Positions 1-48,429 of a stretch of 48,429 nucleotides of DNA are shown piece after piece. The stretch is from the IMG/VR virus record IMGVR_UViG_3300037484_000515, positions 1 through 48,429 of that record. One strand, given 5' to 3'. Position 1 is the first letter of the stretch. The number at the start of each line of letters is the position of its first letter. The stretch is from a virus. Taxonomy: Duplodnaviria; Caudoviricetes. Below the pieces are notes generated by a model. It made no database searches. It saw nothing but the letters and a program-made list of their open reading frames with translations, and was not told the origin of the DNA. Made by a program: the position numbers and the translations under genes.

Positions 1-113
1 TAATGATCCAGAACAACTCCACGCCTTTCGGTGCGATTTTGTCTTTCCCTGATGCGGCTATTTTCCCTGATTTCTGCTAAATGACGTTGACGATACCTCG
101 CCGTTATTTCATG
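1..113. repeat. Terminal overlap, identical to 48317-48429 (circular assembly)
   Basis: The first 113 nt (taatgatcca...ttatttcatg) match the last 113 nt. An ORF reads in frame across the junction. Confidence 0.97.
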
Positions 114-290
114 CCGTTTTTCGCGCCATTCAGGAGATTTTCTTTGTTCGCGAGTTCTTTCCACAAATTTGGCATTGTAAACGCGAACCTTATCGGGATT
201 CTGCTTGCGCCAGATTTTGTTGTATTCCATTCTGGTTTTTTTCTGCGCATCAGTTAATTTGTCGTATTGGCCTATCATTTTCTTTCCCAT
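1..290 (-). CDS. Intron-encoded HNH-type homing endonuclease, N-terminal part
   Basis: Manual translation MGKKMIGQYDKLT...RRGVVLDH, open across the origin and in frame with 47935-48273. Start is at 290 or 278. Confidence 0.8.
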   Translation of the reverse strand, partial: MGKKMIGQYDKLTDAQKKTRMEYNKIWRKQNPDKVRVYNAKFVERTREQRKSPEWREKRHEITARYRQRHLAEIRENSRIRERQNRTERRGVVLDH

Positions 291-374
291 AAGCTGCTGA
301 TTATCCACAAGGGATTTCCCAGCAATTCACGAAGTTCAATTGCAGCATTGCTGCTGCAACGCCCTATGTTTATA

Positions 375-1100
375 AGGATGTAATACCAGAACGTAGGTCG
401 GCCCGCCCGAAGTGCTGACGGGACGTATCTTGCGCGTAACCGCCGCTGATCCGATCTTGCCCAGCCGAGCTCCCTCGGAGAGCTTCCAGACCAAATCGGG
501 AGTTAGGATGTCAGAAGCGTCAATGTTATCTGTATCGGTTGCGTCGCCACCATACATCACGCGGCTATTGGCATCCGCCGAACTGCCGATGGCCGTGCTC
601 GCGCCATCTACATAGTCTGACCCCGTGAGGATATTAGTAATCATCTTATCGGGGCCTTGATCTACCCACCACTGCGTCTGCGCTTCGTAGAGGTAGTTCT
701 GAATGTCCAGTTTAGTGCGCTGAATAGACAGAGGTTTGTCAATTTTCTTCGCGTGCCGCACCAGTCCGATTATCACATCTTCCTGATACAGCGTGGTTTC
801 TTCCTCAGAACCCCACATTTCAAGTATGTTGCTGATGGGAGCATCATCATCTGGCGTAGCCATGTAGAAGTGAACAATATCACCCTTTTCTTTGGTGAGT
901 TCCCGTTTGCTGACGATTATCGAGCCGGAACCTTCCGCGCCCATAAATCGCGGCCAAAAGCCGACCTCACCGACATACTTCCACAATCGGGTAGCTTGGA
1001 TTTCAGCCGCGCTACCTGAAATATGGGTAGTATTAGTAGTGATGTCCCATGTGGCAACAGCACTCGAACCATAGGCTGCTGGGATTGTTTGTGTTGCCAT
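375..1100 (-). CDS. Major capsid protein (N4-gp56/DUF4043-like), exon 1 (242 codons)
   Basis: Follows portal and scaffold. Motifs ELTKEKGDIVHF, GSEE, KIRPV...YVLVLHP are typical of N4-gp56-like capsids. The ORF runs into intron sequence after HP. Confidence 0.88.
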
Positions 1101-1153
1101 TCGTATTCCCTTTCGTTAAATTTCAATTGCTGAAAGGGAATCTTGCATAAGGG

Positions 1154-1978
1154 CTATCCGCCTCTGCGCTTCTGTTCGTCCTGCATCTCTTTCGTCAATC
1201 TGCGCTCGGCTTCCGCAGCCGCAGCCGCCGGATCGCTGTTGACGAGATCTTGAACGCTCTTATACGTCTTCGGCGCTTCCCCGCCCGCGCCAGGGATGCT
1301 CCCCCCCATTCCACCCTTGTCCACTTGTTCCTGCATCTGCTTGAGTCCTCGTTTCTCCGCCTGCTCGATTAAATGGCTTGCAAAATGGGATTTGAACACA
1401 TCGTCAATAATCCCCGATTGCAAATAGATGTCTTCCCCGTCTCTCTGGAATCCCCATTGACGTTGCTTGAGCGCATCCGTTACTTCCTTGCAGCGATTCA
1501 CGAAGACTTCGCGTTGCTTGACCGGATCGTCTTTAACCGCTTGCAATTCGTCTGCAAAGTGAGTATTGACCAATTCGGCCAAGTGCTGCAATTCCGCCGT
1601 ATGCGCCGTCTCCATTCCCTTAATGCGTTTGACTTCGGATTTCGCCGTAATCGTGGCATCTTGGGTAATGCGTTGAGCATACATCTCCGGTGATTCGATG
1701 GGATCGGGAAATTTTTCGGGGGCCGCACCGCCTTTCACGGTCTGCAATTCCCTTTCTAAATCCGCCACTCTTGCCTTCGCACTGTCCAACTCCTTCGAGT
1801 TGTCCTTGTGCTTGGCAATATACTTGTCCTTTTCGGTGATGCTTTTCTTGACCTCATCGTGGATCACCGTCCCCTTTGGCAATTTGAAGCCGGTCTGATC
1901 GGTGATCTGGAATGTTTCAAGAACATCACCCGCAGGCGGGTTAGTCGGGGTAGTCGCCCCCACGCCTTGCTCCATCAT
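1154..1978 (-). CDS. Probable capsid scaffolding protein
   Basis: Charged, coiled-coil-like protein between portal and capsid genes, with a basic C-terminus. Confidence 0.65.
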   Translation of the reverse strand: MMEQGVGATTPTNPPAGDVLETFQITDQTGFKLPKGTVIHDEVKKSITEKDKYIAKHKDNSKELDSAKARVADLERELQTVKGGAAPEKFPDPIESPEMYAQRITQDATITAKSEVKRIKGMETAHTAELQHLAELVNTHFADELQAVKDDPVKQREVFVNRCKEVTDALKQRQWGFQRDGEDIYLQSGIIDDVFKSHFASHLIEQAEKRGLKQMQEQVDKGGMGGSIPGAGGEAPKTYKSVQDLVNSDPAAAAAEAERRLTKEMQDEQKRRGG

Positions 1979-1981
1979 AAT

Positions 1982-2248
1982 TTACTCCTTGTTTAGTAGT
2001 TGATCCCCGTTAGTCATCGGGATCATGCTGACCTGTGGTGTGTGCATTTTGAATATCTGCACCGTATCCTCCAATCCGTGCAAACGGATAAGATAGTCTC
2101 GCGGCCAGTCCTCTTCGCCGTCCTTCTGGCGCTGCGTCAGAATCTTGTGAATGAGAATCTTAGCGTCGGCATTAGTCAACCGGTGCTCGATGGCGGGCGT
2201 GTCAGCGCCCATCTTCCATCCCTGTTTGTAAGGAGCGGCTGTGCTCAT
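1982..2248 (-). CDS. Hypothetical protein
   Basis: ATGA overlap with the portal stop codon; GGAG RBS. Confidence 0.6.
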   Translation of the reverse strand: MSTAAPYKQGWKMGADTPAIEHRLTNADAKILIHKILTQRQKDGEEDWPRDYLIRLHGLEDTVQIFKMHTPQVSMIPMTNGDQLLNKE

Positions 2249-4077
2249 TGTTTTACTCCTGCTTGTAACATTTTAGTTGAAATGTATTCATCGTTGGCGG
2301 CGGCGAGGTTCGGGTCTTCCTTCTCCAGCTTGACCAGCATCTGACCGCGCATCCAATCACGAGTCTCTTTCATGATTTTAGCCACCTTGCCCTCTTCGTA
2401 GCCTGCGGCCAAAAGCAATTCCTTCGGCGGCAACAATCCGCGATCAAAGAGCAAGAAGGATTCTTGTTTCTTCTGCGCTTTCTCCTGAATGCCGTCGGTA
2501 TCCAATTCCACGCGCACGTCTAATTCTAACGGATTGTATTTCTTCAGCGCATCCTTTTTAATCTCGAAAATCTCCTTCATAGGATCGAGATTAGCCAACA
2601 TCACCTTCTTGTCGGCGGGCATGAATTCACGCGCCAGAAACGCAATGCGGGTAAAAATATCTTCTAATAATGCCTTTTCGCTGTCCACCATGTGCGCCAG
2701 CGGAGCCGATCCCGTCGCTTGCAGGTTCTCTACTAATCTTGCCGCCGCGCCCGCGAAGGGACTTTGGCCGGTCTGTTCTCGGTGCGTGTTGAAAAGCTCA
2801 TTGGCCTCGTAACGGGCGTCCTGTGCAATGCCCGCCATGGCGGGCGTGGGCGCTTGAATCTGCAACTGCGCCATGACCTCATTGGCATTCATAAAATCCT
2901 TGCCAAGGAGCGGATAGCCGATATTCTCCTGAAAACGTCTCACCTCGTCCGTTTTCTCTTCCTCGCTGTCGCCTACTACCTTGTCCAGATTAATAATGCG
3001 CCCGCTGTTGTTGACGCGCTTCATGATCTGCATGTAGAGCGTCATCATTAGAGCTTCAAAGCGCTGATCGTCATAGACGAAGTGCGGCGCACCTGCGGGA
3101 TAAGGCGTACCGGGTTGATGCAGGAAAGGAATCAGGCAAAAGCTGAAATCGGAGCCGATATTGACGGGCGGCGCGATAGGCAAGCTATGTTCTGGGTTCT
3201 GCTCGTCAATCTTGTTTTCACGGGACAGGAAACAGAAACGATAGGCTATGGGCGTGTAATAGTAATCTATTTTCATGCCATCCCACAGCTTCGATCCGTT
3301 CTTGTAGCTCTCCTTGAATAGCTGTTCTTCCGCGTCGTCCCAATAAGAACGGGAATCCCTCGTCTCCGAATAAACGTCTTCGTTCGTCATGCGCCCCTTG
3401 ATCGGCGTAGAAGTCCTAAATTGCACTTCGCTTAAATAGCAGTTGCCTTTGTCATCATAGGGTATCTTTTCGGGATCAAGCCAGGGATACATCCATTCGA
3501 CTTCGGCTCGGTTCTTTTGATATTGCCGAGAAATATGGCCGATGTCCGAAATGTGCTTGACGGTGGAATCCAAAATGAGTTCTTCGCTATCTATCGCTTC
3601 GCAAATGATGCTGCCCGTGAAGTTCTCGCGGTTGCGAAAGCGCGGGTCAAAATAGACATTCATGCAACCCATGCCATAATTGATCCAATCCTCGAATACT
3701 TTACGCAGTTGACGCCGACCCACCTTATTATGCAACCCGCGCTTGGACGTGAACTCATGCAGCGTAACAGCTTGATACATCTGCGCGATGTCATAATCTT
3801 CGGTCTCAATGCCGATAAAGCGCGGTTTCATGGGCCCGAAAGCCAACCGTCCCGTCAGGTGCTGCAATATCTTGATATAGGTGGATCGTTTATACCAATC
3901 TTCATCGGTCTGCAATCCTAAACTTAGATTCCCCGTGACAAGCTCTTTGGCCAGAACGATGTCTTTCACAAAACCATCACGCACCGGACTTCTCAGATCG
4001 TCTTTGATCCGTTCGATCCAATAGCCTGGCTGCGACATTAAATCAAGAGCCGTTTCGTTCTTTTTGCTCAATTCCAA
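2245..4077 (-). CDS. Portal protein (podovirus/P22-like)
   Basis: 610 aa directly after TerL. DWINYGMGCMNVYFD and HREQTG segments fit portal architecture. Confidence 0.8.
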   Translation of the reverse strand: MELSKKNETALDLMSQPGYWIERIKDDLRSPVRDGFVKDIVLAKELVTGNLSLGLQTDEDWYKRSTYIKILQHLTGRLAFGPMKPRFIGIETEDYDIAQMYQAVTLHEFTSKRGLHNKVGRRQLRKVFEDWINYGMGCMNVYFDPRFRNRENFTGSIICEAIDSEELILDSTVKHISDIGHISRQYQKNRAEVEWMYPWLDPEKIPYDDKGNCYLSEVQFRTSTPIKGRMTNEDVYSETRDSRSYWDDAEEQLFKESYKNGSKLWDGMKIDYYYTPIAYRFCFLSRENKIDEQNPEHSLPIAPPVNIGSDFSFCLIPFLHQPGTPYPAGAPHFVYDDQRFEALMMTLYMQIMKRVNNSGRIINLDKVVGDSEEEKTDEVRRFQENIGYPLLGKDFMNANEVMAQLQIQAPTPAMAGIAQDARYEANELFNTHREQTGQSPFAGAAARLVENLQATGSAPLAHMVDSEKALLEDIFTRIAFLAREFMPADKKVMLANLDPMKEIFEIKKDALKKYNPLELDVRVELDTDGIQEKAQKKQESFLLFDRGLLPPKELLLAAGYEEGKVAKIMKETRDWMRGQMLVKLEKEDPNLAAANDEYISTKMLQAGVKQ

Positions 4078-5717
4078 TTATCCTTTTTGATCTTAGGAAT
4101 GCCGTAACGGGGTGTGCCAGCGCCCACCGGCATCATCTTGGAGTGCCAACGAGGGAACAACTGAGGATCGTGGCATTTCCAATTTACGTCGGACATCATG
4201 CGCCAATTATCCATCGGGTCTTTGCCCGTTTCCATAACATTCTCGCTGTCCATGTTGCCGTCTGGATTGAATACATAGCGTTCGACAGAACGAATAGAAT
4301 TAACGCACTGGCTGCTCACCTGAAAGCGCGGCAGAATAATATCCTGTTTGTCGCTTTCGCCCATGACGTTCTGGTGGCGCAGTAAAGCGCGAACGCGATT
4401 GTGCCCGCGTCGCAAATAGGGATCTTTGTTGGAAAGCGTGAAATGACAGCCGCGTGAATTGTATTCTTGATAGTAGGCTTTCGTTCCGGTATAGGGCGTA
4501 TTGCCGTATTGCCCGTCCATAATGCGCAGATAGGATACCCCAATTTCGTCCTCTACGCCATTGATAATATCAATGATGTCCTCAAAACTCCGGCTGTCAT
4601 GCTTGATTTCGTCATAATACTGATAATAAACTTCGTTGCCATGCTGCCCGATTTTCTTGCGCACTACTTCCGGCCATTCGCGGATCTGATAAAGCCTGCC
4701 ATTGGGACACGCCTTGAACCAACTGATAAAGTTCGGACGCGACGTATGCGGATCCATAACGCAATAGATCGTGCCCTCTTCGGGGATTTCGAGGGGATCT
4801 ATCACATGCACCTTGCGCTCCCACATCGGATAGACCAGGCCGCGCAAGTGCATCCACTGCGCATGGGCTTTGGCCGCCCGCTCCTCTTCCGACCAGCCTG
4901 CTATCATGCGCTCAATGTCAATATGCTCTAAGAAACCGCGTTCGCCGTGCTCTTTGCAATTCGCTTCGATGTCGGCATAGACCGCCCCGACCGCCCAGCG
5001 CGTATTCCCCAGCGCGATCTGATGCACCCAGGCCGATTTCGCTTCGGGGGTCAGCGTGAACATAATCTTGCCGCCGCGTCGGAACCGCGCCGTAGTTTCC
5101 AGAAAAATGGCCGGTTTGTCTTCGGGTTCGTCAAAAATCACCCAACCTAACGATACGCTGCGAAACTCGACGACTTCCTGCTCATACGTCATCAAGTTAA
5201 ACTGGCGGCCATTGGCCGGATTCCTGAATACAGAATAATAGTCTTTCCCCGCCTTGTCCGGTACATAGCTTCCGGCGGGCAATATCTCCAGCAGGCGAGG
5301 GATAATCTGATCACGAATGGTCGTCGAATTGCTGATGATTCTTCCCCGTCCCAAAGCCGGAGGATAGGAGAAGAAATCATAGAGTCCACCTTCGGGTTTT
5401 TCAAAGAACGGATTATTGATAATGCCCAGGAGGACTCCGGCCATGTGGCAAATCACGTCAGTCTTGCCGGAACCGTTCGCCCCGACGAAGATATTTATAA
5501 AGTTGTAGCGATCTTCAGCTTCGACCCAGGTGAACTCATTTTCCTCAAAATCCCGCGCCCCGCCCACCAACTTAATGAAGTTTAATTGCGCCCCGTTGGG
5601 AATCCAAGCATCGCCTTGCCGACCCCAGAACTTCGCCTTGACCAATCCGCGCAGTTGTTCATCGCTTAGAACGGACAGTTCGTCGGCCTCTTGAAGTCCC
5701 GGTTCGATTTTAGGCAA
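4068..5717 (-). CDS. terL: Terminase large subunit
   Basis: Walker A GANGSGKT, Walker B VIFDEP, RNase H-like nuclease (MDPH...KDPMDNWR). TTG start at 5717 preferred over 5807 because of a GGGGGA RBS; the start is uncertain. Confidence 0.92.
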   Translation of the reverse strand: MPKIEPGLQEADELSVLSDEQLRGLVKAKFWGRQGDAWIPNGAQLNFIKLVGGARDFEENEFTWVEAEDRYNFINIFVGANGSGKTDVICHMAGVLLGIINNPFFEKPEGGLYDFFSYPPALGRGRIISNSTTIRDQIIPRLLEILPAGSYVPDKAGKDYYSVFRNPANGRQFNLMTYEQEVVEFRSVSLGWVIFDEPEDKPAIFLETTARFRRGGKIMFTLTPEAKSAWVHQIALGNTRWAVGAVYADIEANCKEHGERGFLEHIDIERMIAGWSEEERAAKAHAQWMHLRGLVYPMWERKVHVIDPLEIPEEGTIYCVMDPHTSRPNFISWFKACPNGRLYQIREWPEVVRKKIGQHGNEVYYQYYDEIKHDSRSFEDIIDIINGVEDEIGVSYLRIMDGQYGNTPYTGTKAYYQEYNSRGCHFTLSNKDPYLRRGHNRVRALLRHQNVMGESDKQDIILPRFQVSSQCVNSIRSVERYVFNPDGNMDSENVMETGKDPMDNWRMMSDVNWKCHDPQLFPRWHSKMMPVGAGTPRYGIPKIKKDNWN

Positions 5718-5899
5718 AAGAGAGTCCCCCCAGAATCGAAATCCTGGGGGGATTAAATTATCGCTTCCTGCCGACGGTGCGCACCGCCTGCGTTCAGCAG
5801 GACTCATTCAGCCATCAGCGAGCAGGATCACCTACGTTCAGCAACGGCTGAAGGAGTATTTTATCGGGCGGAGTTCGCCCTAAATTATAAAACGAGGGT

Positions 5900-5929
5900 A
5901 ATATAACACATTTTCGGGTCAAAAACAAG
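5900..5929 (-). promoter_or_regulatory. Sigma70-like promoter, copy 1 (upstream of terL)
   Basis: TTGTTT-N17-TATATT; 27/30 identical to 13937-13966. Confidence 0.7.
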
Positions 5930-5972
5930 AGAAATCTCAACTATTTTTTATGATTGGCATGATTTTTGCTAC

Positions 5973-6152
5973 TTATCGGTCGTGATTACAGTAATCCATC
6001 ACGTTTTCGCCCATATCTTCATTCAACTCAAAATCCTCACAATCCCCATCATCCCAACCAATCAATACGCCTCTCGCTTCGCACCAGCACTTGTCTAATG
6101 GATCGGTGCTCGTCCAATTAGTGCAGTTCCAACAAATACGCTGCGGTTTCAT
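5973..6152 (-). CDS. Small Cys-rich hypothetical protein (59 aa)
   Basis: Manual translation MKPQRICWNC...CWC...DCEDF; ATGA overlap with the upstream gene. Confidence 0.6.
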   Translation of the reverse strand: MKPQRICWNCTNWTSTDPLDKCWCEARGVLIGWDDGDCEDFELNEDMGENVMDYCNHDR

Positions 6153-6358
6153 TGTTTGTCCTTTTGGGGTGCTTCCTCGTCGTAAAACGGCTGTTTATCC
6201 CTCACGGTTTCGATAGTCTCCACGCACGACCAGGGGATGAAAAACTCATGCCCTGGATCATCGTTATTGAATAGCCGCAGATAGGACGTGTGGGGTTGAT
6301 AGGAGGTTTTCTCAATGATTGTAGGCTCGGTCTTGCGCCACGTTATTTTGATTCTCAT
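6149..6358 (-). CDS. Hypothetical protein
   Basis: Translationally coupled on both sides; GGAG RBS. Confidence 0.6.
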   Translation of the reverse strand: MRIKITWRKTEPTIIEKTSYQPHTSYLRLFNNDDPGHEFFIPWSCVETIETVRDKQPFYDEEAPQKDKQ

Positions 6359-7017
6359 ATACTCCGCCTCACGAGTTTAGCATAGGGTTTCAGCCGGTCA
6401 TATAGCTTCTCGGTGATAATTAAGTCCTGCTTGTTGTGTTCTGTGATGTCGGCTACGGCGGAAGGTTTAGCTTGCGTCATGGCAAAGAGCCAGTTGTCCC
6501 AGTTGATGCGGGTTTTGCCCGAAATGCCAAGATACTCGCAGGCATTATCGAGACTCGACCTTCCGAGTTTAAGACGATTTTTGACCATGTAATAGAGGTC
6601 AATGTGTCGGATGGAACCGTAAGGGGGGAATTCGAGATTGAAATGTAGAGTCTTAGCCCTGAGCCACTTAATATCGAAGCCTGTTCCGTAGTAAGTGATA
6701 ACCGTATCAAATCTCCCAAGCACGTCCACGCACTCTGCCACGAGTCGGCGATCAAGATAGCTGTCGGCCAGGTCTTTTTTTGTGATGGCCCCTTGATAGA
6801 TTTCGTCTTTGCCATATTCCTTTATCCCCCAACATAGCAGGATGCCAAACGGGGCATTGAGATTCGAGGTCTCCAAATCAAGAACACACCAGCGTTGCGC
6901 TTTTTGCGTTTCTGCCAGCCAGCAATGATAATGGTCAAGGCCGGAGTGCCGATGCGGACAGCGCCAGTTGGCGAGATCTACAATTTGCTGTTTAGAGAGC
7001 TGGCTTAATGGTAGCAT
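6355..7017 (-). CDS. DEDD/RNase H-like 3'-5' exonuclease (YprB/RNase_H_2-like)
   Basis: LDLETS, YGTGFD, HIDLY, SLDNAC, HNKQDL motifs. Start moved to ATG 7017 (AAGGA RBS, no overlap with the upstream gene). Confidence 0.85.
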   Translation of the reverse strand: MLPLSQLSKQQIVDLANWRCPHRHSGLDHYHCWLAETQKAQRWCVLDLETSNLNAPFGILLCWGIKEYGKDEIYQGAITKKDLADSYLDRRLVAECVDVLGRFDTVITYYGTGFDIKWLRAKTLHFNLEFPPYGSIRHIDLYYMVKNRLKLGRSSLDNACEYLGISGKTRINWDNWLFAMTQAKPSAVADITEHNKQDLIITEKLYDRLKPYAKLVRRSI

Positions 7018-7084
7018 TATTTCCTTAATTGTCGGGGCGAGGTTCCCCCCAGGGTTGCCCCTCGCCCCTATCCGCCGGAGCGGG

Positions 7085-8557
7085 TTAATTTCTATCACCA
7101 ACACCTGCGCCAATGCTATCCGCCTTGTTGACATAAAAAAGTCCACCCGCTTTGTTAAATTGATGCAGAATAAATTCCGGTTCGGCGCTCCGATTGGTCT
7201 CAAACTTATTCCTATATTCATCACGATTATAGTATTCCATCCCACCCCAATAAACATAGTCAATTTTCTCTTTCAGGCAATAAGGATATAGATTGATTCC
7301 CTCGCTCCAATACCGCCAATTCCAGCCGTTCATAAATGCAGCCGTAGGCCGCAGACTCAAGACGGAAGATTGAACGGGGATGACAAAATCCTTAAATAGA
7401 TCGGCGGACTGCGAGATTCTGGCCTGCACATTTGCGCTCAGATTGTTCAGATTAAGAATTACAAAGGGCAGCAACAACAGGATCAGCCATCTGCGCCGTA
7501 TGAAAACCGTGAAGTTCACTAAGGCGAAAGCTCCCAAAGTTGTCAAAAATAGAATTTCGGGCAGAAAGTAGCGGGCCGTCTCCCAATGATAAACCGTGAA
7601 GGCGAGAATCAAAAAGTGCGTCGCCACGGCGAAGACAAGCAGTTTGGGCATTTTGCCCATCCCGTAAAGAGCATAGATCAACAAGGGCGCCAGCACCAAC
7701 CCCTCCGCGAATTTAGCGATCAAATTCCACAGATCAGCAATGAATATCCGCGCCGTATTCATGGGATTCGCCAGCACGACCGATAGCATATTGGGATACT
7801 CATCGAGAACGCTTCGAGCCATTTGATCGGGCGATGGTTTAGTGTTCAAATAATGAAGCGCAATATTATAATGTCCGCCATTAGGCGGAAATGAGGCGAA
7901 TTGAAAATTCAATATGAGACAAAGAGCTGTCGGTGCGATAAAGCGACACAACTGCCCCCAACGCAAATCTACTCGTTTCACGTGAAACATATACCATATC
8001 GCAAATGGCATAAAGATCAAAAACTCATAACGTGTTATACAGACCCAACCTACTAATATTCCAGCCGCTAAATACCGCCCGCGATAAAGGGCATAAGCTG
8101 CCCAGAAACCCAGGGCTAAAACGAAAATATCTGTGCAAGCCCCATAGGTCATCTCAAAAAATGTCGCATTTACGGCCAAGGCCAACGATGCGACTATCCC
8201 CGCTATTCCACCCAACCACAAATTACAGAGAAAAATCACGGCCATCGCGGATAGGATCCCAATTATTTTCGCGGCCTGCCAATAATTCCAACCGCGTTCA
8301 CCATTAAACAATCCGCCTAATAGCCAAAGCACTAATGGGTATCCTGCGCCCTGCACGTCCATCGGCTTCAAATCCAACCAAAGAGGATTAAAATTCTGAT
8401 GTTTCACGAATTGATCTAAGGCATAAGCTCCATTAACATAGTTCATCAAGAGGTCGGTTTCCATACCCTGATTGCGTGGCACATCATGCGGCACGGAAAA
8501 AACGAAAACGCCATAAACCAGAGCGCAGATCAATCCCGTTAAGATGGATTTCTTCAT
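7085..8557 (-). CDS. GT-C fold polytopic membrane glycosyltransferase (ArnT/PMT_2-like)
   Basis: Many hydrophobic helices, an acidic first loop (METD) then GYPLVL, CTDIF, ITRYE, TARYFLP, and a soluble C-terminal domain. Confidence 0.72.
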   Translation of the reverse strand: MKKSILTGLICALVYGVFVFSVPHDVPRNQGMETDLLMNYVNGAYALDQFVKHQNFNPLWLDLKPMDVQGAGYPLVLWLLGGLFNGERGWNYWQAAKIIGILSAMAVIFLCNLWLGGIAGIVASLALAVNATFFEMTYGACTDIFVLALGFWAAYALYRGRYLAAGILVGWVCITRYEFLIFMPFAIWYMFHVKRVDLRWGQLCRFIAPTALCLILNFQFASFPPNGGHYNIALHYLNTKPSPDQMARSVLDEYPNMLSVVLANPMNTARIFIADLWNLIAKFAEGLVLAPLLIYALYGMGKMPKLLVFAVATHFLILAFTVYHWETARYFLPEILFLTTLGAFALVNFTVFIRRRWLILLLLPFVILNLNNLSANVQARISQSADLFKDFVIPVQSSVLSLRPTAAFMNGWNWRYWSEGINLYPYCLKEKIDYVYWGGMEYYNRDEYRNKFETNRSAEPEFILHQFNKAGGLFYVNKADSIGAGVGDRN

Positions 8558-9738
8558 AACAATCTATCCATCAAATTGAGGGCATAGCTGGGCCGCAGAT
8601 AGAAACGGCGGTAGAATTCCCAATACTTGCGCCGCAATAGCTTCGAGTGCGGCGCAAAGGTGCAGTCTCGATAATTTTTGATGGGTGCGAAATGTTCCAG
8701 GGGCGTATCCGGCAACGTTGTAGTCATAGCGCATTTAGCGTAGGTCGGATTCAACTCCAACGCAAATTCGATAGTCTCATCCATGTCCCTCTCGGTCTCG
8801 CCTGGCAAGCCCATCATAAAGTAGCATTCGGTCTCCATCCCCGCCGCTCGCGTCCAGCGCACCGCCTCTCGCGCTTGATCCTTCTCGATTCTCTTGCCCA
8901 TCTTGGCGAGCACCCATTCGCTGCCGGACTCTACGCCAAGGGGCACGCGATAACAGCCCGCTCGTTTCATCAGTTTCAGCATCGAGAGCGATACCCGATC
9001 CACGCGCAAGCCGCCCCTCGGCAACCATGCCATTTTGATCCCGCATTGTAGGATTAATTCGCAGATTTGCTCTACTCGAACTATGTCGGCGCTGAAATTA
9101 TCGTCGTAAATGTGGATTTCACGATAGCCCAGGTCAGCCAGATATTGCATTTCATCCACTACTCGCTGCGGCGACTTAAACTTCATCTTTGATCCGAATA
9201 CCGACTTGGTGCAATAGGTGCATTTCCCATAGCAACCCCGCGATGTTTCCATGTAGGCGACAGGACTATGGCGCGAGATCAAAGGGCTAAGGCGATAATC
9301 TCCGGCCCTGACCAAATGATAGGCGGGATAGGGCAGCGCGTCCAAGTCCTCCACCGCCCGTTTATCAGAAAAGTAGTAATCCCCCTCGCCAATGCAGATC
9401 GCATCCGCCCAATCCGGCTTGATACGGGTGGCGCTGACGTGCGCCCCGCCCAGAACGATCTTGGCATACGGCCACATTTGTTTGCAGCGTTGCGCCACAC
9501 GCTCGGCCTCGTCTATGTTGGCCGTCCGGCTGGTGATGCCGATAACGTGGGGTTGTAGACCGCCTATATGGGACGGCGGGTCTTCCTGAAAGGCCATATC
9601 CCAAATCGTCACCCGATCTGGCATGTTGGCAGCGATAGACAATAAACCCAATGGCGGGTGGCGTTTGCCGATAATCCAACCCAATGGGGTATGCCGATAG
9701 GAATCTGATGAGGGCGGGTTGACCAGCAGGACGTTCAT
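8554..9738 (-). CDS. Cobalamin-binding radical SAM protein (class B methyltransferase-like)
   Basis: N-terminal B12 domain (LLVNPP, PPLGLLSIAA, IVLGGAH, GEGD), TSRGCYGKCTYC (CxxxCxxC), DDNF, GVESGS, FMMGLPGET. Confidence 0.93.
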   Translation of the reverse strand: MNVLLVNPPSSDSYRHTPLGWIIGKRHPPLGLLSIAANMPDRVTIWDMAFQEDPPSHIGGLQPHVIGITSRTANIDEAERVAQRCKQMWPYAKIVLGGAHVSATRIKPDWADAICIGEGDYYFSDKRAVEDLDALPYPAYHLVRAGDYRLSPLISRHSPVAYMETSRGCYGKCTYCTKSVFGSKMKFKSPQRVVDEMQYLADLGYREIHIYDDNFSADIVRVEQICELILQCGIKMAWLPRGGLRVDRVSLSMLKLMKRAGCYRVPLGVESGSEWVLAKMGKRIEKDQAREAVRWTRAAGMETECYFMMGLPGETERDMDETIEFALELNPTYAKCAMTTTLPDTPLEHFAPIKNYRDCTFAPHSKLLRRKYWEFYRRFYLRPSYALNLMDRLL

Positions 9739-9989
9739 GGCTTCGATAACCCTTCAGGCCCGCGCTTTGAATCCCTCATGACCACGCCGCCAGCCACATG
9801 ATCGTGTGGTCGCGATAGATGAATTACAAAGGCAAACATCAACAGTGCTATCACGCCCAAGTAAATCAGCACTGGCGACCAGATCAGCCACCAAGAATCA
9901 CGAGTCAGCCCCAATAACTTACAAAACGAGAAATAACCGGAAATGCTAATACAGGGAATGCCCCAGTATGATAGCCATGAATCCCTCAT
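9735..9989 (-). CDS. Small membrane protein (phage WxWWxxxSP type)
   Basis: KLLGLTRDSWWLIWSP followed by a hydrophobic helix; overlaps the radical SAM start. Confidence 0.6.
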   Translation of the reverse strand: MRDSWLSYWGIPCISISGYFSFCKLLGLTRDSWWLIWSPVLIYLGVIALLMFAFVIHLSRPHDHVAGGVVMRDSKRGPEGLSKP

Positions 9990-9990
9990 G

Positions 9991-10227
9991 TCAATTCCGT
10001 TCTTTAGGCGTTATCAACTTCACCCGCGCCGTATCTAACTGGAAATTCGCCCCGTCGGCCAGTCGCGCATCCGCCGGAACTTCAAATACCAGTATCCCTT
10101 TCTGGCGATCCGCCATGACCAGCGCGTCTTCCAGCTTGTCGGCATCGCCTACAAAGTAAAATTCCCCTACGTTGGGCAACTTCATACCCAAAACGACGTA
10201 TTTCTTGAACTCAAGGCGTAGATTCAT
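9991..10227 (-). CDS. Hypothetical protein
   Basis: Operon packing. Confidence 0.55.
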   Translation of the reverse strand: MNLRLEFKKYVVLGMKLPNVGEFYFVGDADKLEDALVMADRQKGILVFEVPADARLADGANFQLDTARVKLITPKERN

Positions 10228-10639
10228 TTTGTTCTTCTTCCCCGGCTTTTTGGATCTGAAATTCTTCCCAGAGACAGGTCTCGTCCTTGAATTTCAGCGA
10301 TTCTATTGCTTCGGCAGACCCGAATTTTTCACGGAAATAATTCCCTCGATCCTTCAAATAGGCCAATTCCCCAGCATCAATACCCCCCCGGTATGCATAA
10401 AATACGTGATCGTCTAAAATGGCAACATGATGACCACAATGATCCACGCTCAAATATTCCACCATAAACTGCCAAAGCCAATAATACCTTTTCGCCCAAT
10501 AATCTCGCTCCTCGTCGGTCTCGTAGCATCCCCGTCCTTCTCCAAAAGGATAACCATAATCCCGCGAAAGAATCTTGTCAAGAATTACATGGGTTTTGCA
10601 ATCAAGGCAAACTAAACTATGACATACGCTCATCGTCAA
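10211..10639 (-). CDS. Hypothetical protein with CxxC and CxxH motifs
   Basis: LVCLDCK...HCGHH; operon packing. Confidence 0.55.
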   Translation of the reverse strand: MTMSVCHSLVCLDCKTHVILDKILSRDYGYPFGEGRGCYETDEERDYWAKRYYWLWQFMVEYLSVDHCGHHVAILDDHVFYAYRGGIDAGELAYLKDRGNYFREKFGSAEAIESLKFKDETCLWEEFQIQKAGEEEQNESTP

Positions 10640-10820
10640 CCCCTGCGGCTACGCCGCCTTCTTTTTCCTCGTCGGGAACCTCGATTTGTCCTGCCCTTAT
10701 CATCTCAAAGGCCGCTTCTGATTTATCCGCTAAAATTTTAAGAATATCCCTGTGCATTTTGTGCGCGGCGTTAAAACCGTCCCAATAGGCTTCCTTTAGT
10801 TTGTCGATCTCAGAGTTCAT
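10617..10820 (-). CDS. Hypothetical protein
   Basis: GAGGT RBS; operon packing. Confidence 0.55.
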   Translation of the reverse strand: MNSEIDKLKEAYWDGFNAAHKMHRDILKILADKSEAAFEMIRAGQIEVPDEEKEGGVAAGVDDERMS

Positions 10821-10828
10821 CTTTTACC

Positions 10829-11068
10829 TCAATTACCCTTATCCAACCCAATTCTATCAGCCTTTTCACGCATCCCTGCCCCTGTTTCGTCCACAATTTC
10901 CGCCTCAGCTTCCGTGCCCAAGCCTCGATTCCACGATCCCGCGTAAAGATCTTCGACGCTCGGCGCTTTTCCCCCTTTAGCATGTCTGTCCTCCAGGTAA
11001 AACCGCAGCACCGGTCGACCCTTACGACGCAAAATCAGTTCCTCACGCTCTTTCTTGTCCGTCGGCAT
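10829..11068 (-). CDS. Hypothetical protein
   Basis: GAGGG RBS; operon packing. Confidence 0.5.
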   Translation of the reverse strand: MPTDKKEREELILRRKGRPVLRFYLEDRHAKGGKAPSVEDLYAGSWNRGLGTEAEAEIVDETGAGMREKADRIGLDKGN

Positions 11069-11285
11069 CTAAACCCTCGCATTTCAATTCACCCCTGAAT
11101 GATTCTACACACGATCCCATAAATCGTCCCCAATGCCCCAATGAAGAATCTAATTGCAACGCCCGTGCCATCATCGCGGCGATATCTAAGGCATCGTCCC
11201 CGCGTATCCATATCCCCGCCCAATCATTCCGCCCCAGACTGGTTACAAAGCGATATACGCCCGTTTCAAGTCTGTTCGTCATCAT
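11043..11285 (-). CDS. Hypothetical protein (DWxGxxIRGD type)
   Basis: NDWAGIWIRGDDA motif; likely start overlaps the upstream stop codon. Confidence 0.5.
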   Translation of the reverse strand: MMTNRLETGVYRFVTSLGRNDWAGIWIRGDDALDIAAMMARALQLDSSLGHWGRFMGSCVESFRGELKCEGLDADGQERA

Positions 11286-11635
11286 CGCTTCACCCGTTTC
11301 CATTGAATCGTCTTGTAATTCTGCAAAAACCTTTCCCACGGCTTGTATTTTTGATCTGGATAGCTGTAATACCCATAAGTCTCACAACTCGGCACTTCAA
11401 ATCCGTCGAAATAGACTTCCACATACCACCGCTCTGTCGTTTCAATGATTTCATAGTTCTTGGTGATCTTCAGGCTATCCCCAAAATCTTCCACGCAGGT
11501 CTCGACGAGAACCGTGTCAGGCCATGATTTCGACCGAACCTCAAGGTGGTGCGGAGCGCATTTTGTCCCGTCCGCCTTTGGGTTTGGCGCTGAACACCCA
11601 AAAATCGGCAGCAAAAGCAGCAAAATCAAGAGCAT
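11282..11635 (-). CDS. Putative lipoprotein
   Basis: Hydrophobic leader ending IFG-C (lipobox-like). Confidence 0.65.
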   Translation of the reverse strand: MLLILLLLLPIFGCSAPNPKADGTKCAPHHLEVRSKSWPDTVLVETCVEDFGDSLKITKNYEIIETTERWYVEVYFDGFEVPSCETYGYYSYPDQKYKPWERFLQNYKTIQWKRVKR

Positions 11636-11770
11636 TATCGCTTCACCCCCTTCTTTGTGATTTTGAACACCAACAAGCCCACAACCCCAAGATTACGGGC
11701 ACAAAAAGGATGGCGATTCCAAATACGCTATACTTGATTGTTTCCCAAAGACTTGTTTCTGTCATTAGCA

Positions 11771-11920
11771 TCATCGCTTTACGTCCTTCATTCTTCGCCA
11801 GCGTAGCCAATTATAAAGCCAACAGAAAGGCCGGCGATCCCGCCAGGTCGGTTCCCGTTTGAGATCCGCCGCGATTTCAGGATGAATAAAAATAACGTAA
11901 ACCCCATCCCGCGCTTTCAT
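11771..11920 (-). CDS. 49-aa protein resembling an internal capsid-protein segment
   Basis: GGAGGAG RBS. DGVYVIFIHPEIAADLKREPTW aligns with capsid GPTYVLVLHPYAIGDLK...W. Confidence 0.55.
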   Translation of the reverse strand: MKARDGVYVIFIHPEIAADLKREPTWRDRRPFCWLYNWLRWRRMKDVKR

Positions 11921-11973
11921 GCCGTCAACTCCTCCCGCAAGTCCACGTTGTTCTTCTGTGTTTATCCTTTTCA

Positions 11974-12276
11974 TTATAGCTCTAATTCTTCTCTCAGATC
12001 AACTTGATTATCACGGCAAAACTGAACGATATGATCCCCCAGCACCCAAACCCTACTCTCGTCTATGGGCTCCCCAGGAAAATGCTCCGCGTCCAACGCA
12101 TGAATCACCTCATGCAATAAAACCTTCATTCCTTCAACCTCGTCCGCCGCAAACTTGATCGTGCGTTTATTATACTCAATCTGACCCCTGGCATTGGCAT
12201 CCTCCCGCCACCCGTCCCTCATCACCTTCACCTTGAACACCCGCGTCCCGATCCGGTATTTATGCTTCAGCTTCAC
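11974..12276 (-). CDS. Small HExxH metallopeptidase-like phage protein
   Basis: GQIEYNKRTI...VLLHEVIHA. Confidence 0.7.
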   Translation of the reverse strand: MKLKHKYRIGTRVFKVKVMRDGWREDANARGQIEYNKRTIKFAADEVEGMKVLLHEVIHALDAEHFPGEPIDESRVWVLGDHIVQFCRDNQVDLREELEL

Positions 12277-12536
12277 TTCCGCCTGTCCTTCCCACTACGA
12301 CGACCCCACGAAAGTCCCTGCACCAGCCCAGGAAAAACCGTAAGGTCTTCTTCTTTCCTCCGTCTGTCCCCCCCGCTCCGGCGATCCCCACCTATCCCTC
12401 GATCAAAGCTAACCCGAACTACACAACCCCCAGTCGGAAGCTCTAACCCAGATAGACGCCTTTCTATTCGCTGAAGCTGCATTATAACCGACATGGGCAT
12501 CTTCATCCGTTCGCCCATCTCTGTCTCATAGTCCAT
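12273..12536 (-). CDS. Hypothetical protein with repeated (D/G)RRSGxDRR motifs
   Basis: DRRSGGDRR and GRRSGKDRR. Confidence 0.5.
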   Translation of the reverse strand: MDYETEMGERMKMPMSVIMQLQRIERRLSGLELPTGGCVVRVSFDRGIGGDRRSGGDRRRKEEDLTVFPGLVQGLSWGRRSGKDRRK

Positions 12537-12539
12537 TAT

Positions 12540-12728
12540 TCACCCCTTAAGTAAAGTGTCTATCGCTGCCAACAATAGCTCCCCCTTCTGTAACTCCGTG
12601 CTCGGCCCCTCCGTCTTGATAACATCCGACCCGCTGGGCACAAGATATGCGTCCGGCTTCCAGTCCTTGAGTATCGAGAAAACCGCTAATGCCTCTTCAC
12701 TCGTCATGGCTAACCCCTTCCCTTTCAC
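12540..12728 (-). CDS. Hypothetical protein
   Basis: Operon packing. Confidence 0.5.
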   Translation of the reverse strand: MKGKGLAMTSEEALAVFSILKDWKPDAYLVPSGSDVIKTEGPSTELQKGELLLAAIDTLLKG

Positions 12729-12740
12729 ATACGAGTAAGA

Positions 12741-12920
12741 TCAAAACTCTACCAGCTTCTGTTCCGCCGACCACTCTACATGATCCCCATCCTCCGCCGT
12801 CAACGAACCACCTGGAAACTCCACCTCCAAGATCGTCGCTACCTGGCACAAAAGCGCCGGAATGCTGTCAGGACTTAAAACCTCAACCTTCACCGTGAAA
12901 GTCGTTTTCGTCGCCTTCAT
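12741..12920 (-). CDS. Hypothetical protein (59 aa)
   Basis: Manual translation MKATKTTFTVKVEVLSPDSIP...; AAGGAG RBS. Confidence 0.55.
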   Translation of the reverse strand: MKATKTTFTVKVEVLSPDSIPALLCQVATILEVEFPGGSLTAEDGDHVEWSAEQKLVEF

Positions 12921-13256
12921 CTTGAATCGCTCCTTCCCCTTGATTCTGCTTTAGTTGTGAAATTATTGGCAACCTGTCTATACAATCGATGCGGCTACGC
13001 CGCAACTGCCTTGGGGGAGGAATATTACCTCTTGTGCCGCATACCCGAAGGCACGGCACAGCGGAATAATATCCCTGTCTCCCCCCAGATAATCCCTCCC
13101 CTGCCTTCCATATCCCATCTCAGTTAGAGCTTTGAATCCATATTTTTCCACCTATACGCCGGTGGAACGGGACTCCCAACTTGGGTTTGCCTCGGCCCCA
13201 AATTGATCCCCCCCCCTATCGAATCACTCTAAGCCACAATAGAGCAACCGCAGAAA

Positions 13257-13697
13257 CTACTCTGAAACAGCCTCGGAACTGCGCTGCCCCTGCTCATCCT
13301 TAACGTCTACGATGAACTGCATGGCATCCTCACGTGTGCGCTGTCCGGCCAGCCTGAGCAGCAATGGCCTGGTGAATACCCGAATCACGTCCCATTCAGC
13401 CTCGCTCTTGCGCTTGTCGCCTTCTACCTGGGCCATAAGCTTGAGCGCATCTAAATATAGTTTTAACGCCGCTTGCGCCGTCTTATGGTCTTTAGCTGCC
13501 ATGAACTCTACGGTGCGGACGAGGAAAAGCGGCATCGCCTTCAAAAGGGCATCACCAAAATCACCGATGCTTTTGAATCCATTCTCCGCACACGTTTCAA
13601 TAGCAGCCTTGACTTGCTCATAAGCGCGTTGTTGGGCTAAGACCTTTTCGCGGCGGAGTTTATGGATTTGGAGGGCTTGTTCTGAAGTTACAGGCAT
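13257..13697 (-). CDS. Hypothetical helical protein, candidate terminase small subunit
   Basis: First gene after the duplicated promoter; size and helical character fit, and it is followed by a G8 tract and a skew change. No diagnostic motif. Confidence 0.4.
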   Translation of the reverse strand: MPVTSEQALQIHKLRREKVLAQQRAYEQVKAAIETCAENGFKSIGDFGDALLKAMPLFLVRTVEFMAAKDHKTAQAALKLYLDALKLMAQVEGDKRKSEAEWDVIRVFTRPLLLRLAGQRTREDAMQFIVDVKDEQGQRSSEAVSE

Positions 13698-13936
13698 ACG
13701 ATTGTAGTATGATTAGGTGCAAATTGTAGTATAATTAGATTTAGCCTTGCGAGTAGATTTGGTTTAGATGTAGTTTCAGTAGGGATTTTCTCGTGTTTAG
13801 AGAGAGGACGCCCCTAAAGGAATGGGGGTATCAAGTAGTTTCTGGCGGTAAACGCTGGTCGCCAGCACGCGGCGGTGATGAACCGCAGATACGGGCCGGG
13901 GGACGGTGGGGTCGGTCAACGCATCTTTGAGCGCAC

Positions 13937-13966
13937 AATATAACACATTTTGGGGTCGAATACAAG
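13937..13966 (-). promoter_or_regulatory. Sigma70-like promoter, copy 2
   Basis: TTGTAT-N17-TATATT; 27/30 identical to 5900-5929. Confidence 0.7.
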
Positions 13967-14276
13967 CACTATCTCACTTATTTTTTATCGCAATTATTTC
14001 ACTTGCAATCATTTCACTTGCAAGCAATCGAATGACAGGCAAAGTGCGCGGATATTTCGCTCGGTCGGGGCGGTGTGGTCAAGCGCCTCGCATTTTCTAT
14101 TGACATTTTGTGCGTAAAATAGGCCATAAAAGGCTTTATTGGCCGTTGCCGTCAAGAACTGCTTGCCAATGCAATCAATTTAGGGTGAACGGCCATATGG
14201 GGCTTGAGGGGATTAGCTTGATATATTCGCATAGAACGAGGTATTTGGGGGCGTTTAAAAATAAAAGAGATTTTAC

Positions 14277-14305
14277 TTGATTTGGGGATATTCATATACT
14301 ATATT
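14277..14305 (+). promoter_or_regulatory. Sigma70-like promoter of the plus-strand early block
   Basis: TTGATT-N17-TATATT, A/T-rich upstream, then a GAGGA RBS and ATG at 14329. Confidence 0.7.
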
Positions 14306-14328
14306 ATAGGCGGAAGAGGAAAGAACCG

Positions 14329-14427
14329 ATGAATCAGAACTTCGAATTCAGGCCAGGTGGAATCACCCGCAAGGGCTTCAGGGGTCTCATCGCCCTTTTC
14401 CGCGAGGGAGAACGGAGGAGAGCATGA
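14329..14427 (+). CDS. 32-aa first gene of the early block
   Basis: MNQNFEFRPGG...; RBS; ATGA overlap with the next gene. Confidence 0.5.
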   Translation: MNQNFEFRPGGITRKGFRGLIALFREGERRRA

Positions 14428-14726
14428 CGAAACTTGAATCTATCACAAAGCTGGTCGAGTATGACCACGCTATTTTGACGGTCGAGAGGGCTGCGGAGCT
14501 TGCAGAGCCTTTCGACATCACGCTCGCGGGCCTTGTTAGCGACACGCGGCGCATGGTTGAAAATGGCAAACCGGGCGGACACGTAGCAGCAGATGGCCCC
14601 GGCGTGGGTGCGCATCAATTAGCTGAACGCATCGCTAAACAGTATGGATTTAAGCCATATTGCAATGGCGTGGGGAGTCGGCTTAGAACGGCTTGCTCCT
14701 ATGTGCGAGACCATATTAGCCCATAG
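14424..14726 (+). CDS. Early hypothetical protein
   Basis: GGAGGAG RBS. Confidence 0.7.
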   Translation: MTKLESITKLVEYDHAILTVERAAELAEPFDITLAGLVSDTRRMVENGKPGGHVAADGPGVGAHQLAERIAKQYGFKPYCNGVGSRLRTACSYVRDHISP

Positions 14727-14814
14727 CCTGAATCCCGAAGGGGTCAACCCCGGAGTCGCGTCCGGGGCAGGCTCAAGCCCGAATGGGCGTAACTAACGGA
14801 GAGAGAGGTAAAGC

Positions 14815-15063
14815 ATGTTAGCACCGATTTGGACAGCGCCGCACGAAGGCGCGACCGGCACGGTAGGTGAAATAATCAAATTCGAGACGCGTTTCGGTTT
14901 AAACCCTGGAACGCATGAGGGAAAAATTCTCCGCGCTCTCATCCCGAATCAGACCATCATCTGCAATCCGGCGCATACCCTAATTTACGAAGTCTCGGTG
15001 TTTTTGCCGCACTGGGGATATACCACCAAGATACTCTGCTTGCCGGATCAAATTATTACCTAA
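14815..15063 (+). CDS. Early hypothetical protein
   Basis: GAGGT RBS; stop codon lies within repeat A1. Confidence 0.7.
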   Translation: MLAPIWTAPHEGATGTVGEIIKFETRFGLNPGTHEGKILRALIPNQTIICNPAHTLIYEVSVFLPHWGYTTKILCLPDQIIT

Positions 15064-15088
15064 CGCGGCTTGCCGCAAGGAGAGAGAC

Positions 15089-15304
15089 GTGAGCACAATG
15101 GCAAATGCAGTTAAACGCGAATGCGCCAAGCGAAGGCTTTGCTTGAGGCGAAGCAAATCATCATGGGGCAAATGGTGGTGGTATGTTTCACCCAGCGGCC
15201 CAGGAATGGAGTATTTCATCGTTGCGAGCGGCAAAACGCTCAATGACGTTGCAAAGGCTATGAGAATCGCCGCTCCCGCACAGCCCGCCAAAACTAACAC
15301 CTAA
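15089..15304 (+). CDS. Early hypothetical protein
   Basis: Bounded exactly by repeats A1 and A2. Confidence 0.7.
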   Translation: MSTMANAVKRECAKRRLCLRRSKSSWGKWWWYVSPSGPGMEYFIVASGKTLNDVAKAMRIAAPAQPAKTNT

Positions 15305-15329
15305 CGCGGCGCAGCCGCAAGGAGGAGAC

Positions 15330-15605
15330 GTGAAAACAGTAAAAATAATCAAAATCTACAACTGCCTTAATCGCCTTGAGTACATTGAGCGCACGTTGCA
15401 CCGATTGGACGAGCACGCTTGTAACCGAGAACTAAGCAAGTGCGAAGAGACGCGACGAGGCGATCTCGAAAAAGAAGGCGAGGAAATTGCAGCAGAGCTT
15501 GGGGTCAAATTCTATCATCAAGGCGACCCTCGCGGAGTGGCTGTCAAATTATATGATAAAGGCACAAGTCGCCATGATGCGCCTTTGTGCGTTTGCAAAC
15601 GCTAA
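15330..15605 (+). CDS. Early hypothetical protein (QGDPRG type)
   Basis: Bounded by repeats A2 and A3; FYHQGDPRG motif. Confidence 0.75.
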   Translation: MKTVKIIKIYNCLNRLEYIERTLHRLDEHACNRELSKCEETRRGDLEKEGEEIAAELGVKFYHQGDPRGVAVKLYDKGTSRHDAPLCVCKR

Positions 15606-15738
15606 CGCGGCTATGCCGCAAGGAGCGAGACGTGAAAACAATAGACGATAGCGCCATGTATAGGGGCAAACAAGGCGGTTATCCGAGAGCTTGGCGGCAC
15701 TTTCCCGCTTGCCCCGCCAAAATGACAGAATAGCAGAA

Positions 15739-16022
15739 TAACCGCCCCGCACCGGCGGGACAGAATGACGGAGGAAAACGTGGCAAAGAGAATAATCGAA
15801 GACGAAAGAGAAATCGCCTACATTTGGAAAGGTGAGGCATCATGGACTGTTGGTGAGTGGGGTATCACAAAAATTGAGCCATACGACGAATCGGGGCAAA
15901 TGGCTTGCGTTACTTGGTTCGCGCTATGGGCTGGTGATGTTATCAAAGCCAGAATTAACGCGGCACAAATAGAAGGCGTAGGCTATAAGAGAACAGACTA
16001 ACCGCCCCGCTTCGGCGGGACA
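15739..16022 (+). repeat. Intergenic repeat family B, 2 copies (15739-15762, 15999-16022)
   Basis: TAACCGCCCCGC-(ACCG/TTCG)-GCGGGACA hairpins flanking one gene. Confidence 0.88.
15765..16001 (+). CDS. Early hypothetical protein
   Basis: Between repeats B1 and B2; alternative GTG start at 15780 after GGAGGA. Confidence 0.7.
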   Translation: MTEENVAKRIIEDEREIAYIWKGEASWTVGEWGITKIEPYDESGQMACVTWFALWAGDVIKARINAAQIEGVGYKRTD

Positions 16023-16093
16023 CCCGCATCGGCGCAGTTCGGCAATCTCTCCTCCTGGCTGCGCCCCCTGCGGGATAACGAAAGGAAACGATC

Positions 16094-16381
16094 ATGGGAA
16101 AGCGTGGTGAACTCACCGATGAAATTAAAGCCAAAGCGAAGCAGTTACTTAGCTATGAAATCTCACGAGCCGAGCTTAGGCTAATGCCCTATATGCTCTA
16201 CGTGATGATAAACGAGCAGCATATAGACATTGACAAAATCAATCAAGAAGAGCGACAGATTTTATCGAAATGGCGCAATGCGGGGCATATCGAAGGCGGA
16301 GCCTCGCAAATGGGGATCACCAGGGCATTCTACGACATCATTTGCGAGCTTGTCTTTATGGCCTATGTGGATATAACCTAA
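16094..16381 (+). CDS. Early hypothetical phage protein
   Basis: GAAAGGA RBS; ELRLMPY motif. Confidence 0.7.
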   Translation: MGKRGELTDEIKAKAKQLLSYEISRAELRLMPYMLYVMINEQHIDIDKINQEERQILSKWRNAGHIEGGASQMGITRAFYDIICELVFMAYVDIT

Positions 16382-16395
16382 CGAAAGGAGCAAAA

Positions 16396-16605
16396 ATGGC
16401 ATTCAAGTATCTCAAGACAGAAAAATTGGAATTACTTCTGGAGAGGCCCTACTATCTGGGTGCAGCATATCGGGAAGGAACATTTATCCACCTCGAAATC
16501 GCCCACCAGCTTGACCGGCAAAACGACCTGCTGGAGCGCATCGCCAACGTCCTTGAGCTCTGGGGCAAGGCCGAAGGACACTACTCGAAGATGCTGTCAC
16601 CTTAG
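16396..16605 (+). CDS. Small protein, LEIAHQL paralog 1
   Basis: AAGGAG RBS; shares a motif with the next gene. Confidence 0.65.
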   Translation: MAFKYLKTEKLELLLERPYYLGAAYREGTFIHLEIAHQLDRQNDLLERIANVLELWGKAEGHYSKMLSP

Positions 16606-16618
16606 AAAGGAAACGATT

Positions 16619-16825
16619 ATGTTCAAATTCATTTCGCAAAATGACCTCGAAAGCGGGACAGAGGACTTGGCTAAGGCCGAGAATATGCTCCAGCTCGAAA
16701 TCGCGCACCAGCTTTCGGAACTCGTCGAGCAGAACAAGAGAATCGCTGAGGCGCTGGAGGCCATCAGCCAGGGCAAAGAAATACGCTCCCGCGTTGAATT
16801 TAACCCCAGCGGCATAATGAAATAG
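16619..16825 (+). CDS. Small protein, LEIAHQL paralog 2
   Basis: AAAGGA RBS; shares a motif with the previous gene. Confidence 0.65.
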   Translation: MFKFISQNDLESGTEDLAKAENMLQLEIAHQLSELVEQNKRIAEALEAISQGKEIRSRVEFNPSGIMK

Positions 16826-16835
16826 GAGGCTCACC

Positions 16836-17096
16836 ATGACCGCTAAAATCAAAGAACTCGCCATCTGGATCGAACAACTCGTGCCGGATGCAGACGAGTT
16901 GCACAAAATTAACGTTTCTGCGCTGAATGTTTACACGAGCGGGAAATCACAATATCGCAAATTAAGCGATATGCTTACAGACATTTACGCCCAACGCTTT
17001 CAGGGCATCGCCCTGGCCGCCGGAGCCATCCGCGAACTCTGCGAGCGAGAAGCGGCCAAAATTAAAGCGCAGTCGGAGGTGATGAAAAATGGCTAA
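16836..17096 (+). CDS. Hypothetical protein
   Basis: GGAGG RBS. Confidence 0.65.
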   Translation: MTAKIKELAIWIEQLVPDADELHKINVSALNVYTSGKSQYRKLSDMLTDIYAQRFQGIALAAGAIRELCEREAAKIKAQSEVMKNG

Positions 17097-17313
17097 ACGA
17101 GAACTGTGGATCGGGAAACGCAAAAATTGGTGTGACGAGAGCCTCGGCCAAATGTATGAAATGGGTTATGGGGAATTCAATCCCATCAGAGGTTTTGCTT
17201 TCCAGATAGATGTATTCTGCGCTAAGGAATTCGAGAGCATCACCGGCCTCAAGCTCAAGCTCGGCGAAGTCCGCAAAATCAAGCGCATCGTAATTGAATT
17301 GGAGAAGCCATGA
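17089..17313 (+). CDS. Hypothetical protein
   Basis: GGAGGTGA RBS; FESITGLKLKLGE motif. Confidence 0.65.
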   Translation: MAKRELWIGKRKNWCDESLGQMYEMGYGEFNPIRGFAFQIDVFCAKEFESITGLKLKLGEVRKIKRIVIELEKP

Positions 17314-17546
17314 CCGAAAACACCCCGCCTTTACTCTTTGACTACATCGGAGCCATCATGGCCTTCGCTGCCTTCACCTTCGCTATCGGGCTATGCGGCG
17401 GCATGGTGGCGGGATTTTCCTGGGGATCAATGCGCACGAGCGGAGATACTATCGCCGTGCAAGACCTGTGCGAGCGCTACAATGCGCTCCAAGAGGAGAA
17501 TGAAGCCCTAAAACGGGAACTCAAATACGGACTCAGCACCGATTGA
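17310..17546 (+). CDS. Small membrane protein with a coiled-coil tail
   Basis: One hydrophobic helix; coupled to the recombinase gene. Confidence 0.6.
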   Translation: MTENTPPLLFDYIGAIMAFAAFTFAIGLCGGMVAGFSWGSMRTSGDTIAVQDLCERYNALQEENEALKRELKYGLSTD

Positions 17547-18463
17547 TGGAAGCCATAATCAAATACGCCCCCACAGCACCGCCCCAGATTCAGGACCTGA
17601 TGCAGGAGTTCTTTGCCAGCAAAAATGGCCGGACGATGGGCGTGTATCAAGAGGGTATTCGCGCCTTCGCTCGCTGGGCAAATGTCGAAGAGCGCGAGGT
17701 GGGAAAGCTGTTGTTGGGGGAAGGACAACAAAAGGCTAACTGGCTGGCATTGCGATTTCGCCAGCACCTTGAGCAGGCCGGATACTCCGCCTCGACGATC
17801 AACGTCCGCCTCTACGCCCTCCGCGCCCTGTCCGAATTTGCGAACGCGGCGGGCTTGGTATCATGGACAATCAAAGTGCGAGGCCTGAAAAAGGAAAGGA
17901 GGCGCAACACGCGGGGCCCGACAGAGGATGAGGTAAAGAGAATTATCGCCCTTGCCTCATCCTCGCCCCCCGAAGAAGATCTTAGTTCCAAGTTGCGCCG
18001 TCTCCGCGACGAGGCGATCATCCGCCTGGCCTTCACGATGGGTTTCCGGCGCAATGAGATCCTCACGCTGCGGGTGGAGGACTTGGACTTGGCGACTCGG
18101 CGGGTATCGGTATTGCAGAAGGGGAAGCACGAACGGGCGGGATTTGAATTGACCGACAAACTGTATGAGCTTTTACGTTCATACCGCCAGGGGCTGAACG
18201 GTCAGGAAATGCTATTTGACTTGAGCGCGAATGGCCTTTGGCGGATCGTCCGGCGGCTGTCCATCCGCGCCATAGGCCGACCGGTTCATCCTCACGCTTT
18301 CCGGCACTCCGCCGGAACCCTCATACTCAACATGACGGGCAACATCTACAACTCCCAAAAGTTGCTCCGCCATGCCAACAGCAGCACCACGGACATCTAC
18401 CTCGACGACCCAGCAAATCTTCATCACAGCCTCGCGCAGCAGTTAGAGGATCGGATCGGGTAA
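17543..18463 (+). CDS. Tyrosine recombinase (Xer-like/integrase)
   Basis: Catalytic R (GFRRNE), K (QKGK), HxxR (HAFRH), H (LRHA), Y (TTDIY); SAM-like N-terminus. Confidence 0.95.
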   Translation: MMEAIIKYAPTAPPQIQDLMQEFFASKNGRTMGVYQEGIRAFARWANVEEREVGKLLLGEGQQKANWLALRFRQHLEQAGYSASTINVRLYALRALSEFANAAGLVSWTIKVRGLKKERRRNTRGPTEDEVKRIIALASSSPPEEDLSSKLRRLRDEAIIRLAFTMGFRRNEILTLRVEDLDLATRRVSVLQKGKHERAGFELTDKLYELLRSYRQGLNGQEMLFDLSANGLWRIVRRLSIRAIGRPVHPHAFRHSAGTLILNMTGNIYNSQKLLRHANSSTTDIYLDDPANLHHSLAQQLEDRIG

Positions 18464-18919
18464 TCACGATCTGTCCTTGATTGCAAATACGAAGCCGATG
18501 ATTTGCTTCCGGCAATGCCAAATAACTCTGATCTTCCAGAATAATTCCCTAATCCGAGCGAAGTATTTACAATCTGGGTTATTCGGTGCTGATTTTATGC
18601 GCTCTGCGAGTTCGTTGGCATCTTGGCAGCAAACCCCAAATGGGCTTTTCAGCATTAGATCAAACTGCTCCCAGTGCTGCAAGGCTTCTTCTCTAATCCG
18701 CTTGGGTAGTATATCTTCCGCGCCTATTGCAATGTCATACATTCTGCTGGTAAGATAGGCTTTCCTAAATTCGTAGCGGTTGAAAATGACCCACCTTGCT
18801 ATGAACCTATTGAATTCTCGGCCAGATCCCACCGTATCTTCAAGTGTTGCGGATACGGGGATGCTATCCGTTGGCATCATGACAGCTATTTCTTGCATCT
18901 CAGATATTTTGGAAAACAT
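18464..18919 (-). CDS. Hypothetical protein, last gene of the leftward middle operon
   Basis: AAGGAG RBS; its stop abuts the recombinase stop. Confidence 0.6.
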   Translation of the reverse strand: MFSKISEMQEIAVMMPTDSIPVSATLEDTVGSGREFNRFIARWVIFNRYEFRKAYLTSRMYDIAIGAEDILPKRIREEALQHWEQFDLMLKSPFGVCCQDANELAERIKSAPNNPDCKYFARIRELFWKIRVIWHCRKQIIGFVFAIKDRS

Positions 18920-19089
18920 GGATACTCCGCACTCCTTTCCCCTATCGCAAATACGAGGCTAATGATGATACTTTGAGATTCCAATTCGGAGCGGCATCTG
19001 TCCAATATTTAGACGGCTCCCCAGAAATATCGCAGCAATATCTTGGGCACAATTTGAGCTTCGGCCTGGCGGTCATGGTTTTCCTTTCG

Positions 19090-19446
19090 TTAAAATGGTG
19101 GTTCACCCAAAAAACCGTGATGCTCACGTCTTTCTTGATCCATGATTTTCAGAAAATCATCAGCGGTCAGAATCACCAACCAGCGTTTGTCGTTGCGCCT
19201 GTGCGCCACGTATGCCATCTTGCATCCCGCATCATCAAGTGCCTGCTTCATTGCATCATAGACGTTGATCTTCTCAGTGCGCTTGACCTCGCAGTGCGTT
19301 CCCTCAATGCCATCTACTACGTCGGGAGAATCTGGCGATCCGCGAAACTGCCGCCCGCGCCGAGCATTTGTAAAACCGTGCTCACGCAGATACTTTGCCC
19401 ATTCGCGCTCCCCGCGCTTGCCCTTTGAACAGCTATTGATCGTCAA
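19090..19446 (-). CDS. PD-(D/E)XK Holliday junction resolvase-like nuclease
   Basis: KGKRGERE...SPDV...HCEVKR...KQA. Confidence 0.85.
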   Translation of the reverse strand: MTINSCSKGKRGEREWAKYLREHGFTNARRGRQFRGSPDSPDVVDGIEGTHCEVKRTEKINVYDAMKQALDDAGCKMAYVAHRRNDKRWLVILTADDFLKIMDQERREHHGFLGEPPF

Positions 19447-19831
19447 TTACGCCTCCTTGATCTTCATGTTGTTCTCTGAACCAAGCAATCCAATCCTTGT
19501 GCCATTCCTCCAGACTATCCAGCCGTCTTTGTGCTAACGTATCCAGGGTGTAGATGTAAGCCACACCGTTTTCCATGACGCTGATGGTTGGCCGCGCCTC
19601 CAGCCTGTCCAGCCGCGCCCAGATTCCGGGATGGACATGGTAGGGCACAAAATTGATTACATACAGGGTAGTGTCTCCTATTTGCTGCGCTCCGCCCCAA
19701 ATATAGGCAGCATGGGTGGCGACCGAATCTTGCAGCGCCTCGATGCGGCGGTCTTGCCGCGCTGAGTCCAAAATATCGGTCAGAACCAATCCAAGCACGA
19801 GAATCCACAGCCAGAAAAGCCACATTTTCAT
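19433..19831 (-). CDS. Membrane-anchored protein
   Basis: N-terminal hydrophobic helix and short coiled-coil segments; DSA, DSV, DTT, DTL, DSL motifs. Confidence 0.6.
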   Translation of the reverse strand: MKMWLFWLWILVLGLVLTDILDSARQDRRIEALQDSVATHAAYIWGGAQQIGDTTLYVINFVPYHVHPGIWARLDRLEARPTISVMENGVAYIYTLDTLAQRRLDSLEEWHKDWIAWFREQHEDQGGVIDDQ

Positions 19832-20127
19832 CTTTCACCTTCTTTCTTTTCTTCAGGGAAGAGCGCTTTGAGTAATTCATCGAAGCTGAATACGGCCTCG
19901 CACTTCGGATGCGCCACGTAAAACTGATAGGCGGCGGCCAGGGCATTCCAGCCGTGTCCCGTCCATTGACCACGGCAGAATATGTCCACCTTGCAGTTGT
20001 TGCACTCAAGGAGCGGCTTGAGATCCGCCAGAATCTTGGGGGATTTCGGGTCTACGTTGCAATAGCCGCATTTCTGCTCTTCGATCTTGTGCGCCTTGAG
20101 TTCCGCTTTGATTTCGTCAATTAACAT
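19828..20127 (-). CDS. Hypothetical Zn-finger-like protein
   Basis: CGYC and CNNC pairs. Confidence 0.55.
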   Translation of the reverse strand: MLIDEIKAELKAHKIEEQKCGYCNVDPKSPKILADLKPLLECNNCKVDIFCRGQWTGHGWNALAAAYQFYVAHPKCEAVFSFDELLKALFPEEKKEGER

Positions 20128-20187
20128 TTCGTTGACTCCGACGACTTGATCCCCGCCGCCTATCCTCGCCGAAGGGGGATCAAATGT

Positions 20188-20406
20188 TTAACCGGAACCG
20201 GAACCGGAACCGGAACCGGAACCGTAACCGTCACCGTAACCGTCACCGTAACCGAAACCGGAACCGTCACCGTAACCGTCACCGTAACCGAAACCGGAAC
20301 CGGAACCGGAACCGTCACCGTAACCGTCACCGGAACCGTCACCGGAACCGTCATCGAAACCGGAACCGGAACCGGAACCGGAGCCGTTATTTATCATACT
20401 TCCCAT
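20188..20406 (-). CDS. Gly-rich GDGYG/GSGSG repeat peptide
   Basis: Tandem 6-nt units; such peptides commonly follow the upstream gene family in phages. Confidence 0.6.
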   Translation of the reverse strand: MGSMINNGSGSGSGSGFDDGSGDGSGDGYGDGSGSGSGFGYGDGYGDGSGFGYGDGYGDGYGSGSGSGSGSG

Positions 20407-20759
20407 TTAGGAACTCCAGCAATGCTTAATCGGGCTTTCTCCGTGCAGGGGATTATTTCAATGACTTGCAACAGAAGTTGTGATTCTGTTTCACATGGAA
20501 ATTTGCAGTCCTTTGGTCTCTTCACCCCATCAACGGAAAGCTGCGAAAGCGAGGCTGCTCCAGACCAATACCATAGCCTTCGCGCTCTTACTAAATCTAC
20601 TTCTTGACCGTTTCGTGATCGCAAATATCCGGCAAATACACCAGCCGAATATGTTCTACAAATTACATAGGGCATACCCGATAACGACTCAGCTATCCCT
20701 ACCTGATCCGTTGCGGGCACATATTCTTGCCCGCCTACCGTAATTTTTACCGATTCCAT
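20394..20759 (-). CDS. Conserved phage protein (DUF6948-like)
   Basis: YVICRTYSAGVFAG...ARRLWYWSGAASLSQL...IEIIPCTEKA. Confidence 0.75.
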   Translation of the reverse strand: MESVKITVGGQEYVPATDQVGIAESLSGMPYVICRTYSAGVFAGYLRSRNGQEVDLVRARRLWYWSGAASLSQLSVDGVKRPKDCKFPCETESQLLLQVIEIIPCTEKARLSIAGVPKWEV

Positions 20760-20901
20760 TTTCTGCCTTTCTTATTTGATTGACTTTAGTTCGTTGACTC
20801 CGCCGATATGATCCCCGCCGCCTATTCCGCTGGAACCGGCGACTGTCGTCCTCCCTATCGCGCGGCTTAGGATTCAGGACAGTAGCGGCAGGCGGCGGGG
20901 G

Positions 20902-22225
20902 TTAGATTGCCATGCCTTGCGTGGTGGACGTGCGCTTGTGCGCCATCTTGACGTATTCGGGTTTGAGTTCGATCCCGACCCACTCTCGGCCTAACTCTTC
21001 CGCGACTTGGCCGACCGTGCCGCTTCCCAGAAACGGATCAAGCACGAGGCATTTGCCAACGCCGGTTTGCTGGCACTTGCACGAGGGGCGGAAGCCGAGA
21101 GTATTGTTTTCATTATGACCTATCTTCCCGCCACAACCGAGGGTCATTGCTTTCGATTCTGTATCCTTCCCCTTATCCCTGCCACGATTGCGCTCGCTTT
21201 TTTCTTGAATGAAATGCTTTTCCACCACCCTCATCCACGCCGCGCCGCAGATTTCACACGCCTTGTGGCTGGTTCCGGCGAGGATGCAGCGTTTGACCAG
21301 CTCTTCGGGGAAGGTGGCGAAATGGGCTTCACGGAAATTTTGCGTGGCGAAGCTCCAAACTGAACGAAGATTGCGGCCAGAGGGGGCATAAGCCTCTGTT
21401 GTTGCTGCGAATCTATCAATCTTTGCAACATCATTAGGACAAATTTTATCAATCCTTGCTTTTTTGGCAGCATTAACGCGAGCAATAATTGCTTCCGGTG
21501 GAGTTGACATCGGCTCCCGCACTGCCTCGGCATCGCCGAAATACTCCTCGCTCTTGGTGAGCAGGAAAATATACTCATGGGAACGGGTCGGTCGCCAAGC
21601 GCCTTTGAGCAGCACCAAGCCGTCATTGGGAAGGCAGACATCGCAGCCGGGGCAATCCCGCCATTCGACCTCTTTAGGCCGCTCTTGCCCCTTGACTTTT
21701 TTATACCGCGATCCGTCCGGCCATTGCAAGGTGCGGTGCTGTTCCCATCTCCAGCCATTGACTGATTCTGGCATGGGATTGGGCTTCGACCAAATTATGT
21801 CGGATCGCAGCCACCAGCCGTCGGCCTGAAGCGCCAGAGCGACGCGGGCGGGGATCATGCAGAGGTCTTTGGGCTTAAGTGCCAGACATTCTCTCGATGC
21901 ACCTTGTTTGATTTTTTGCCCATGTTCATTTCCCTTCCCATCGCCCCTTCCTTGTGGCCCCCAAAAGCTATCCCCCAAATTCAAGAACAGCGTCCCATCG
22001 GGTCTAAGCACGCGCCGCACCTCGCGGAACACCTCGACGATATGAGCTACGTAAAGCTCCGGCGTGGGTTCGAGGCCGAGTTCCCCGCGCCAAGTGTCCG
22101 GCCAGATCTGCGGCTGGGTGCCATAGGATCTAAAGACCCCAGTAGGGAGGCGATGTGATGCAACAATGCACCGTCCCATCTGGTATCTCCTTGAGTTTAT
22201 CCACGACGTGCCCTTGCAGGATCAT
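20902..22225 (-). CDS. N4-cytosine/N6-adenine DNA methyltransferase (beta class), split by a +1 frameshift at 22135-22130
   Basis: Frame 1 (ATG 22225) gives MILQGH...CITSPPYWGL then TAG. The +1 frame continues RSYG...LDPFLGSGT...GIEL. Confidence 0.88.
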
Positions 22226-22443
22226 TTCTGCGTCTCATACTGCCGCTGCCGTTCCCGCCAAAATGCCGCTGTCCCGCAGCCCTGCCGTTCCAGAAAATGA
22301 GCCAGGGCAGGTGTAATCCGATCTCTGCCAGCGAGAAAACCCCGCAGATGGTTTCGGATTGATTCCCTGTCCGCTAAAGACTCCACGGTCAGCCCGCGCT
22401 CGTCCAGCCAGTCTTGCAGGCTAAGGCCAGGGTGTGAGGTCAT
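22222..22443 (-). CDS. HigA-like XRE/HTH protein (orphan antitoxin-like)
   Basis: HPGLSLQDWLDERGLT...GRDRITPALA...FWRERQRQYE; no HigB neighbour. Confidence 0.75.
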   Translation of the reverse strand: MTSHPGLSLQDWLDERGLTVESLADRESIRNHLRGFLAGRDRITPALAHFLERQGCGTAAFWRERQRQYETQK

Positions 22444-22715
22444 TTCTGCGCCAGATAGCGATCAATGTCGGCGGGGATAACATTCTTCAGTCGTTCAAGT
22501 CCCAGAGAGCTGATGTAGGGCACGGCTAAGTAAGCGGTGCGCTCGTCTGTGATGACGCCATCGGGGAGTTGCGCCGCGCCGCGCACGATGTCGAGGAGGA
22601 TGTCCGCGCCGGTGAGGACTTCGGCTTCAACGTCATCAGACTCAAAGACTGAATCACGCATCTCTCGCATGATTTTCTTGGTCGGGGCTTTCACTCTCCA
22701 GATTTCTGTCGGCAT
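22440..22715 (-). CDS. Hypothetical protein (EVLTGADIL paralog 1)
   Basis: AAGGAG RBS; shares a 27-nt block with the next gene. Confidence 0.65.
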   Translation of the reverse strand: MPTEIWRVKAPTKKIMREMRDSVFESDDVEAEVLTGADILLDIVRGAAQLPDGVITDERTAYLAVPYISSLGLERLKNVIPADIDRYLAQK

Positions 22716-22955
22716 TTAGGTCTCCTTTCCCAGATAGGCGTCAATCATCCCTGGCGTGATTTCTTCCAGCGGCGCGTAGTAATTCGTGCCCTCGCCGGTA
22801 GAGCGCAGCGCGACCCATTGCCAAAGTTTGAGGATGTCCGCGCCGGTGAGGACTTCAACGTGACCAGACACGGCGAGGTATGGGAATGACCAAATATCGC
22901 AGTTGTCCAGATACTCCTGCGTGGTAGCAGTGATTTTGATGATTTTACTTGGCAT
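22716..22955 (-). CDS. Hypothetical protein (EVLTGADIL paralog 2)
   Basis: Shared 27-nt block and IDxYL tail. Confidence 0.6.
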   Translation of the reverse strand: MPSKIIKITATTQEYLDNCDIWSFPYLAVSGHVEVLTGADILKLWQWVALRSTGEGTNYYAPLEEITPGMIDAYLGKET

Positions 22956-22963
22956 TGGGTTTT

Positions 22964-23146
22964 CTACCAAATGACTGTCGGTAATGGGATAGGCTTTTGC
23001 AAGTCCAGTTGTTGACGATCATAGAGCTTTGTCGTCTCGGAATTATGATTGTAACCACAGACGATTTCATGTCGCTGGCAAGCTTCCTCATCAATAAACC
23101 GATCCCCACAGTAGTCACATTTCCAAATCTTTACTTCTGTCGGCAT
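22964..23146 (-). CDS. Small C2H-type zinc-finger protein
   Basis: WKCDYCG...CQRHEIVC. Confidence 0.6.
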   Translation of the reverse strand: MPTEVKIWKCDYCGDRFIDEEACQRHEIVCGYNHNSETTKLYDRQQLDLQKPIPLPTVIW

Positions 23147-23300
23147 TAGGTCTCCTTTCTCTTTCTCAATGAGTGTATAGTGCTGACAACCCTAAATCCA
23201 TCTGTAAATTGCAGGAGAACTTTGCCCTTTTTACAGACGAGAATCCGACATAATTGACCAAAGCGTTCCGGCAACCAGCGGTGAATTCGCCAATAATGGG

Positions 23301-24179
23301 TCATTTCGGCCACTCCTGCACGGGGACGATTCCCATTTGCGCCCAGCGGGAATCCTTGACGTTCTTTGTAAATATCGGGATACCGAGAGCGCGGGCGTCT
23401 CGCATTAAGTCTTTGATCCAGACGGCCAGCATCTCCAGCGTGATCCCGAATTTGGCGTAGTCATGGTGATTCAGCAGGCCGATGACCAGCCATTGGGGAG
23501 GGGCAAGTCTTAAAAATTCCCCTGGTTTAATGCCGAGCAATTCGCCATTTTCAGCGATGACGCTAATTGCCCCATGCTGATTCGATAAGGCGTGATGTAT
23601 GCCAGCGCGGGCGATTACTCGTGGGCCAAAAGGCATCTCCCCACAAACATCTGTTGGCAGTAGAATATCGGAATCCTCCCGAATGGCTAATTCCCCCATC
23701 ACCGGCTCGCAATACGCCACGCGGACTCCGCATTCAAGCTCGGCGGGGAAGCCGATCTCGCCGGACGTGAATGTTTGGCAGCACCAGACGTTCTTCGACC
23801 ACTTGGGATAGTAGTCGAAGAAATCCTTTTGGTGGCTGAAAACTTGGAACAGGTGGCTCGGGTGGCGCTCCATGATGGATTGCAGCTGCTCAATGTCCTC
23901 GCCGGATAGGTCGGAAGTTTCGCAGAAATGACCTGAGAACACTCGCGGCTTGCGCATCCGCTCGATCTTGTTCATCCGATTCCAGTGGACGTGGGGTTTC
24001 ATGACGAGACAGTCGGGGCAATGTGTGCCCAACATCTGCCGCATATATTCTCCCTGCCCTGTCATCAGCCAGCAAATGCGCGGGAATAGTTCGCAACGCG
24101 AAGAGCAGCCAGAGATCGGCAGAACTCCAGGCGGCTTTTTATATTTCGGAACGAGAGCTGTCTCAACGGCGGTGCTCAT
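23301..24179 (-). CDS. Phage Gp37/Gp68 (DUF5131)-like protein, divergent
   Basis: PISGCSSRC...CW, PRVF, HLFQVFS, CEPVMG, WLVIG, GIPIFTK, QEWP. Confidence 0.7.
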   Translation of the reverse strand: MSTAVETALVPKYKKPPGVLPISGCSSRCELFPRICWLMTGQGEYMRQMLGTHCPDCLVMKPHVHWNRMNKIERMRKPRVFSGHFCETSDLSGEDIEQLQSIMERHPSHLFQVFSHQKDFFDYYPKWSKNVWCCQTFTSGEIGFPAELECGVRVAYCEPVMGELAIREDSDILLPTDVCGEMPFGPRVIARAGIHHALSNQHGAISVIAENGELLGIKPGEFLRLAPPQWLVIGLLNHHDYAKFGITLEMLAVWIKDLMRDARALGIPIFTKNVKDSRWAQMGIVPVQEWPK

Positions 24180-24367
24180 GGCGTAGCCTCCTCGTCTTGC
24201 TTTTGTAATCGTTCTCTGCAAAGACGCAACGTTGCTCCATGTTCAAATTCAACGCTAACCTCACCATCTCCCAATTCCTTAATTATCCGACATTTTTTAT
24301 TGTAAAATGTAGGGATACCCGTCCATGTATTGATGAAAGGGAATTTTGCGGTTTCGACGGTGGTCAT
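24176..24367 (-). CDS. Hypothetical SH3-like protein
   Basis: Coupled gene; VEFEHG. Confidence 0.5.
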   Translation of the reverse strand: MTTVETAKFPFINTWTGIPTFYNKKCRIIKELGDGEVSVEFEHGATLRLCRERLQKQDEEATP

Positions 24368-24555
24368 GGCGTGGCCTCCATTTCGGCCTTGAGGTCGGAT
24401 AGGGCAGGCGTTATCATTATTAATTTCTCAGCAAAGGGGAGCCACGCATCATCATCCCTGAATTGGACATTGATCGCGGCGATTTGATTCACATTGAGAT
24501 AATTAGCATATCCAGGCCAATTCACCTCCAACCACTTCTTGCGTTCGGTGCTCAT
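24364..24555 (-). CDS. Hypothetical protein
   Basis: ATGA coupling on both sides. Confidence 0.5.
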   Translation of the reverse strand: MSTERKKWLEVNWPGYANYLNVNQIAAINVQFRDDDAWLPFAEKLIMITPALSDLKAEMEATP

Positions 24556-24728
24556 GGCGTCCTCCGGTTCCAGAGTCTTGTCGCAGCAGCCCTTGATCCA
24601 GCCCACCCCGATTTTGCACCGCACCATTTACATGATCTACGCCAATCTAAACCGCCCCTGTCTTCTTGATATTCAATCTCTTTTCCCCCACAGAATGGGC
24701 AGCGCTTGGTTTTTGGGTTGGCACTCAT
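24552..24728 (-). CDS. Lar-family (restriction alleviation) zinc ribbon protein
   Basis: RCPFCG...CKWCGA...WNRR. Confidence 0.8.
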   Translation of the reverse strand: MSANPKTKRCPFCGGKEIEYQEDRGGLDWRRSCKWCGAKSGWAGSRAAATRLWNRRTP

Positions 24729-24967
24729 GGCTTGATCTCCTCCAGCGCTGCCATAATGTCGTGGCCAGTTAAGCTGAGAAACCAATTGACGGAAAATTTG
24801 CCCATGTCTGCGGCTTTGCTGCGTTCGGCGCGAAGGAGAGCTTCCAGCAGCATCTTCGGCGTGATCTCGGTGCAATTGGCTACTTGCGAAGATGATGCTA
24901 CTAACCGAAGGACATGACCGGGCTCGTATCCTGGAGCTATTTGAATTTTCAATATGATTTGCTTCAT
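24725..24967 (-). CDS. Hypothetical protein
   Basis: GAGGT RBS; coupled. Confidence 0.55.
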   Translation of the reverse strand: MKQIILKIQIAPGYEPGHVLRLVASSSQVANCTEITPKMLLEALLRAERSKAADMGKFSVNWFLSLTGHDIMAALEEIKP

Positions 24968-25039
24968 GGCTTGACCTCAATTTTAGGCGGCGGTAGCAAC
25001 TGTCCCTAATCCGGCGTCCGCACACCGCCGCCCTGGGGG

Positions 25040-25852
25040 TTATTGATTGTCTGCAATGAGTTTCTGAACGGCAGAGAACGATGCCCGTTTGGGACTGCCG
25101 TCTTGATTGAGAATCCCGAAATCCAGAAATCCAGGGAGAATCCCGTCCCGCATCCAAGGCGAGAATATGATGGTCTCAACGCCACGCAACATGGCTGCTT
25201 GGCTGGCGATGACCAAACAGGCCGCCTGCTCAGACCCGCCGTAGCCGAGCTCGGTCATGATAATCGGCTTGGCCGTTAGTTTTCTCAGGCGTTTAAGGGC
25301 GGGGGCGAGACTCTGCGCGTGGACTATGTTTGTTCCCAACCAATTCAGGGACGCATAGTCAAACCCTTGGGGTTTTGCCATTATCAGCTCCGTCCATCTC
25401 CAAGATTCCTCGGTGTGCATGGCTCCGGCAGGGGCTGCAACGATTTCAATGGCCGCTTGGCCCAAAAATGTCTGAAACGCACAGTAAGTTTGGGCGTTAA
25501 TTCCCCTGAGATTGAGTTCACGCCCCGCCATAATTAGAGGCTCATATTTCCCTACTTTTTTGATCAGGCCGTTCAGGTTTTGCAAGAATTTGCCCGAATC
25601 CGAGCGCCAATCGAAAATGCTGTGCTCGTCGAGGCAGAGAAGAAACTTCTTGATCCCGACCATCGTAGCAGCGTTGATCTGCGCCTCGAAATCTCTCCAG
25701 GTGATGTCGGTCGCGGTGCTGAGGCGCGGGATGTCCAGCGAGGCCATAGTCAGACCGAGTTCTTTGGCTCGGTCGCAGTTGTAAACAGCCGTGCCATCTT
25801 TGGCGTGGCCGTCGGTGAGTTCGTGCGCGTTGTGCGCTCCAAAGGTGGTCAT
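25040..25852 (-). CDS. Clan GH-A-like glycoside hydrolase (TIM barrel), no signal peptide
   Basis: Acid/base-like GRELN, nucleophile-like KPIIMTELGY, C-terminal FGILNQDGSPK. Confidence 0.7.
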   Translation of the reverse strand: MTTFGAHNAHELTDGHAKDGTAVYNCDRAKELGLTMASLDIPRLSTATDITWRDFEAQINAATMVGIKKFLLCLDEHSIFDWRSDSGKFLQNLNGLIKKVGKYEPLIMAGRELNLRGINAQTYCAFQTFLGQAAIEIVAAPAGAMHTEESWRWTELIMAKPQGFDYASLNWLGTNIVHAQSLAPALKRLRKLTAKPIIMTELGYGGSEQAACLVIASQAAMLRGVETIIFSPWMRDGILPGFLDFGILNQDGSPKRASFSAVQKLIADNQ

Positions 25853-25886
25853 TTCGGCTCCTTTACGGATTCGGCGGGGTCGCCGG

Positions 25887-26201
25887 TTATTTCACTCTTT
25901 CCCATTCGGTTGCGGCGAATGCGAACTTGAGACCATCCTTAAAGAAGATTTGATCTGAATAGATTGTGGCATCTTCATCGGCACAGGGTTCAATTCTGTC
26001 AAATAGCGATCCCTGTTGTAGTAACTGAATCCCCCAAATCCCAGCATCGCCCTTGCCGTATTTGGCCTCAAACAATGTCCCGTCACTGCAAATTGCTAAG
26101 ACCCCATGTTCGCGGTCATCCGTTCCAAAACACCCAACTTCACCTTGAACATCTCCTTCAAATTCAAGCAAGTCGTCGCTTGCTCCGTATGCTCTCGTCA
26201 T
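25887..26201 (-). CDS. Conserved phage protein (YGASDDL type)
   Basis: MTRAYGASDDLLEFEG; AAGGAG RBS. Confidence 0.7.
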   Translation of the reverse strand: MTRAYGASDDLLEFEGDVQGEVGCFGTDDREHGVLAICSDGTLFEAKYGKGDAGIWGIQLLQQGSLFDRIEPCADEDATIYSDQIFFKDGLKFAFAATEWERVK

Positions 26202-26202
26202 G

Positions 26203-26487
26203 TCATTCTCCTTTGGCGTCGTCGCCGAGTAGTATTTCAAGTTCTCGCTTAAATTCCTTCTTGTCAAAGTGTTGGTGAATCCCCTCTGCCTGCTGCTCAT
26301 CAAAGCCCCAAGTCCAATGTATATTTGTAGCCGATGCTAAGAATGCGCGGACATGAGGAAAGCGTCCACTTACTTTTTCCCGCAGGCCACCAGAGATTAG
26401 TTTAATTTCCATATTGATTTCACGATCACAGGCGGGGCAGTTAACAATCAATTTAAAGGCATATTCGGCATTGAATTTCTGCTTCAC
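26203..26487 (-). CDS. Hypothetical protein flanked by 27-bp direct repeats
   Basis: CPAC motif; repeats at 26202-26228 and 26488-26514. Confidence 0.6.
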   Translation of the reverse strand: MKQKFNAEYAFKLIVNCPACDREINMEIKLISGGLREKVSGRFPHVRAFLASATNIHWTWGFDEQQAEGIHQHFDKKEFKRELEILLGDDAKGE

Positions 26488-26488
26488 G

Positions 26489-26836
26489 TCATTCTCCTTT
26501 GGCGTCGTCGCCGATTAGACCGTATTTTTTGAGATAATTGATAATTAGCATACCGCAAAAATCATCTTCGATTCTGTAATGTTCCAGCATCGCCGCCTCC
26601 GCCTCTTTTCTGCGCTTGGTCTCGGCTTCGAGTTCATCTTGCAATCCAGACATTTCCGCCGCCATTTCCATCACCCTTTGAGCGTCGCCACGCCCAAGTT
26701 CGAGGGCGGTTTCGAGGGCGGAAAAGTCGCGGAAAAGATTTAAATGCCACCTTTCCTGCATGGACAATGGCCTTTGCGTAGTGATAATTTCTAATTGCTT
26801 CCGAGCGAAATAACGCTCTTTTGCTGCCGTCATCAT
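26489..26836 (-). CDS. Hypothetical coiled-coil protein
   Basis: GGAGG RBS. Confidence 0.6.
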   Translation of the reverse strand: MMTAAKERYFARKQLEIITTQRPLSMQERWHLNLFRDFSALETALELGRGDAQRVMEMAAEMSGLQDELEAETKRRKEAEAAMLEHYRIEDDFCGMLIINYLKKYGLIGDDAKGE

Positions 26837-26989
26837 TTTGCCTCCCAGATTGTTAAGGAACTGACAGGGTGGCCTTAATTTGCCCCAGGACGGGCGATCT
26901 GCTTCGGGGGGCTATTCTGATGCCCTTTTGGGCTTTTGATTGAAAACTCCCGCAACAAACCCTATGAATTTCAATAGAACGGCGCATTA

Positions 26990-27811
26990 TCACTTCTTGA
27001 TCTCAAGGTTTTTGAACGGATTGCCCACAAATCCGCTTCCCCCGTCTCTGCGTCTTAGCGGCGGCGAATCGGGCGGGACATAGCCGGTGCGCTGCGGAAT
27101 GTCTTTAAGTGCGAATAACCCTTGCCAGTTGTTCGCCAGGGATTGATCTACGATTTTTCGCGCATCCCCCGCCTTCAGGCAAAGATTCATCAACTGCTTA
27201 ATCGCCCTCTTCTCGCTTTCGATGGTTTTCCATTTCTTGCCGATTCGATTTTTCGTCCAGTCTTGCCATACTTCCCAAAAACGATCAACTTCCGGCGTTA
27301 GGGTGGCGATGTATGATTTGAGTTCAATTTGTCGAGCAAGGGGAAGGGGCGGCGAAGCCGCAGGAGGCGGCAAAGTCGCCAAAGGTATCTCGGTTACAGT
27401 ATCAGGAGAAGGTATCAATGTTAAGGTATCAGGAGAAAGTATGTCAACGTTACTTAACGGTTGTTTAACGGTTAGATAACCGTTAGATAACGGTGCAGGT
27501 GGAATTATGCTTGCTCGTTCTGTCTTGTGTGGTTTTTGATGTCTTTGAAAATTATTGACTTGGATATAAGATTCGCCGTTGACCTTGTAGCGCGTAATGA
27601 ATTCAGGATGGAGTTGGGAAAGCGCATTTTCGATATTGTGATCGTCATAGGGAATAACTTGCGCCTTTATTTTGCTTGGACGATCCTCAAGCCGACCCTC
27701 TCTGTCAGCCAAGCACCAAAGCCCTGCAAATAGGATTCGGGTCAATGGCGGCAGTTTTGCCAAGTCATCATCAAGAAAGAAGTCCGGCTTTATCAATCTC
27801 GTCCTCGCCAT
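26990..27811 (-). CDS. Phage replication initiator / replisome organizer
   Basis: MARTRLIKPDFF...LWCLADREGR...NFQRHQ N-terminal domain, low-complexity linker, QSLANNWQGLF C-terminal domain. Confidence 0.85.
   Translation of the reverse strand: MARTRLIKPDFFLDDDLAKLPPLTRILFAGLWCLADREGRLEDRPSKIKAQVIPYDDHNIENALSQLHPEFITRYKVNGESYIQVNNFQRHQKPHKTERASIIPPAPLSNGYLTVKQPLSNVDILSPDTLTLIPSPDTVTEIPLATLPPPAASPPLPLARQIELKSYIATLTPEVDRFWEVWQDWTKNRIGKKWKTIESEKRAIKQLMNLCLKAGDARKIVDQSLANNWQGLFALKDIPQRTGYVPPDSPPLRRRDGGSGFVGNPFKNLEIKK
27382..27494. repeat. Iteron-like repeats, probable replication origin inside the initiator gene
   Basis: GTATCAGGAGAA x2, TAACGGT x3, GTTAGATAAC x2 in the linker region, as in lambdoid origins. 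Confidence 0.65.
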
Positions 27812-28095
27812 GAAGGTTCCAGTCTTTCATCGCTTAATTTCTGGCGGCGGCGACCGGATTTGCTGTATCGCTCAAGGCGACCTTTACGCACCGGCTCGCT
27901 GGTCTGGCTATCCTTAACGCGCCGTGTAGTTCCTACACAGGACGACAGCTATCTCGCTACGGGTGCATACCCCTGCCGCGCCGCTGCCATTTTATAGATG
28001 TGCGGGCATTTTGTCAATCTGGCTGAGGCTACCCCGCATCTCCTCAGTTCGTTTGGGAGCTACCCAACCTCACGTTATCCCCGCCGCCATGAGGA

Positions 28096-28599
28096 TTATC
28101 TAATCGTCAAAATTGGATCGCCTTCCCCCAGACACGCCCCCTCTACTACGACCCCCGTATCCAGCGCATCGTGCAGCATCTTCTTGTCTAACTGCGGCGG
28201 CGGCGGCGGCGGCGGAGCCTTGAAATAGACCCCTGGAATCTTACTCTCGTCGGCGATCACGAGTTTAGATTTCCCCTCCCTGGCCGATAGGCTGAAAAGC
28301 GCATCCTTGACTTTGACGATGTTCAGTTTGAGCATCCAGAAGGCCGTATGCTTGCGGAGCGATCTGATTCTGTCCTTGATCGCGCCCTGCCGCGTCGTCA
28401 GCCGTTCAACTTCAAATTCAATCCCCTCGTGCTCGGCCTCAAGCCCCTTGATGAGTTTGCCGACATCCACGCAGGCCGCCTCAAATGATTCCGCCGCCTT
28501 GAAATACTCATCGGCTTGCTCGGATGTTACTTCGCCGCCGGATTCTTCGGCCTGCATCTGGATTAATTCCAGCTTTTTGCTGATAGGATAAAGCTGCAT
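28096..28599 (-). CDS. Siphovirus Gp157-like protein
   Basis: IEFEVERL...IKDRIRSLR...IADESKIP...LDKKML...VEGACL...LTIR. Confidence 0.8.
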   Translation of the reverse strand: MQLYPISKKLELIQMQAEESGGEVTSEQADEYFKAAESFEAACVDVGKLIKGLEAEHEGIEFEVERLTTRQGAIKDRIRSLRKHTAFWMLKLNIVKVKDALFSLSAREGKSKLVIADESKIPGVYFKAPPPPPPPQLDKKMLHDALDTGVVVEGACLGEGDPILTIR

Positions 28600-28608
28600 T
28601 GTGTCTCC

Positions 28609-28980
28609 TTAGAATGGTATATCTTCGCCTTCTTCTTCGGCAGTTAGTCTATCAAGCGGAAGAGTTTCTTTCGTGATAGGTGCGCCAAGATCTGTTATAC
28701 TGCGCGCTTGCAGTTTAGTCGTGCGATTGACATAGCCCGCCTTGCTCACCCATGCCCGCGTGCTCGCCCATGAATGGACTTCGACTTTCGATCCGATAGG
28801 GCACAACTCAAGCTCATCTATCGCATTCATTTTGCCATGCCAAAATTCAATGTCAAGTTCCGTTTTGTCATCTATCGTCAATGTTACGACTATGAAAGTC
28901 GTTCCGCTCGGTATGGCTTTAGTCGTCTTATCCTTGATCGTGCCACGGCAAACGTGCGTATTGGATTCGGCCATTAGCAA
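28609..28980 (-). CDS. ssb: Single-stranded DNA-binding protein
   Basis: OB-fold-like, acidic tail ending EDIPF, next to the annealing protein. Confidence 0.75.
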   Translation of the reverse strand: MLMAESNTHVCRGTIKDKTTKAIPSGTTFIVVTLTIDDKTELDIEFWHGKMNAIDELELCPIGSKVEVHSWASTRAWVSKAGYVNRTTKLQARSITDLGAPITKETLPLDRLTAEEEGEDIPF

Positions 28981-29765
28981 GCCTCCTGGTAAAGTTGCGT
29001 CAGCGTCGCGAGCTTTTCGGGGAAATCGTAGTTCATGTCCTTGCCTTGAAAGACAATCCCCGCTTTTTCGATTGATTGCATAACTGCCTGTGCCGATTCG
29101 GGCTCAAGTTTATTCACGTAGTCAAGATAAATTTTCGATAGGGTTCCGGCTTTCCCGCCCAAGAATGCTTGCAAGCCCCTCTTGACCAACTCGTTTTGCA
29201 GAGTAAATTCAGGATTGATTCCCGGCGCTTTCAGGGCAAGCAGAAGCGTCAATGCTTCGCGCTTGAAGCCCTTCTTAGCAAATTCCTCTTCCCAGATTTC
29301 AAGCGCACTGCGCTTATCCCCTTCGACCGGTCGGCTGTATTTGCTGCCGTCCCAATAGCCGCGATAGATGTCCGCGCCCACGCCCAGCATCTTCATTGCC
29401 ACGCTCAGAGCATCCGTTACGGCCATCTTGAAGGCTTCATCGTTGGCATGGAGACCCTTTGTTTCTTGCTCAATAAGCATCGAGCCACCAATCCCAGGGA
29501 TAGCATCGCTCCAAGTCTTATTTATAACGACGTATAGGTTCACTTGAGCGAAAGCGAAAATCTGTTCAGCCGGTGCTGATTCTGTCCAGAGTTTAAGGAT
29601 TTCGTATTTCCATCCGACTCCGCACTCTCCAAACACCTCGGTCATCACCTCATAGCGCCATTGAGGTTTAATGTCGGTTTTCCCCGATAATCTCCCGCCC
29701 GTAATTTTTGAAAGCGCATCTTTAGGCGGAGCCTTTAGCTTATCCCAAATTTCTAATGACATCAT
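28974..29765 (-). CDS. Rad52/Sak-like single-strand annealing protein
   Basis: IKPQWRYEVMTEVFGECGVGW...AFKMAVTDALSVAMKMLGVGADIY. Confidence 0.85.
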   Translation of the reverse strand: MMSLEIWDKLKAPPKDALSKITGGRLSGKTDIKPQWRYEVMTEVFGECGVGWKYEILKLWTESAPAEQIFAFAQVNLYVVINKTWSDAIPGIGGSMLIEQETKGLHANDEAFKMAVTDALSVAMKMLGVGADIYRGYWDGSKYSRPVEGDKRSALEIWEEEFAKKGFKREALTLLLALKAPGINPEFTLQNELVKRGLQAFLGGKAGTLSKIYLDYVNKLEPESAQAVMQSIEKAGIVFQGKDMNYDFPEKLATLTQLYQEAC

Positions 29766-29947
29766 AGACTCCTATTTTTTTCATTGTCAGGGTGTTCCAA
29801 TTTTTCGTGGGCGCCCTCATTTTCTTGTGCGAGCCTTACTCCAAGCGCAAAGCATTTTATTCCGAAATCGTTAACCGCTTTGAATGCCTTCTCCATATCA
29901 GGTTTCAAGGCAAGCACGGCCTTTGTGGCCTGTTCATCTGGGATCAT
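29762..29947 (-). CDS. Hypothetical protein
   Basis: GGAG RBS; coupled. Confidence 0.5.
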   Translation of the reverse strand: MIPDEQATKAVLALKPDMEKAFKAVNDFGIKCFALGVRLAQENEGAHEKLEHPDNEKNRSL

Positions 29948-29967
29948 TTTTGGGTCTCCAATCTCGG

Positions 29968-30348
29968 TTAAGTTTTATCCGGCGGGCTGGTGACGGTGTC
30001 GCGCGCACGCTCACGCCCCTTGTCCTCGAAAACTTTGAGAGGATCAGGCCCGCCGGAAGATGATTCTTCAGTTATGCCATACAGTTGACTTAGTTCTGCA
30101 ATGGGATTGCCGGCAATTTCCAAAATGCTCTTGCGCCGGACAATGATGACTTGCAAACCCCTATATTTCCATCTATGTCCAAAAAGATTTCGCTGCGCAT
30201 CGGACAGTCTATAAGGATATTGGCCTATTGCCCAAGTCCACTGATTATACTGCTCGAATCCCATTATGATAAATTCAGGCTTGATGCCAATAGATTTCCG
30301 ACGAGCGATTAGCGCGTCAATTTTCTCGAAGATATATTGATACTTCAT
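29968..30348 (-). CDS. Hypothetical protein
   Basis: Coupled to the upstream gene. Confidence 0.55.
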   Translation of the reverse strand: MKYQYIFEKIDALIARRKSIGIKPEFIIMGFEQYNQWTWAIGQYPYRLSDAQRNLFGHRWKYRGLQVIIVRRKSILEIAGNPIAELSQLYGITEESSSGGPDPLKVFEDKGRERARDTVTSPPDKT

Positions 30349-30572
30349 ATCAATCTCTCCACGAGAATCTCGTCTATCGCCCGCACGACCATCGCGTAAA
30401 ACGTCGGATCAAATTTTAGATATGCGCGCATGTGGTTCGAGAGGTGGGGAAGGCTGGCCTGCCGACCGGAGCGAGCCAGGACGATTTTGGAGGCGACCTG
30501 GGTTAGGGTGATTTTGGGATCTTGACTCATCATCAAGATTCTCAGTTGCAGGTATTTGTTTCTTCGCTTCAT
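30345..30572 (-). CDS. Possible Cro-like HTH regulator
   Basis: First gene of the replication operon after an AT-rich gap; ITLTQVA...SLPHLSNHM. Confidence 0.45.
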   Translation of the reverse strand: MKRRNKYLQLRILMMSQDPKITLTQVASKIVLARSGRQASLPHLSNHMRAYLKFDPTFYAMVVRAIDEILVERLI

Positions 30573-30645
30573 GCCGTAAAATTTAATCAAATAAAATCAC
30601 CGTGAAAGACCTTTTTAAAGATTTTTGCAATTCAGGGAAAATTTA

Positions 30646-30667
30646 AGCCCTTAAAACATAAGGGCTT
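30646..30667 (-). terminator. Hairpin/palindrome after the endolysin gene
   Basis: AAGCCCTTA...TAAGGGCTT at the boundary between lysis and replication genes; terminator or operator. Confidence 0.45.
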
Positions 30668-30696
30668 GTGAATTCGGAAAGAATAGAGTGCGGGAG

Positions 30697-31101
30697 CTAA
30701 AGCATTTCTACCTCGAATCCTTTATCCGGCCTGATGTCCAGATGCACGTGGGTCGCCGTGCCATGATCCTTGATGAGGCAATAGACTCCGGCGAACTGCC
30801 TATCGCAATAATCCTTAACCTTGCGCCGCCATGTTTCAGGCGATCTCTCGCTCTGGGGTGGGTTAAAGTCCGCCGCTCGGCATTTGCCCGTTTCGGGATC
30901 TGGCAAGTGCTTGCTGTTTTTGGCTGAATCCGGCAGAGAGTCATTCTCCCGTTGGCTACGGCACAGACAGGTGATACGGATTCCGTTCATGTATAAGGCC
31001 AGAATCCGCAACACGTTCTTCAGCCGCTCGTCCAGCGCCGTCCCATACCACTCAGATCTCAGCCGCTCGGACGCATTGAAGGAAATCAATACGGCTGGCA
31101 T
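30697..31101 (-). CDS. Endolysin, peptidase M15 family
   Basis: ITCLCRS...NSKHL...RAADF...HVHLD (SxH, D, HxH Zn ligands). Confidence 0.85.
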   Translation of the reverse strand: MPAVLISFNASERLRSEWYGTALDERLKNVLRILALYMNGIRITCLCRSQRENDSLPDSAKNSKHLPDPETGKCRAADFNPPQSERSPETWRRKVKDYCDRQFAGVYCLIKDHGTATHVHLDIRPDKGFEVEML

Positions 31102-31350
31102 CTATTTCTCCTTAATTTCGCGGGTATTTCCGGCCTTATGAGCCGTTAAGCCCAGTGCGGCAAAGATCGCGGCGATGGCTTCCGGCGTTGTCATTTGACC
31201 CGCTGACCAAGCCAGCAAGATCGTGATGATCGCTCCGGTATACATGAGATAGGTTTTCTTCCCCGCCAGAAACTTGCGAATGTCTGTAAGCATTTTCCCT
31301 CCGAAGAGTTGAAGTCCAATGGTCAGTATTTTGATCTTGAGCTTATTCAT
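31102..31350 (-). CDS. Holin-like two-TM protein
   Basis: LAGKKTY then two hydrophobic helices; directly upstream of the endolysin. Confidence 0.65.
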   Translation of the reverse strand: MNKLKIKILTIGLQLFGGKMLTDIRKFLAGKKTYLMYTGAIITILLAWSAGQMTTPEAIAAIFAALGLTAHKAGNTREIKEK

Positions 31351-31466
31351 ATTTTGCTTTTGCCGTTAGTATGTCGTCTGATTTTTCCGCCCTGCTTGCG
31401 AGGCCGCTTATACTGTCTCCGCATCTTTGTTTTATGTTTGATGGGTTCCACGATCCGACCGTTCAT
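31347..31466 (-). CDS. 39-aa cationic peptide in the lysis cassette
   Basis: MNGRIVEPIKHKTKMRRQYKRPRKQGGKIRRHTNGKSKI; fills the gap exactly, with an ATGA overlap. Confidence 0.55.
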   Translation of the reverse strand: MNGRIVEPIKHKTKMRRQYKRPRKQGGKIRRHTNGKSKI

Positions 31467-31467
31467 T

Positions 31468-31743
31468 TCAGCAATCGCCCCTCTTCCATCCTGGCTGAAA
31501 GCACGGAGCCTTGTCGAAAATCGTCTCGATCTTTTTTCCTTGTTCGTCTAATTTCTGATTTGTCAACCGCACTTCAATCGTCAGGCTATCCACGCTGGTC
31601 GCCAGACCGTTTTTGTCTTCTTTGGTATCCGTCAAATGCTGGATCTGTTTCTCCGTCCAGTTACGGTTTTTCCAGTAGGTTCCTATGGCCGTGCCAAAGG
31701 CTCCTAAGATACCGATGGCGGTAGCGACTTGTGTTAATTCCAT
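31468..31743 (-). CDS. Single-TM coiled-coil lysis-cassette protein (holin/antiholin-like)
   Basis: AAGGAG RBS; N-terminal TM followed by a coiled coil. Confidence 0.6.
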   Translation of the reverse strand: MELTQVATAIGILGAFGTAIGTYWKNRNWTEKQIQHLTDTKEDKNGLATSVDSLTIEVRLTNQKLDEQGKKIETIFDKAPCFQPGWKRGDC

Positions 31744-31753
31744 GCGTTTCTCC

Positions 31754-33007
31754 TTAGTAGGCGCCGCGATCCCGCACCACATCATAAATTACCGAATCAC
31801 CATCTACCCAGAAAGTCGTATCCGTCCCGCTGAGAATTGTGCCCAATACATTGCGGACAAAGGGAACATCACCAGGGTCATCAACGATTTTCAGGGTTCC
31901 ATTTAGGCCAAAGAGCGCAGTAGAAGAACCGTTATCCAGCCAACCTCTAACCCCGCCCGTATAGTCAATAGCGGGGATGGTCATAACACTCGCCCCGCCT
32001 GTTGCCGAACTTACGTAATGCCCGCCCATAATGAGACTCTTTGCGCTGGACGTAGATTTGTAGGTCGGAGCCGTCGCGCTTTCTTTGTTCATCATGAAGT
32101 TTTCGACGAGGGATACGCTTCCTGATCCGGCCATCTGCACAGTGCCGTTAGTGGCATCGTTATTCTCCATTGCCGACCAAAGAAAGGAGCCGCCGCCCGA
32201 CGTAGTAAGATTAGTGAAAGTCGGCCCATCTCCGGCATTATAGAAAATACCGTGATAGCCCCCGCCAAATCCAGAATTGGCGGCTACGGCGATACAAGTG
32301 CTGTCGCTGTAAATGCGCGAATAGCGAGTATGGGCGAATGCGCCATCTACGACTTTCAATCCGTTCTGCGCCGTCGCACCGGCTGAAAGAGGATATTGCC
32401 AGACGGGTTCTACGAAGAGTGGATAACCCCATTGGCAATCCACAAACCATGCCGAGTCCGCCGAAGAACCCGTTGTGCCCCCCGCATACATCCCGCCATA
32501 CGTGCCGATCTCAAACTGATTCCCCTCGAAGTAGGTTACGTTATCGCCGATGTTAAATGCGTTGGCCTTGATCCGCGAATTGCTGATGGAGTAATTGACG
32601 GTTCCGGCTCGCATCCAGCTTCCCGTTCCGGCACAGCTAATGGTGATATTTTCGATGTGGAACCCCCGTGAAGTCCCGCCCAAAATAAAGATCGTATCCG
32701 ACGCATTGAAGATCACGGAGCCCAGCGGCCCCATGCCCTCAATAAAGATAGCCGTGCCGACCGTCAGATTGCTGTCAGAATAAGTCCCAGGCCAAACATA
32801 GAGCACCCCACCGTCGCCCAAAGACGTTATGGCCGACTGCATAGCTGGGAATTCACCGCCCTTGCCTACAAAGACGACATTATCCGGCTGTTCTATGGCC
32901 TGCGACCCATAAGCACCAAGAATCTGCCCCTGTCCTGGGGGCGGCTGACAAAGCAGGATGCAGATCGCGCAGAACAACAGGCAAAGAATTACAATGAAAG
33001 TTCTCAT
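31754..33007 (-). CDS. Signal-peptide-bearing beta-helix (pectin-lyase-like) protein, possible spike
   Basis: Leader MRTFIVILCLLFCAICILLC; VGKGGEFPAMQSAI...VWPGTY beta-helix start. Confidence 0.7.
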   Translation of the reverse strand: MRTFIVILCLLFCAICILLCQPPPGQGQILGAYGSQAIEQPDNVVFVGKGGEFPAMQSAITSLGDGGVLYVWPGTYSDSNLTVGTAIFIEGMGPLGSVIFNASDTIFILGGTSRGFHIENITISCAGTGSWMRAGTVNYSISNSRIKANAFNIGDNVTYFEGNQFEIGTYGGMYAGGTTGSSADSAWFVDCQWGYPLFVEPVWQYPLSAGATAQNGLKVVDGAFAHTRYSRIYSDSTCIAVAANSGFGGGYHGIFYNAGDGPTFTNLTTSGGGSFLWSAMENNDATNGTVQMAGSGSVSLVENFMMNKESATAPTYKSTSSAKSLIMGGHYVSSATGGASVMTIPAIDYTGGVRGWLDNGSSTALFGLNGTLKIVDDPGDVPFVRNVLGTILSGTDTTFWVDGDSVIYDVVRDRGAY

Positions 33008-33522
33008 TATCGCCTCCACAGTTCAAGTTTAATCCGGTTGCTGTCGTCTGCGGTCGTGCAGTCGTTGGCCGTCTGCTGAATCATAAAATCCAGACCATGC
33101 GGAGGCCAGCCGTTGAAGTCCAGATTGCTGTTATAATGTGCGCTGTCCACCCAAGTAATCGCATTCGTCCAATTCACCGCCGCCGCGCTCAAGCCGTTGT
33201 CAATCGGAAGAGGTGTCCAGGTGATCCCGCCCCCCGCCGAAGACGTGAACGTGTCCGCCACCGCCCCGCCGAAATTCTTGCGGAACCAGAACTCAATGCT
33301 GTCGTGCGTGGCATCCTCATCCAGATCGTCCAGCATCAGCCGCATCACATACAGCCCCAGACCCTGATAATAGCCCAGCGGGATCTTCAACGTGTCCGTC
33401 TGCGTGCTGTCAATCGTAACCGAATCCGACCAGACTTTGTAATAGGCATCGCTCATCCCCGCAGGCTGGCCCCGCGCTACGACGGCCATAAATAAGGCCA
33501 GAATCGCAATGAATCTTTTCAT
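33007..33522 (-). CDS. Signal-peptide-bearing acidic beta-rich protein
   Basis: MKRFIAILALFMAVVARG|Q leader. Confidence 0.75.
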   Translation of the reverse strand: MKRFIAILALFMAVVARGQPAGMSDAYYKVWSDSVTIDSTQTDTLKIPLGYYQGLGLYVMRLMLDDLDEDATHDSIEFWFRKNFGGAVADTFTSSAGGGITWTPLPIDNGLSAAAVNWTNAITWVDSAHYNSNLDFNGWPPHGLDFMIQQTANDCTTADDSNRIKLELWRR

Positions 33523-36275
33523 CTTTCGCCCCCAACTTCTATTTGTTCTTCTTGTTCTGCCTGTTTTGCCAATAACTGAAGTTCGGTGATAATCGCCGCC
33601 CGCTTTGCACCCTCACCGATGGGAATCTTCATACCTTGAGTCAAGAGTTTTACGGCTCGCGGGCTGCGAAGCATCTTGGCAACTACCGTAGATCCGACTT
33701 CGAGTCCGCCAATAATCCAAAGCGCAGAAGGATGATAAATCGCCGCATAACTCGCCGCACCTACCGAAAGTCCCGTATGGACTCGCACAATATTCTTTTT
33801 TACCCCGCCAGCACTTAGAGCTTTATCTGCAACCGAAAAGAATTCTTCCAGATTGCGTGTATAGGTTGGATCTTGAAATAGTTTCGCTTTCGTTCTTGCT
33901 CCAAGTTTCCCAATCGCCGTAAAATCATTGCTTTCAATGGCTTTTTGCAAATAGGCACTTCCAAGTTCTCTGCGAGATTCTGGTGATTCTTTAAGCACCG
34001 CTTCAAGTTGCTTGATGCTTTTATCGTTTGGTTTAAGTAATTGATCGAACACAACGGCAGGTTCATCTCTGAGCTTACTAAGCGTCTCCGCCGCCTCAGC
34101 CTTTGCTTTCCATGCCTTGCGCCCCGATTCCAGTGCCGTCAGTGCTACTGGATCAGCCTTATTGACGGCTGTATTGATTCTTGTTTCCAAATCCCCAACC
34201 GCCTTCGCTGCCGTTCCTTGCTCGATGTTTCGCATGTAGGGAGAATCAGATTTTCTGACAATCCGTTTTAGTCCGCTTAAAAATTCTTCCGCTTCGATTG
34301 CCGAGACACCAAGCTTGGAATTAGCCTCCATGAATCTTTGAATTGTCCTGAAATCACCAGCCGCAATCCCACTTGGATCTATGTTATGTATAGCTTGCAT
34401 TTCATCCCAAATTGGCCGAATAGCAGCTTGAGTTTTTGCAACATCAACGCTAACGGGAGTTTTATCCATGCGTGTTTTCCAGTCATTATAAGCCGCTGTC
34501 CCCTCTTGGTAGAGTTGCTTGATCCGACCTTCAACTCCAGCCCTAACCGACTCACCCGCCGCCAATGGAGTTTGTGCCGTTCCGCCTGTTTGTTGCGCCA
34601 ATTCCTGCGCCCGTCGCGCTATTGCGCCCGCAGTTCTGGCCTGTGCGCCCGTTGCTATGGCACTGCCGCCTGGTGAAGATTCTGCCGCCGCCTGAAGTCC
34701 CGCCACAAGCGGATGTTCACCCGAAGCCGTAGTCGCACTTAACGGCACACCAGATTTCATTACATTTTGCGCTTCGGCATATCCTGGCCTTTTTGAACCT
34801 ATACTCGGAGCGACCGGAACCTTTTTAGGCAATCTACCTATTGCCAATGCTTCGAGATTCCCTACAATCAATCCAACAATATCCCCCATCCCCTCTTTGA
34901 CCAGTCCCCTTTTTATCTTATTGATACCATCGGCCAAAATAGGCTCTCCCGCATCCCATTGAAAATCAATCAATTCATTTAATTTTTCTTGTGGAGACTT
35001 TGTGGTATCAGAAAGAATCCTTTGCTCTTCCGAAATCGCAGCCAATGGCGCGGTAATCAAATTTTCCGGATTCGCAAGGCGATTGAAATTACCCCAAAAC
35101 GATTCAGCATAAGACCCACCCACGCCAAAAGACTCCTGCTTAATGCCTTGCAGTTGTTTCAAATAAGGGTTAGGGGCATTTGCGCCTCCCTGAAGTTCTA
35201 TGGATTGGCGAATTAAGTCATCATCAGATTGTTGCATTGGGTCAAGGGTATCGGGATCGAAGCCGAACCTGGTTAATGCGCTTCTGGCCTCATCGCTCAA
35301 GAAATGAAAGTCCTTTGGCATGGCCATCCCCGTTTCCCATTTATTTTGATGCGCCCTTAGCCGCGTAAACATTAGCTTAAACATTTCATCAATGCCAGAC
35401 AAAATCTGATTTGGGGAATCGGCATTATCAAACATTTTGCGCCACTCTTTCATCTCTTGATCTGTGGCAGCCGCACCGGTTCCCTTATAAACCGAGGCCA
35501 ATTCTCCTGGGGCTGCGGTCGCATCCGCCTGAAAGCGTTTTAATGCGTTAGCAACATCGGGATTCGTAGCGGGCACTTCCTTCGCCGCTAAGTTTTTAAT
35601 ACGATTCCATAATTTGAAGCCACTATTATCTAAGTCCTTTATATTATCATAAATACTTGACAAATGTCCCACTAAAGTATTCATGGCTCGCGTGATGTCC
35701 GCGTCTTTCTTGGCCTCGAAGGATTCGCGTAATGTTTTTCGCGCACCATATTTGGTGTAATCCCACGCGGGGTTTATCTTTAATATTTTTGCCACTACTC
35801 TCTGCCAATATGGTTTTGACATGGCAAAACCAGACGGAAGCGGGATCTTATATACTGCCATACTCCCAGCTACCGCCTCTTCGCCCTCTGGATCAGTATA
35901 ATCGCCCATCCCCGTAGAAGACAATTTTAACCCTGCAAGTTTAGTATCGAGTTCACCCTTAGATTTTGCCGATGCAACATCCGCATCTATCTCCATTTGC
36001 TTAAGGAATTTCTCGTTACCAAAATCCCTATTGGACTTCGCCGCTTCGCCTGTCTGTTTCAAGATTTCCAATGCCAGGCCGTTATCCGCCTGTATCCGCG
36101 CGACATTGCCCGCTTCCTGCATCCGCACCGCCGATTGCATCTTGGCCTCGGCCTCGCCGATCAGCAGGCGCAGTTTATAGGCGATCAAGGCATCATTACC
36201 CTTATCGCGCTCCCGCGCATTTTCGCGCATCCCCTCGCGGAATGCCTGAGCCGCCGCCAGAATATCTAAGGCCAT
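33519..36275 (-). CDS. Large internal virion/DNA ejection protein
   Basis: 918 aa, Ala/Lys-rich and helical, downstream of the nozzle gene, with a C-terminal hydrophobic segment. Confidence 0.65.
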   Translation of the reverse strand: MALDILAAAQAFREGMRENARERDKGNDALIAYKLRLLIGEAEAKMQSAVRMQEAGNVARIQADNGLALEILKQTGEAAKSNRDFGNEKFLKQMEIDADVASAKSKGELDTKLAGLKLSSTGMGDYTDPEGEEAVAGSMAVYKIPLPSGFAMSKPYWQRVVAKILKINPAWDYTKYGARKTLRESFEAKKDADITRAMNTLVGHLSSIYDNIKDLDNSGFKLWNRIKNLAAKEVPATNPDVANALKRFQADATAAPGELASVYKGTGAAATDQEMKEWRKMFDNADSPNQILSGIDEMFKLMFTRLRAHQNKWETGMAMPKDFHFLSDEARSALTRFGFDPDTLDPMQQSDDDLIRQSIELQGGANAPNPYLKQLQGIKQESFGVGGSYAESFWGNFNRLANPENLITAPLAAISEEQRILSDTTKSPQEKLNELIDFQWDAGEPILADGINKIKRGLVKEGMGDIVGLIVGNLEALAIGRLPKKVPVAPSIGSKRPGYAEAQNVMKSGVPLSATTASGEHPLVAGLQAAAESSPGGSAIATGAQARTAGAIARRAQELAQQTGGTAQTPLAAGESVRAGVEGRIKQLYQEGTAAYNDWKTRMDKTPVSVDVAKTQAAIRPIWDEMQAIHNIDPSGIAAGDFRTIQRFMEANSKLGVSAIEAEEFLSGLKRIVRKSDSPYMRNIEQGTAAKAVGDLETRINTAVNKADPVALTALESGRKAWKAKAEAAETLSKLRDEPAVVFDQLLKPNDKSIKQLEAVLKESPESRRELGSAYLQKAIESNDFTAIGKLGARTKAKLFQDPTYTRNLEEFFSVADKALSAGGVKKNIVRVHTGLSVGAASYAAIYHPSALWIIGGLEVGSTVVAKMLRSPRAVKLLTQGMKIPIGEGAKRAAIITELQLLAKQAEQEEQIEVGGER

Positions 36276-36276
36276 A

Positions 36277-36924
36277 TTACGCCACCATCATTAAAAAGGG
36301 TAAAAGTTGCCACAATTCTTCTTCCATCGGAATCGCCGTCGAAGGACTATCATATTGACGCTGCCCTAACCACATCAGTAACTGCTCCATAGGATCTTGC
36401 TTTTGCGGTTGCAGCATTTTAAATACATCCGCCCCTACACCGCCGGCAAGTTGACCCCAACCTGCCTCCCTTTGCGCTTTCAGAGTGGCGATATTACTGC
36501 CCACGCCCGTCAGATAGCCCAGCGCGTTAGATTTCACCTCCTCGTCCAGGCGCATGACCTGTTCGTTCAACGCACTTACTTGCTCGGCCACAACGCGATT
36601 GACGCTGCCCAGCATTTCATTGGCCGCCGTGCTGTCTGCCAGGCCACGCGAGGACACCGCCGCCGCCCCGCGTGTCTGCATAGCACCGGCCTCACGGCTA
36701 ATCCGCGCTAAGCCGCGATTGATGATGTCTTGTTCGACATCGCCGGATAGACCACCCTCCGCCCGCCCTTTCAGGAGATTATAAAGATCCTGCATTTCGT
36801 TTGATTTGCCGCCAGGCAGCTTTACGCCCGCAGCAGCCGCTCCCACTGCAAGAGGATAAAGCATGGGATTAGTTATGATGGGCGTTTTCGTGAAAATATC
36901 GCCTAAATTATCCCAGAAACTCAT
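36277..36924 (-). CDS. Small internal virion/ejection protein
   Basis: Gly/Ala/Gln-rich, SRGLADST motif, podovirus synteny. Confidence 0.65.
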   Translation of the reverse strand: MSFWDNLGDIFTKTPIITNPMLYPLAVGAAAAGVKLPGGKSNEMQDLYNLLKGRAEGGLSGDVEQDIINRGLARISREAGAMQTRGAAAVSSRGLADSTAANEMLGSVNRVVAEQVSALNEQVMRLDEEVKSNALGYLTGVGSNIATLKAQREAGWGQLAGGVGADVFKMLQPQKQDPMEQLLMWLGQRQYDSPSTAIPMEEELWQLLPFLMMVA

Positions 36925-36925
36925 A

Positions 36926-37123
36926 TTATTTCCCTCCCCTTGAAGATAGAGTAACCGCCCCGCCCAGCGCTTCTATGGCCGCGATGATCGCTGCGAATGA
37001 CTCATCCATATAGGTTTCATTTTCAGTAAAACGCCTATCCGTCACTGCCGCTACGCGCCGATGCTCTATGTCTCGCGGCCCTGGGATTCGCGTCAAATAC
37101 TCAATTTTGGGAGTTACTGCCAT
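36926..37123 (-). CDS. Small tail-associated protein
   Basis: Position after the nozzle gene; GGAGGAG RBS. Confidence 0.5.
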   Translation of the reverse strand: MAVTPKIEYLTRIPGPRDIEHRRVAAVTDRRFTENETYMDESFAAIIAAIEALGGAVTLSSRGGK

Positions 37124-40100
37124 TGCTCCTCCATCCCCTCAAGTCGTCTGAACGATAAATCCGAATCTAAATTATGCGAGAGAATCCAGGTAAATTCGCG
37201 GCCCATGAGATCTACCATCTTTTCTTTTCCGCTTTCCGTTGTGGCCATTGTAATCGTCCGGCTCCCGCCCTTCTCGTTCTTGATCGTAATGGTGTAGCTA
37301 TCGGCATTCTGGCTGTCGGGATATTCATAAATAGCGCGAATCGAATGGAGCACTCTATTGCCAAATCTTCCCGTAGGAATCACTTGTTCCCAATACATCG
37401 CTACGGGTTGATCTGCGAACTTGAATGAATCTGGATCAAGCTGATAGAAAGTGTAGTTATTATGATAGATGATAGAATCATCGGATAACCGTGCCCAACC
37501 GCGCACAGCGAGAATCGTTCCGTCTGCATCCCCACGCATCATGACCGCACCGTTCTTGTCAATCTCGACGTTCTGGGCGATCAACGTAGCGGCTATCGGG
37601 CCGGAGCGATACCACCAATCGTATTTCGAGGCGGCATTGGGAGATTCGGCTATCGCCCAGACGTGAGCATGATCGGGATTTGCCGCTGCGGGTCGCCACC
37701 CGTTCAATGTGCCGAAATGGTCATAGGCCGTATCGGGGTAATAGCCGTCTTCTCCGTCCGGTTGAGGCGAGGGCGCATTCCATGATTCACCCGTTCCCAT
37801 CAGGCGCGCCCTATGTTCTATGCGACCATTAATCTGGTGATAATAGAATGCGTCCCATTGCTTCGCTTCGTCTGTGCCCGTATAGGTCAAGGCGTATTGA
37901 TTGGCATTTTCGCCGATGCTACTTATACCCTGCGGATATTCCCAATCAGAAATCCCTTCGTCCGCAGACCAATATCGAAAGACGAGCTGATTGACACTAT
38001 TGACATCCAGAAATCCTACTTGACCTTCTTGGGCGCACATGCAGGCATTAGGCATATTAACATTAGCTAATTCTTGCCAATTATAAAATGCGGACAGCCA
38101 AAGTCCACGCATGAGTTTGCTACTGCTTAAACCCGTGGCCCAGTGCACAAAGGCATAACCTGGCGCGTTGGCGTCAAAGGCTACGCTGGGCGCTATCGTC
38201 GAAACCTGCGATCCGCCCGTGTCTTCGCGGCTATACGTAAAGAACCAAATCAAGCCGCCATTCTGTGAACAGCGTTGTTTGGTGTAAGCATGATCGCCCG
38301 TCGCCACATAACTGCGCCAGACGACGATAATATGATTGCTGTCGTTAGGATCAACGTCTATGTCGGGATAATACTGCGCATCGTCAACGCCGGTGAGGGT
38401 TTCCAGCGCATAACCTTCTCCGCCGCTATATTGCTGCCACTCCATCGTCGCTATGTTGAACTTGCCATAATAAACACGCTTGCTGGTATTATCAAGATTT
38501 TCCCACGTCGAAACCGCATGAATATAAGTTCCCCTGACAACGAAAGACATGGATTGACTTTTAGGCCCGCCCCCTGCTAACTCCCAATCCTTTAGATGAA
38601 CAAACTCATTTGCCCCTGGCGTTAGATAATAGAATCCCCTTATAGGACTATATAAATCACCCCCAGGATTATCTACTCTTCCGACAATAACGGTTCCCGC
38701 TGGCAATGCGCCGACGGCTATGGGCAAAATGCCGAGCGTCTTTTGCGTCGTATAATTGCCGCCCACGCTACGCAGTCCTTCAGCATCCTCGTTATTTATT
38801 TTCATCCAGCGCGGATCATTGGTCGGAGCTATTATTTCTGCGGTGGGAATACTGAATAGCACTTTGTCATCGCGTAATATCGGCATAACCTGCGCCGCAT
38901 CCAAATCAATGTCGGGCATCGCCAAAATCGTTTCGAGTTTATCGCGTATATGGTCTAAAGGACGCGGCTTGCTATTGGGCTCCCAAACATAGAGAATAGA
39001 CCGATCCCCGCGTTTGCCGATGAAATAACTGACGCCATCTACTTCCGCATAAGCGTCTATCGAATTTACTCCGCTATCCCAGGGCTGCTCGGCCAACACT
39101 TCCACCGTGCCATCGCCTAAAAGCAGATATTTGAACAATCTGCGTTTTGTGCCGACTAATAAGAAATCATGGTGAGGCCGGATACCGACTAACTTTTCGT
39201 CGTAATCTGCGCTGATATTGATATAACGCGGTTGAAGATCAAATCCCGCGAGCGGATCATTTACGCGATGCGAATAGCGAATCGTGAACTGTCGCTTCTC
39301 ATCGTCATAATTCACGCCGGTTACCCACATGGTATCGGCAAATATCCGCGCTTGAGAATAGTTGCAATCTATGCGCGGCAATTCGTCTCGCGCTTTATTG
39401 GGATCAATCCAATTCGGCACGGCGGCGCTGGTGGGCTGATTTAGGTCTATGAAATCCAGAACAACGTTTGTTGCGCTCTGACGCCAGCGACTGTTAACTT
39501 GTAGGGTATAGTGTCTCTCATAGGTTAGACTTGGATTGGGCGTTGGAACCTTGACGTATATAAAAATCCATTCTATTCCTATTCCACCCGACGAGCTATA
39601 AATGTCTGATTCATAGTCCGCATCATTATCGTCAGTAAATTTAGCCGTCAAATCCTTATAGAAATCCACATCAATATTTTGCGACGGATGCACTAAATAG
39701 AAATATTTAAAGCGAGCATAGGTGTTACTTCCGATGGTCTCAAAGTTCAGGAAAATGGCATCCAAATTGATGACATTGGCATATCCATCCTGAATGTCAA
39801 AGCGGGCGATTTCTTGATAGGGCGGAAGAAGAGAAGGCGCTAATGCAGGCTCTCCGGCGGCTTGAATCCCCAAGTTTTGATGACTGCGATAGAGACGAAA
39901 ACCCGATAATCGCTTAGGAAACGCCGCACCATCTTCATAGTCTCTAATCGTTAAGCGTAATTTTGTGCCCCAGGTATAATAGGGATCTGCGCTGACGGTT
40001 TCACCGATAGTAAATGGATCAACTTTCAGGTCTGCAACTTGATGTCCGTCATATTCGGCCAAAATTGCATATTTAACATTGGCATTGGCATAGCCGAAAT

Positions 40101-40908
40101 TATTGCCCAAGTGCCAGGTGTGCGGCGTTCCGCCGGTTGGGCTATCTACAATCTCTAAGTCCGGTGTGTAGTCCGGCAAGCCCACGCCGCGCACCAGGTC
40201 GGCAAACTCATGCAAACACCAGCCATCTTGGGGATGCGCTGAATCGTATCTTTTGAAATAAGCATTGACTTCTTCTTCGCTGACAGGCGTCTTAGGCTGG
40301 CGATTGACATAACGCCATTGCAGCGGAAACGAATCGGACTTGTTGAACATAGGATGCAATTGTTCGCCGCCGTCATACATAAAATCGCCCAATGCCGCTC
40401 GCAATACCCCCTTATCCGACAGCCACTTCGCCGGTCGGTCATGGCAATCACTCACCCCAAATTCCTCGATAAAATTAGGGGCATTTGACATTTTATCATA
40501 GGGCGATAGATCGTCCCAGCCGCAGTAGAACGGCCCCTCGATAAACCATTGCCCGCCCGTTTCTAAGCTGCGCTCTAATTCATACCAATCGAATCCCTTA
40601 CTGCCTTTGACCTGAATGACCAACAACTCCGATGGCCGATTGATCTTGCTCTCCGCCGCCCAGACGCGATTGAAGGTCATCTGTCCGACAGAGAGTATTT
40701 GATCGCCGGATTCTAACCGTCCATTGAATAGTTGATTATTCGGATCAAATATCTTGCTGCCGGTGCTCTTACGCAAGCAGCCTGGGGATTTTGTCAAATC
40801 TACGTTCCGCGCTTCCCGTGCTATATTCGGGGATAAATCGCCTGCATCGGGATTCGTCGCCATTCCGCCGGAAAAATTCTTGATTGCAAATGTCGGCTTG
40901 AATTGCAT
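37114..40908 (-). CDS. Tail nozzle/tubular protein B-like, with inserted domains
   Basis: N-terminal NFSGGM...DL...NVDL...GCLRK...G, a beta-propeller-like body, and no signal peptide. Confidence 0.7.
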   Translation of the reverse strand: MQFKPTFAIKNFSGGMATNPDAGDLSPNIAREARNVDLTKSPGCLRKSTGSKIFDPNNQLFNGRLESGDQILSVGQMTFNRVWAAESKINRPSELLVIQVKGSKGFDWYELERSLETGGQWFIEGPFYCGWDDLSPYDKMSNAPNFIEEFGVSDCHDRPAKWLSDKGVLRAALGDFMYDGGEQLHPMFNKSDSFPLQWRYVNRQPKTPVSEEEVNAYFKRYDSAHPQDGWCLHEFADLVRGVGLPDYTPDLEIVDSPTGGTPHTWHLGNNFGYANANVKYAILAEYDGHQVADLKVDPFTIGETVSADPYYTWGTKLRLTIRDYEDGAAFPKRLSGFRLYRSHQNLGIQAAGEPALAPSLLPPYQEIARFDIQDGYANVINLDAIFLNFETIGSNTYARFKYFYLVHPSQNIDVDFYKDLTAKFTDDNDADYESDIYSSSGGIGIEWIFIYVKVPTPNPSLTYERHYTLQVNSRWRQSATNVVLDFIDLNQPTSAAVPNWIDPNKARDELPRIDCNYSQARIFADTMWVTGVNYDDEKRQFTIRYSHRVNDPLAGFDLQPRYINISADYDEKLVGIRPHHDFLLVGTKRRLFKYLLLGDGTVEVLAEQPWDSGVNSIDAYAEVDGVSYFIGKRGDRSILYVWEPNSKPRPLDHIRDKLETILAMPDIDLDAAQVMPILRDDKVLFSIPTAEIIAPTNDPRWMKINNEDAEGLRSVGGNYTTQKTLGILPIAVGALPAGTVIVGRVDNPGGDLYSPIRGFYYLTPGANEFVHLKDWELAGGGPKSQSMSFVVRGTYIHAVSTWENLDNTSKRVYYGKFNIATMEWQQYSGGEGYALETLTGVDDAQYYPDIDVDPNDSNHIIVVWRSYVATGDHAYTKQRCSQNGGLIWFFTYSREDTGGSQVSTIAPSVAFDANAPGYAFVHWATGLSSSKLMRGLWLSAFYNWQELANVNMPNACMCAQEGQVGFLDVNSVNQLVFRYWSADEGISDWEYPQGISSIGENANQYALTYTGTDEAKQWDAFYYHQINGRIEHRARLMGTGESWNAPSPQPDGEDGYYPDTAYDHFGTLNGWRPAAANPDHAHVWAIAESPNAASKYDWWYRSGPIAATLIAQNVEIDKNGAVMMRGDADGTILAVRGWARLSDDSIIYHNNYTFYQLDPDSFKFADQPVAMYWEQVIPTGRFGNRVLHSIRAIYEYPDSQNADSYTITIKNEKGGSRTITMATTESGKEKMVDLMGREFTWILSHNLDSDLSFRRLEGMEEQWQ

Positions 40909-40912
40909 GATT

Positions 40913-41821
40913 TTAGGGATCGGCTTCCAGAATAATATCCGTGTAGAAATCGGTTGTATCGGCGGCATCCGCTGCTTCGGGCGTGAACACTAATTTCACG
41001 GCATCAACAAAACCTGGGGTAAAGCTGAATGCCTTGAAGTCCGCCGCGCCCGACGCAATATTGACCGTGAGAGTATCAAGATAAGCACTTGTTACTACGC
41101 CCCGCGAAACTCCCTGAATATAGACCGTCAGCGAGTCGTCATCGTATTTACTGCCGTCGCCCACTGTGCACAAGTAGGCTCGATCCGGCATTTGATAGAC
41201 CCCAGGGCTGGTCTCAATGCGGAAATCTATGATGTCCGAAGTGGTATTGGCCGCGCCAATGGCCAATTTTGCGCTGCGAGTGCGCCAGATATTGTAGTGG
41301 GGAATGCGCTTGACGTAATTGCGGGGCGGGTCATACATGTTGCTGGACTCGTCGGCCAAATAAACGCCCACCCACTCCGTAGAATCCGCCGCTACTCCGT
41401 AGGGATAAGAAAAAACAAAATGGACATATTGACCGGCATAGGATTCCAGCCAGGGCATAGCGAACGAGTGGTTATTCTGTGAGCTTGATCCTATGCCGTT
41501 GAAATCCTGCCAGAGTTCGGAATGGATCAACACCCAACGATCCTGGTCTGGATCGGCGTTCTGTTCCGCCAAGTAGGTGTCAATTTGCAGCCAATAATGA
41601 GTCGTATTCGTGCCGACTTCATCAAGATCAAGGAAGAGGGTGGATCGGATCGGGCGGCGATTATCGGCGCTGGATTTGTAAAGCCAAATCTGATCGCTGG
41701 TGTCGGGCGTATTGGACACGATAGTGTCCCCCGCCTCGAAAACCGTGCGATATAATTGAGCTGCCGACCAATTTGCCGACATCAAGAGAATGGTTGTTAA
41801 GGCCAAAACAAGTCTTTTCAT
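40913..41821 (-). CDS. Signal-peptide-bearing acidic beta-rich protein
   Basis: GGAGGAGG RBS; MKRLVLALTTILLMSANWSAA|Q leader. Confidence 0.75.
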   Translation of the reverse strand: MKRLVLALTTILLMSANWSAAQLYRTVFEAGDTIVSNTPDTSDQIWLYKSSADNRRPIRSTLFLDLDEVGTNTTHYWLQIDTYLAEQNADPDQDRWVLIHSELWQDFNGIGSSSQNNHSFAMPWLESYAGQYVHFVFSYPYGVAADSTEWVGVYLADESSNMYDPPRNYVKRIPHYNIWRTRSAKLAIGAANTTSDIIDFRIETSPGVYQMPDRAYLCTVGDGSKYDDDSLTVYIQGVSRGVVTSAYLDTLTVNIASGAADFKAFSFTPGFVDAVKLVFTPEAADAADTTDFYTDIILEADP

Positions 41822-41889
41822 CTATCGTCCTCCTCCCCAGTCGGGGATTCTCACCGTGCCGATATGGGTCTCAAATTCGGTATTCGTTT

Positions 41890-43422
41890 TCATTCTTCAA
41901 CCACGATCACCTGCCCCACGCTCGCCGCCGCCGGTGGCGCTCCCCCCGTCTCAAACGTGAAGCTGAAGCGAGGGCGGTTGGCGGCGGTGGCATTCTCGGA
42001 TGAAGCGAAATCATTACTTGCAATGCCAGTCTGTAAGAGTAATCCACCCTCTTGCCCCGATGCTTGTCCATACCATTCTGTTGCCGTTGTCGTTGAAATC
42101 GCCCATGAATACCAAGTATTTGTAGTCGTAACATTTACTATTGATTCAGCAGTTAGTGCTCGATCTCCACCAGTGCCGTCTCCCGTATTATATGTTCTGG
42201 TGTCTGTTGCACTCATACAGCCCGCTGTTGTCCATTCGTTTGCATCACTCGCCCAATCATTCCAGGTTACATCGCCATCGTCGTTATCTGTGCCGTTTTC
42301 ATCACCTTTAACCCATTGATTTTTCCAGATTGCATAAACATTTGTATTGCCATCACTATAATTGCCGCTACATTTCAAAGAACATACACCAGTTATATTC
42401 GTAGCACCAACACCAAGAGTAGAACCTACACCAACTGGACGTATAACAGAATTATAATCATAAGCAGCTTCCGATACAGTAATAACCGTAAGAACTCCAT
42501 AATTTCTATCCCCAAATATCTGATTAAGCTGTGCATCATCAATACTCCCATTCCCTATCGAAACCTGATCGTTATGCCGGATCTTCGCGGAAGCATTCCC
42601 CGTCATAATCGCATCCATCCGGTTCACGTTCACCCGCTCGCGGAATTGCCCCGCCGCCCATCCCTGCATCACCGGAAACTCCACGCTGTCGGGCTGTCCG
42701 TCGTATTCCAACCATTGCCCGCCCATCTCCAGCGCGTAATGTTGCCATTGCTTGAGCGTCGTTCCGTGCTTCGTGCCCGTCGGGTTGGCGATATTCGTCA
42801 GCGTAATATCTACATCGGTCGCCACCGCGCACCCCGCCCATTCGGGATGCAGTTGGGCTTGCTCTACCGCCCATAGCGAAAACGCAGGCTCCATCGTGTA
42901 GCGGTGGATCACGTTGCCGTTCTGCTTGATGACTTCAAAGATCACGCCCGAATAGATCACCCACCGCAGAGTGTCGCCGGAAATCACCGGAGTCCCGAAC
43001 GTCGCCGGAGCGCTGAATCCCTCCACCACCGCGCCTGTCAGAGTATCCTCCAGCACAAACCCGTTGAGCTGGTAGATCATGGTGTAGGTCGTATCATCCC
43101 ACGTCACGGTGAACAGGGTGCGCCCCGCCCGATTCTGCTCGACTTTCAGCACGTCAGTATTGCACGTCCATTTCCGATTCGCGCCACTGCCCGACTGCAC
43201 CCACGTATTGCTGATCGGTTGCCAGACCCCGCCATTGGGATAATGCCAGATCTGCCCGCCGATAGAAAGCTGGTGCTGCGCTCGCCACTTCCCCCACGGC
43301 TGGAGCACACTATCAGAATTCACCACGGATTGATACCCGCTCGGAACCCACGCCGCTTTTGTAGGGGTTTGATTCATCAAACCCGCCGCCAGCACCAGAA
43401 CTATGTAAAGGAGTCGTTTCAT
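41890..43422 (-). CDS. Signal-peptide-bearing protein with a C-terminal DNRLRE-like domain
   Basis: MKRLLYIVLVLAAGLMNQTPTKA|A leader; DAQL...RNYG, VTWN...WTTAG, WYSW, FASSE...NRP. Confidence 0.75.
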   Translation of the reverse strand: MKRLLYIVLVLAAGLMNQTPTKAAWVPSGYQSVVNSDSVLQPWGKWRAQHQLSIGGQIWHYPNGGVWQPISNTWVQSGSGANRKWTCNTDVLKVEQNRAGRTLFTVTWDDTTYTMIYQLNGFVLEDTLTGAVVEGFSAPATFGTPVISGDTLRWVIYSGVIFEVIKQNGNVIHRYTMEPAFSLWAVEQAQLHPEWAGCAVATDVDITLTNIANPTGTKHGTTLKQWQHYALEMGGQWLEYDGQPDSVEFPVMQGWAAGQFRERVNVNRMDAIMTGNASAKIRHNDQVSIGNGSIDDAQLNQIFGDRNYGVLTVITVSEAAYDYNSVIRPVGVGSTLGVGATNITGVCSLKCSGNYSDGNTNVYAIWKNQWVKGDENGTDNDDGDVTWNDWASDANEWTTAGCMSATDTRTYNTGDGTGGDRALTAESIVNVTTTNTWYSWAISTTTATEWYGQASGQEGGLLLQTGIASNDFASSENATAANRPRFSFTFETGGAPPAAASVGQVIVVEE

Positions 43423-45782
43423 GGCGTTAAATTCCCATAAAACTGAATCAGCAACTGATCTGTGCTGTCCGCCGGAGTTACTATCCCGATCTTCGCGCCC
43501 GATGCTATCGTCCCATTGTCAATCGAAGTGAACCAATTCTGCCGCCGCGCCGTCCCTGTCTCCGTGCCTACCTGCATCGCTTCGATGACCGCCGCCGCCC
43601 CCGTCGTTAATGGCATCTCCACCAGCGTAAAATCGAAATCGTCTACACTCCCATCGGTTTCAACAAGAATCGAATCAATCGTATAGACTACCCCTGTCAG
43701 ATTCGCCCAGATATTCGACGTGTCCGCCACAAGATGCTTCGGGTTGACAATCGCCACGCTGAAATTCTTCTTGAGCGGAACCGCCGCAATCTGCTCCGGC
43801 AGCGACAGCGTGATCGTCCCCGCCCCATTCGTTACGGTCAATTCGTTGGCCGTCCCCGTCATAGTCGCCAGCACCGGATCAGTCGTCCCATCCCCTACCG
43901 GAATCTGCCCATTCGTCGCCACGCCCAACGCCGTAATCGCATCCGTCCCTGATCCTACCAGCAACCCCCCATCCGTCAGCGTATTCGCCCCCGTTCCACC
44001 CTCATTCACCGCAAAGGGATATGCCGTATTGACAAGATTCTCCGCTATCGTGCCGTCAGCTATATCCGTCAGGGTTGCTTCCAGCGGTTGATAAGTCGCT
44101 CCTACCCACGTCCGATAGGCCACATCCGCGCTATCAGCTGGGTCTAAGAAATCCAGTCCACTCACCCAGTCTCGATAGGCCACTCCCGCCGAATCCGCCG
44201 GATCTAAAAAGTCGCTCACCACGAGGTCAACCGTGCCATCATCATCCTGATAGGTAACGGTGATTCCCGTCTCGGTATTCCCCGTGAACATCGCGCCGGA
44301 CAGATCTTGCGCCACCTCATCATCTATCTCCAGACTGTCCGTCGTAATGGCTATCCCCCCGCCGGATAAAACATTCGCCGTCACCGTAACCGCCCCATCA
44401 GCACCTCCGCCGCTCAGCCCATCCCCCGCCGTTACCGCCGAAATATCCCCCGTCTCCGTAATGGTGATATTGTCCGGCACCTGAGCGTCCGTGACCGAGC
44501 CTTGCAATTCACTCAGATCCAGCACCGCCTCAAGCTCAGCCTCCACGCCGGTGGCATTGAGTTCTTCTGCCGAAACCGCATCTGCCGTCAGGTCTGCGGC
44601 TGTAATCGTCGAATCCTGAATCTCCCCGGCCGTTCCTCCATCCACCGCCCCGGCAGCGATCTGAGCATCAGCCACCGTTCCACTTAACTCCGAGAAGTCA
44701 TCCTGGGCATTGTCCTGGGTGTCCACATAAGTCCGGGTGGCCGCATCCGCGCTATCTGCGGGGTCTAAATAATCGCCCACTTGCGTTTGATGCTGTTCGA
44801 TATATTGATCCCACTGAACGTCGGTGGCATTGGTCGTATCCAGCGTGATGTCATTGGGCACCTGAGCATCGCTCGCTGCTCCGCCCAGCTCGCTAATATT
44901 ATCATGTGCCGCATCCGTCTCTAATCCCGGCACTTCCGCCTCGGTCGCCATCGTCGAAACAATCTCGTCCGCCGCCCAGGGATTTGCCGTGTTGATCCAA
45001 TTTCCCGCAATCGTCTCGGCTTGCACCATGAACGCCACCGCGCCTGAATCCGGCTTGGCGGAAATCCGCGCCGACATCACAGTAGTATCCGACACCGTTA
45101 CAATCGTGGCTACCGTATCCGGCCATGTCAGCGCCGAAGAAGTATCCTGCTCCGCGTCAAGATCTGTCTTGGTCGCATCCCAAGAAGTTGTATCACTATC
45201 AAGTTGATAGTCGCCAATCGTTATCGTGGTCGCGCCAGATACTTCATAAGGGCTTTTCCACGCCACCAGCCGCATCGTCCAGATGTTCGTGTCGGGGAAT
45301 ACCCCGAAATAGGGAAATGCCCCATTCGCCCCGCTGTCTTCGTTGGCAACAGACAATCTGCCCATCGTTGGAAAATCTAAGCTGCTACTGGTAAGTGATG
45401 GGCTGAACACGGCATAGGTTACTTTGTTCGCAACGGCCTTGACGTAAAGAGTATCGTAGTATATGCTGGAGGTATCGCCCTGAGAATATCCCAATAGCAG
45501 CACGATCAAGCTGTCATCATCAGCCTTGTCGCACGTAACCTCCAGCATGGCATGATCCGCCAAAAAAGGTGTGCCCGCCTTGTCATATACCAAAAAATTG
45601 AATGGTTCAGACAAGGCTCGCGCTTTATTTGCCCAACTTCCGGTAAACGTCGAATTGATCCCGCCTGTTGAGCAAACACTCGCGTCATAAAATAGAGCGG
45701 CATTTCCAATACTGATTTGCTGCGCGTTAGCTATGATCGCCATACCAGCGAGGCATAACCACGCCAGCTTCCATCGTGCCAC
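43419..45782 (-). CDS. Signal-peptide-bearing phage fibre protein
   Basis: GTG start at 45782 after an AGGTGA RBS gives MARWKLAWLCLAGMAIIANA|Q. Fibre motifs: DAATRTYVD, VTAGDGLSGG, GNTETGITVTYQD, VNEGGTGA, TNGAGTITLSLP. Confidence 0.78.
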   Translation of the reverse strand: MARWKLAWLCLAGMAIIANAQQISIGNAALFYDASVCSTGGINSTFTGSWANKARALSEPFNFLVYDKAGTPFLADHAMLEVTCDKADDDSLIVLLLGYSQGDTSSIYYDTLYVKAVANKVTYAVFSPSLTSSSLDFPTMGRLSVANEDSGANGAFPYFGVFPDTNIWTMRLVAWKSPYEVSGATTITIGDYQLDSDTTSWDATKTDLDAEQDTSSALTWPDTVATIVTVSDTTVMSARISAKPDSGAVAFMVQAETIAGNWINTANPWAADEIVSTMATEAEVPGLETDAAHDNISELGGAASDAQVPNDITLDTTNATDVQWDQYIEQHQTQVGDYLDPADSADAATRTYVDTQDNAQDDFSELSGTVADAQIAAGAVDGGTAGEIQDSTITAADLTADAVSAEELNATGVEAELEAVLDLSELQGSVTDAQVPDNITITETGDISAVTAGDGLSGGGADGAVTVTANVLSGGGIAITTDSLEIDDEVAQDLSGAMFTGNTETGITVTYQDDDGTVDLVVSDFLDPADSAGVAYRDWVSGLDFLDPADSADVAYRTWVGATYQPLEATLTDIADGTIAENLVNTAYPFAVNEGGTGANTLTDGGLLVGSGTDAITALGVATNGQIPVGDGTTDPVLATMTGTANELTVTNGAGTITLSLPEQIAAVPLKKNFSVAIVNPKHLVADTSNIWANLTGVVYTIDSILVETDGSVDDFDFTLVEMPLTTGAAAVIEAMQVGTETGTARRQNWFTSIDNGTIASGAKIGIVTPADSTDQLLIQFYGNLTP

Positions 45783-46491
45783 GAAATCTCTCACCTTTGA
45801 TAAGTTGCGATCTGAATTTATCTTTGAGTCTATTTGTCTCTAAAATCGTCTCTTGCCAACGCCGCAGCGTAGCCCTCACGTCCCCCTTGTCGCGCAAGAA
45901 CTTCCAGGCCGCTCGTTCGGCGATGCAATCATGATAATCTTCAGGGAACTCAGGATAGAGCGAATCCCAATCGTCTATCGTGGGCTGCGGCGGACGCCGG
46001 AAATAAGAACACAGGAAGTTCGTCGAATCAGCTTCCGAAAGATAGGGATAGAACGAGACATAAGTGATATTGGCGTTGGTGTCCGTATCCCATTCACTCC
46101 ATTCGGCAAAGGCTATCGGCGATCCCGTGGTGTCAATCGCGCCCGAATTGTTCGCATCGTCTATCGCGTCTTTATTCCACTTCCCCAAACGCGGTGGACT
46201 ATTGGGCTTGTAGTAAATCCGGCGCACGCTGAAAATCTTATGCGTCGTCGGCAGTTCGGTCGCGCCGATAGCCGTTTCCAGATTGTGCTTGTTCAGCGCC
46301 AGCGTCGTGGCCGTCAACGTCAAGAGCGTGGGCTTACGATACGTGCATCCGGTCTCGCGGCAGATATTCCAATACTCATCCGCCAGCCGATTGCAGATTT
46401 CCGTATCATCTTCGGATTGCAAGCCTTCAGCATAACCCGCCTTCTGCCCGATCTTTTGCAGATAGCGGTCTTTTAGGCTTTCAAAAGTCAT
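45727..46491 (-). CDS. Head-tail adaptor / tubular protein A-like
   Basis: MTFESLK..., TGSPIAF, FYPY, YFRRP, EFPEDYHDCIAERAAW pattern; synteny. Confidence 0.7.
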   Translation of the reverse strand: MTFESLKDRYLQKIGQKAGYAEGLQSEDDTEICNRLADEYWNICRETGCTYRKPTLLTLTATTLALNKHNLETAIGATELPTTHKIFSVRRIYYKPNSPPRLGKWNKDAIDDANNSGAIDTTGSPIAFAEWSEWDTDTNANITYVSFYPYLSEADSTNFLCSYFRRPPQPTIDDWDSLYPEFPEDYHDCIAERAAWKFLRDKGDVRATLRRWQETILETNRLKDKFRSQLIKGERFRGTMEAGVVMPRWYGDHS

Positions 46492-46527
46492 AGGTATAGG
46501 CTCCCCGCTCGCACGAGGAGCCTCTCC

Positions 46528-46836
46528 TTATTCCTCTTTCGCGGGTCGCCCGCGCTTCGGCTTTTCCAAATCGTCCAAGCGGGATTCGATTCGCCCTACT
46601 CGCGCCAAGAGTTCTTCATAATCCATCACCTTGTCGCCAGGCGTTCCGGCTTCAAGATGAATTTTGAAAACGGTGGGGAATGCCGACATTCTCTTTACGG
46701 CATTATTATCCACCAGGCAAGTCCATCCGTTTTCCGGCTTGAAAACATAGTTCTCAAAGCGTTTCTGAGGCTTAACTTCCCGCCCCTCGGCAATATACTC
46801 TACCAGGGTATAGGCTTGCACAATTGTTTCTGCCAT
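46528..46836 (-). CDS. Small post-capsid protein with a KRGRP tail
   Basis: C-terminal KPKRGRPAKEE; position. Confidence 0.6.
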   Translation of the reverse strand: MAETIVQAYTLVEYIAEGREVKPQKRFENYVFKPENGWTCLVDNNAVKRMSAFPTVFKIHLEAGTPGDKVMDYEELLARVGRIESRLDDLEKPKRGRPAKEE

Positions 46837-46888
46837 ATCAACTCCAGATTAAGTGAAGGGCGGGATGTAGTTCACCCCGCCCGTTGAT

Positions 46889-47488
46889 TTACTGCGTAAT
46901 CCAGCCCGTATAGCGCTGAACGACATCCACTCCGACACCACAGGTATCATTCGCCGAAGCGCCACCCGTCGAGAAATCAAGCTCGATCATCAAGTAGTTC
47001 GCGGCAGAAGCCGTAACTAATTGGGCGGCACTGAACGCATAGATACCATGCGCATCATAAGTTGTCGTCGCCAAATCATCATCCGTCGGGCCGAGAGCAA
47101 TAGTATCTTCATCGGCGTTCAAATGAAGTGGTCGCCAACTCATCGCGGCTGCCGCTAAATTGGTGGAATCCGTAGCGTTTGAAACCCACAACCTGACCAT
47201 GACGGTATCTGTAACGGTCAGAGTTATAGTGCCTCCCGCCCTGACTTCCACATTCAGCGCAATCGCATCGGGAAAGGGCTGTCCAAACCCAAACAGATTC
47301 ATAGCGCACGGTTTTCCAAATTCTGTTGCGTCATTGCCCGCGATAGAATCTATATCTATCGCATTGTAGCGCACGTAGTATTTGGTTTTCGGCCCAACAA
47401 ACCCATTGGGTGTATCGTCTGGTGTAACCGCTGCCCATAGTGGAAGAGCGAGAACGGCTACCAGCAGAATGCTAAGTAGTTTCTTCAT
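46889..47488 (-). CDS. Signal-peptide-bearing protein in the capsid-decoration position
   Basis: AAGGAGGAG RBS right after the capsid stop; MKKLLSILLVAVLALPLWA|A leader. Confidence 0.78.
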   Translation of the reverse strand: MKKLLSILLVAVLALPLWAAVTPDDTPNGFVGPKTKYYVRYNAIDIDSIAGNDATEFGKPCAMNLFGFGQPFPDAIALNVEVRAGGTITLTVTDTVMVRLWVSNATDSTNLAAAAMSWRPLHLNADEDTIALGPTDDDLATTTYDAHGIYAFSAAQLVTASAANYLMIELDFSTGGASANDTCGVGVDVVQRYTGWITQ

Positions 47489-47499
47489 TTCACTCCTCC

Positions 47500-47925
47500 T
47501 TATGAGTTGGTATAGTGGATTTGACCAGCGGTTTTGACAGCAATCACGGCATTGTCAATGCTGTTAAACCGCGCCTTTTGGAAGCCGAGCAGAGCTTTCA
47601 CGCCCACGCCGATATACTCATCATACCAGCCTCCGGCTTGCGCCCATTCTGGCCCGTAGCAATGAGCATAGCATCCGGCTTCCGCGCCCAAAAGCAGACC
47701 CGTGCAGCCATTTATCGTTCCGCCTACGCCCCACGTAGTCGCTGTCGGCATTCCGTAGTATTCATAGATCAACACGCCATACAACTTGCCGACAGGCATC
47801 GGCAATTGACCCGCCAGATTGCCCGTGCCGGTAAAGAGCGGATTGTCATTGCCTCGCGCATTGGCGTATTTCTGGTAATCTTCCCATGCGCTGCCCGCCG
47901 CGTATTTCAGATCGCCGATGGCATA
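47500..47925 (-). CDS. Major capsid protein, exon 2 (spliced product about 383 aa)
   Basis: Capsid C-terminal motifs NPLFTG, GKLYGVLIYE, LLLGAEA, GFQKARFN. Joins in frame to exon 1 as LHP|YAIGDLK. Confidence 0.88.
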   Translation of the reverse strand, partial: YAIGDLKYAAGSAWEDYQKYANARGNDNPLFTGTGNLAGQLPMPVGKLYGVLIYEYYGMPTATTWGVGGTINGCTGLLLGAEAGCYAHCYGPEWAQAGGWYDEYIGVGVKALLGFQKARFNSIDNAVIAVKTAGQIHYTNS

Positions 47926-48316
47926 CACTTATGTTCAACAGAGTTCGCTATGCTCTGCCCGTCCAGATTCCTGAACCGCTTCATGTTGCCATGAAGGTCG
48001 GACTATATCATCATCCCGTTTGGACGGGATGCTTCGCGCTTCGGATCGCTTGATCCTACTCTCTTTCGAGATAGTCTCTGAACTTATAGGAATTTTGTGT
48101 GGGCAAATACCGTAGTAACGCTTACCCCAATTGCAATTCATACAGAGTGTCTGAAAATCATTGGGGAAGTTGTTCTTAACCAACCAAGAATAAAAGATGT
48201 GTCCGCCGCGCTTTCCGGTCTTCAGTTCGCGGCGGTGTTTAGCACCATCATTTTCTATGTGGTCAATGGTCAAGAACAGTTCATTGGATTCACCGCAACA
48301 GGCACACTTACGACCA
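47926..48316 (-). ncRNA. Group I intron, 3' part (P7, P7.1, P7.2, P8, P9, omega-G); total intron 765 nt; IA-like
   Basis: R element GUUCAGAGACUA (about 48072-48083), S element GAUGAUAUAGUCC (48000-48012), P9 CUUCAUG-GCAA-CAUGAAG, terminal G at 47926. The 3' exon UAUG pairs with IGS CAUA (P10). Confidence 0.92.
47935..48316 (-). CDS. Intron-encoded HNH-type homing endonuclease, C-terminal part (about 219-223 aa in total)
   Basis: YGRKCACCG...LTIDHI...QTLCMNCNWGK: Zn-binding beta-beta-alpha-metal nuclease pattern. Confidence 0.85.
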
Positions 48317-48429
48317 TAATGATCCAGAACAACTCCACGCCTTTCGGTGCGATTTTGTCTTTCCCTGATGCGGCTATTTTCCCTGATTTCTGCTAAATGA
48401 CGTTGACGATACCTCGCCGTTATTTCATG
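48317..48429. repeat. Terminal overlap, identical to 1-113
   Basis: Direct sequence identity with 1-113. Confidence 0.97.

Follow-up and report, generated by a model that had tools for sequence, protein, structure and literature searches.

Six proteins encoded within the virion morphogenesis module of an uncultured tailed phage carry export-type leaders and about 2.5 times the number of D[ST][AILVMT] motifs expected by chance; both their maturation and their glycosylation therefore likely take place outside the cytoplasm. The window, that is, the whole stretch of DNA analyzed here, comprises 48,429 nucleotides (IMG/VR record IMGVR_UViG_3300037484_000515). The six genes are as follows (a slash marks the putative cleavage site).

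46889..47488, minus strand: SP1, 199 aa, Sec-type leader MKKLLSILLVAVLALPLWA/A
43419..45782, minus strand: SP2, 787 aa, GTG start, Sec-type leader VARWKLAWLCLAGMAIIANA/Q
41890..43422, minus strand: SP3, 510 aa, Sec-type leader MKRLLYIVLVLAAGLMNQTPTKA/A
40913..41821, minus strand: SP4, 302 aa, Sec-type leader MKRLVLALTTILLMSANWSAA/Q
33007..33522, minus strand: SP5, 171 aa, Sec-type leader MKRFIAILALFMAVVARG/Q
31754..33007, minus strand: SP6, 417 aa, leader or signal anchor MRTFIVILCLLFCAICILLCQPPPGQG/Q

The initial annotation had described six ORFs with Sec-type leaders, and all were present at these positions. Leaders were scored with a heuristic of our own, not SignalP, which looks for a basic n-region, a hydrophobic h-region and small residues at -3/-1. 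With thresholds fixed after inspection of the six, it passed 6/6 of them, and 6 of the 17 morphogenesis genes compared with 2 of 57 other genes; as a null, 20 of 9255 internal windows passed. SP6 has a long hydrophobic segment and an atypical c-region; its cleavage site is uncertain, and its N-terminus could be an uncleaved anchor instead of a cleaved leader. AGGAGG lies 6-7 nt ahead of the SP1 and SP4 starts, in agreement with the strong ribosome-binding site reported for SP1, whose start is 11 nt past the capsid stop. GGAGG lies 5 nt ahead of the SP6 start, and SP3 and SP5 each begin within the end of the preceding gene, with a 4-nt overlap at its stop. SP2 starts with GTG, has GGTG at 9 nt and overlaps the adaptor gene by 56 nt. 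The Atlas record of SP2 begins at Met14, and the leader would be lost with that start. The start of SP2 is the least secure among the six; the full leader is retained in its homolog (45% identical) in L017, a syntenic phage contig.

The six genes alternate with those for the adaptor, the probable nozzle and the probable ejection proteins; all point the same way in a single run in which stops and starts overlap. The remaining features are as follows.

47500..47925, minus strand: major capsid protein 3' exon, N4-gp56/phrog_334 type, without leader
375..1100, minus strand: major capsid protein 5' exon, spans the circular junction, without leader
1154..5807, minus strand: probable scaffold (by position), portal and large terminase (PHROG matches), without leaders
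46528..46836, minus strand: 102-aa leaderless protein; a 111-aa ORF is at the same place in L017
45727..46491, minus strand: head-tail adaptor (PF24175 SU10_adaptor, E 8.4e-9), without leader
37114..40908, minus strand: 1264-aa protein without leader, from its position a probable tail nozzle; no library match
33519..36924, minus strand: two proteins without leaders (215 and 918 aa), from their position probable ejection proteins; no significant match
30697..31743, minus strand: probable lysis cassette of two small membrane proteins and an endolysin-like gene, weak PHROG matches only (E 0.009-0.02)
17543-18463: tyrosine recombinase

The N-termini of the core parts and the heuristic bore out that these parts lack leaders. 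The capsid, portal and adaptor labels given previously agreed with matches to phrog_334 (E 2.5e-24 and 2.4e-11), a portal PHROG (E 4.5e-12) and PF24175, and the terminase matched a PHROG at E 2.7e-15. The capsid gene contains an intron, which had been missed. The labels "nozzle" and "ejection proteins", and likewise "fibre motifs", "DNRLRE-like" and "beta-helix", found no significant match in Pfam, NCBIfam, PHROG or PDB sequences; they are based on position and motif resemblance. The 1264-aa protein, we infer, is large enough for receptor binding itself.

Whether homologs keep the leaders, a question raised with the initial annotation, could be answered for four proteins: leaders were retained in 9/9 homologs of SP1, 2/2 of SP4, 1/1 of SP2 and 1/1 of SP3. 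The SP1 family comprised 10 aligned sequences, with DNA context for 1 of the 9 homologs, and the leaders, judged by eye, persisted at 26-66% identity. P0016 (a 1385-aa repeat protein; E 2.3e-4; 1/9 rows) was left out of this alignment as a probable chance match. The mature start A/QLY was found in 3/3 SP4 rows. In L017, in which the capsid is 47% identical, the SP1, SP2 and SP3 homologs carry leaders (that of SP3 within the first 53 aa), and the SP1 homolog likewise follows the capsid gene.

When viral contigs were searched with the capsid alone, SP1 alone or the SP1 alignments, no relatives were found; a search with the capsid alignment yielded 15 distant loci at 24-30% identity. At these loci, no capsid-adjacent gene of at least 150 aa passed the leader test, except for a doubtful call in L014, so leaders are not a general feature of phages with this type of capsid. 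L014 has two further leader-bearing genes downstream of the capsid-adjacent one. The SP1 alignments had no match in metagenome and genome contigs, and the nearest Atlas clusters of SP1 were viral hypothetical proteins at 0.84-0.85, under the tool's bar. No homolog of SP5 was found in HMM libraries or pairwise comparisons, and phage records searched by tblastn yielded no match to the membrane protein or to SP2, SP3 and SP6. PDB sequence searches gave no significant match, and Rfam gave no family at the gathering threshold. Genome contigs searched for the host held no close prophage, only four distant loci. X1 DNA contigs matched the region at at least 99% in 50 of 52 pieces and contained no useful variants.

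A D-S/T-hydrophobic motif marks noncytoplasmic proteins of Bacteroidota, which are glycosylated after export, according to the available text of PMC12871550. We scored D[ST][AILVMT] as the Bacteroidota-type O-glycosylation motif. The six leader proteins contained 37 motifs compared with 15.1 expected (P=0.0005), and each showed an excess singly (P 0.002-0.035; 13 in SP2, and 5 each in SP3, SP4, SP5 (1.1 expected) and SP6 (1.5 expected)). The 10 leaderless core ORFs contained 13 (12.2 expected), with none in the capsid and 4 (4.0 expected) in the 1264-aa probable nozzle, and 14 other cytoplasmic ORFs contained 8 (6.4 expected). Four membrane or lipoprotein-like ORFs contained 9 compared with 1.4 expected. 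The motif was above chance only in proteins with leaders or membrane anchors, and its excess suggests that the six proteins cross a membrane.

The initial annotation did not include this excess, which the present analysis added. In the six leader proteins, [ST]D, E[ST] and N[ST] were not enriched; D-x-S/T (45 compared with 34.8 expected, P=0.03) and N-x-S/T (31 compared with 20.7, P=0.013) rose mildly too. Leaderless controls showed no excess, neither 11 tail-region proteins of five other loci (19 motifs, 22.0 expected) nor eight outer proteins of Ralstonia phage GP4 (10 motifs, 9.1 expected). In L017, plain D[ST] was raised in the core proteins (25 compared with 17.0, P=0.026), and SP2 singly was not significant (12 compared with 7.8, P=0.08). 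The pattern resembles general protein O-glycosylation in Bacteroidota: here, D-S/T-A/L/V/I/M/T exceeds expectation in proteins predicted to be noncytoplasmic but not in cytoplasmic ones, and the residues after D-S/T are mostly T, L, V, S, I and A, as described for Bacteroidota (PMC12871550, available text). The present case differs in that the putative substrates are late proteins of a phage; the available text mentions no phages.

SP1, the gene of which adjoins the major capsid gene in this phage (11 nt) and in L017, is a candidate capsid cement or decoration protein, judging from a model that predicts a single jelly roll (AF2 pLDDT 70, pTM 0.69). Its fold matches are generic: the best (Z 8.1) are to non-viral proteins, and the top ones include secreted bacterial proteins. 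A 135-aa chain of the phage 7-7-1 capsid scored Z 7.3, and the Pam1 cement scored Z 6.8 (rank 31, with the weaker model only); many unrelated folds score equally with these cement-type chains (Z 6.8-7.3). Jelly-roll proteins serve as capsid cement or decoration in epsilon15 (gp10) and BPP-1 (Bbp16). Like the cements of Pam1 (7eel_H) and GP4 (AXG67696), SP1 is, as predicted, a single jelly roll of similar size, and its gene comes immediately behind that of a capsid protein from the same broad family; in GP4 this gene is annotated "virion associated protein". Unlike SP1, the GP4 protein has neither leader nor motif; the two share no sequence similarity, and SP1 matches these cements no better than unrelated jelly rolls. 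Disulphides were rejected as a reason for SP1 export, no cysteine column being conserved across the 10 rows.

SP2, a candidate fibre, has conserved N- and C-domains flanking a variable, acidic, T/D-rich middle; its Atlas model is poor (pTM 0.21). SP4 has two domains, an N-domain weakly similar to SP1 (41%, E 3e-4) and a C-domain similar to the SP2 N-domain (hhalign 96%, E 1.4e-9). This domain common to SP2 and SP4 had been missed previously. SP3 has two domains and SP5 is a small domain; paralogy of either with the other leader proteins was not detected. The SP3 C-domain may resemble DNRLRE/CBM96-type modules, and SP6 may resemble a beta-helix. SP3 matched nothing in Pfam, NCBIfam or PHROG up to E 5-10, and SP2 and SP6, as fibre or beta-helix tailspike, had no significant match in HMM libraries, PDB sequences or phage records.

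A precedent for leaders on tailed-phage virion proteins was found in Cellulophaga phage phi10:1 (NC_021802), whose late-module proteins gp091-gp095 have, by eye, Sec-type N-termini. Leader-bearing gp091-094 are annotated, on the basis of MS/MS, as structural, tail fibre or pectate lyase. The records of phi10:1 make no remark on these leaders. Unlike the present phage, phi10:1 has the gene set of a long-tailed phage, with the leaders in one fibre block and none after the capsid among the genes inspected; none of SP2, SP3 and SP6 matched it in sequence. Its five leader proteins contain 5 D-S/T motifs compared with 12.6 expected, so glycosylation is not the general reason for leaders. The decoration role proposed previously is supported only indirectly, by the place of SP1 behind the capsid gene both here and in L017, by its predicted jelly roll, which is a generic fold, and by the phi10:1 proteins annotated as virion by MS/MS.

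Filamentous phage coat proteins also use signal peptides, but in that case the particle is put together at the membrane and the cell is not lysed. Signal peptides are found on Bdellovibrio MAT fibre proteins as well, which are cellular adhesins (PMC10769870, available text); an HK97-type head, portal and terminase play no part in either system. Mycobacteriophages Che8 and Rita have glycan-bearing virions, in which phage-encoded glycosyltransferases modify the major capsid proteins (cited in the available text of PMC11256854). Here, in contrast, the capsid has no motif and the candidates are putatively exported accessory proteins.

The best explanation, on which our judgement is evenly balanced, is that outer parts of the virion are exported, glycosylated by the host and docked at lysis. 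The six late proteins (capsid decoration, fibre and small attachment modules) would be exported via the host Sec pathway and O-glycosylated at D-S/T motifs in the periplasm, and the leaderless core particle would be built in the cytoplasm. Lysis would then mix the compartments, and the exported parts may bind the particle at that time. Export and leader cleavage are very probable from the sequences. Glycosylation by a Bacteroidota/FCB-type host system is probable, provided that the proteins are exported, and attachment to the particle seems rather likely than otherwise. Such a detour is likely explained by a modification available only on the far side of the inner membrane.

Alternatively, the six may be glycosylated effectors or adhesins of the host envelope (morons) that never join the particle; a temperate phage would export them to the periplasm or to the surface of the cell, where they would act in superinfection exclusion, in adhesion or in the timing of lysis. 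We consider this unlikely, although the phage encodes a tyrosine recombinase, secreted bacterial proteins are among the top SP1 fold matches, leaders and motifs would be expected on whatever such a host secretes, and two non-structural membrane or lipoprotein-like ORFs show the same motif excess. Bacteria also export fibre proteins with signal peptides, as the available text on Bdellovibrio MATs describes (PMC10769870). However, the places of these genes between capsid, adaptor and tail genes are fixed, also in L017, and they are translationally coupled to core genes. Further, a pattern scan of limited reach found no SP1 relative in 185,579 prokaryote genomes, and phi10:1 offers the MS-annotated precedent.

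It is less probable still that the six are exported virion parts in which D-S/T motifs serve as strand caps or metal sites and bear no glycan, export aiding folding or delaying assembly contact. The model of SP1 places its conserved D-S/T sites at the ends of beta-strands or next to them, where they could have a structural role. In SP2 and its L017 homolog, the D-S/T aspartates are conserved no better than other D (11/17 compared with 26/46); the absence of excess in the phi10:1 leader proteins and the failure of the genome contigs to point to a host fit this reading too. In contrast, four D-S/T sites of SP1 (47, 94, 128 and 181) persist down to 26% identity: four of its eight invariant columns are aspartate, followed by S/T in 10, 10, 9 and 10 of 10 rows, and S and T exchange freely behind the invariant D. 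In SP4, the D-S/T aspartates are invariant in 7/7 cases compared with 8/22 other D. There is no excess in beta-rich phage proteins that lack a leader, and there is one in unrelated membrane-anchored ORFs. That the N-terminal segments are membrane anchors or assembly segments, with particles tethered to the inner membrane or proteins kept in the cytoplasm, is very unlikely: the SP6 segment, the reliance on our own heuristic and the alternative Met14 start of SP2 would fit it, but the short h-regions, the sites of A-x-A type with a mature start that is conserved behind them and the motif excess, which implies membrane passage, argue against it.

Export of the six proteins, as the initial annotation had proposed, is well supported by leader conservation and, independently, by the excess and conservation of the O-glycosylation motif. 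Tailed-phage particles are held to be completed in the cytoplasm. We tentatively propose that morphogenesis of this phage is split across the inner membrane: a bare particle would form in the cytoplasm, and the whole outer layer (cement, fibre and attachment modules) would pass through Sec, receive host O-glycan and self-assemble at lysis, giving a virion in which each subunit bears sugar of the host's type at several conserved positions. We found no paper describing this route from export through glycosylation to docking; by term search, the crAss001 structure paper (PMC10172136) contains neither "signal peptide" nor "glycosyl", and the HFTV1 preprint and PMC12014285 do not contain "signal". 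The export route would be new as a class if the proteins attach to the virion. If so, assembly of tailed phages would involve one more compartment and a further step after lysis, and an outer layer of this kind would account for some phage structural genes that are annotated as secreted or discarded as host contamination. Further, the surface chemistry of the virion would depend on its last host.

The phage contig is complete and circular, with a 113-bp terminal repeat, and its virion genes are accompanied by six genes (SP1-SP6) whose products carry Sec-type signal-peptide-like N-termini (leaders). The relevant features are:

46889-47488 (-), SP1, leader-bearing
43419-45782 (-), SP2, leader-bearing
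41890-43422 (-), SP3, leader-bearing
40913-41821 (-), SP4, leader-bearing
33007-33522 (-), SP5, leader-bearing
31754-33007 (-), SP6, leader-bearing
4068-5807 (-), large terminase, library match
2245-4077 (-), portal, library match
(-), probable scaffold
(-), major capsid gene, N4-gp56/phrog_334 type
(-), adaptor, SU10-type
(-), candidate nozzle (1264 aa), two candidate ejection proteins and candidate lysis cassette, assigned by position, without library match
17543-18463 (+), tyrosine recombinase

The initial annotation had described six Sec-type N-termini in the morphogenesis module, and all six were recovered. In each ORF a basic n-region precedes a hydrophobic core, which leads to a small-residue site; the c-region of SP6 is atypical. 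Our own heuristic, tuned after the six had been seen, passed 6 of 17 morphogenesis genes. Of the 57 remaining genes two passed, namely 19433-19831 and one encoding a polytopic membrane protein, as did 20 of 9255 internal windows. Five start codons are well placed, with Shine-Dalgarno words or an overlap with the upstream stop. The GTG start of SP2 is less sure, and its Atlas record begins at Met14; nevertheless, its homolog possesses a full leader. Searches of PHROGs, PDB sequences, Pfam and NCBIfam gave no significant match for the labels fibre, DNRLRE-like and beta-helix, which stand as resemblances.

Leader retention in relatives, a check that the annotation had proposed, was confirmed. SP1 has two close homologs, and a profile search listed nine proteins (one long repeat protein was dropped); the resulting alignment comprised 10 rows (the window and nine homologs, 26-66% identical), in every one of which a leader was recognized by eye. 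SP1 shares ~70% identity with its two closest homologs in the mature part and 26-32% in the leader. Both SP4 homologs keep the leader ahead of an invariant A|QLY. DNA context of the SP1 homologs came from one metagenome contig, L017, the other eight being known as proteins. In L017 a radical SAM gene (985-2277) is followed by genes for the terminase, the portal, the scaffold and a capsid protein with 47% identity to the intact homolog P0005. Next come the SP1 homolog, a small gene, the adaptor gene, the SP2 homolog and the beginning of an SP3 homolog; the three SP homologs all bear leaders. The leader pattern is real, conserved and beyond chance. Leader-bearing neighbours are mostly missing in distant members of the capsid family, and also in Ralstonia phage GP4, which in this respect differs from the window phage. 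One distant member, L014, has leader-bearing genes of 1444 and 127 aa in its tail region (15780-20763), without an excess of the motif described next (8 vs 7.5 and 0 vs 0.2 expected).

Invariant D-S and D-T pairs stood out in the homolog alignments, and we took them to be the O-glycosylation motif of Bacteroidota. According to a review, this motif is D-S/T-A/L/V/I/M/T on noncytoplasmic proteins, enriched mainly in Bacteroidota, with glycan transfer likely periplasmic (PMC12871550). We compared motif counts with within-protein shuffles, testing seven patterns. Mature SP1-SP6 contained 37 motifs vs 15.1 expected (P=0.0005; individually P 0.002-0.035), compared with 13 vs 12.2 in ten core ORFs, 8 vs 6.4 in 14 other cytoplasmic ORFs and 9 vs 1.4 in four membrane or lipoprotein-like ORFs. 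The nozzle candidate (4 vs 4.0), 11 leaderless tail-region proteins (19 vs 22.0) and eight leaderless GP4 proteins (10 vs 9.1) showed no excess, and the control patterns [ST]D, E[ST] and N[ST] were not raised in the shuffle test. Several results count against this signal: D-x-S/T (P=0.03) and N-x-S/T (P=0.013) were mildly raised in the six, the core proteins of L017 showed an excess of plain D[ST] (P=0.026), the adaptor had 3 motifs vs 1.0 expected (P=0.07), L017 SP2 alone was not significant (P=0.08), and some third residues (C, F, N) lie outside the common set. Two proteins encoded outside the virion module also carry the motif: one of 132 aa, membrane-anchored or exported (19433-19831, -), has 5 vs 0.4 expected, and one of 117 aa, lipoprotein-like (11282-11635, -), has 2 vs 0.2.

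Aspartate makes up four of the eight invariant SP1 columns, and the next residue is S or T, which exchange there, in 10, 10, 9 and 10 of 10 rows. SP1 aspartates preceding S/T had a mean conservation of 0.85 vs 0.33 for others, the rows not being independent. In SP4, 7/7 such aspartates were invariant vs 8/22 others; the SP2 pair showed no bias (11/17 vs 26/46). The SP1 sites fall at strand boundaries in the AlphaFold2 model. Both of these results count against glycosylation.

That model is a predicted beta-sandwich (pLDDT 56 with 4 rows, 70 with 10). Both fold searches returned single jelly rolls, with a best Z of 8.1-8.8; these came from viral capsid proteins, PNGase F and BcsB and from GOLD and Eph domains. 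Phage capsid accessory-sized chains are among them, 7eel_H (weaker model; Z 6.8, rmsd 5.3, 130 aligned) and 9hz8_G (Z 7.3, rmsd 3.7, 116 aligned), but they match no better than unrelated folds. The predicted fold and the gene position next to the capsid gene are compatible with a cement protein and do not prove one. Further, the SP2 N-domain is paralogous with the SP4 C-domain (96%, E 1.4e-9) and the SP4 N-domain is weakly like SP1 (41%, E 3e-4), which suggests that the exported proteins may share docking modules.

The capsid gene itself is split by a ~765-nt insertion (window 374..1 and 48316..47926, -, across the circular junction) that contains an HNH endonuclease ORF (PHROG E 3e-5). The halves join in register with P0005 at ...HP|YAIGDLK..., and the boundaries, after U and behind G, are as for a group I intron, which we assume the insertion to be; Rfam at the gathering threshold gave no match. 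The capsid is ~25% identical to those of the nearest named phages (Bcep22, GP4 group). Two scans of a genome contig collection yielded no close prophage that would point to a host.

In Cellulophaga phage phi10:1, gp091-gp095 open with Sec-type leaders, and gp091-094 carry database annotation from MS/MS proteomics; leader-bearing proteins can therefore be recorded in tailed-phage preparations, where co-purification is possible. Phi10:1 thus resembles the window phage in having leaders on late proteins, but its motif is depleted (5 vs 12.6 expected in the five leader-bearing proteins; 6 vs 12.4 in core proteins), so glycosylation cannot be a universal reason for leaders. The motif is avoided by its leader-bearing fibre proteins, in contrast to the lysis-region protein gp099 (L027 27921-28643; 4 vs 0.5). 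Among the papers listed in searches that lay largely outside subscription journals, no title or abstract opening describes Sec export of tailed-phage virion parts; published virion proteomics tables may contain relevant data. Term searches found no signal-peptide passage in PMC10172136, PMC12014285 and the HFTV1 preprint (10.1101/2024.12.09.627619). Bdellovibrio MAT fibres have signal peptides (PMC10769870). Mycobacteriophage virions are glycosylated by phage glycosyltransferases (as cited in PMC11256854), whereas we propose host glycosylation here.

Upstream of the terminase (7085-9738, -), a 490-aa polytopic membrane protein without library match lies beside a B12-binding radical SAM gene; we take the former to be GT-C glycosyltransferase-like, and these genes could modify surface or virion glycan. 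Elsewhere, a 72-aa ORF of low-complexity GSGDG / GYGDG repeats (20146-20429, -) adjoins a 121-aa gene, and an 87-aa ORF (12273-12536, -) repeats DRRSGGDRRR / RRSGKDRRK motifs.

The main alternative is that the six act at the host envelope as effectors of a temperate phage and at no stage become part of the virion. The tyrosine recombinase, which suggests a temperate life style, fits this reading; it closes a plus-strand island of short ORFs (13906-18463) in an otherwise minus-strand genome, where the GC skew changes sign. We consider this alternative less likely than the model that follows.

We favour a model built on the leaders, motif statistics and gene order, which were observed directly. 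The late operon would yield two protein classes, of which the leaderless one would assemble head and tail in the cytoplasm. Export of the leader-bearing class, followed by cleavage, is very likely, its O-glycosylation by the host is likely, and attachment to virions is plausible. The exported proteins would stay periplasmic, and particles would reach them once holin and endolysin act. For the entire chain, from export, cleavage and host O-glycosylation to periplasmic holding and docking at lysis, we put the chances at about even.

Follow-up and report, generated by a model that had tools for sequence, protein, structure and literature searches.

Leader-bearing virion-module proteins of a tailed phage are enriched in the D-(S/T) O-glycosylation sequon of the Bacteroidota

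In this uncultured phage, the six leader-bearing proteins encoded in the virion module contain 2.45 times as many D-(S/T)-hydrophobic sequences as expected by chance, a real excess that is confined to leader-bearing proteins. The window analysed is the whole stretch of 48,429 nucleotides; its completeness was estimated at only 54%, though terminal repeats are present, and the runs listed as containing parts of it are three DNA runs labelled as metagenomes of soil or sediment, with no RNA run among them. The six genes share one strand with the genes for capsid, adaptor, nozzle-like and ejection-like proteins among which they lie, and they were placed in the virion module by the SU10-type adaptor:

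46889..47488, minus strand, 199-aa leader-bearing protein encoded right behind the capsid gene (4 sequons, 1.2 expected)
43419..45794, minus strand, 791-aa leader-bearing fibre-like protein (13 sequons, 7.4 expected)
41890..43422, minus strand, 510-aa leader-bearing protein (5 sequons, 1.9 expected)
40913..41821, minus strand, 302-aa leader-bearing protein with Gln following the probable cleavage site (5 sequons, 2.0 expected)
33007..33522, minus strand, 171-aa leader-bearing protein with Gln following the probable cleavage site (5 sequons, 1.1 expected)
31754..33007, minus strand, 417-aa leader-bearing protein from the likely ATG at 33007, in an ORF reaching 33019 (421 aa; 5 sequons, 1.5 expected)
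45727..46491, minus strand, SU10-type head-tail adaptor without a leader (Pfam PF24175, E=8e-9)
336..1100, minus strand, first half of the major capsid protein (phrog_334, PF13252; no leader, 0 sequons)
47500-47928, second half of the major capsid protein, across the terminal repeat
37114..40968, minus strand, 1,284-aa leaderless protein, a nozzle by position only (4 sequons, 4.1 expected)

The sequon was counted as D-(S/T)-(A/I/L/V/M/T). An initial annotation had counted by hand about 37 sites in about 2,390 aa of the six proteins and about 7 in about 3,175 aa of capsid, portal, nozzle and ejection protein. Exact recounts gave 37 sites in 2,394 aa (4, 13, 5, 5, 5 and 5 in the proteins of 199, 791, 510, 302, 171 and 421 aa, respectively) and 7 in 3,208 aa for the two capsid halves, the portal, and the 1,284-aa and 918-aa proteins together (8.9 expected). 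The raw, roughly seven-fold contrast drawn from these numbers is genuine; composition accounts for about 2.3-fold of it, and the initial annotation had itself cautioned that the proteins are rich in D, S and T. The enrichment outlived the composition-controlled shuffle test proposed there, with 37 sites against 15.1 ± 3.6 in 3,000 composition shuffles (p=0.0003), and shuffling within 30 residues still left an excess of 2.33-fold. All six proteins exceeded their own expectation, and the excess was kept whichever of them was dropped (24 vs. 7.7 without the 791-aa protein).

Nine control motifs were analysed in the same six proteins, with h denoting one of the sequon's third-position residues. 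The results showed no comparable excess for [ST]D (36 vs. 34 expected), the mirror motif (19 vs. 15), E[ST]h (3 vs. 6.4), N[ST]h (7 vs. 9.2) or D[ST] followed by any other third residue (16 vs. 18.7). When all 20 residues were tried at position 1, D was the highest by far (37 vs. 15), and the others with counts above 5 reached at most 1.6-fold; S and T stood out at position 2, DS at 3.45-fold vs. DT at 1.78-fold. At position 3 the observed and expected counts were 8/2.4 for L, 6/1.9 for I, 12/3.6 for T, 6/2.6 for V and 5/3.9 for A, charged residues being low. The published third-residue order of the Bacteroidota sequon is L, I, V, T, A, S, M (PMC12871550, in the part available), and the profile found here agrees with that motif (D not E; S over T; L, I, V and T third), in keeping with the sequon identity first assigned.

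Outside the six proteins, the 10 core virion ORFs (13 sequons vs. 11.5 expected) and 20 cytoplasmic ORFs (7 vs. 8.9) showed no excess; a leaderless endolysin-like ORF has 2 sequons (0.4 expected). Two further non-cytoplasmic proteins carry the motif, as the initial annotation had pointed out, with 7 sequons against 0.7 expected:

19433..19831, minus strand, 132-aa membrane-anchored protein, a non-virion exported control (5 sequons, 0.4 expected)
11282..11635, minus strand, 117-aa predicted lipoprotein (2 sequons, 0.2 expected)

It is very improbable, in our estimate, that the motif merely reflects a turn-into-beta-strand habit of the folds, or an accident of the lineage, with no glycosylation at all. 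Many sites do precede what look like beta strands (D-S/T-L/I/V-x-V/I), there are paralogous or repeated copies among them, N-x-S/T (33 vs. 20.6, p=0.003) and D-x-S/T are mildly raised as well, and the leaderless adaptor has 3 sequons (1.0 expected, p=0.08). However, 33 sites against 14.0 were left after removal of repeat and paralogous copies, the excess is shared by the unrelated membrane-anchored protein and lipoprotein, homologous fibres show no excess with or without a leader, and among cellular phyla the excess follows the line between exported and cytoplasmic proteins.

Export of the six products is suggested by a basic-hydrophobic-cleavage leader shape in 6/6 proteins, recognised by visual inspection and with a home-made hydrophobicity rule whose false calls are evident, and by Gln after the cleavage site in about 4/6 by eye. 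The Q-rule for signal peptidase I substrates forms a continuum outside Bacteroidetes (PMC5837995, as far as its text was available). A similar Gln pattern occurred in 10/32 proteins of one control genome. The Q-rule was not kept for marking the host. For the 791-aa protein, the GTG start creates an overlap of 56-68 nt with the adaptor gene, and the public gene call P0187 uses a later ATG that excludes the leader; leaders are present in all four orthologues (P0218, P0239, P0219 and P0221). Its gene start is less certain than those of the other five.

PDB sequence searches gave no match. The 199-aa protein, with a predicted beta-sandwich, is a candidate capsid decoration, its single-sequence model being weak (pLDDT 50; best fold-search Z 4.7); against a database of the six proteins only, it shows weak similarity to the 171-aa protein (E=0.002). 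The N-domain of the 791-aa protein is paralogous to the 302-aa protein, in which two small beta domains resembling those of unnamed viral proteins were predicted. The small proteins of the set are read as jelly-roll-type. The 510-aa protein had no family match, and the 417-aa protein, which by eye looks like a beta-helix or tailspike, matched none of the databases searched by sequence and gave a structure model too poor for use (pLDDT 32). The capsid relatives are distant Bcep22-like capsids of up to 29% identity. Nothing in Pfam, PHROGs, NCBIfam or phage records matched the 1,284-aa protein, which could itself bind a receptor. Searches for tRNAs and Rfam families gave no match.

Analysis of homologues of the 791-aa fibre revealed that the motif excess is not generic to exported fibres, because the 47 leader-bearing homologues other than the four orthologues had 280 sequons vs. 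323 expected (0.87), and 49 leader-bearing proteins from 16 other phage loci had 179 vs. 166 (1.08). With the orthologues included, the leader-bearing homologues (n=51) had 328 vs. 345 (0.95), and the 68 leaderless homologues 214 vs. 328 (0.65). The four orthologues alone gave 48 vs. 22.0 (2.2-fold, p=0.0005), a set chosen, after the counts had been seen, by coverage of at least 86% of the searched region, P0202 at 82% coverage giving 0.99. In the 791-aa protein, 6/13 sites retain the sequon in 3-5 of 5 aligned rows. One shaft segment of this protein is common to phage tail fibres, including those with Mtd_N or Peptidase_S74 domains, and is also found in cellular leader-bearing surface proteins from genomes titled Omnitrophota and Patescibacteria. 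No close relative with gene context was found among viral contigs, which yielded only distant terminases, or among GTDB genomes searched with a terminase alignment; a metagenome scan covering 15/64 parts gave two short contigs as relatives.

These counts bear on the purpose that the initial annotation had assigned to export, namely glycosylation of virion parts into a glycan coat. That export evolved for this end seems quite unlikely to us. The six of six proteins above expectation, with an excess at least that of the candidate hosts' exported proteins, would suit it, but in the fibre family exported proteins as a rule lack the motif excess, as the values of 0.87 and 1.08 show. Moreover, gp085, gp086 and gp087 of Cellulophaga phage phi18:3 (Pachyviridae, NC_021794), which have leaders and Gln by the home-made rule and are annotated from virion MS/MS, are depleted in the sequon (3 vs. 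9.7 expected, p=0.01). Glycosylation looks like something tuned up by the lineage on proteins that cross the periplasm anyway, not the reason for their export.

The usual assumption is that the parts of tailed phages are synthesised and put together in the cytoplasm. We consider it somewhat the better bet that the six products are exported, O-glycosylated in the periplasm and then joined to the particle as outer fibres and decoration. The host Sec system would export them, a host system of the Bacteroidota type would O-glycosylate them in the periplasm, and lysis would mix the compartments, so that the glycoproteins could join the particle. Glycosylation is proposed from the motif, and incorporation into the virion is suggested by gene position, homology and the phi18:3 precedent. 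A wider version is more tentative and, in our view, would hold in perhaps a minority of outcomes: the whole outer kit of head decoration, fibres and spike would be built and host-O-glycosylated in the periplasm and added at lysis to a particle built in the cytoplasm, with the D-(S/T) system active beyond Bacteroidota in two or more uncultured phyla, the phage's host belonging to one of them.

Alternatively, the six proteins might be exported and glycosylated but kept in the cell envelope for surface display, superinfection exclusion or lysogen conversion, which we judge unlikely. Exported proteins and the cytoplasmic capsid do not meet before lysis, and this separation would fit such a role, as would the shaft segment in cellular surface proteins and the integrase-family gene, GT-C gene and lipoprotein gene carried by the phage. 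The Q-rule exported proteins of P. gingivalis phages have likewise been read as envelope modifiers (PMC10367356, in the text available). On the other hand, the six genes lie among particle genes on one strand, no leaderless or other fibre-like gene was recognised in the virion module, and for phi18:3 the annotation of the leader-bearing proteins comes from virion MS/MS.

The phage itself encodes a putative glycosyltransferase beside a possible glycan-methylating enzyme:

7085..8557, minus strand, 490-aa multi-pass membrane protein with a predicted GT-C (PMT_2/ArnT-like) fold
8554-9738, B12 radical-SAM gene adjoining the GT-C gene

The fold prediction rests on ESM Atlas features (0.99) and TM values of 0.7-0.8 to PMT_2-bearing clusters; Pfam (E up to 0.1) and NCBIfam searches gave no match. 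That this protein, perhaps with the adjacent methyltransferase, adds or extends the glycan on the sequons is the least probable of the readings considered. The virion module does not include its gene, enzymes with GT-C folds also act on lipid A, O-antigen and other envelope glycans, and the candidate host phyla carry the motif without the GT-C gene, which was not found with this query in 5 genomes. In its favour, besides the predicted fold, the Bacteroidota system has no transferase or ligase identified so far, and its glycans are often methylated (PMC12871550, in the part available).

The host is probably outside the Bacteroidota proper, because of the phage's Shine-Dalgarno-like sites and a REP-like palindrome shared with two small phyla. 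Such sites precede 23/32 starts in this phage (background 17%), compared with 2/21 in phi18:3 and 6/29 in crAss001. The leader-coding segment of the 510-aa gene contains the following:

43358..43385, plus strand, 28-nt exact copy of a GTAG-type REP-like palindrome

Across four phyla searched, Bacteroidota not among them, the palindrome pattern occurred in 19/285, 2/26, 0/121 and 0/121 genomes, that is, only in the two motif-positive phyla, one of which appears to be Zixibacteria. Exported proteins had 244 sequons vs. 154 in the 285-genome phylum, 183 vs. 88 in four sampled REP-positive genomes of it and 336 vs. 132 in the 26-genome phylum, an excess of 1.6-2.6-fold in the two candidate phyla, while five control genomes had none (98 vs. 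97); KSB1, Calditrichota, other FCB phyla and Bacteroidota lay outside this sample. The "non-leader" class of the 26-genome phylum was also up (1.71), probably through leaders missed by the home-made rule. Prophage searches found only distant capsids and terminases in the 285-genome phylum and none in the 26-genome phylum, and no spacer-like match was confirmed for 30000-48429 against 285 genomes or 1-19000 against 5 genomes, the palindrome being the one short hit followed up. As to the FCB host proposed initially, the hints point to lineages with motif-rich exported proteins, but no prophage or spacer link was found in the candidate phyla. We infer a Shine-Dalgarno-using, FCB-type host outside Bacteroidota, with Zixibacteria as the best guess.

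If the preferred reading is true, phage assembly would involve a second compartment and the particle would wear a glycan coat made by the host, with effects on receptor binding, stability and self/non-self recognition. The sequon also serves to mark export and host lineage in uncultured phages from sequence alone. From the counts in cellular genomes, the glycosylation system of the Bacteroidota seems to extend into other phyla, which would help to find the transferase by comparative genomics, and the contrast with phi18:3, where the motif is avoided, makes glycan function testable in culturable Bacteroidota phages.

In the literature searched, with most subscription papers outside it, no description of periplasmic host glycosylation of tailed-phage parts was found. 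Among the closest parallels is phi18:3, a short-tailed phage of an FCB host with leader-bearing proteins; it differs in its depleted motif, in having three rather than six such proteins, in lacking Shine-Dalgarno use and in being crAss-related, whereas this phage has a Bcep22/SU10-like architecture. The head and tail fibres gp21-gp26 and gp29 of PhicrAss001 are outer fibres of a short-tailed phage with a motif-using host, but they have no leaders, and gp22 docks by residues 1-26 (PMC10172136, from the text available); their sequons are at chance level (16 vs. 13.1). The P. gingivalis phage proteins resemble the six as phage proteins adapted to host Sec, with a Gln after the cleavage site that is predicted for about four of the six; they are read as envelope modifiers of unknown function, and the word 'glycosyl' is absent from that paper (PMC10367356). 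In mycobacteriophages, phage glycosyltransferases modify capsid and tail tube (Freeman et al., 2023, as cited in PMC10877033); sugars on virion proteins would be shared, whereas the route here would be predicted export and a host system, with capsid and core tail not targets. Finally, the general O-glycosylation system of Bacteroidota (PMC12871550, in part) is matched by the six phage proteins in motif, position preferences and non-cytoplasmic confinement, and differs in that the putative substrates here are phage virion-module proteins in a host that apparently uses Shine-Dalgarno sites and lies outside Bacteroidota.

The window is bounded by direct terminal repeats of 113 bp and constitutes a whole virus record, yet its completeness was estimated at 54%. 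The genes that could be assigned are as follows:

336-1100 and 47500-47928 (-): major capsid protein, phrog_334, its halves parted across the record ends by an intervening ORF
2245-4077: portal
4068-5807: terminase
7085-9738 (-), upstream of the terminase gene: predicted GT-C (PMT_2/ArnT-like) membrane glycosyltransferase and B12-binding radical-SAM gene
elsewhere in the window: SU10-type adaptor (family match) and an integrase-family gene

The closest cultured capsids are Bcep22-like, with identity <30%. The interruption of the capsid gene, about 0.8 kb over the terminal repeat (3-308 and 47935-48429 (-)), contains an ORF that appears HNH endonuclease-like by eye, and the interruption is likely a self-splicing intron; nothing in Rfam matched it at gathering score. 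A DUF6948 gene at 20188-20759 (-) is followed by a short ORF of Gly-Ser/Asp-Gly-Tyr repeats.

Six virion-module genes begin with basic-hydrophobic leaders, and the family search matched 0/6 of their products. The strict D-(S/T)-(A/I/L/V/M/T) motif occurs 37 times in their 2,394 aa against 15.1 expected by shuffling, and 7 times in the 3,208 aa of the capsid, the portal and the 1,284-aa and 918-aa proteins (named "nozzle" and "ejection protein" from gene position alone) against 8.9 expected; the hand counts of the initial annotation were thus confirmed. Based on these expectations, the composition-corrected excess is 2.45-fold (p=0.0003; local shuffles, 2.33-fold), so that the enrichment survives the shuffle and the seven-fold contrast drawn earlier holds for the raw counts but not for the size of the excess. 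The motif was also reported correctly in the lipoprotein (11282) and the membrane-anchored protein (19433), which together carry 7 vs 0.7 expected. Controls with the motif reversed or mirrored, with E or N in place of D, or with a wrong third residue were all at chance in the six proteins, as was the motif itself in ten core ORFs and twenty cytoplasmic ORFs. A scan of all residues singled out D at position 1 and S and T at position 2, while L, I, T and V were preferred over A at position 3 and charged residues were low, a profile equal to that of Bacteroidota glycoproteomes in PMC12871550. The excess persisted whichever protein was dropped. It also remained (33 vs 14.0) once the 791-aa repeats had been taken out together with the stretch in which the 302- and 791-aa proteins are paralogous (E=3e-7). 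A structural bias as the source of the excess is quite improbable; N-x-S/T is mildly raised in the six as well (33 vs 20.6, p=0.003), and among leaderless proteins the adaptor (3 vs 1.0) and an endolysin-like ORF (2 vs 0.4) are counter-signs.

Gene position, shaft homology and the lack of any other recognisable fibre gene in the virion module lead us to infer that the six are virion parts. The 791-aa shaft segment also occurs in Mtd_N- and S74-bearing fibres. Gene position argues against residence in the cell envelope, and the presence of the segment in cellular surface proteins favours it; we regard such residence as unlikely. Predicted structures of the 199- and 417-aa proteins were of too poor model quality to bear on a virion role. 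As virion parts, the late gene products would carry Sec leaders when translated and be released into the periplasm as mature proteins by signal peptidase I. Their D-S/T sites would then receive O-glycan from the host system, and upon lysis the proteins would attach to the head and tail assembled in the cytoplasm, forming decoration, fibres and spike. We slightly favour this whole chain of Sec export, periplasmic host O-glycosylation and particle attachment at lysis. Modification by a phage-run transferase is very improbable, although a predicted GT-C-fold membrane protein with a B12 radical-SAM gene is encoded at 7085-9738; this pair could act on the host envelope or on exported proteins.

Residues 560-791 of the 791-aa protein retrieved 526 relatives, and among the best 120 examined, 51/119 (the window's own excluded) were leader-bearing by a home-made rule. 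Among these 119, the motif counted 328 vs 345 in the 51 leader-bearing and 214 vs 328 in the leaderless relatives. Four orthologues covering at least 86% of the query region (P0218, P0239, P0219 and P0221), picked once counts were known, gave 48 vs 22.0, and the remaining 47 leader-bearing relatives 280 vs 323. In the 791-aa protein, 6 of the 13 sites retain the sequon in 3-5 of 5 aligned rows, with frequent substitutions within the permitted residue set. In 16 viral loci with a common short fibre segment, 49 leader-bearing proteins gave 179 vs 166, and those 3' of the capsid gene in a distant phage (L011) gave 3 vs 4.0; no excess was found wherever such genes of unrelated uncultured phages were counted. 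Leaders on virion-module genes are thus widespread, and the motif excess, with counts near or below chance in other leader-bearing homologues and loci, is a trait of the present phage lineage and no general feature of exported fibres. Uncultured phages unrelated to this one (L004, L006, L011, L013-L028, L060 and L061) commonly have leader-bearing genes in their virion modules, often with the capsid gene as immediate upstream neighbour. In L014, a multi-pass membrane protein (16370-17800 (-)), GT-C-like by eye, adjoins leader-bearing fibre genes; its Pfam search was empty.

No prophage, spacer or close-relative link to any genome was found among GTDB genomes and candidate phyla, the spacer search covering 30000-48429 against 285 genomes and 1-19000 against 5. 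A Shine-Dalgarno-like word precedes 23/32 starts (background 17%), compared with 2/21 in Cellulophaga phage phi18:3 and 6/29 in crAss001; Bacteroidia and Flavobacteriia are not known to have Shine-Dalgarno sites. Exported proteins of 11 genomes sampled from each candidate phylum gave 244 vs 154 (285-genome phylum of G001; L072-L081, L112-L121, L181-L200) and 336 vs 132 (26-genome phylum of G002; L082-L091, L122-L131), and those of five control genomes (titled Hydrogenedentales, Acidobacteriota, Omnitrophota, Verrucomicrobia and "bacterium") 98 vs 97. Both phyla are too small for Bacteroidota, and their 1.6-2.6-fold excess suggests that the glycosylation system reaches beyond it. A multi-copy GTAG-type REP-like palindrome, with a 28-nt exact copy at 43358-43385 where the 510-aa gene encodes its leader, occurs in 19/285 and 2/26 genomes of the candidate phyla vs 0/121 and 0/121 in two control phyla; exported proteins of four carrier genomes gave 183 vs 88. 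The copy is in frame and contributes an unusual polar stretch ahead of the signal-peptide cleavage site. These three indirect clues agree and hint at a motif-using, Shine-Dalgarno-using, FCB-type host, the cellular genome counts covering the two candidate phyla and the controls. From its genome number, GC near 50% and dockerin-like repeats, the 285-genome phylum was read as Zixibacteria, an FCB-group lineage, at odds with the Ignavibacteriales label of G001. Motif-rich leader-bearing proteins were also seen in this phylum on contigs L169 (G067:C246; 12 vs 1.8), where the 791-aa family is represented too by its C-terminal domain (E=4e-24), and L171 (G111:C1:17836-21126; 18 vs 5.7).

The D-(S/T) system of Bacteroidota (PMC12871550), Q-rule phage proteins (PMC10367356 and PMC5837995) and glycosylated mycobacteriophage virions (as cited in PMC10877033) were already known; a literature search mostly outside subscription journals did not find periplasmic host glycosylation of tailed-phage parts. 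Added here are the six proteins in one phage, with small beta-domain proteins alongside fibres, the negative controls matched by homology, phi18:3 as a counter-example, and a host likely outside Bacteroidota.

The gp085-087 proteins of phi18:3 (L152:2892-8584), annotated from virion MS/MS, carry leaders followed by Gln and thus provide a cultured-phage precedent for exported virion proteins. In them the motif falls significantly short of expectation (3 vs 9.7, p=0.01), whereas the present six are enriched; export therefore need not involve D-(S/T) glycosylation, and the earlier proposal that it exists for the sake of glycosylation becomes improbable. Exported virion proteins can gain or lose the motif, and gain and loss alike suggest that they do encounter the transferase. 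In crAss001, the membrane-anchored gp27 has 4 vs 0.3, and the fibres, in contrast to the leader-bearing and enriched six of the present phage, are leaderless with the motif at chance (16 vs 13.1).
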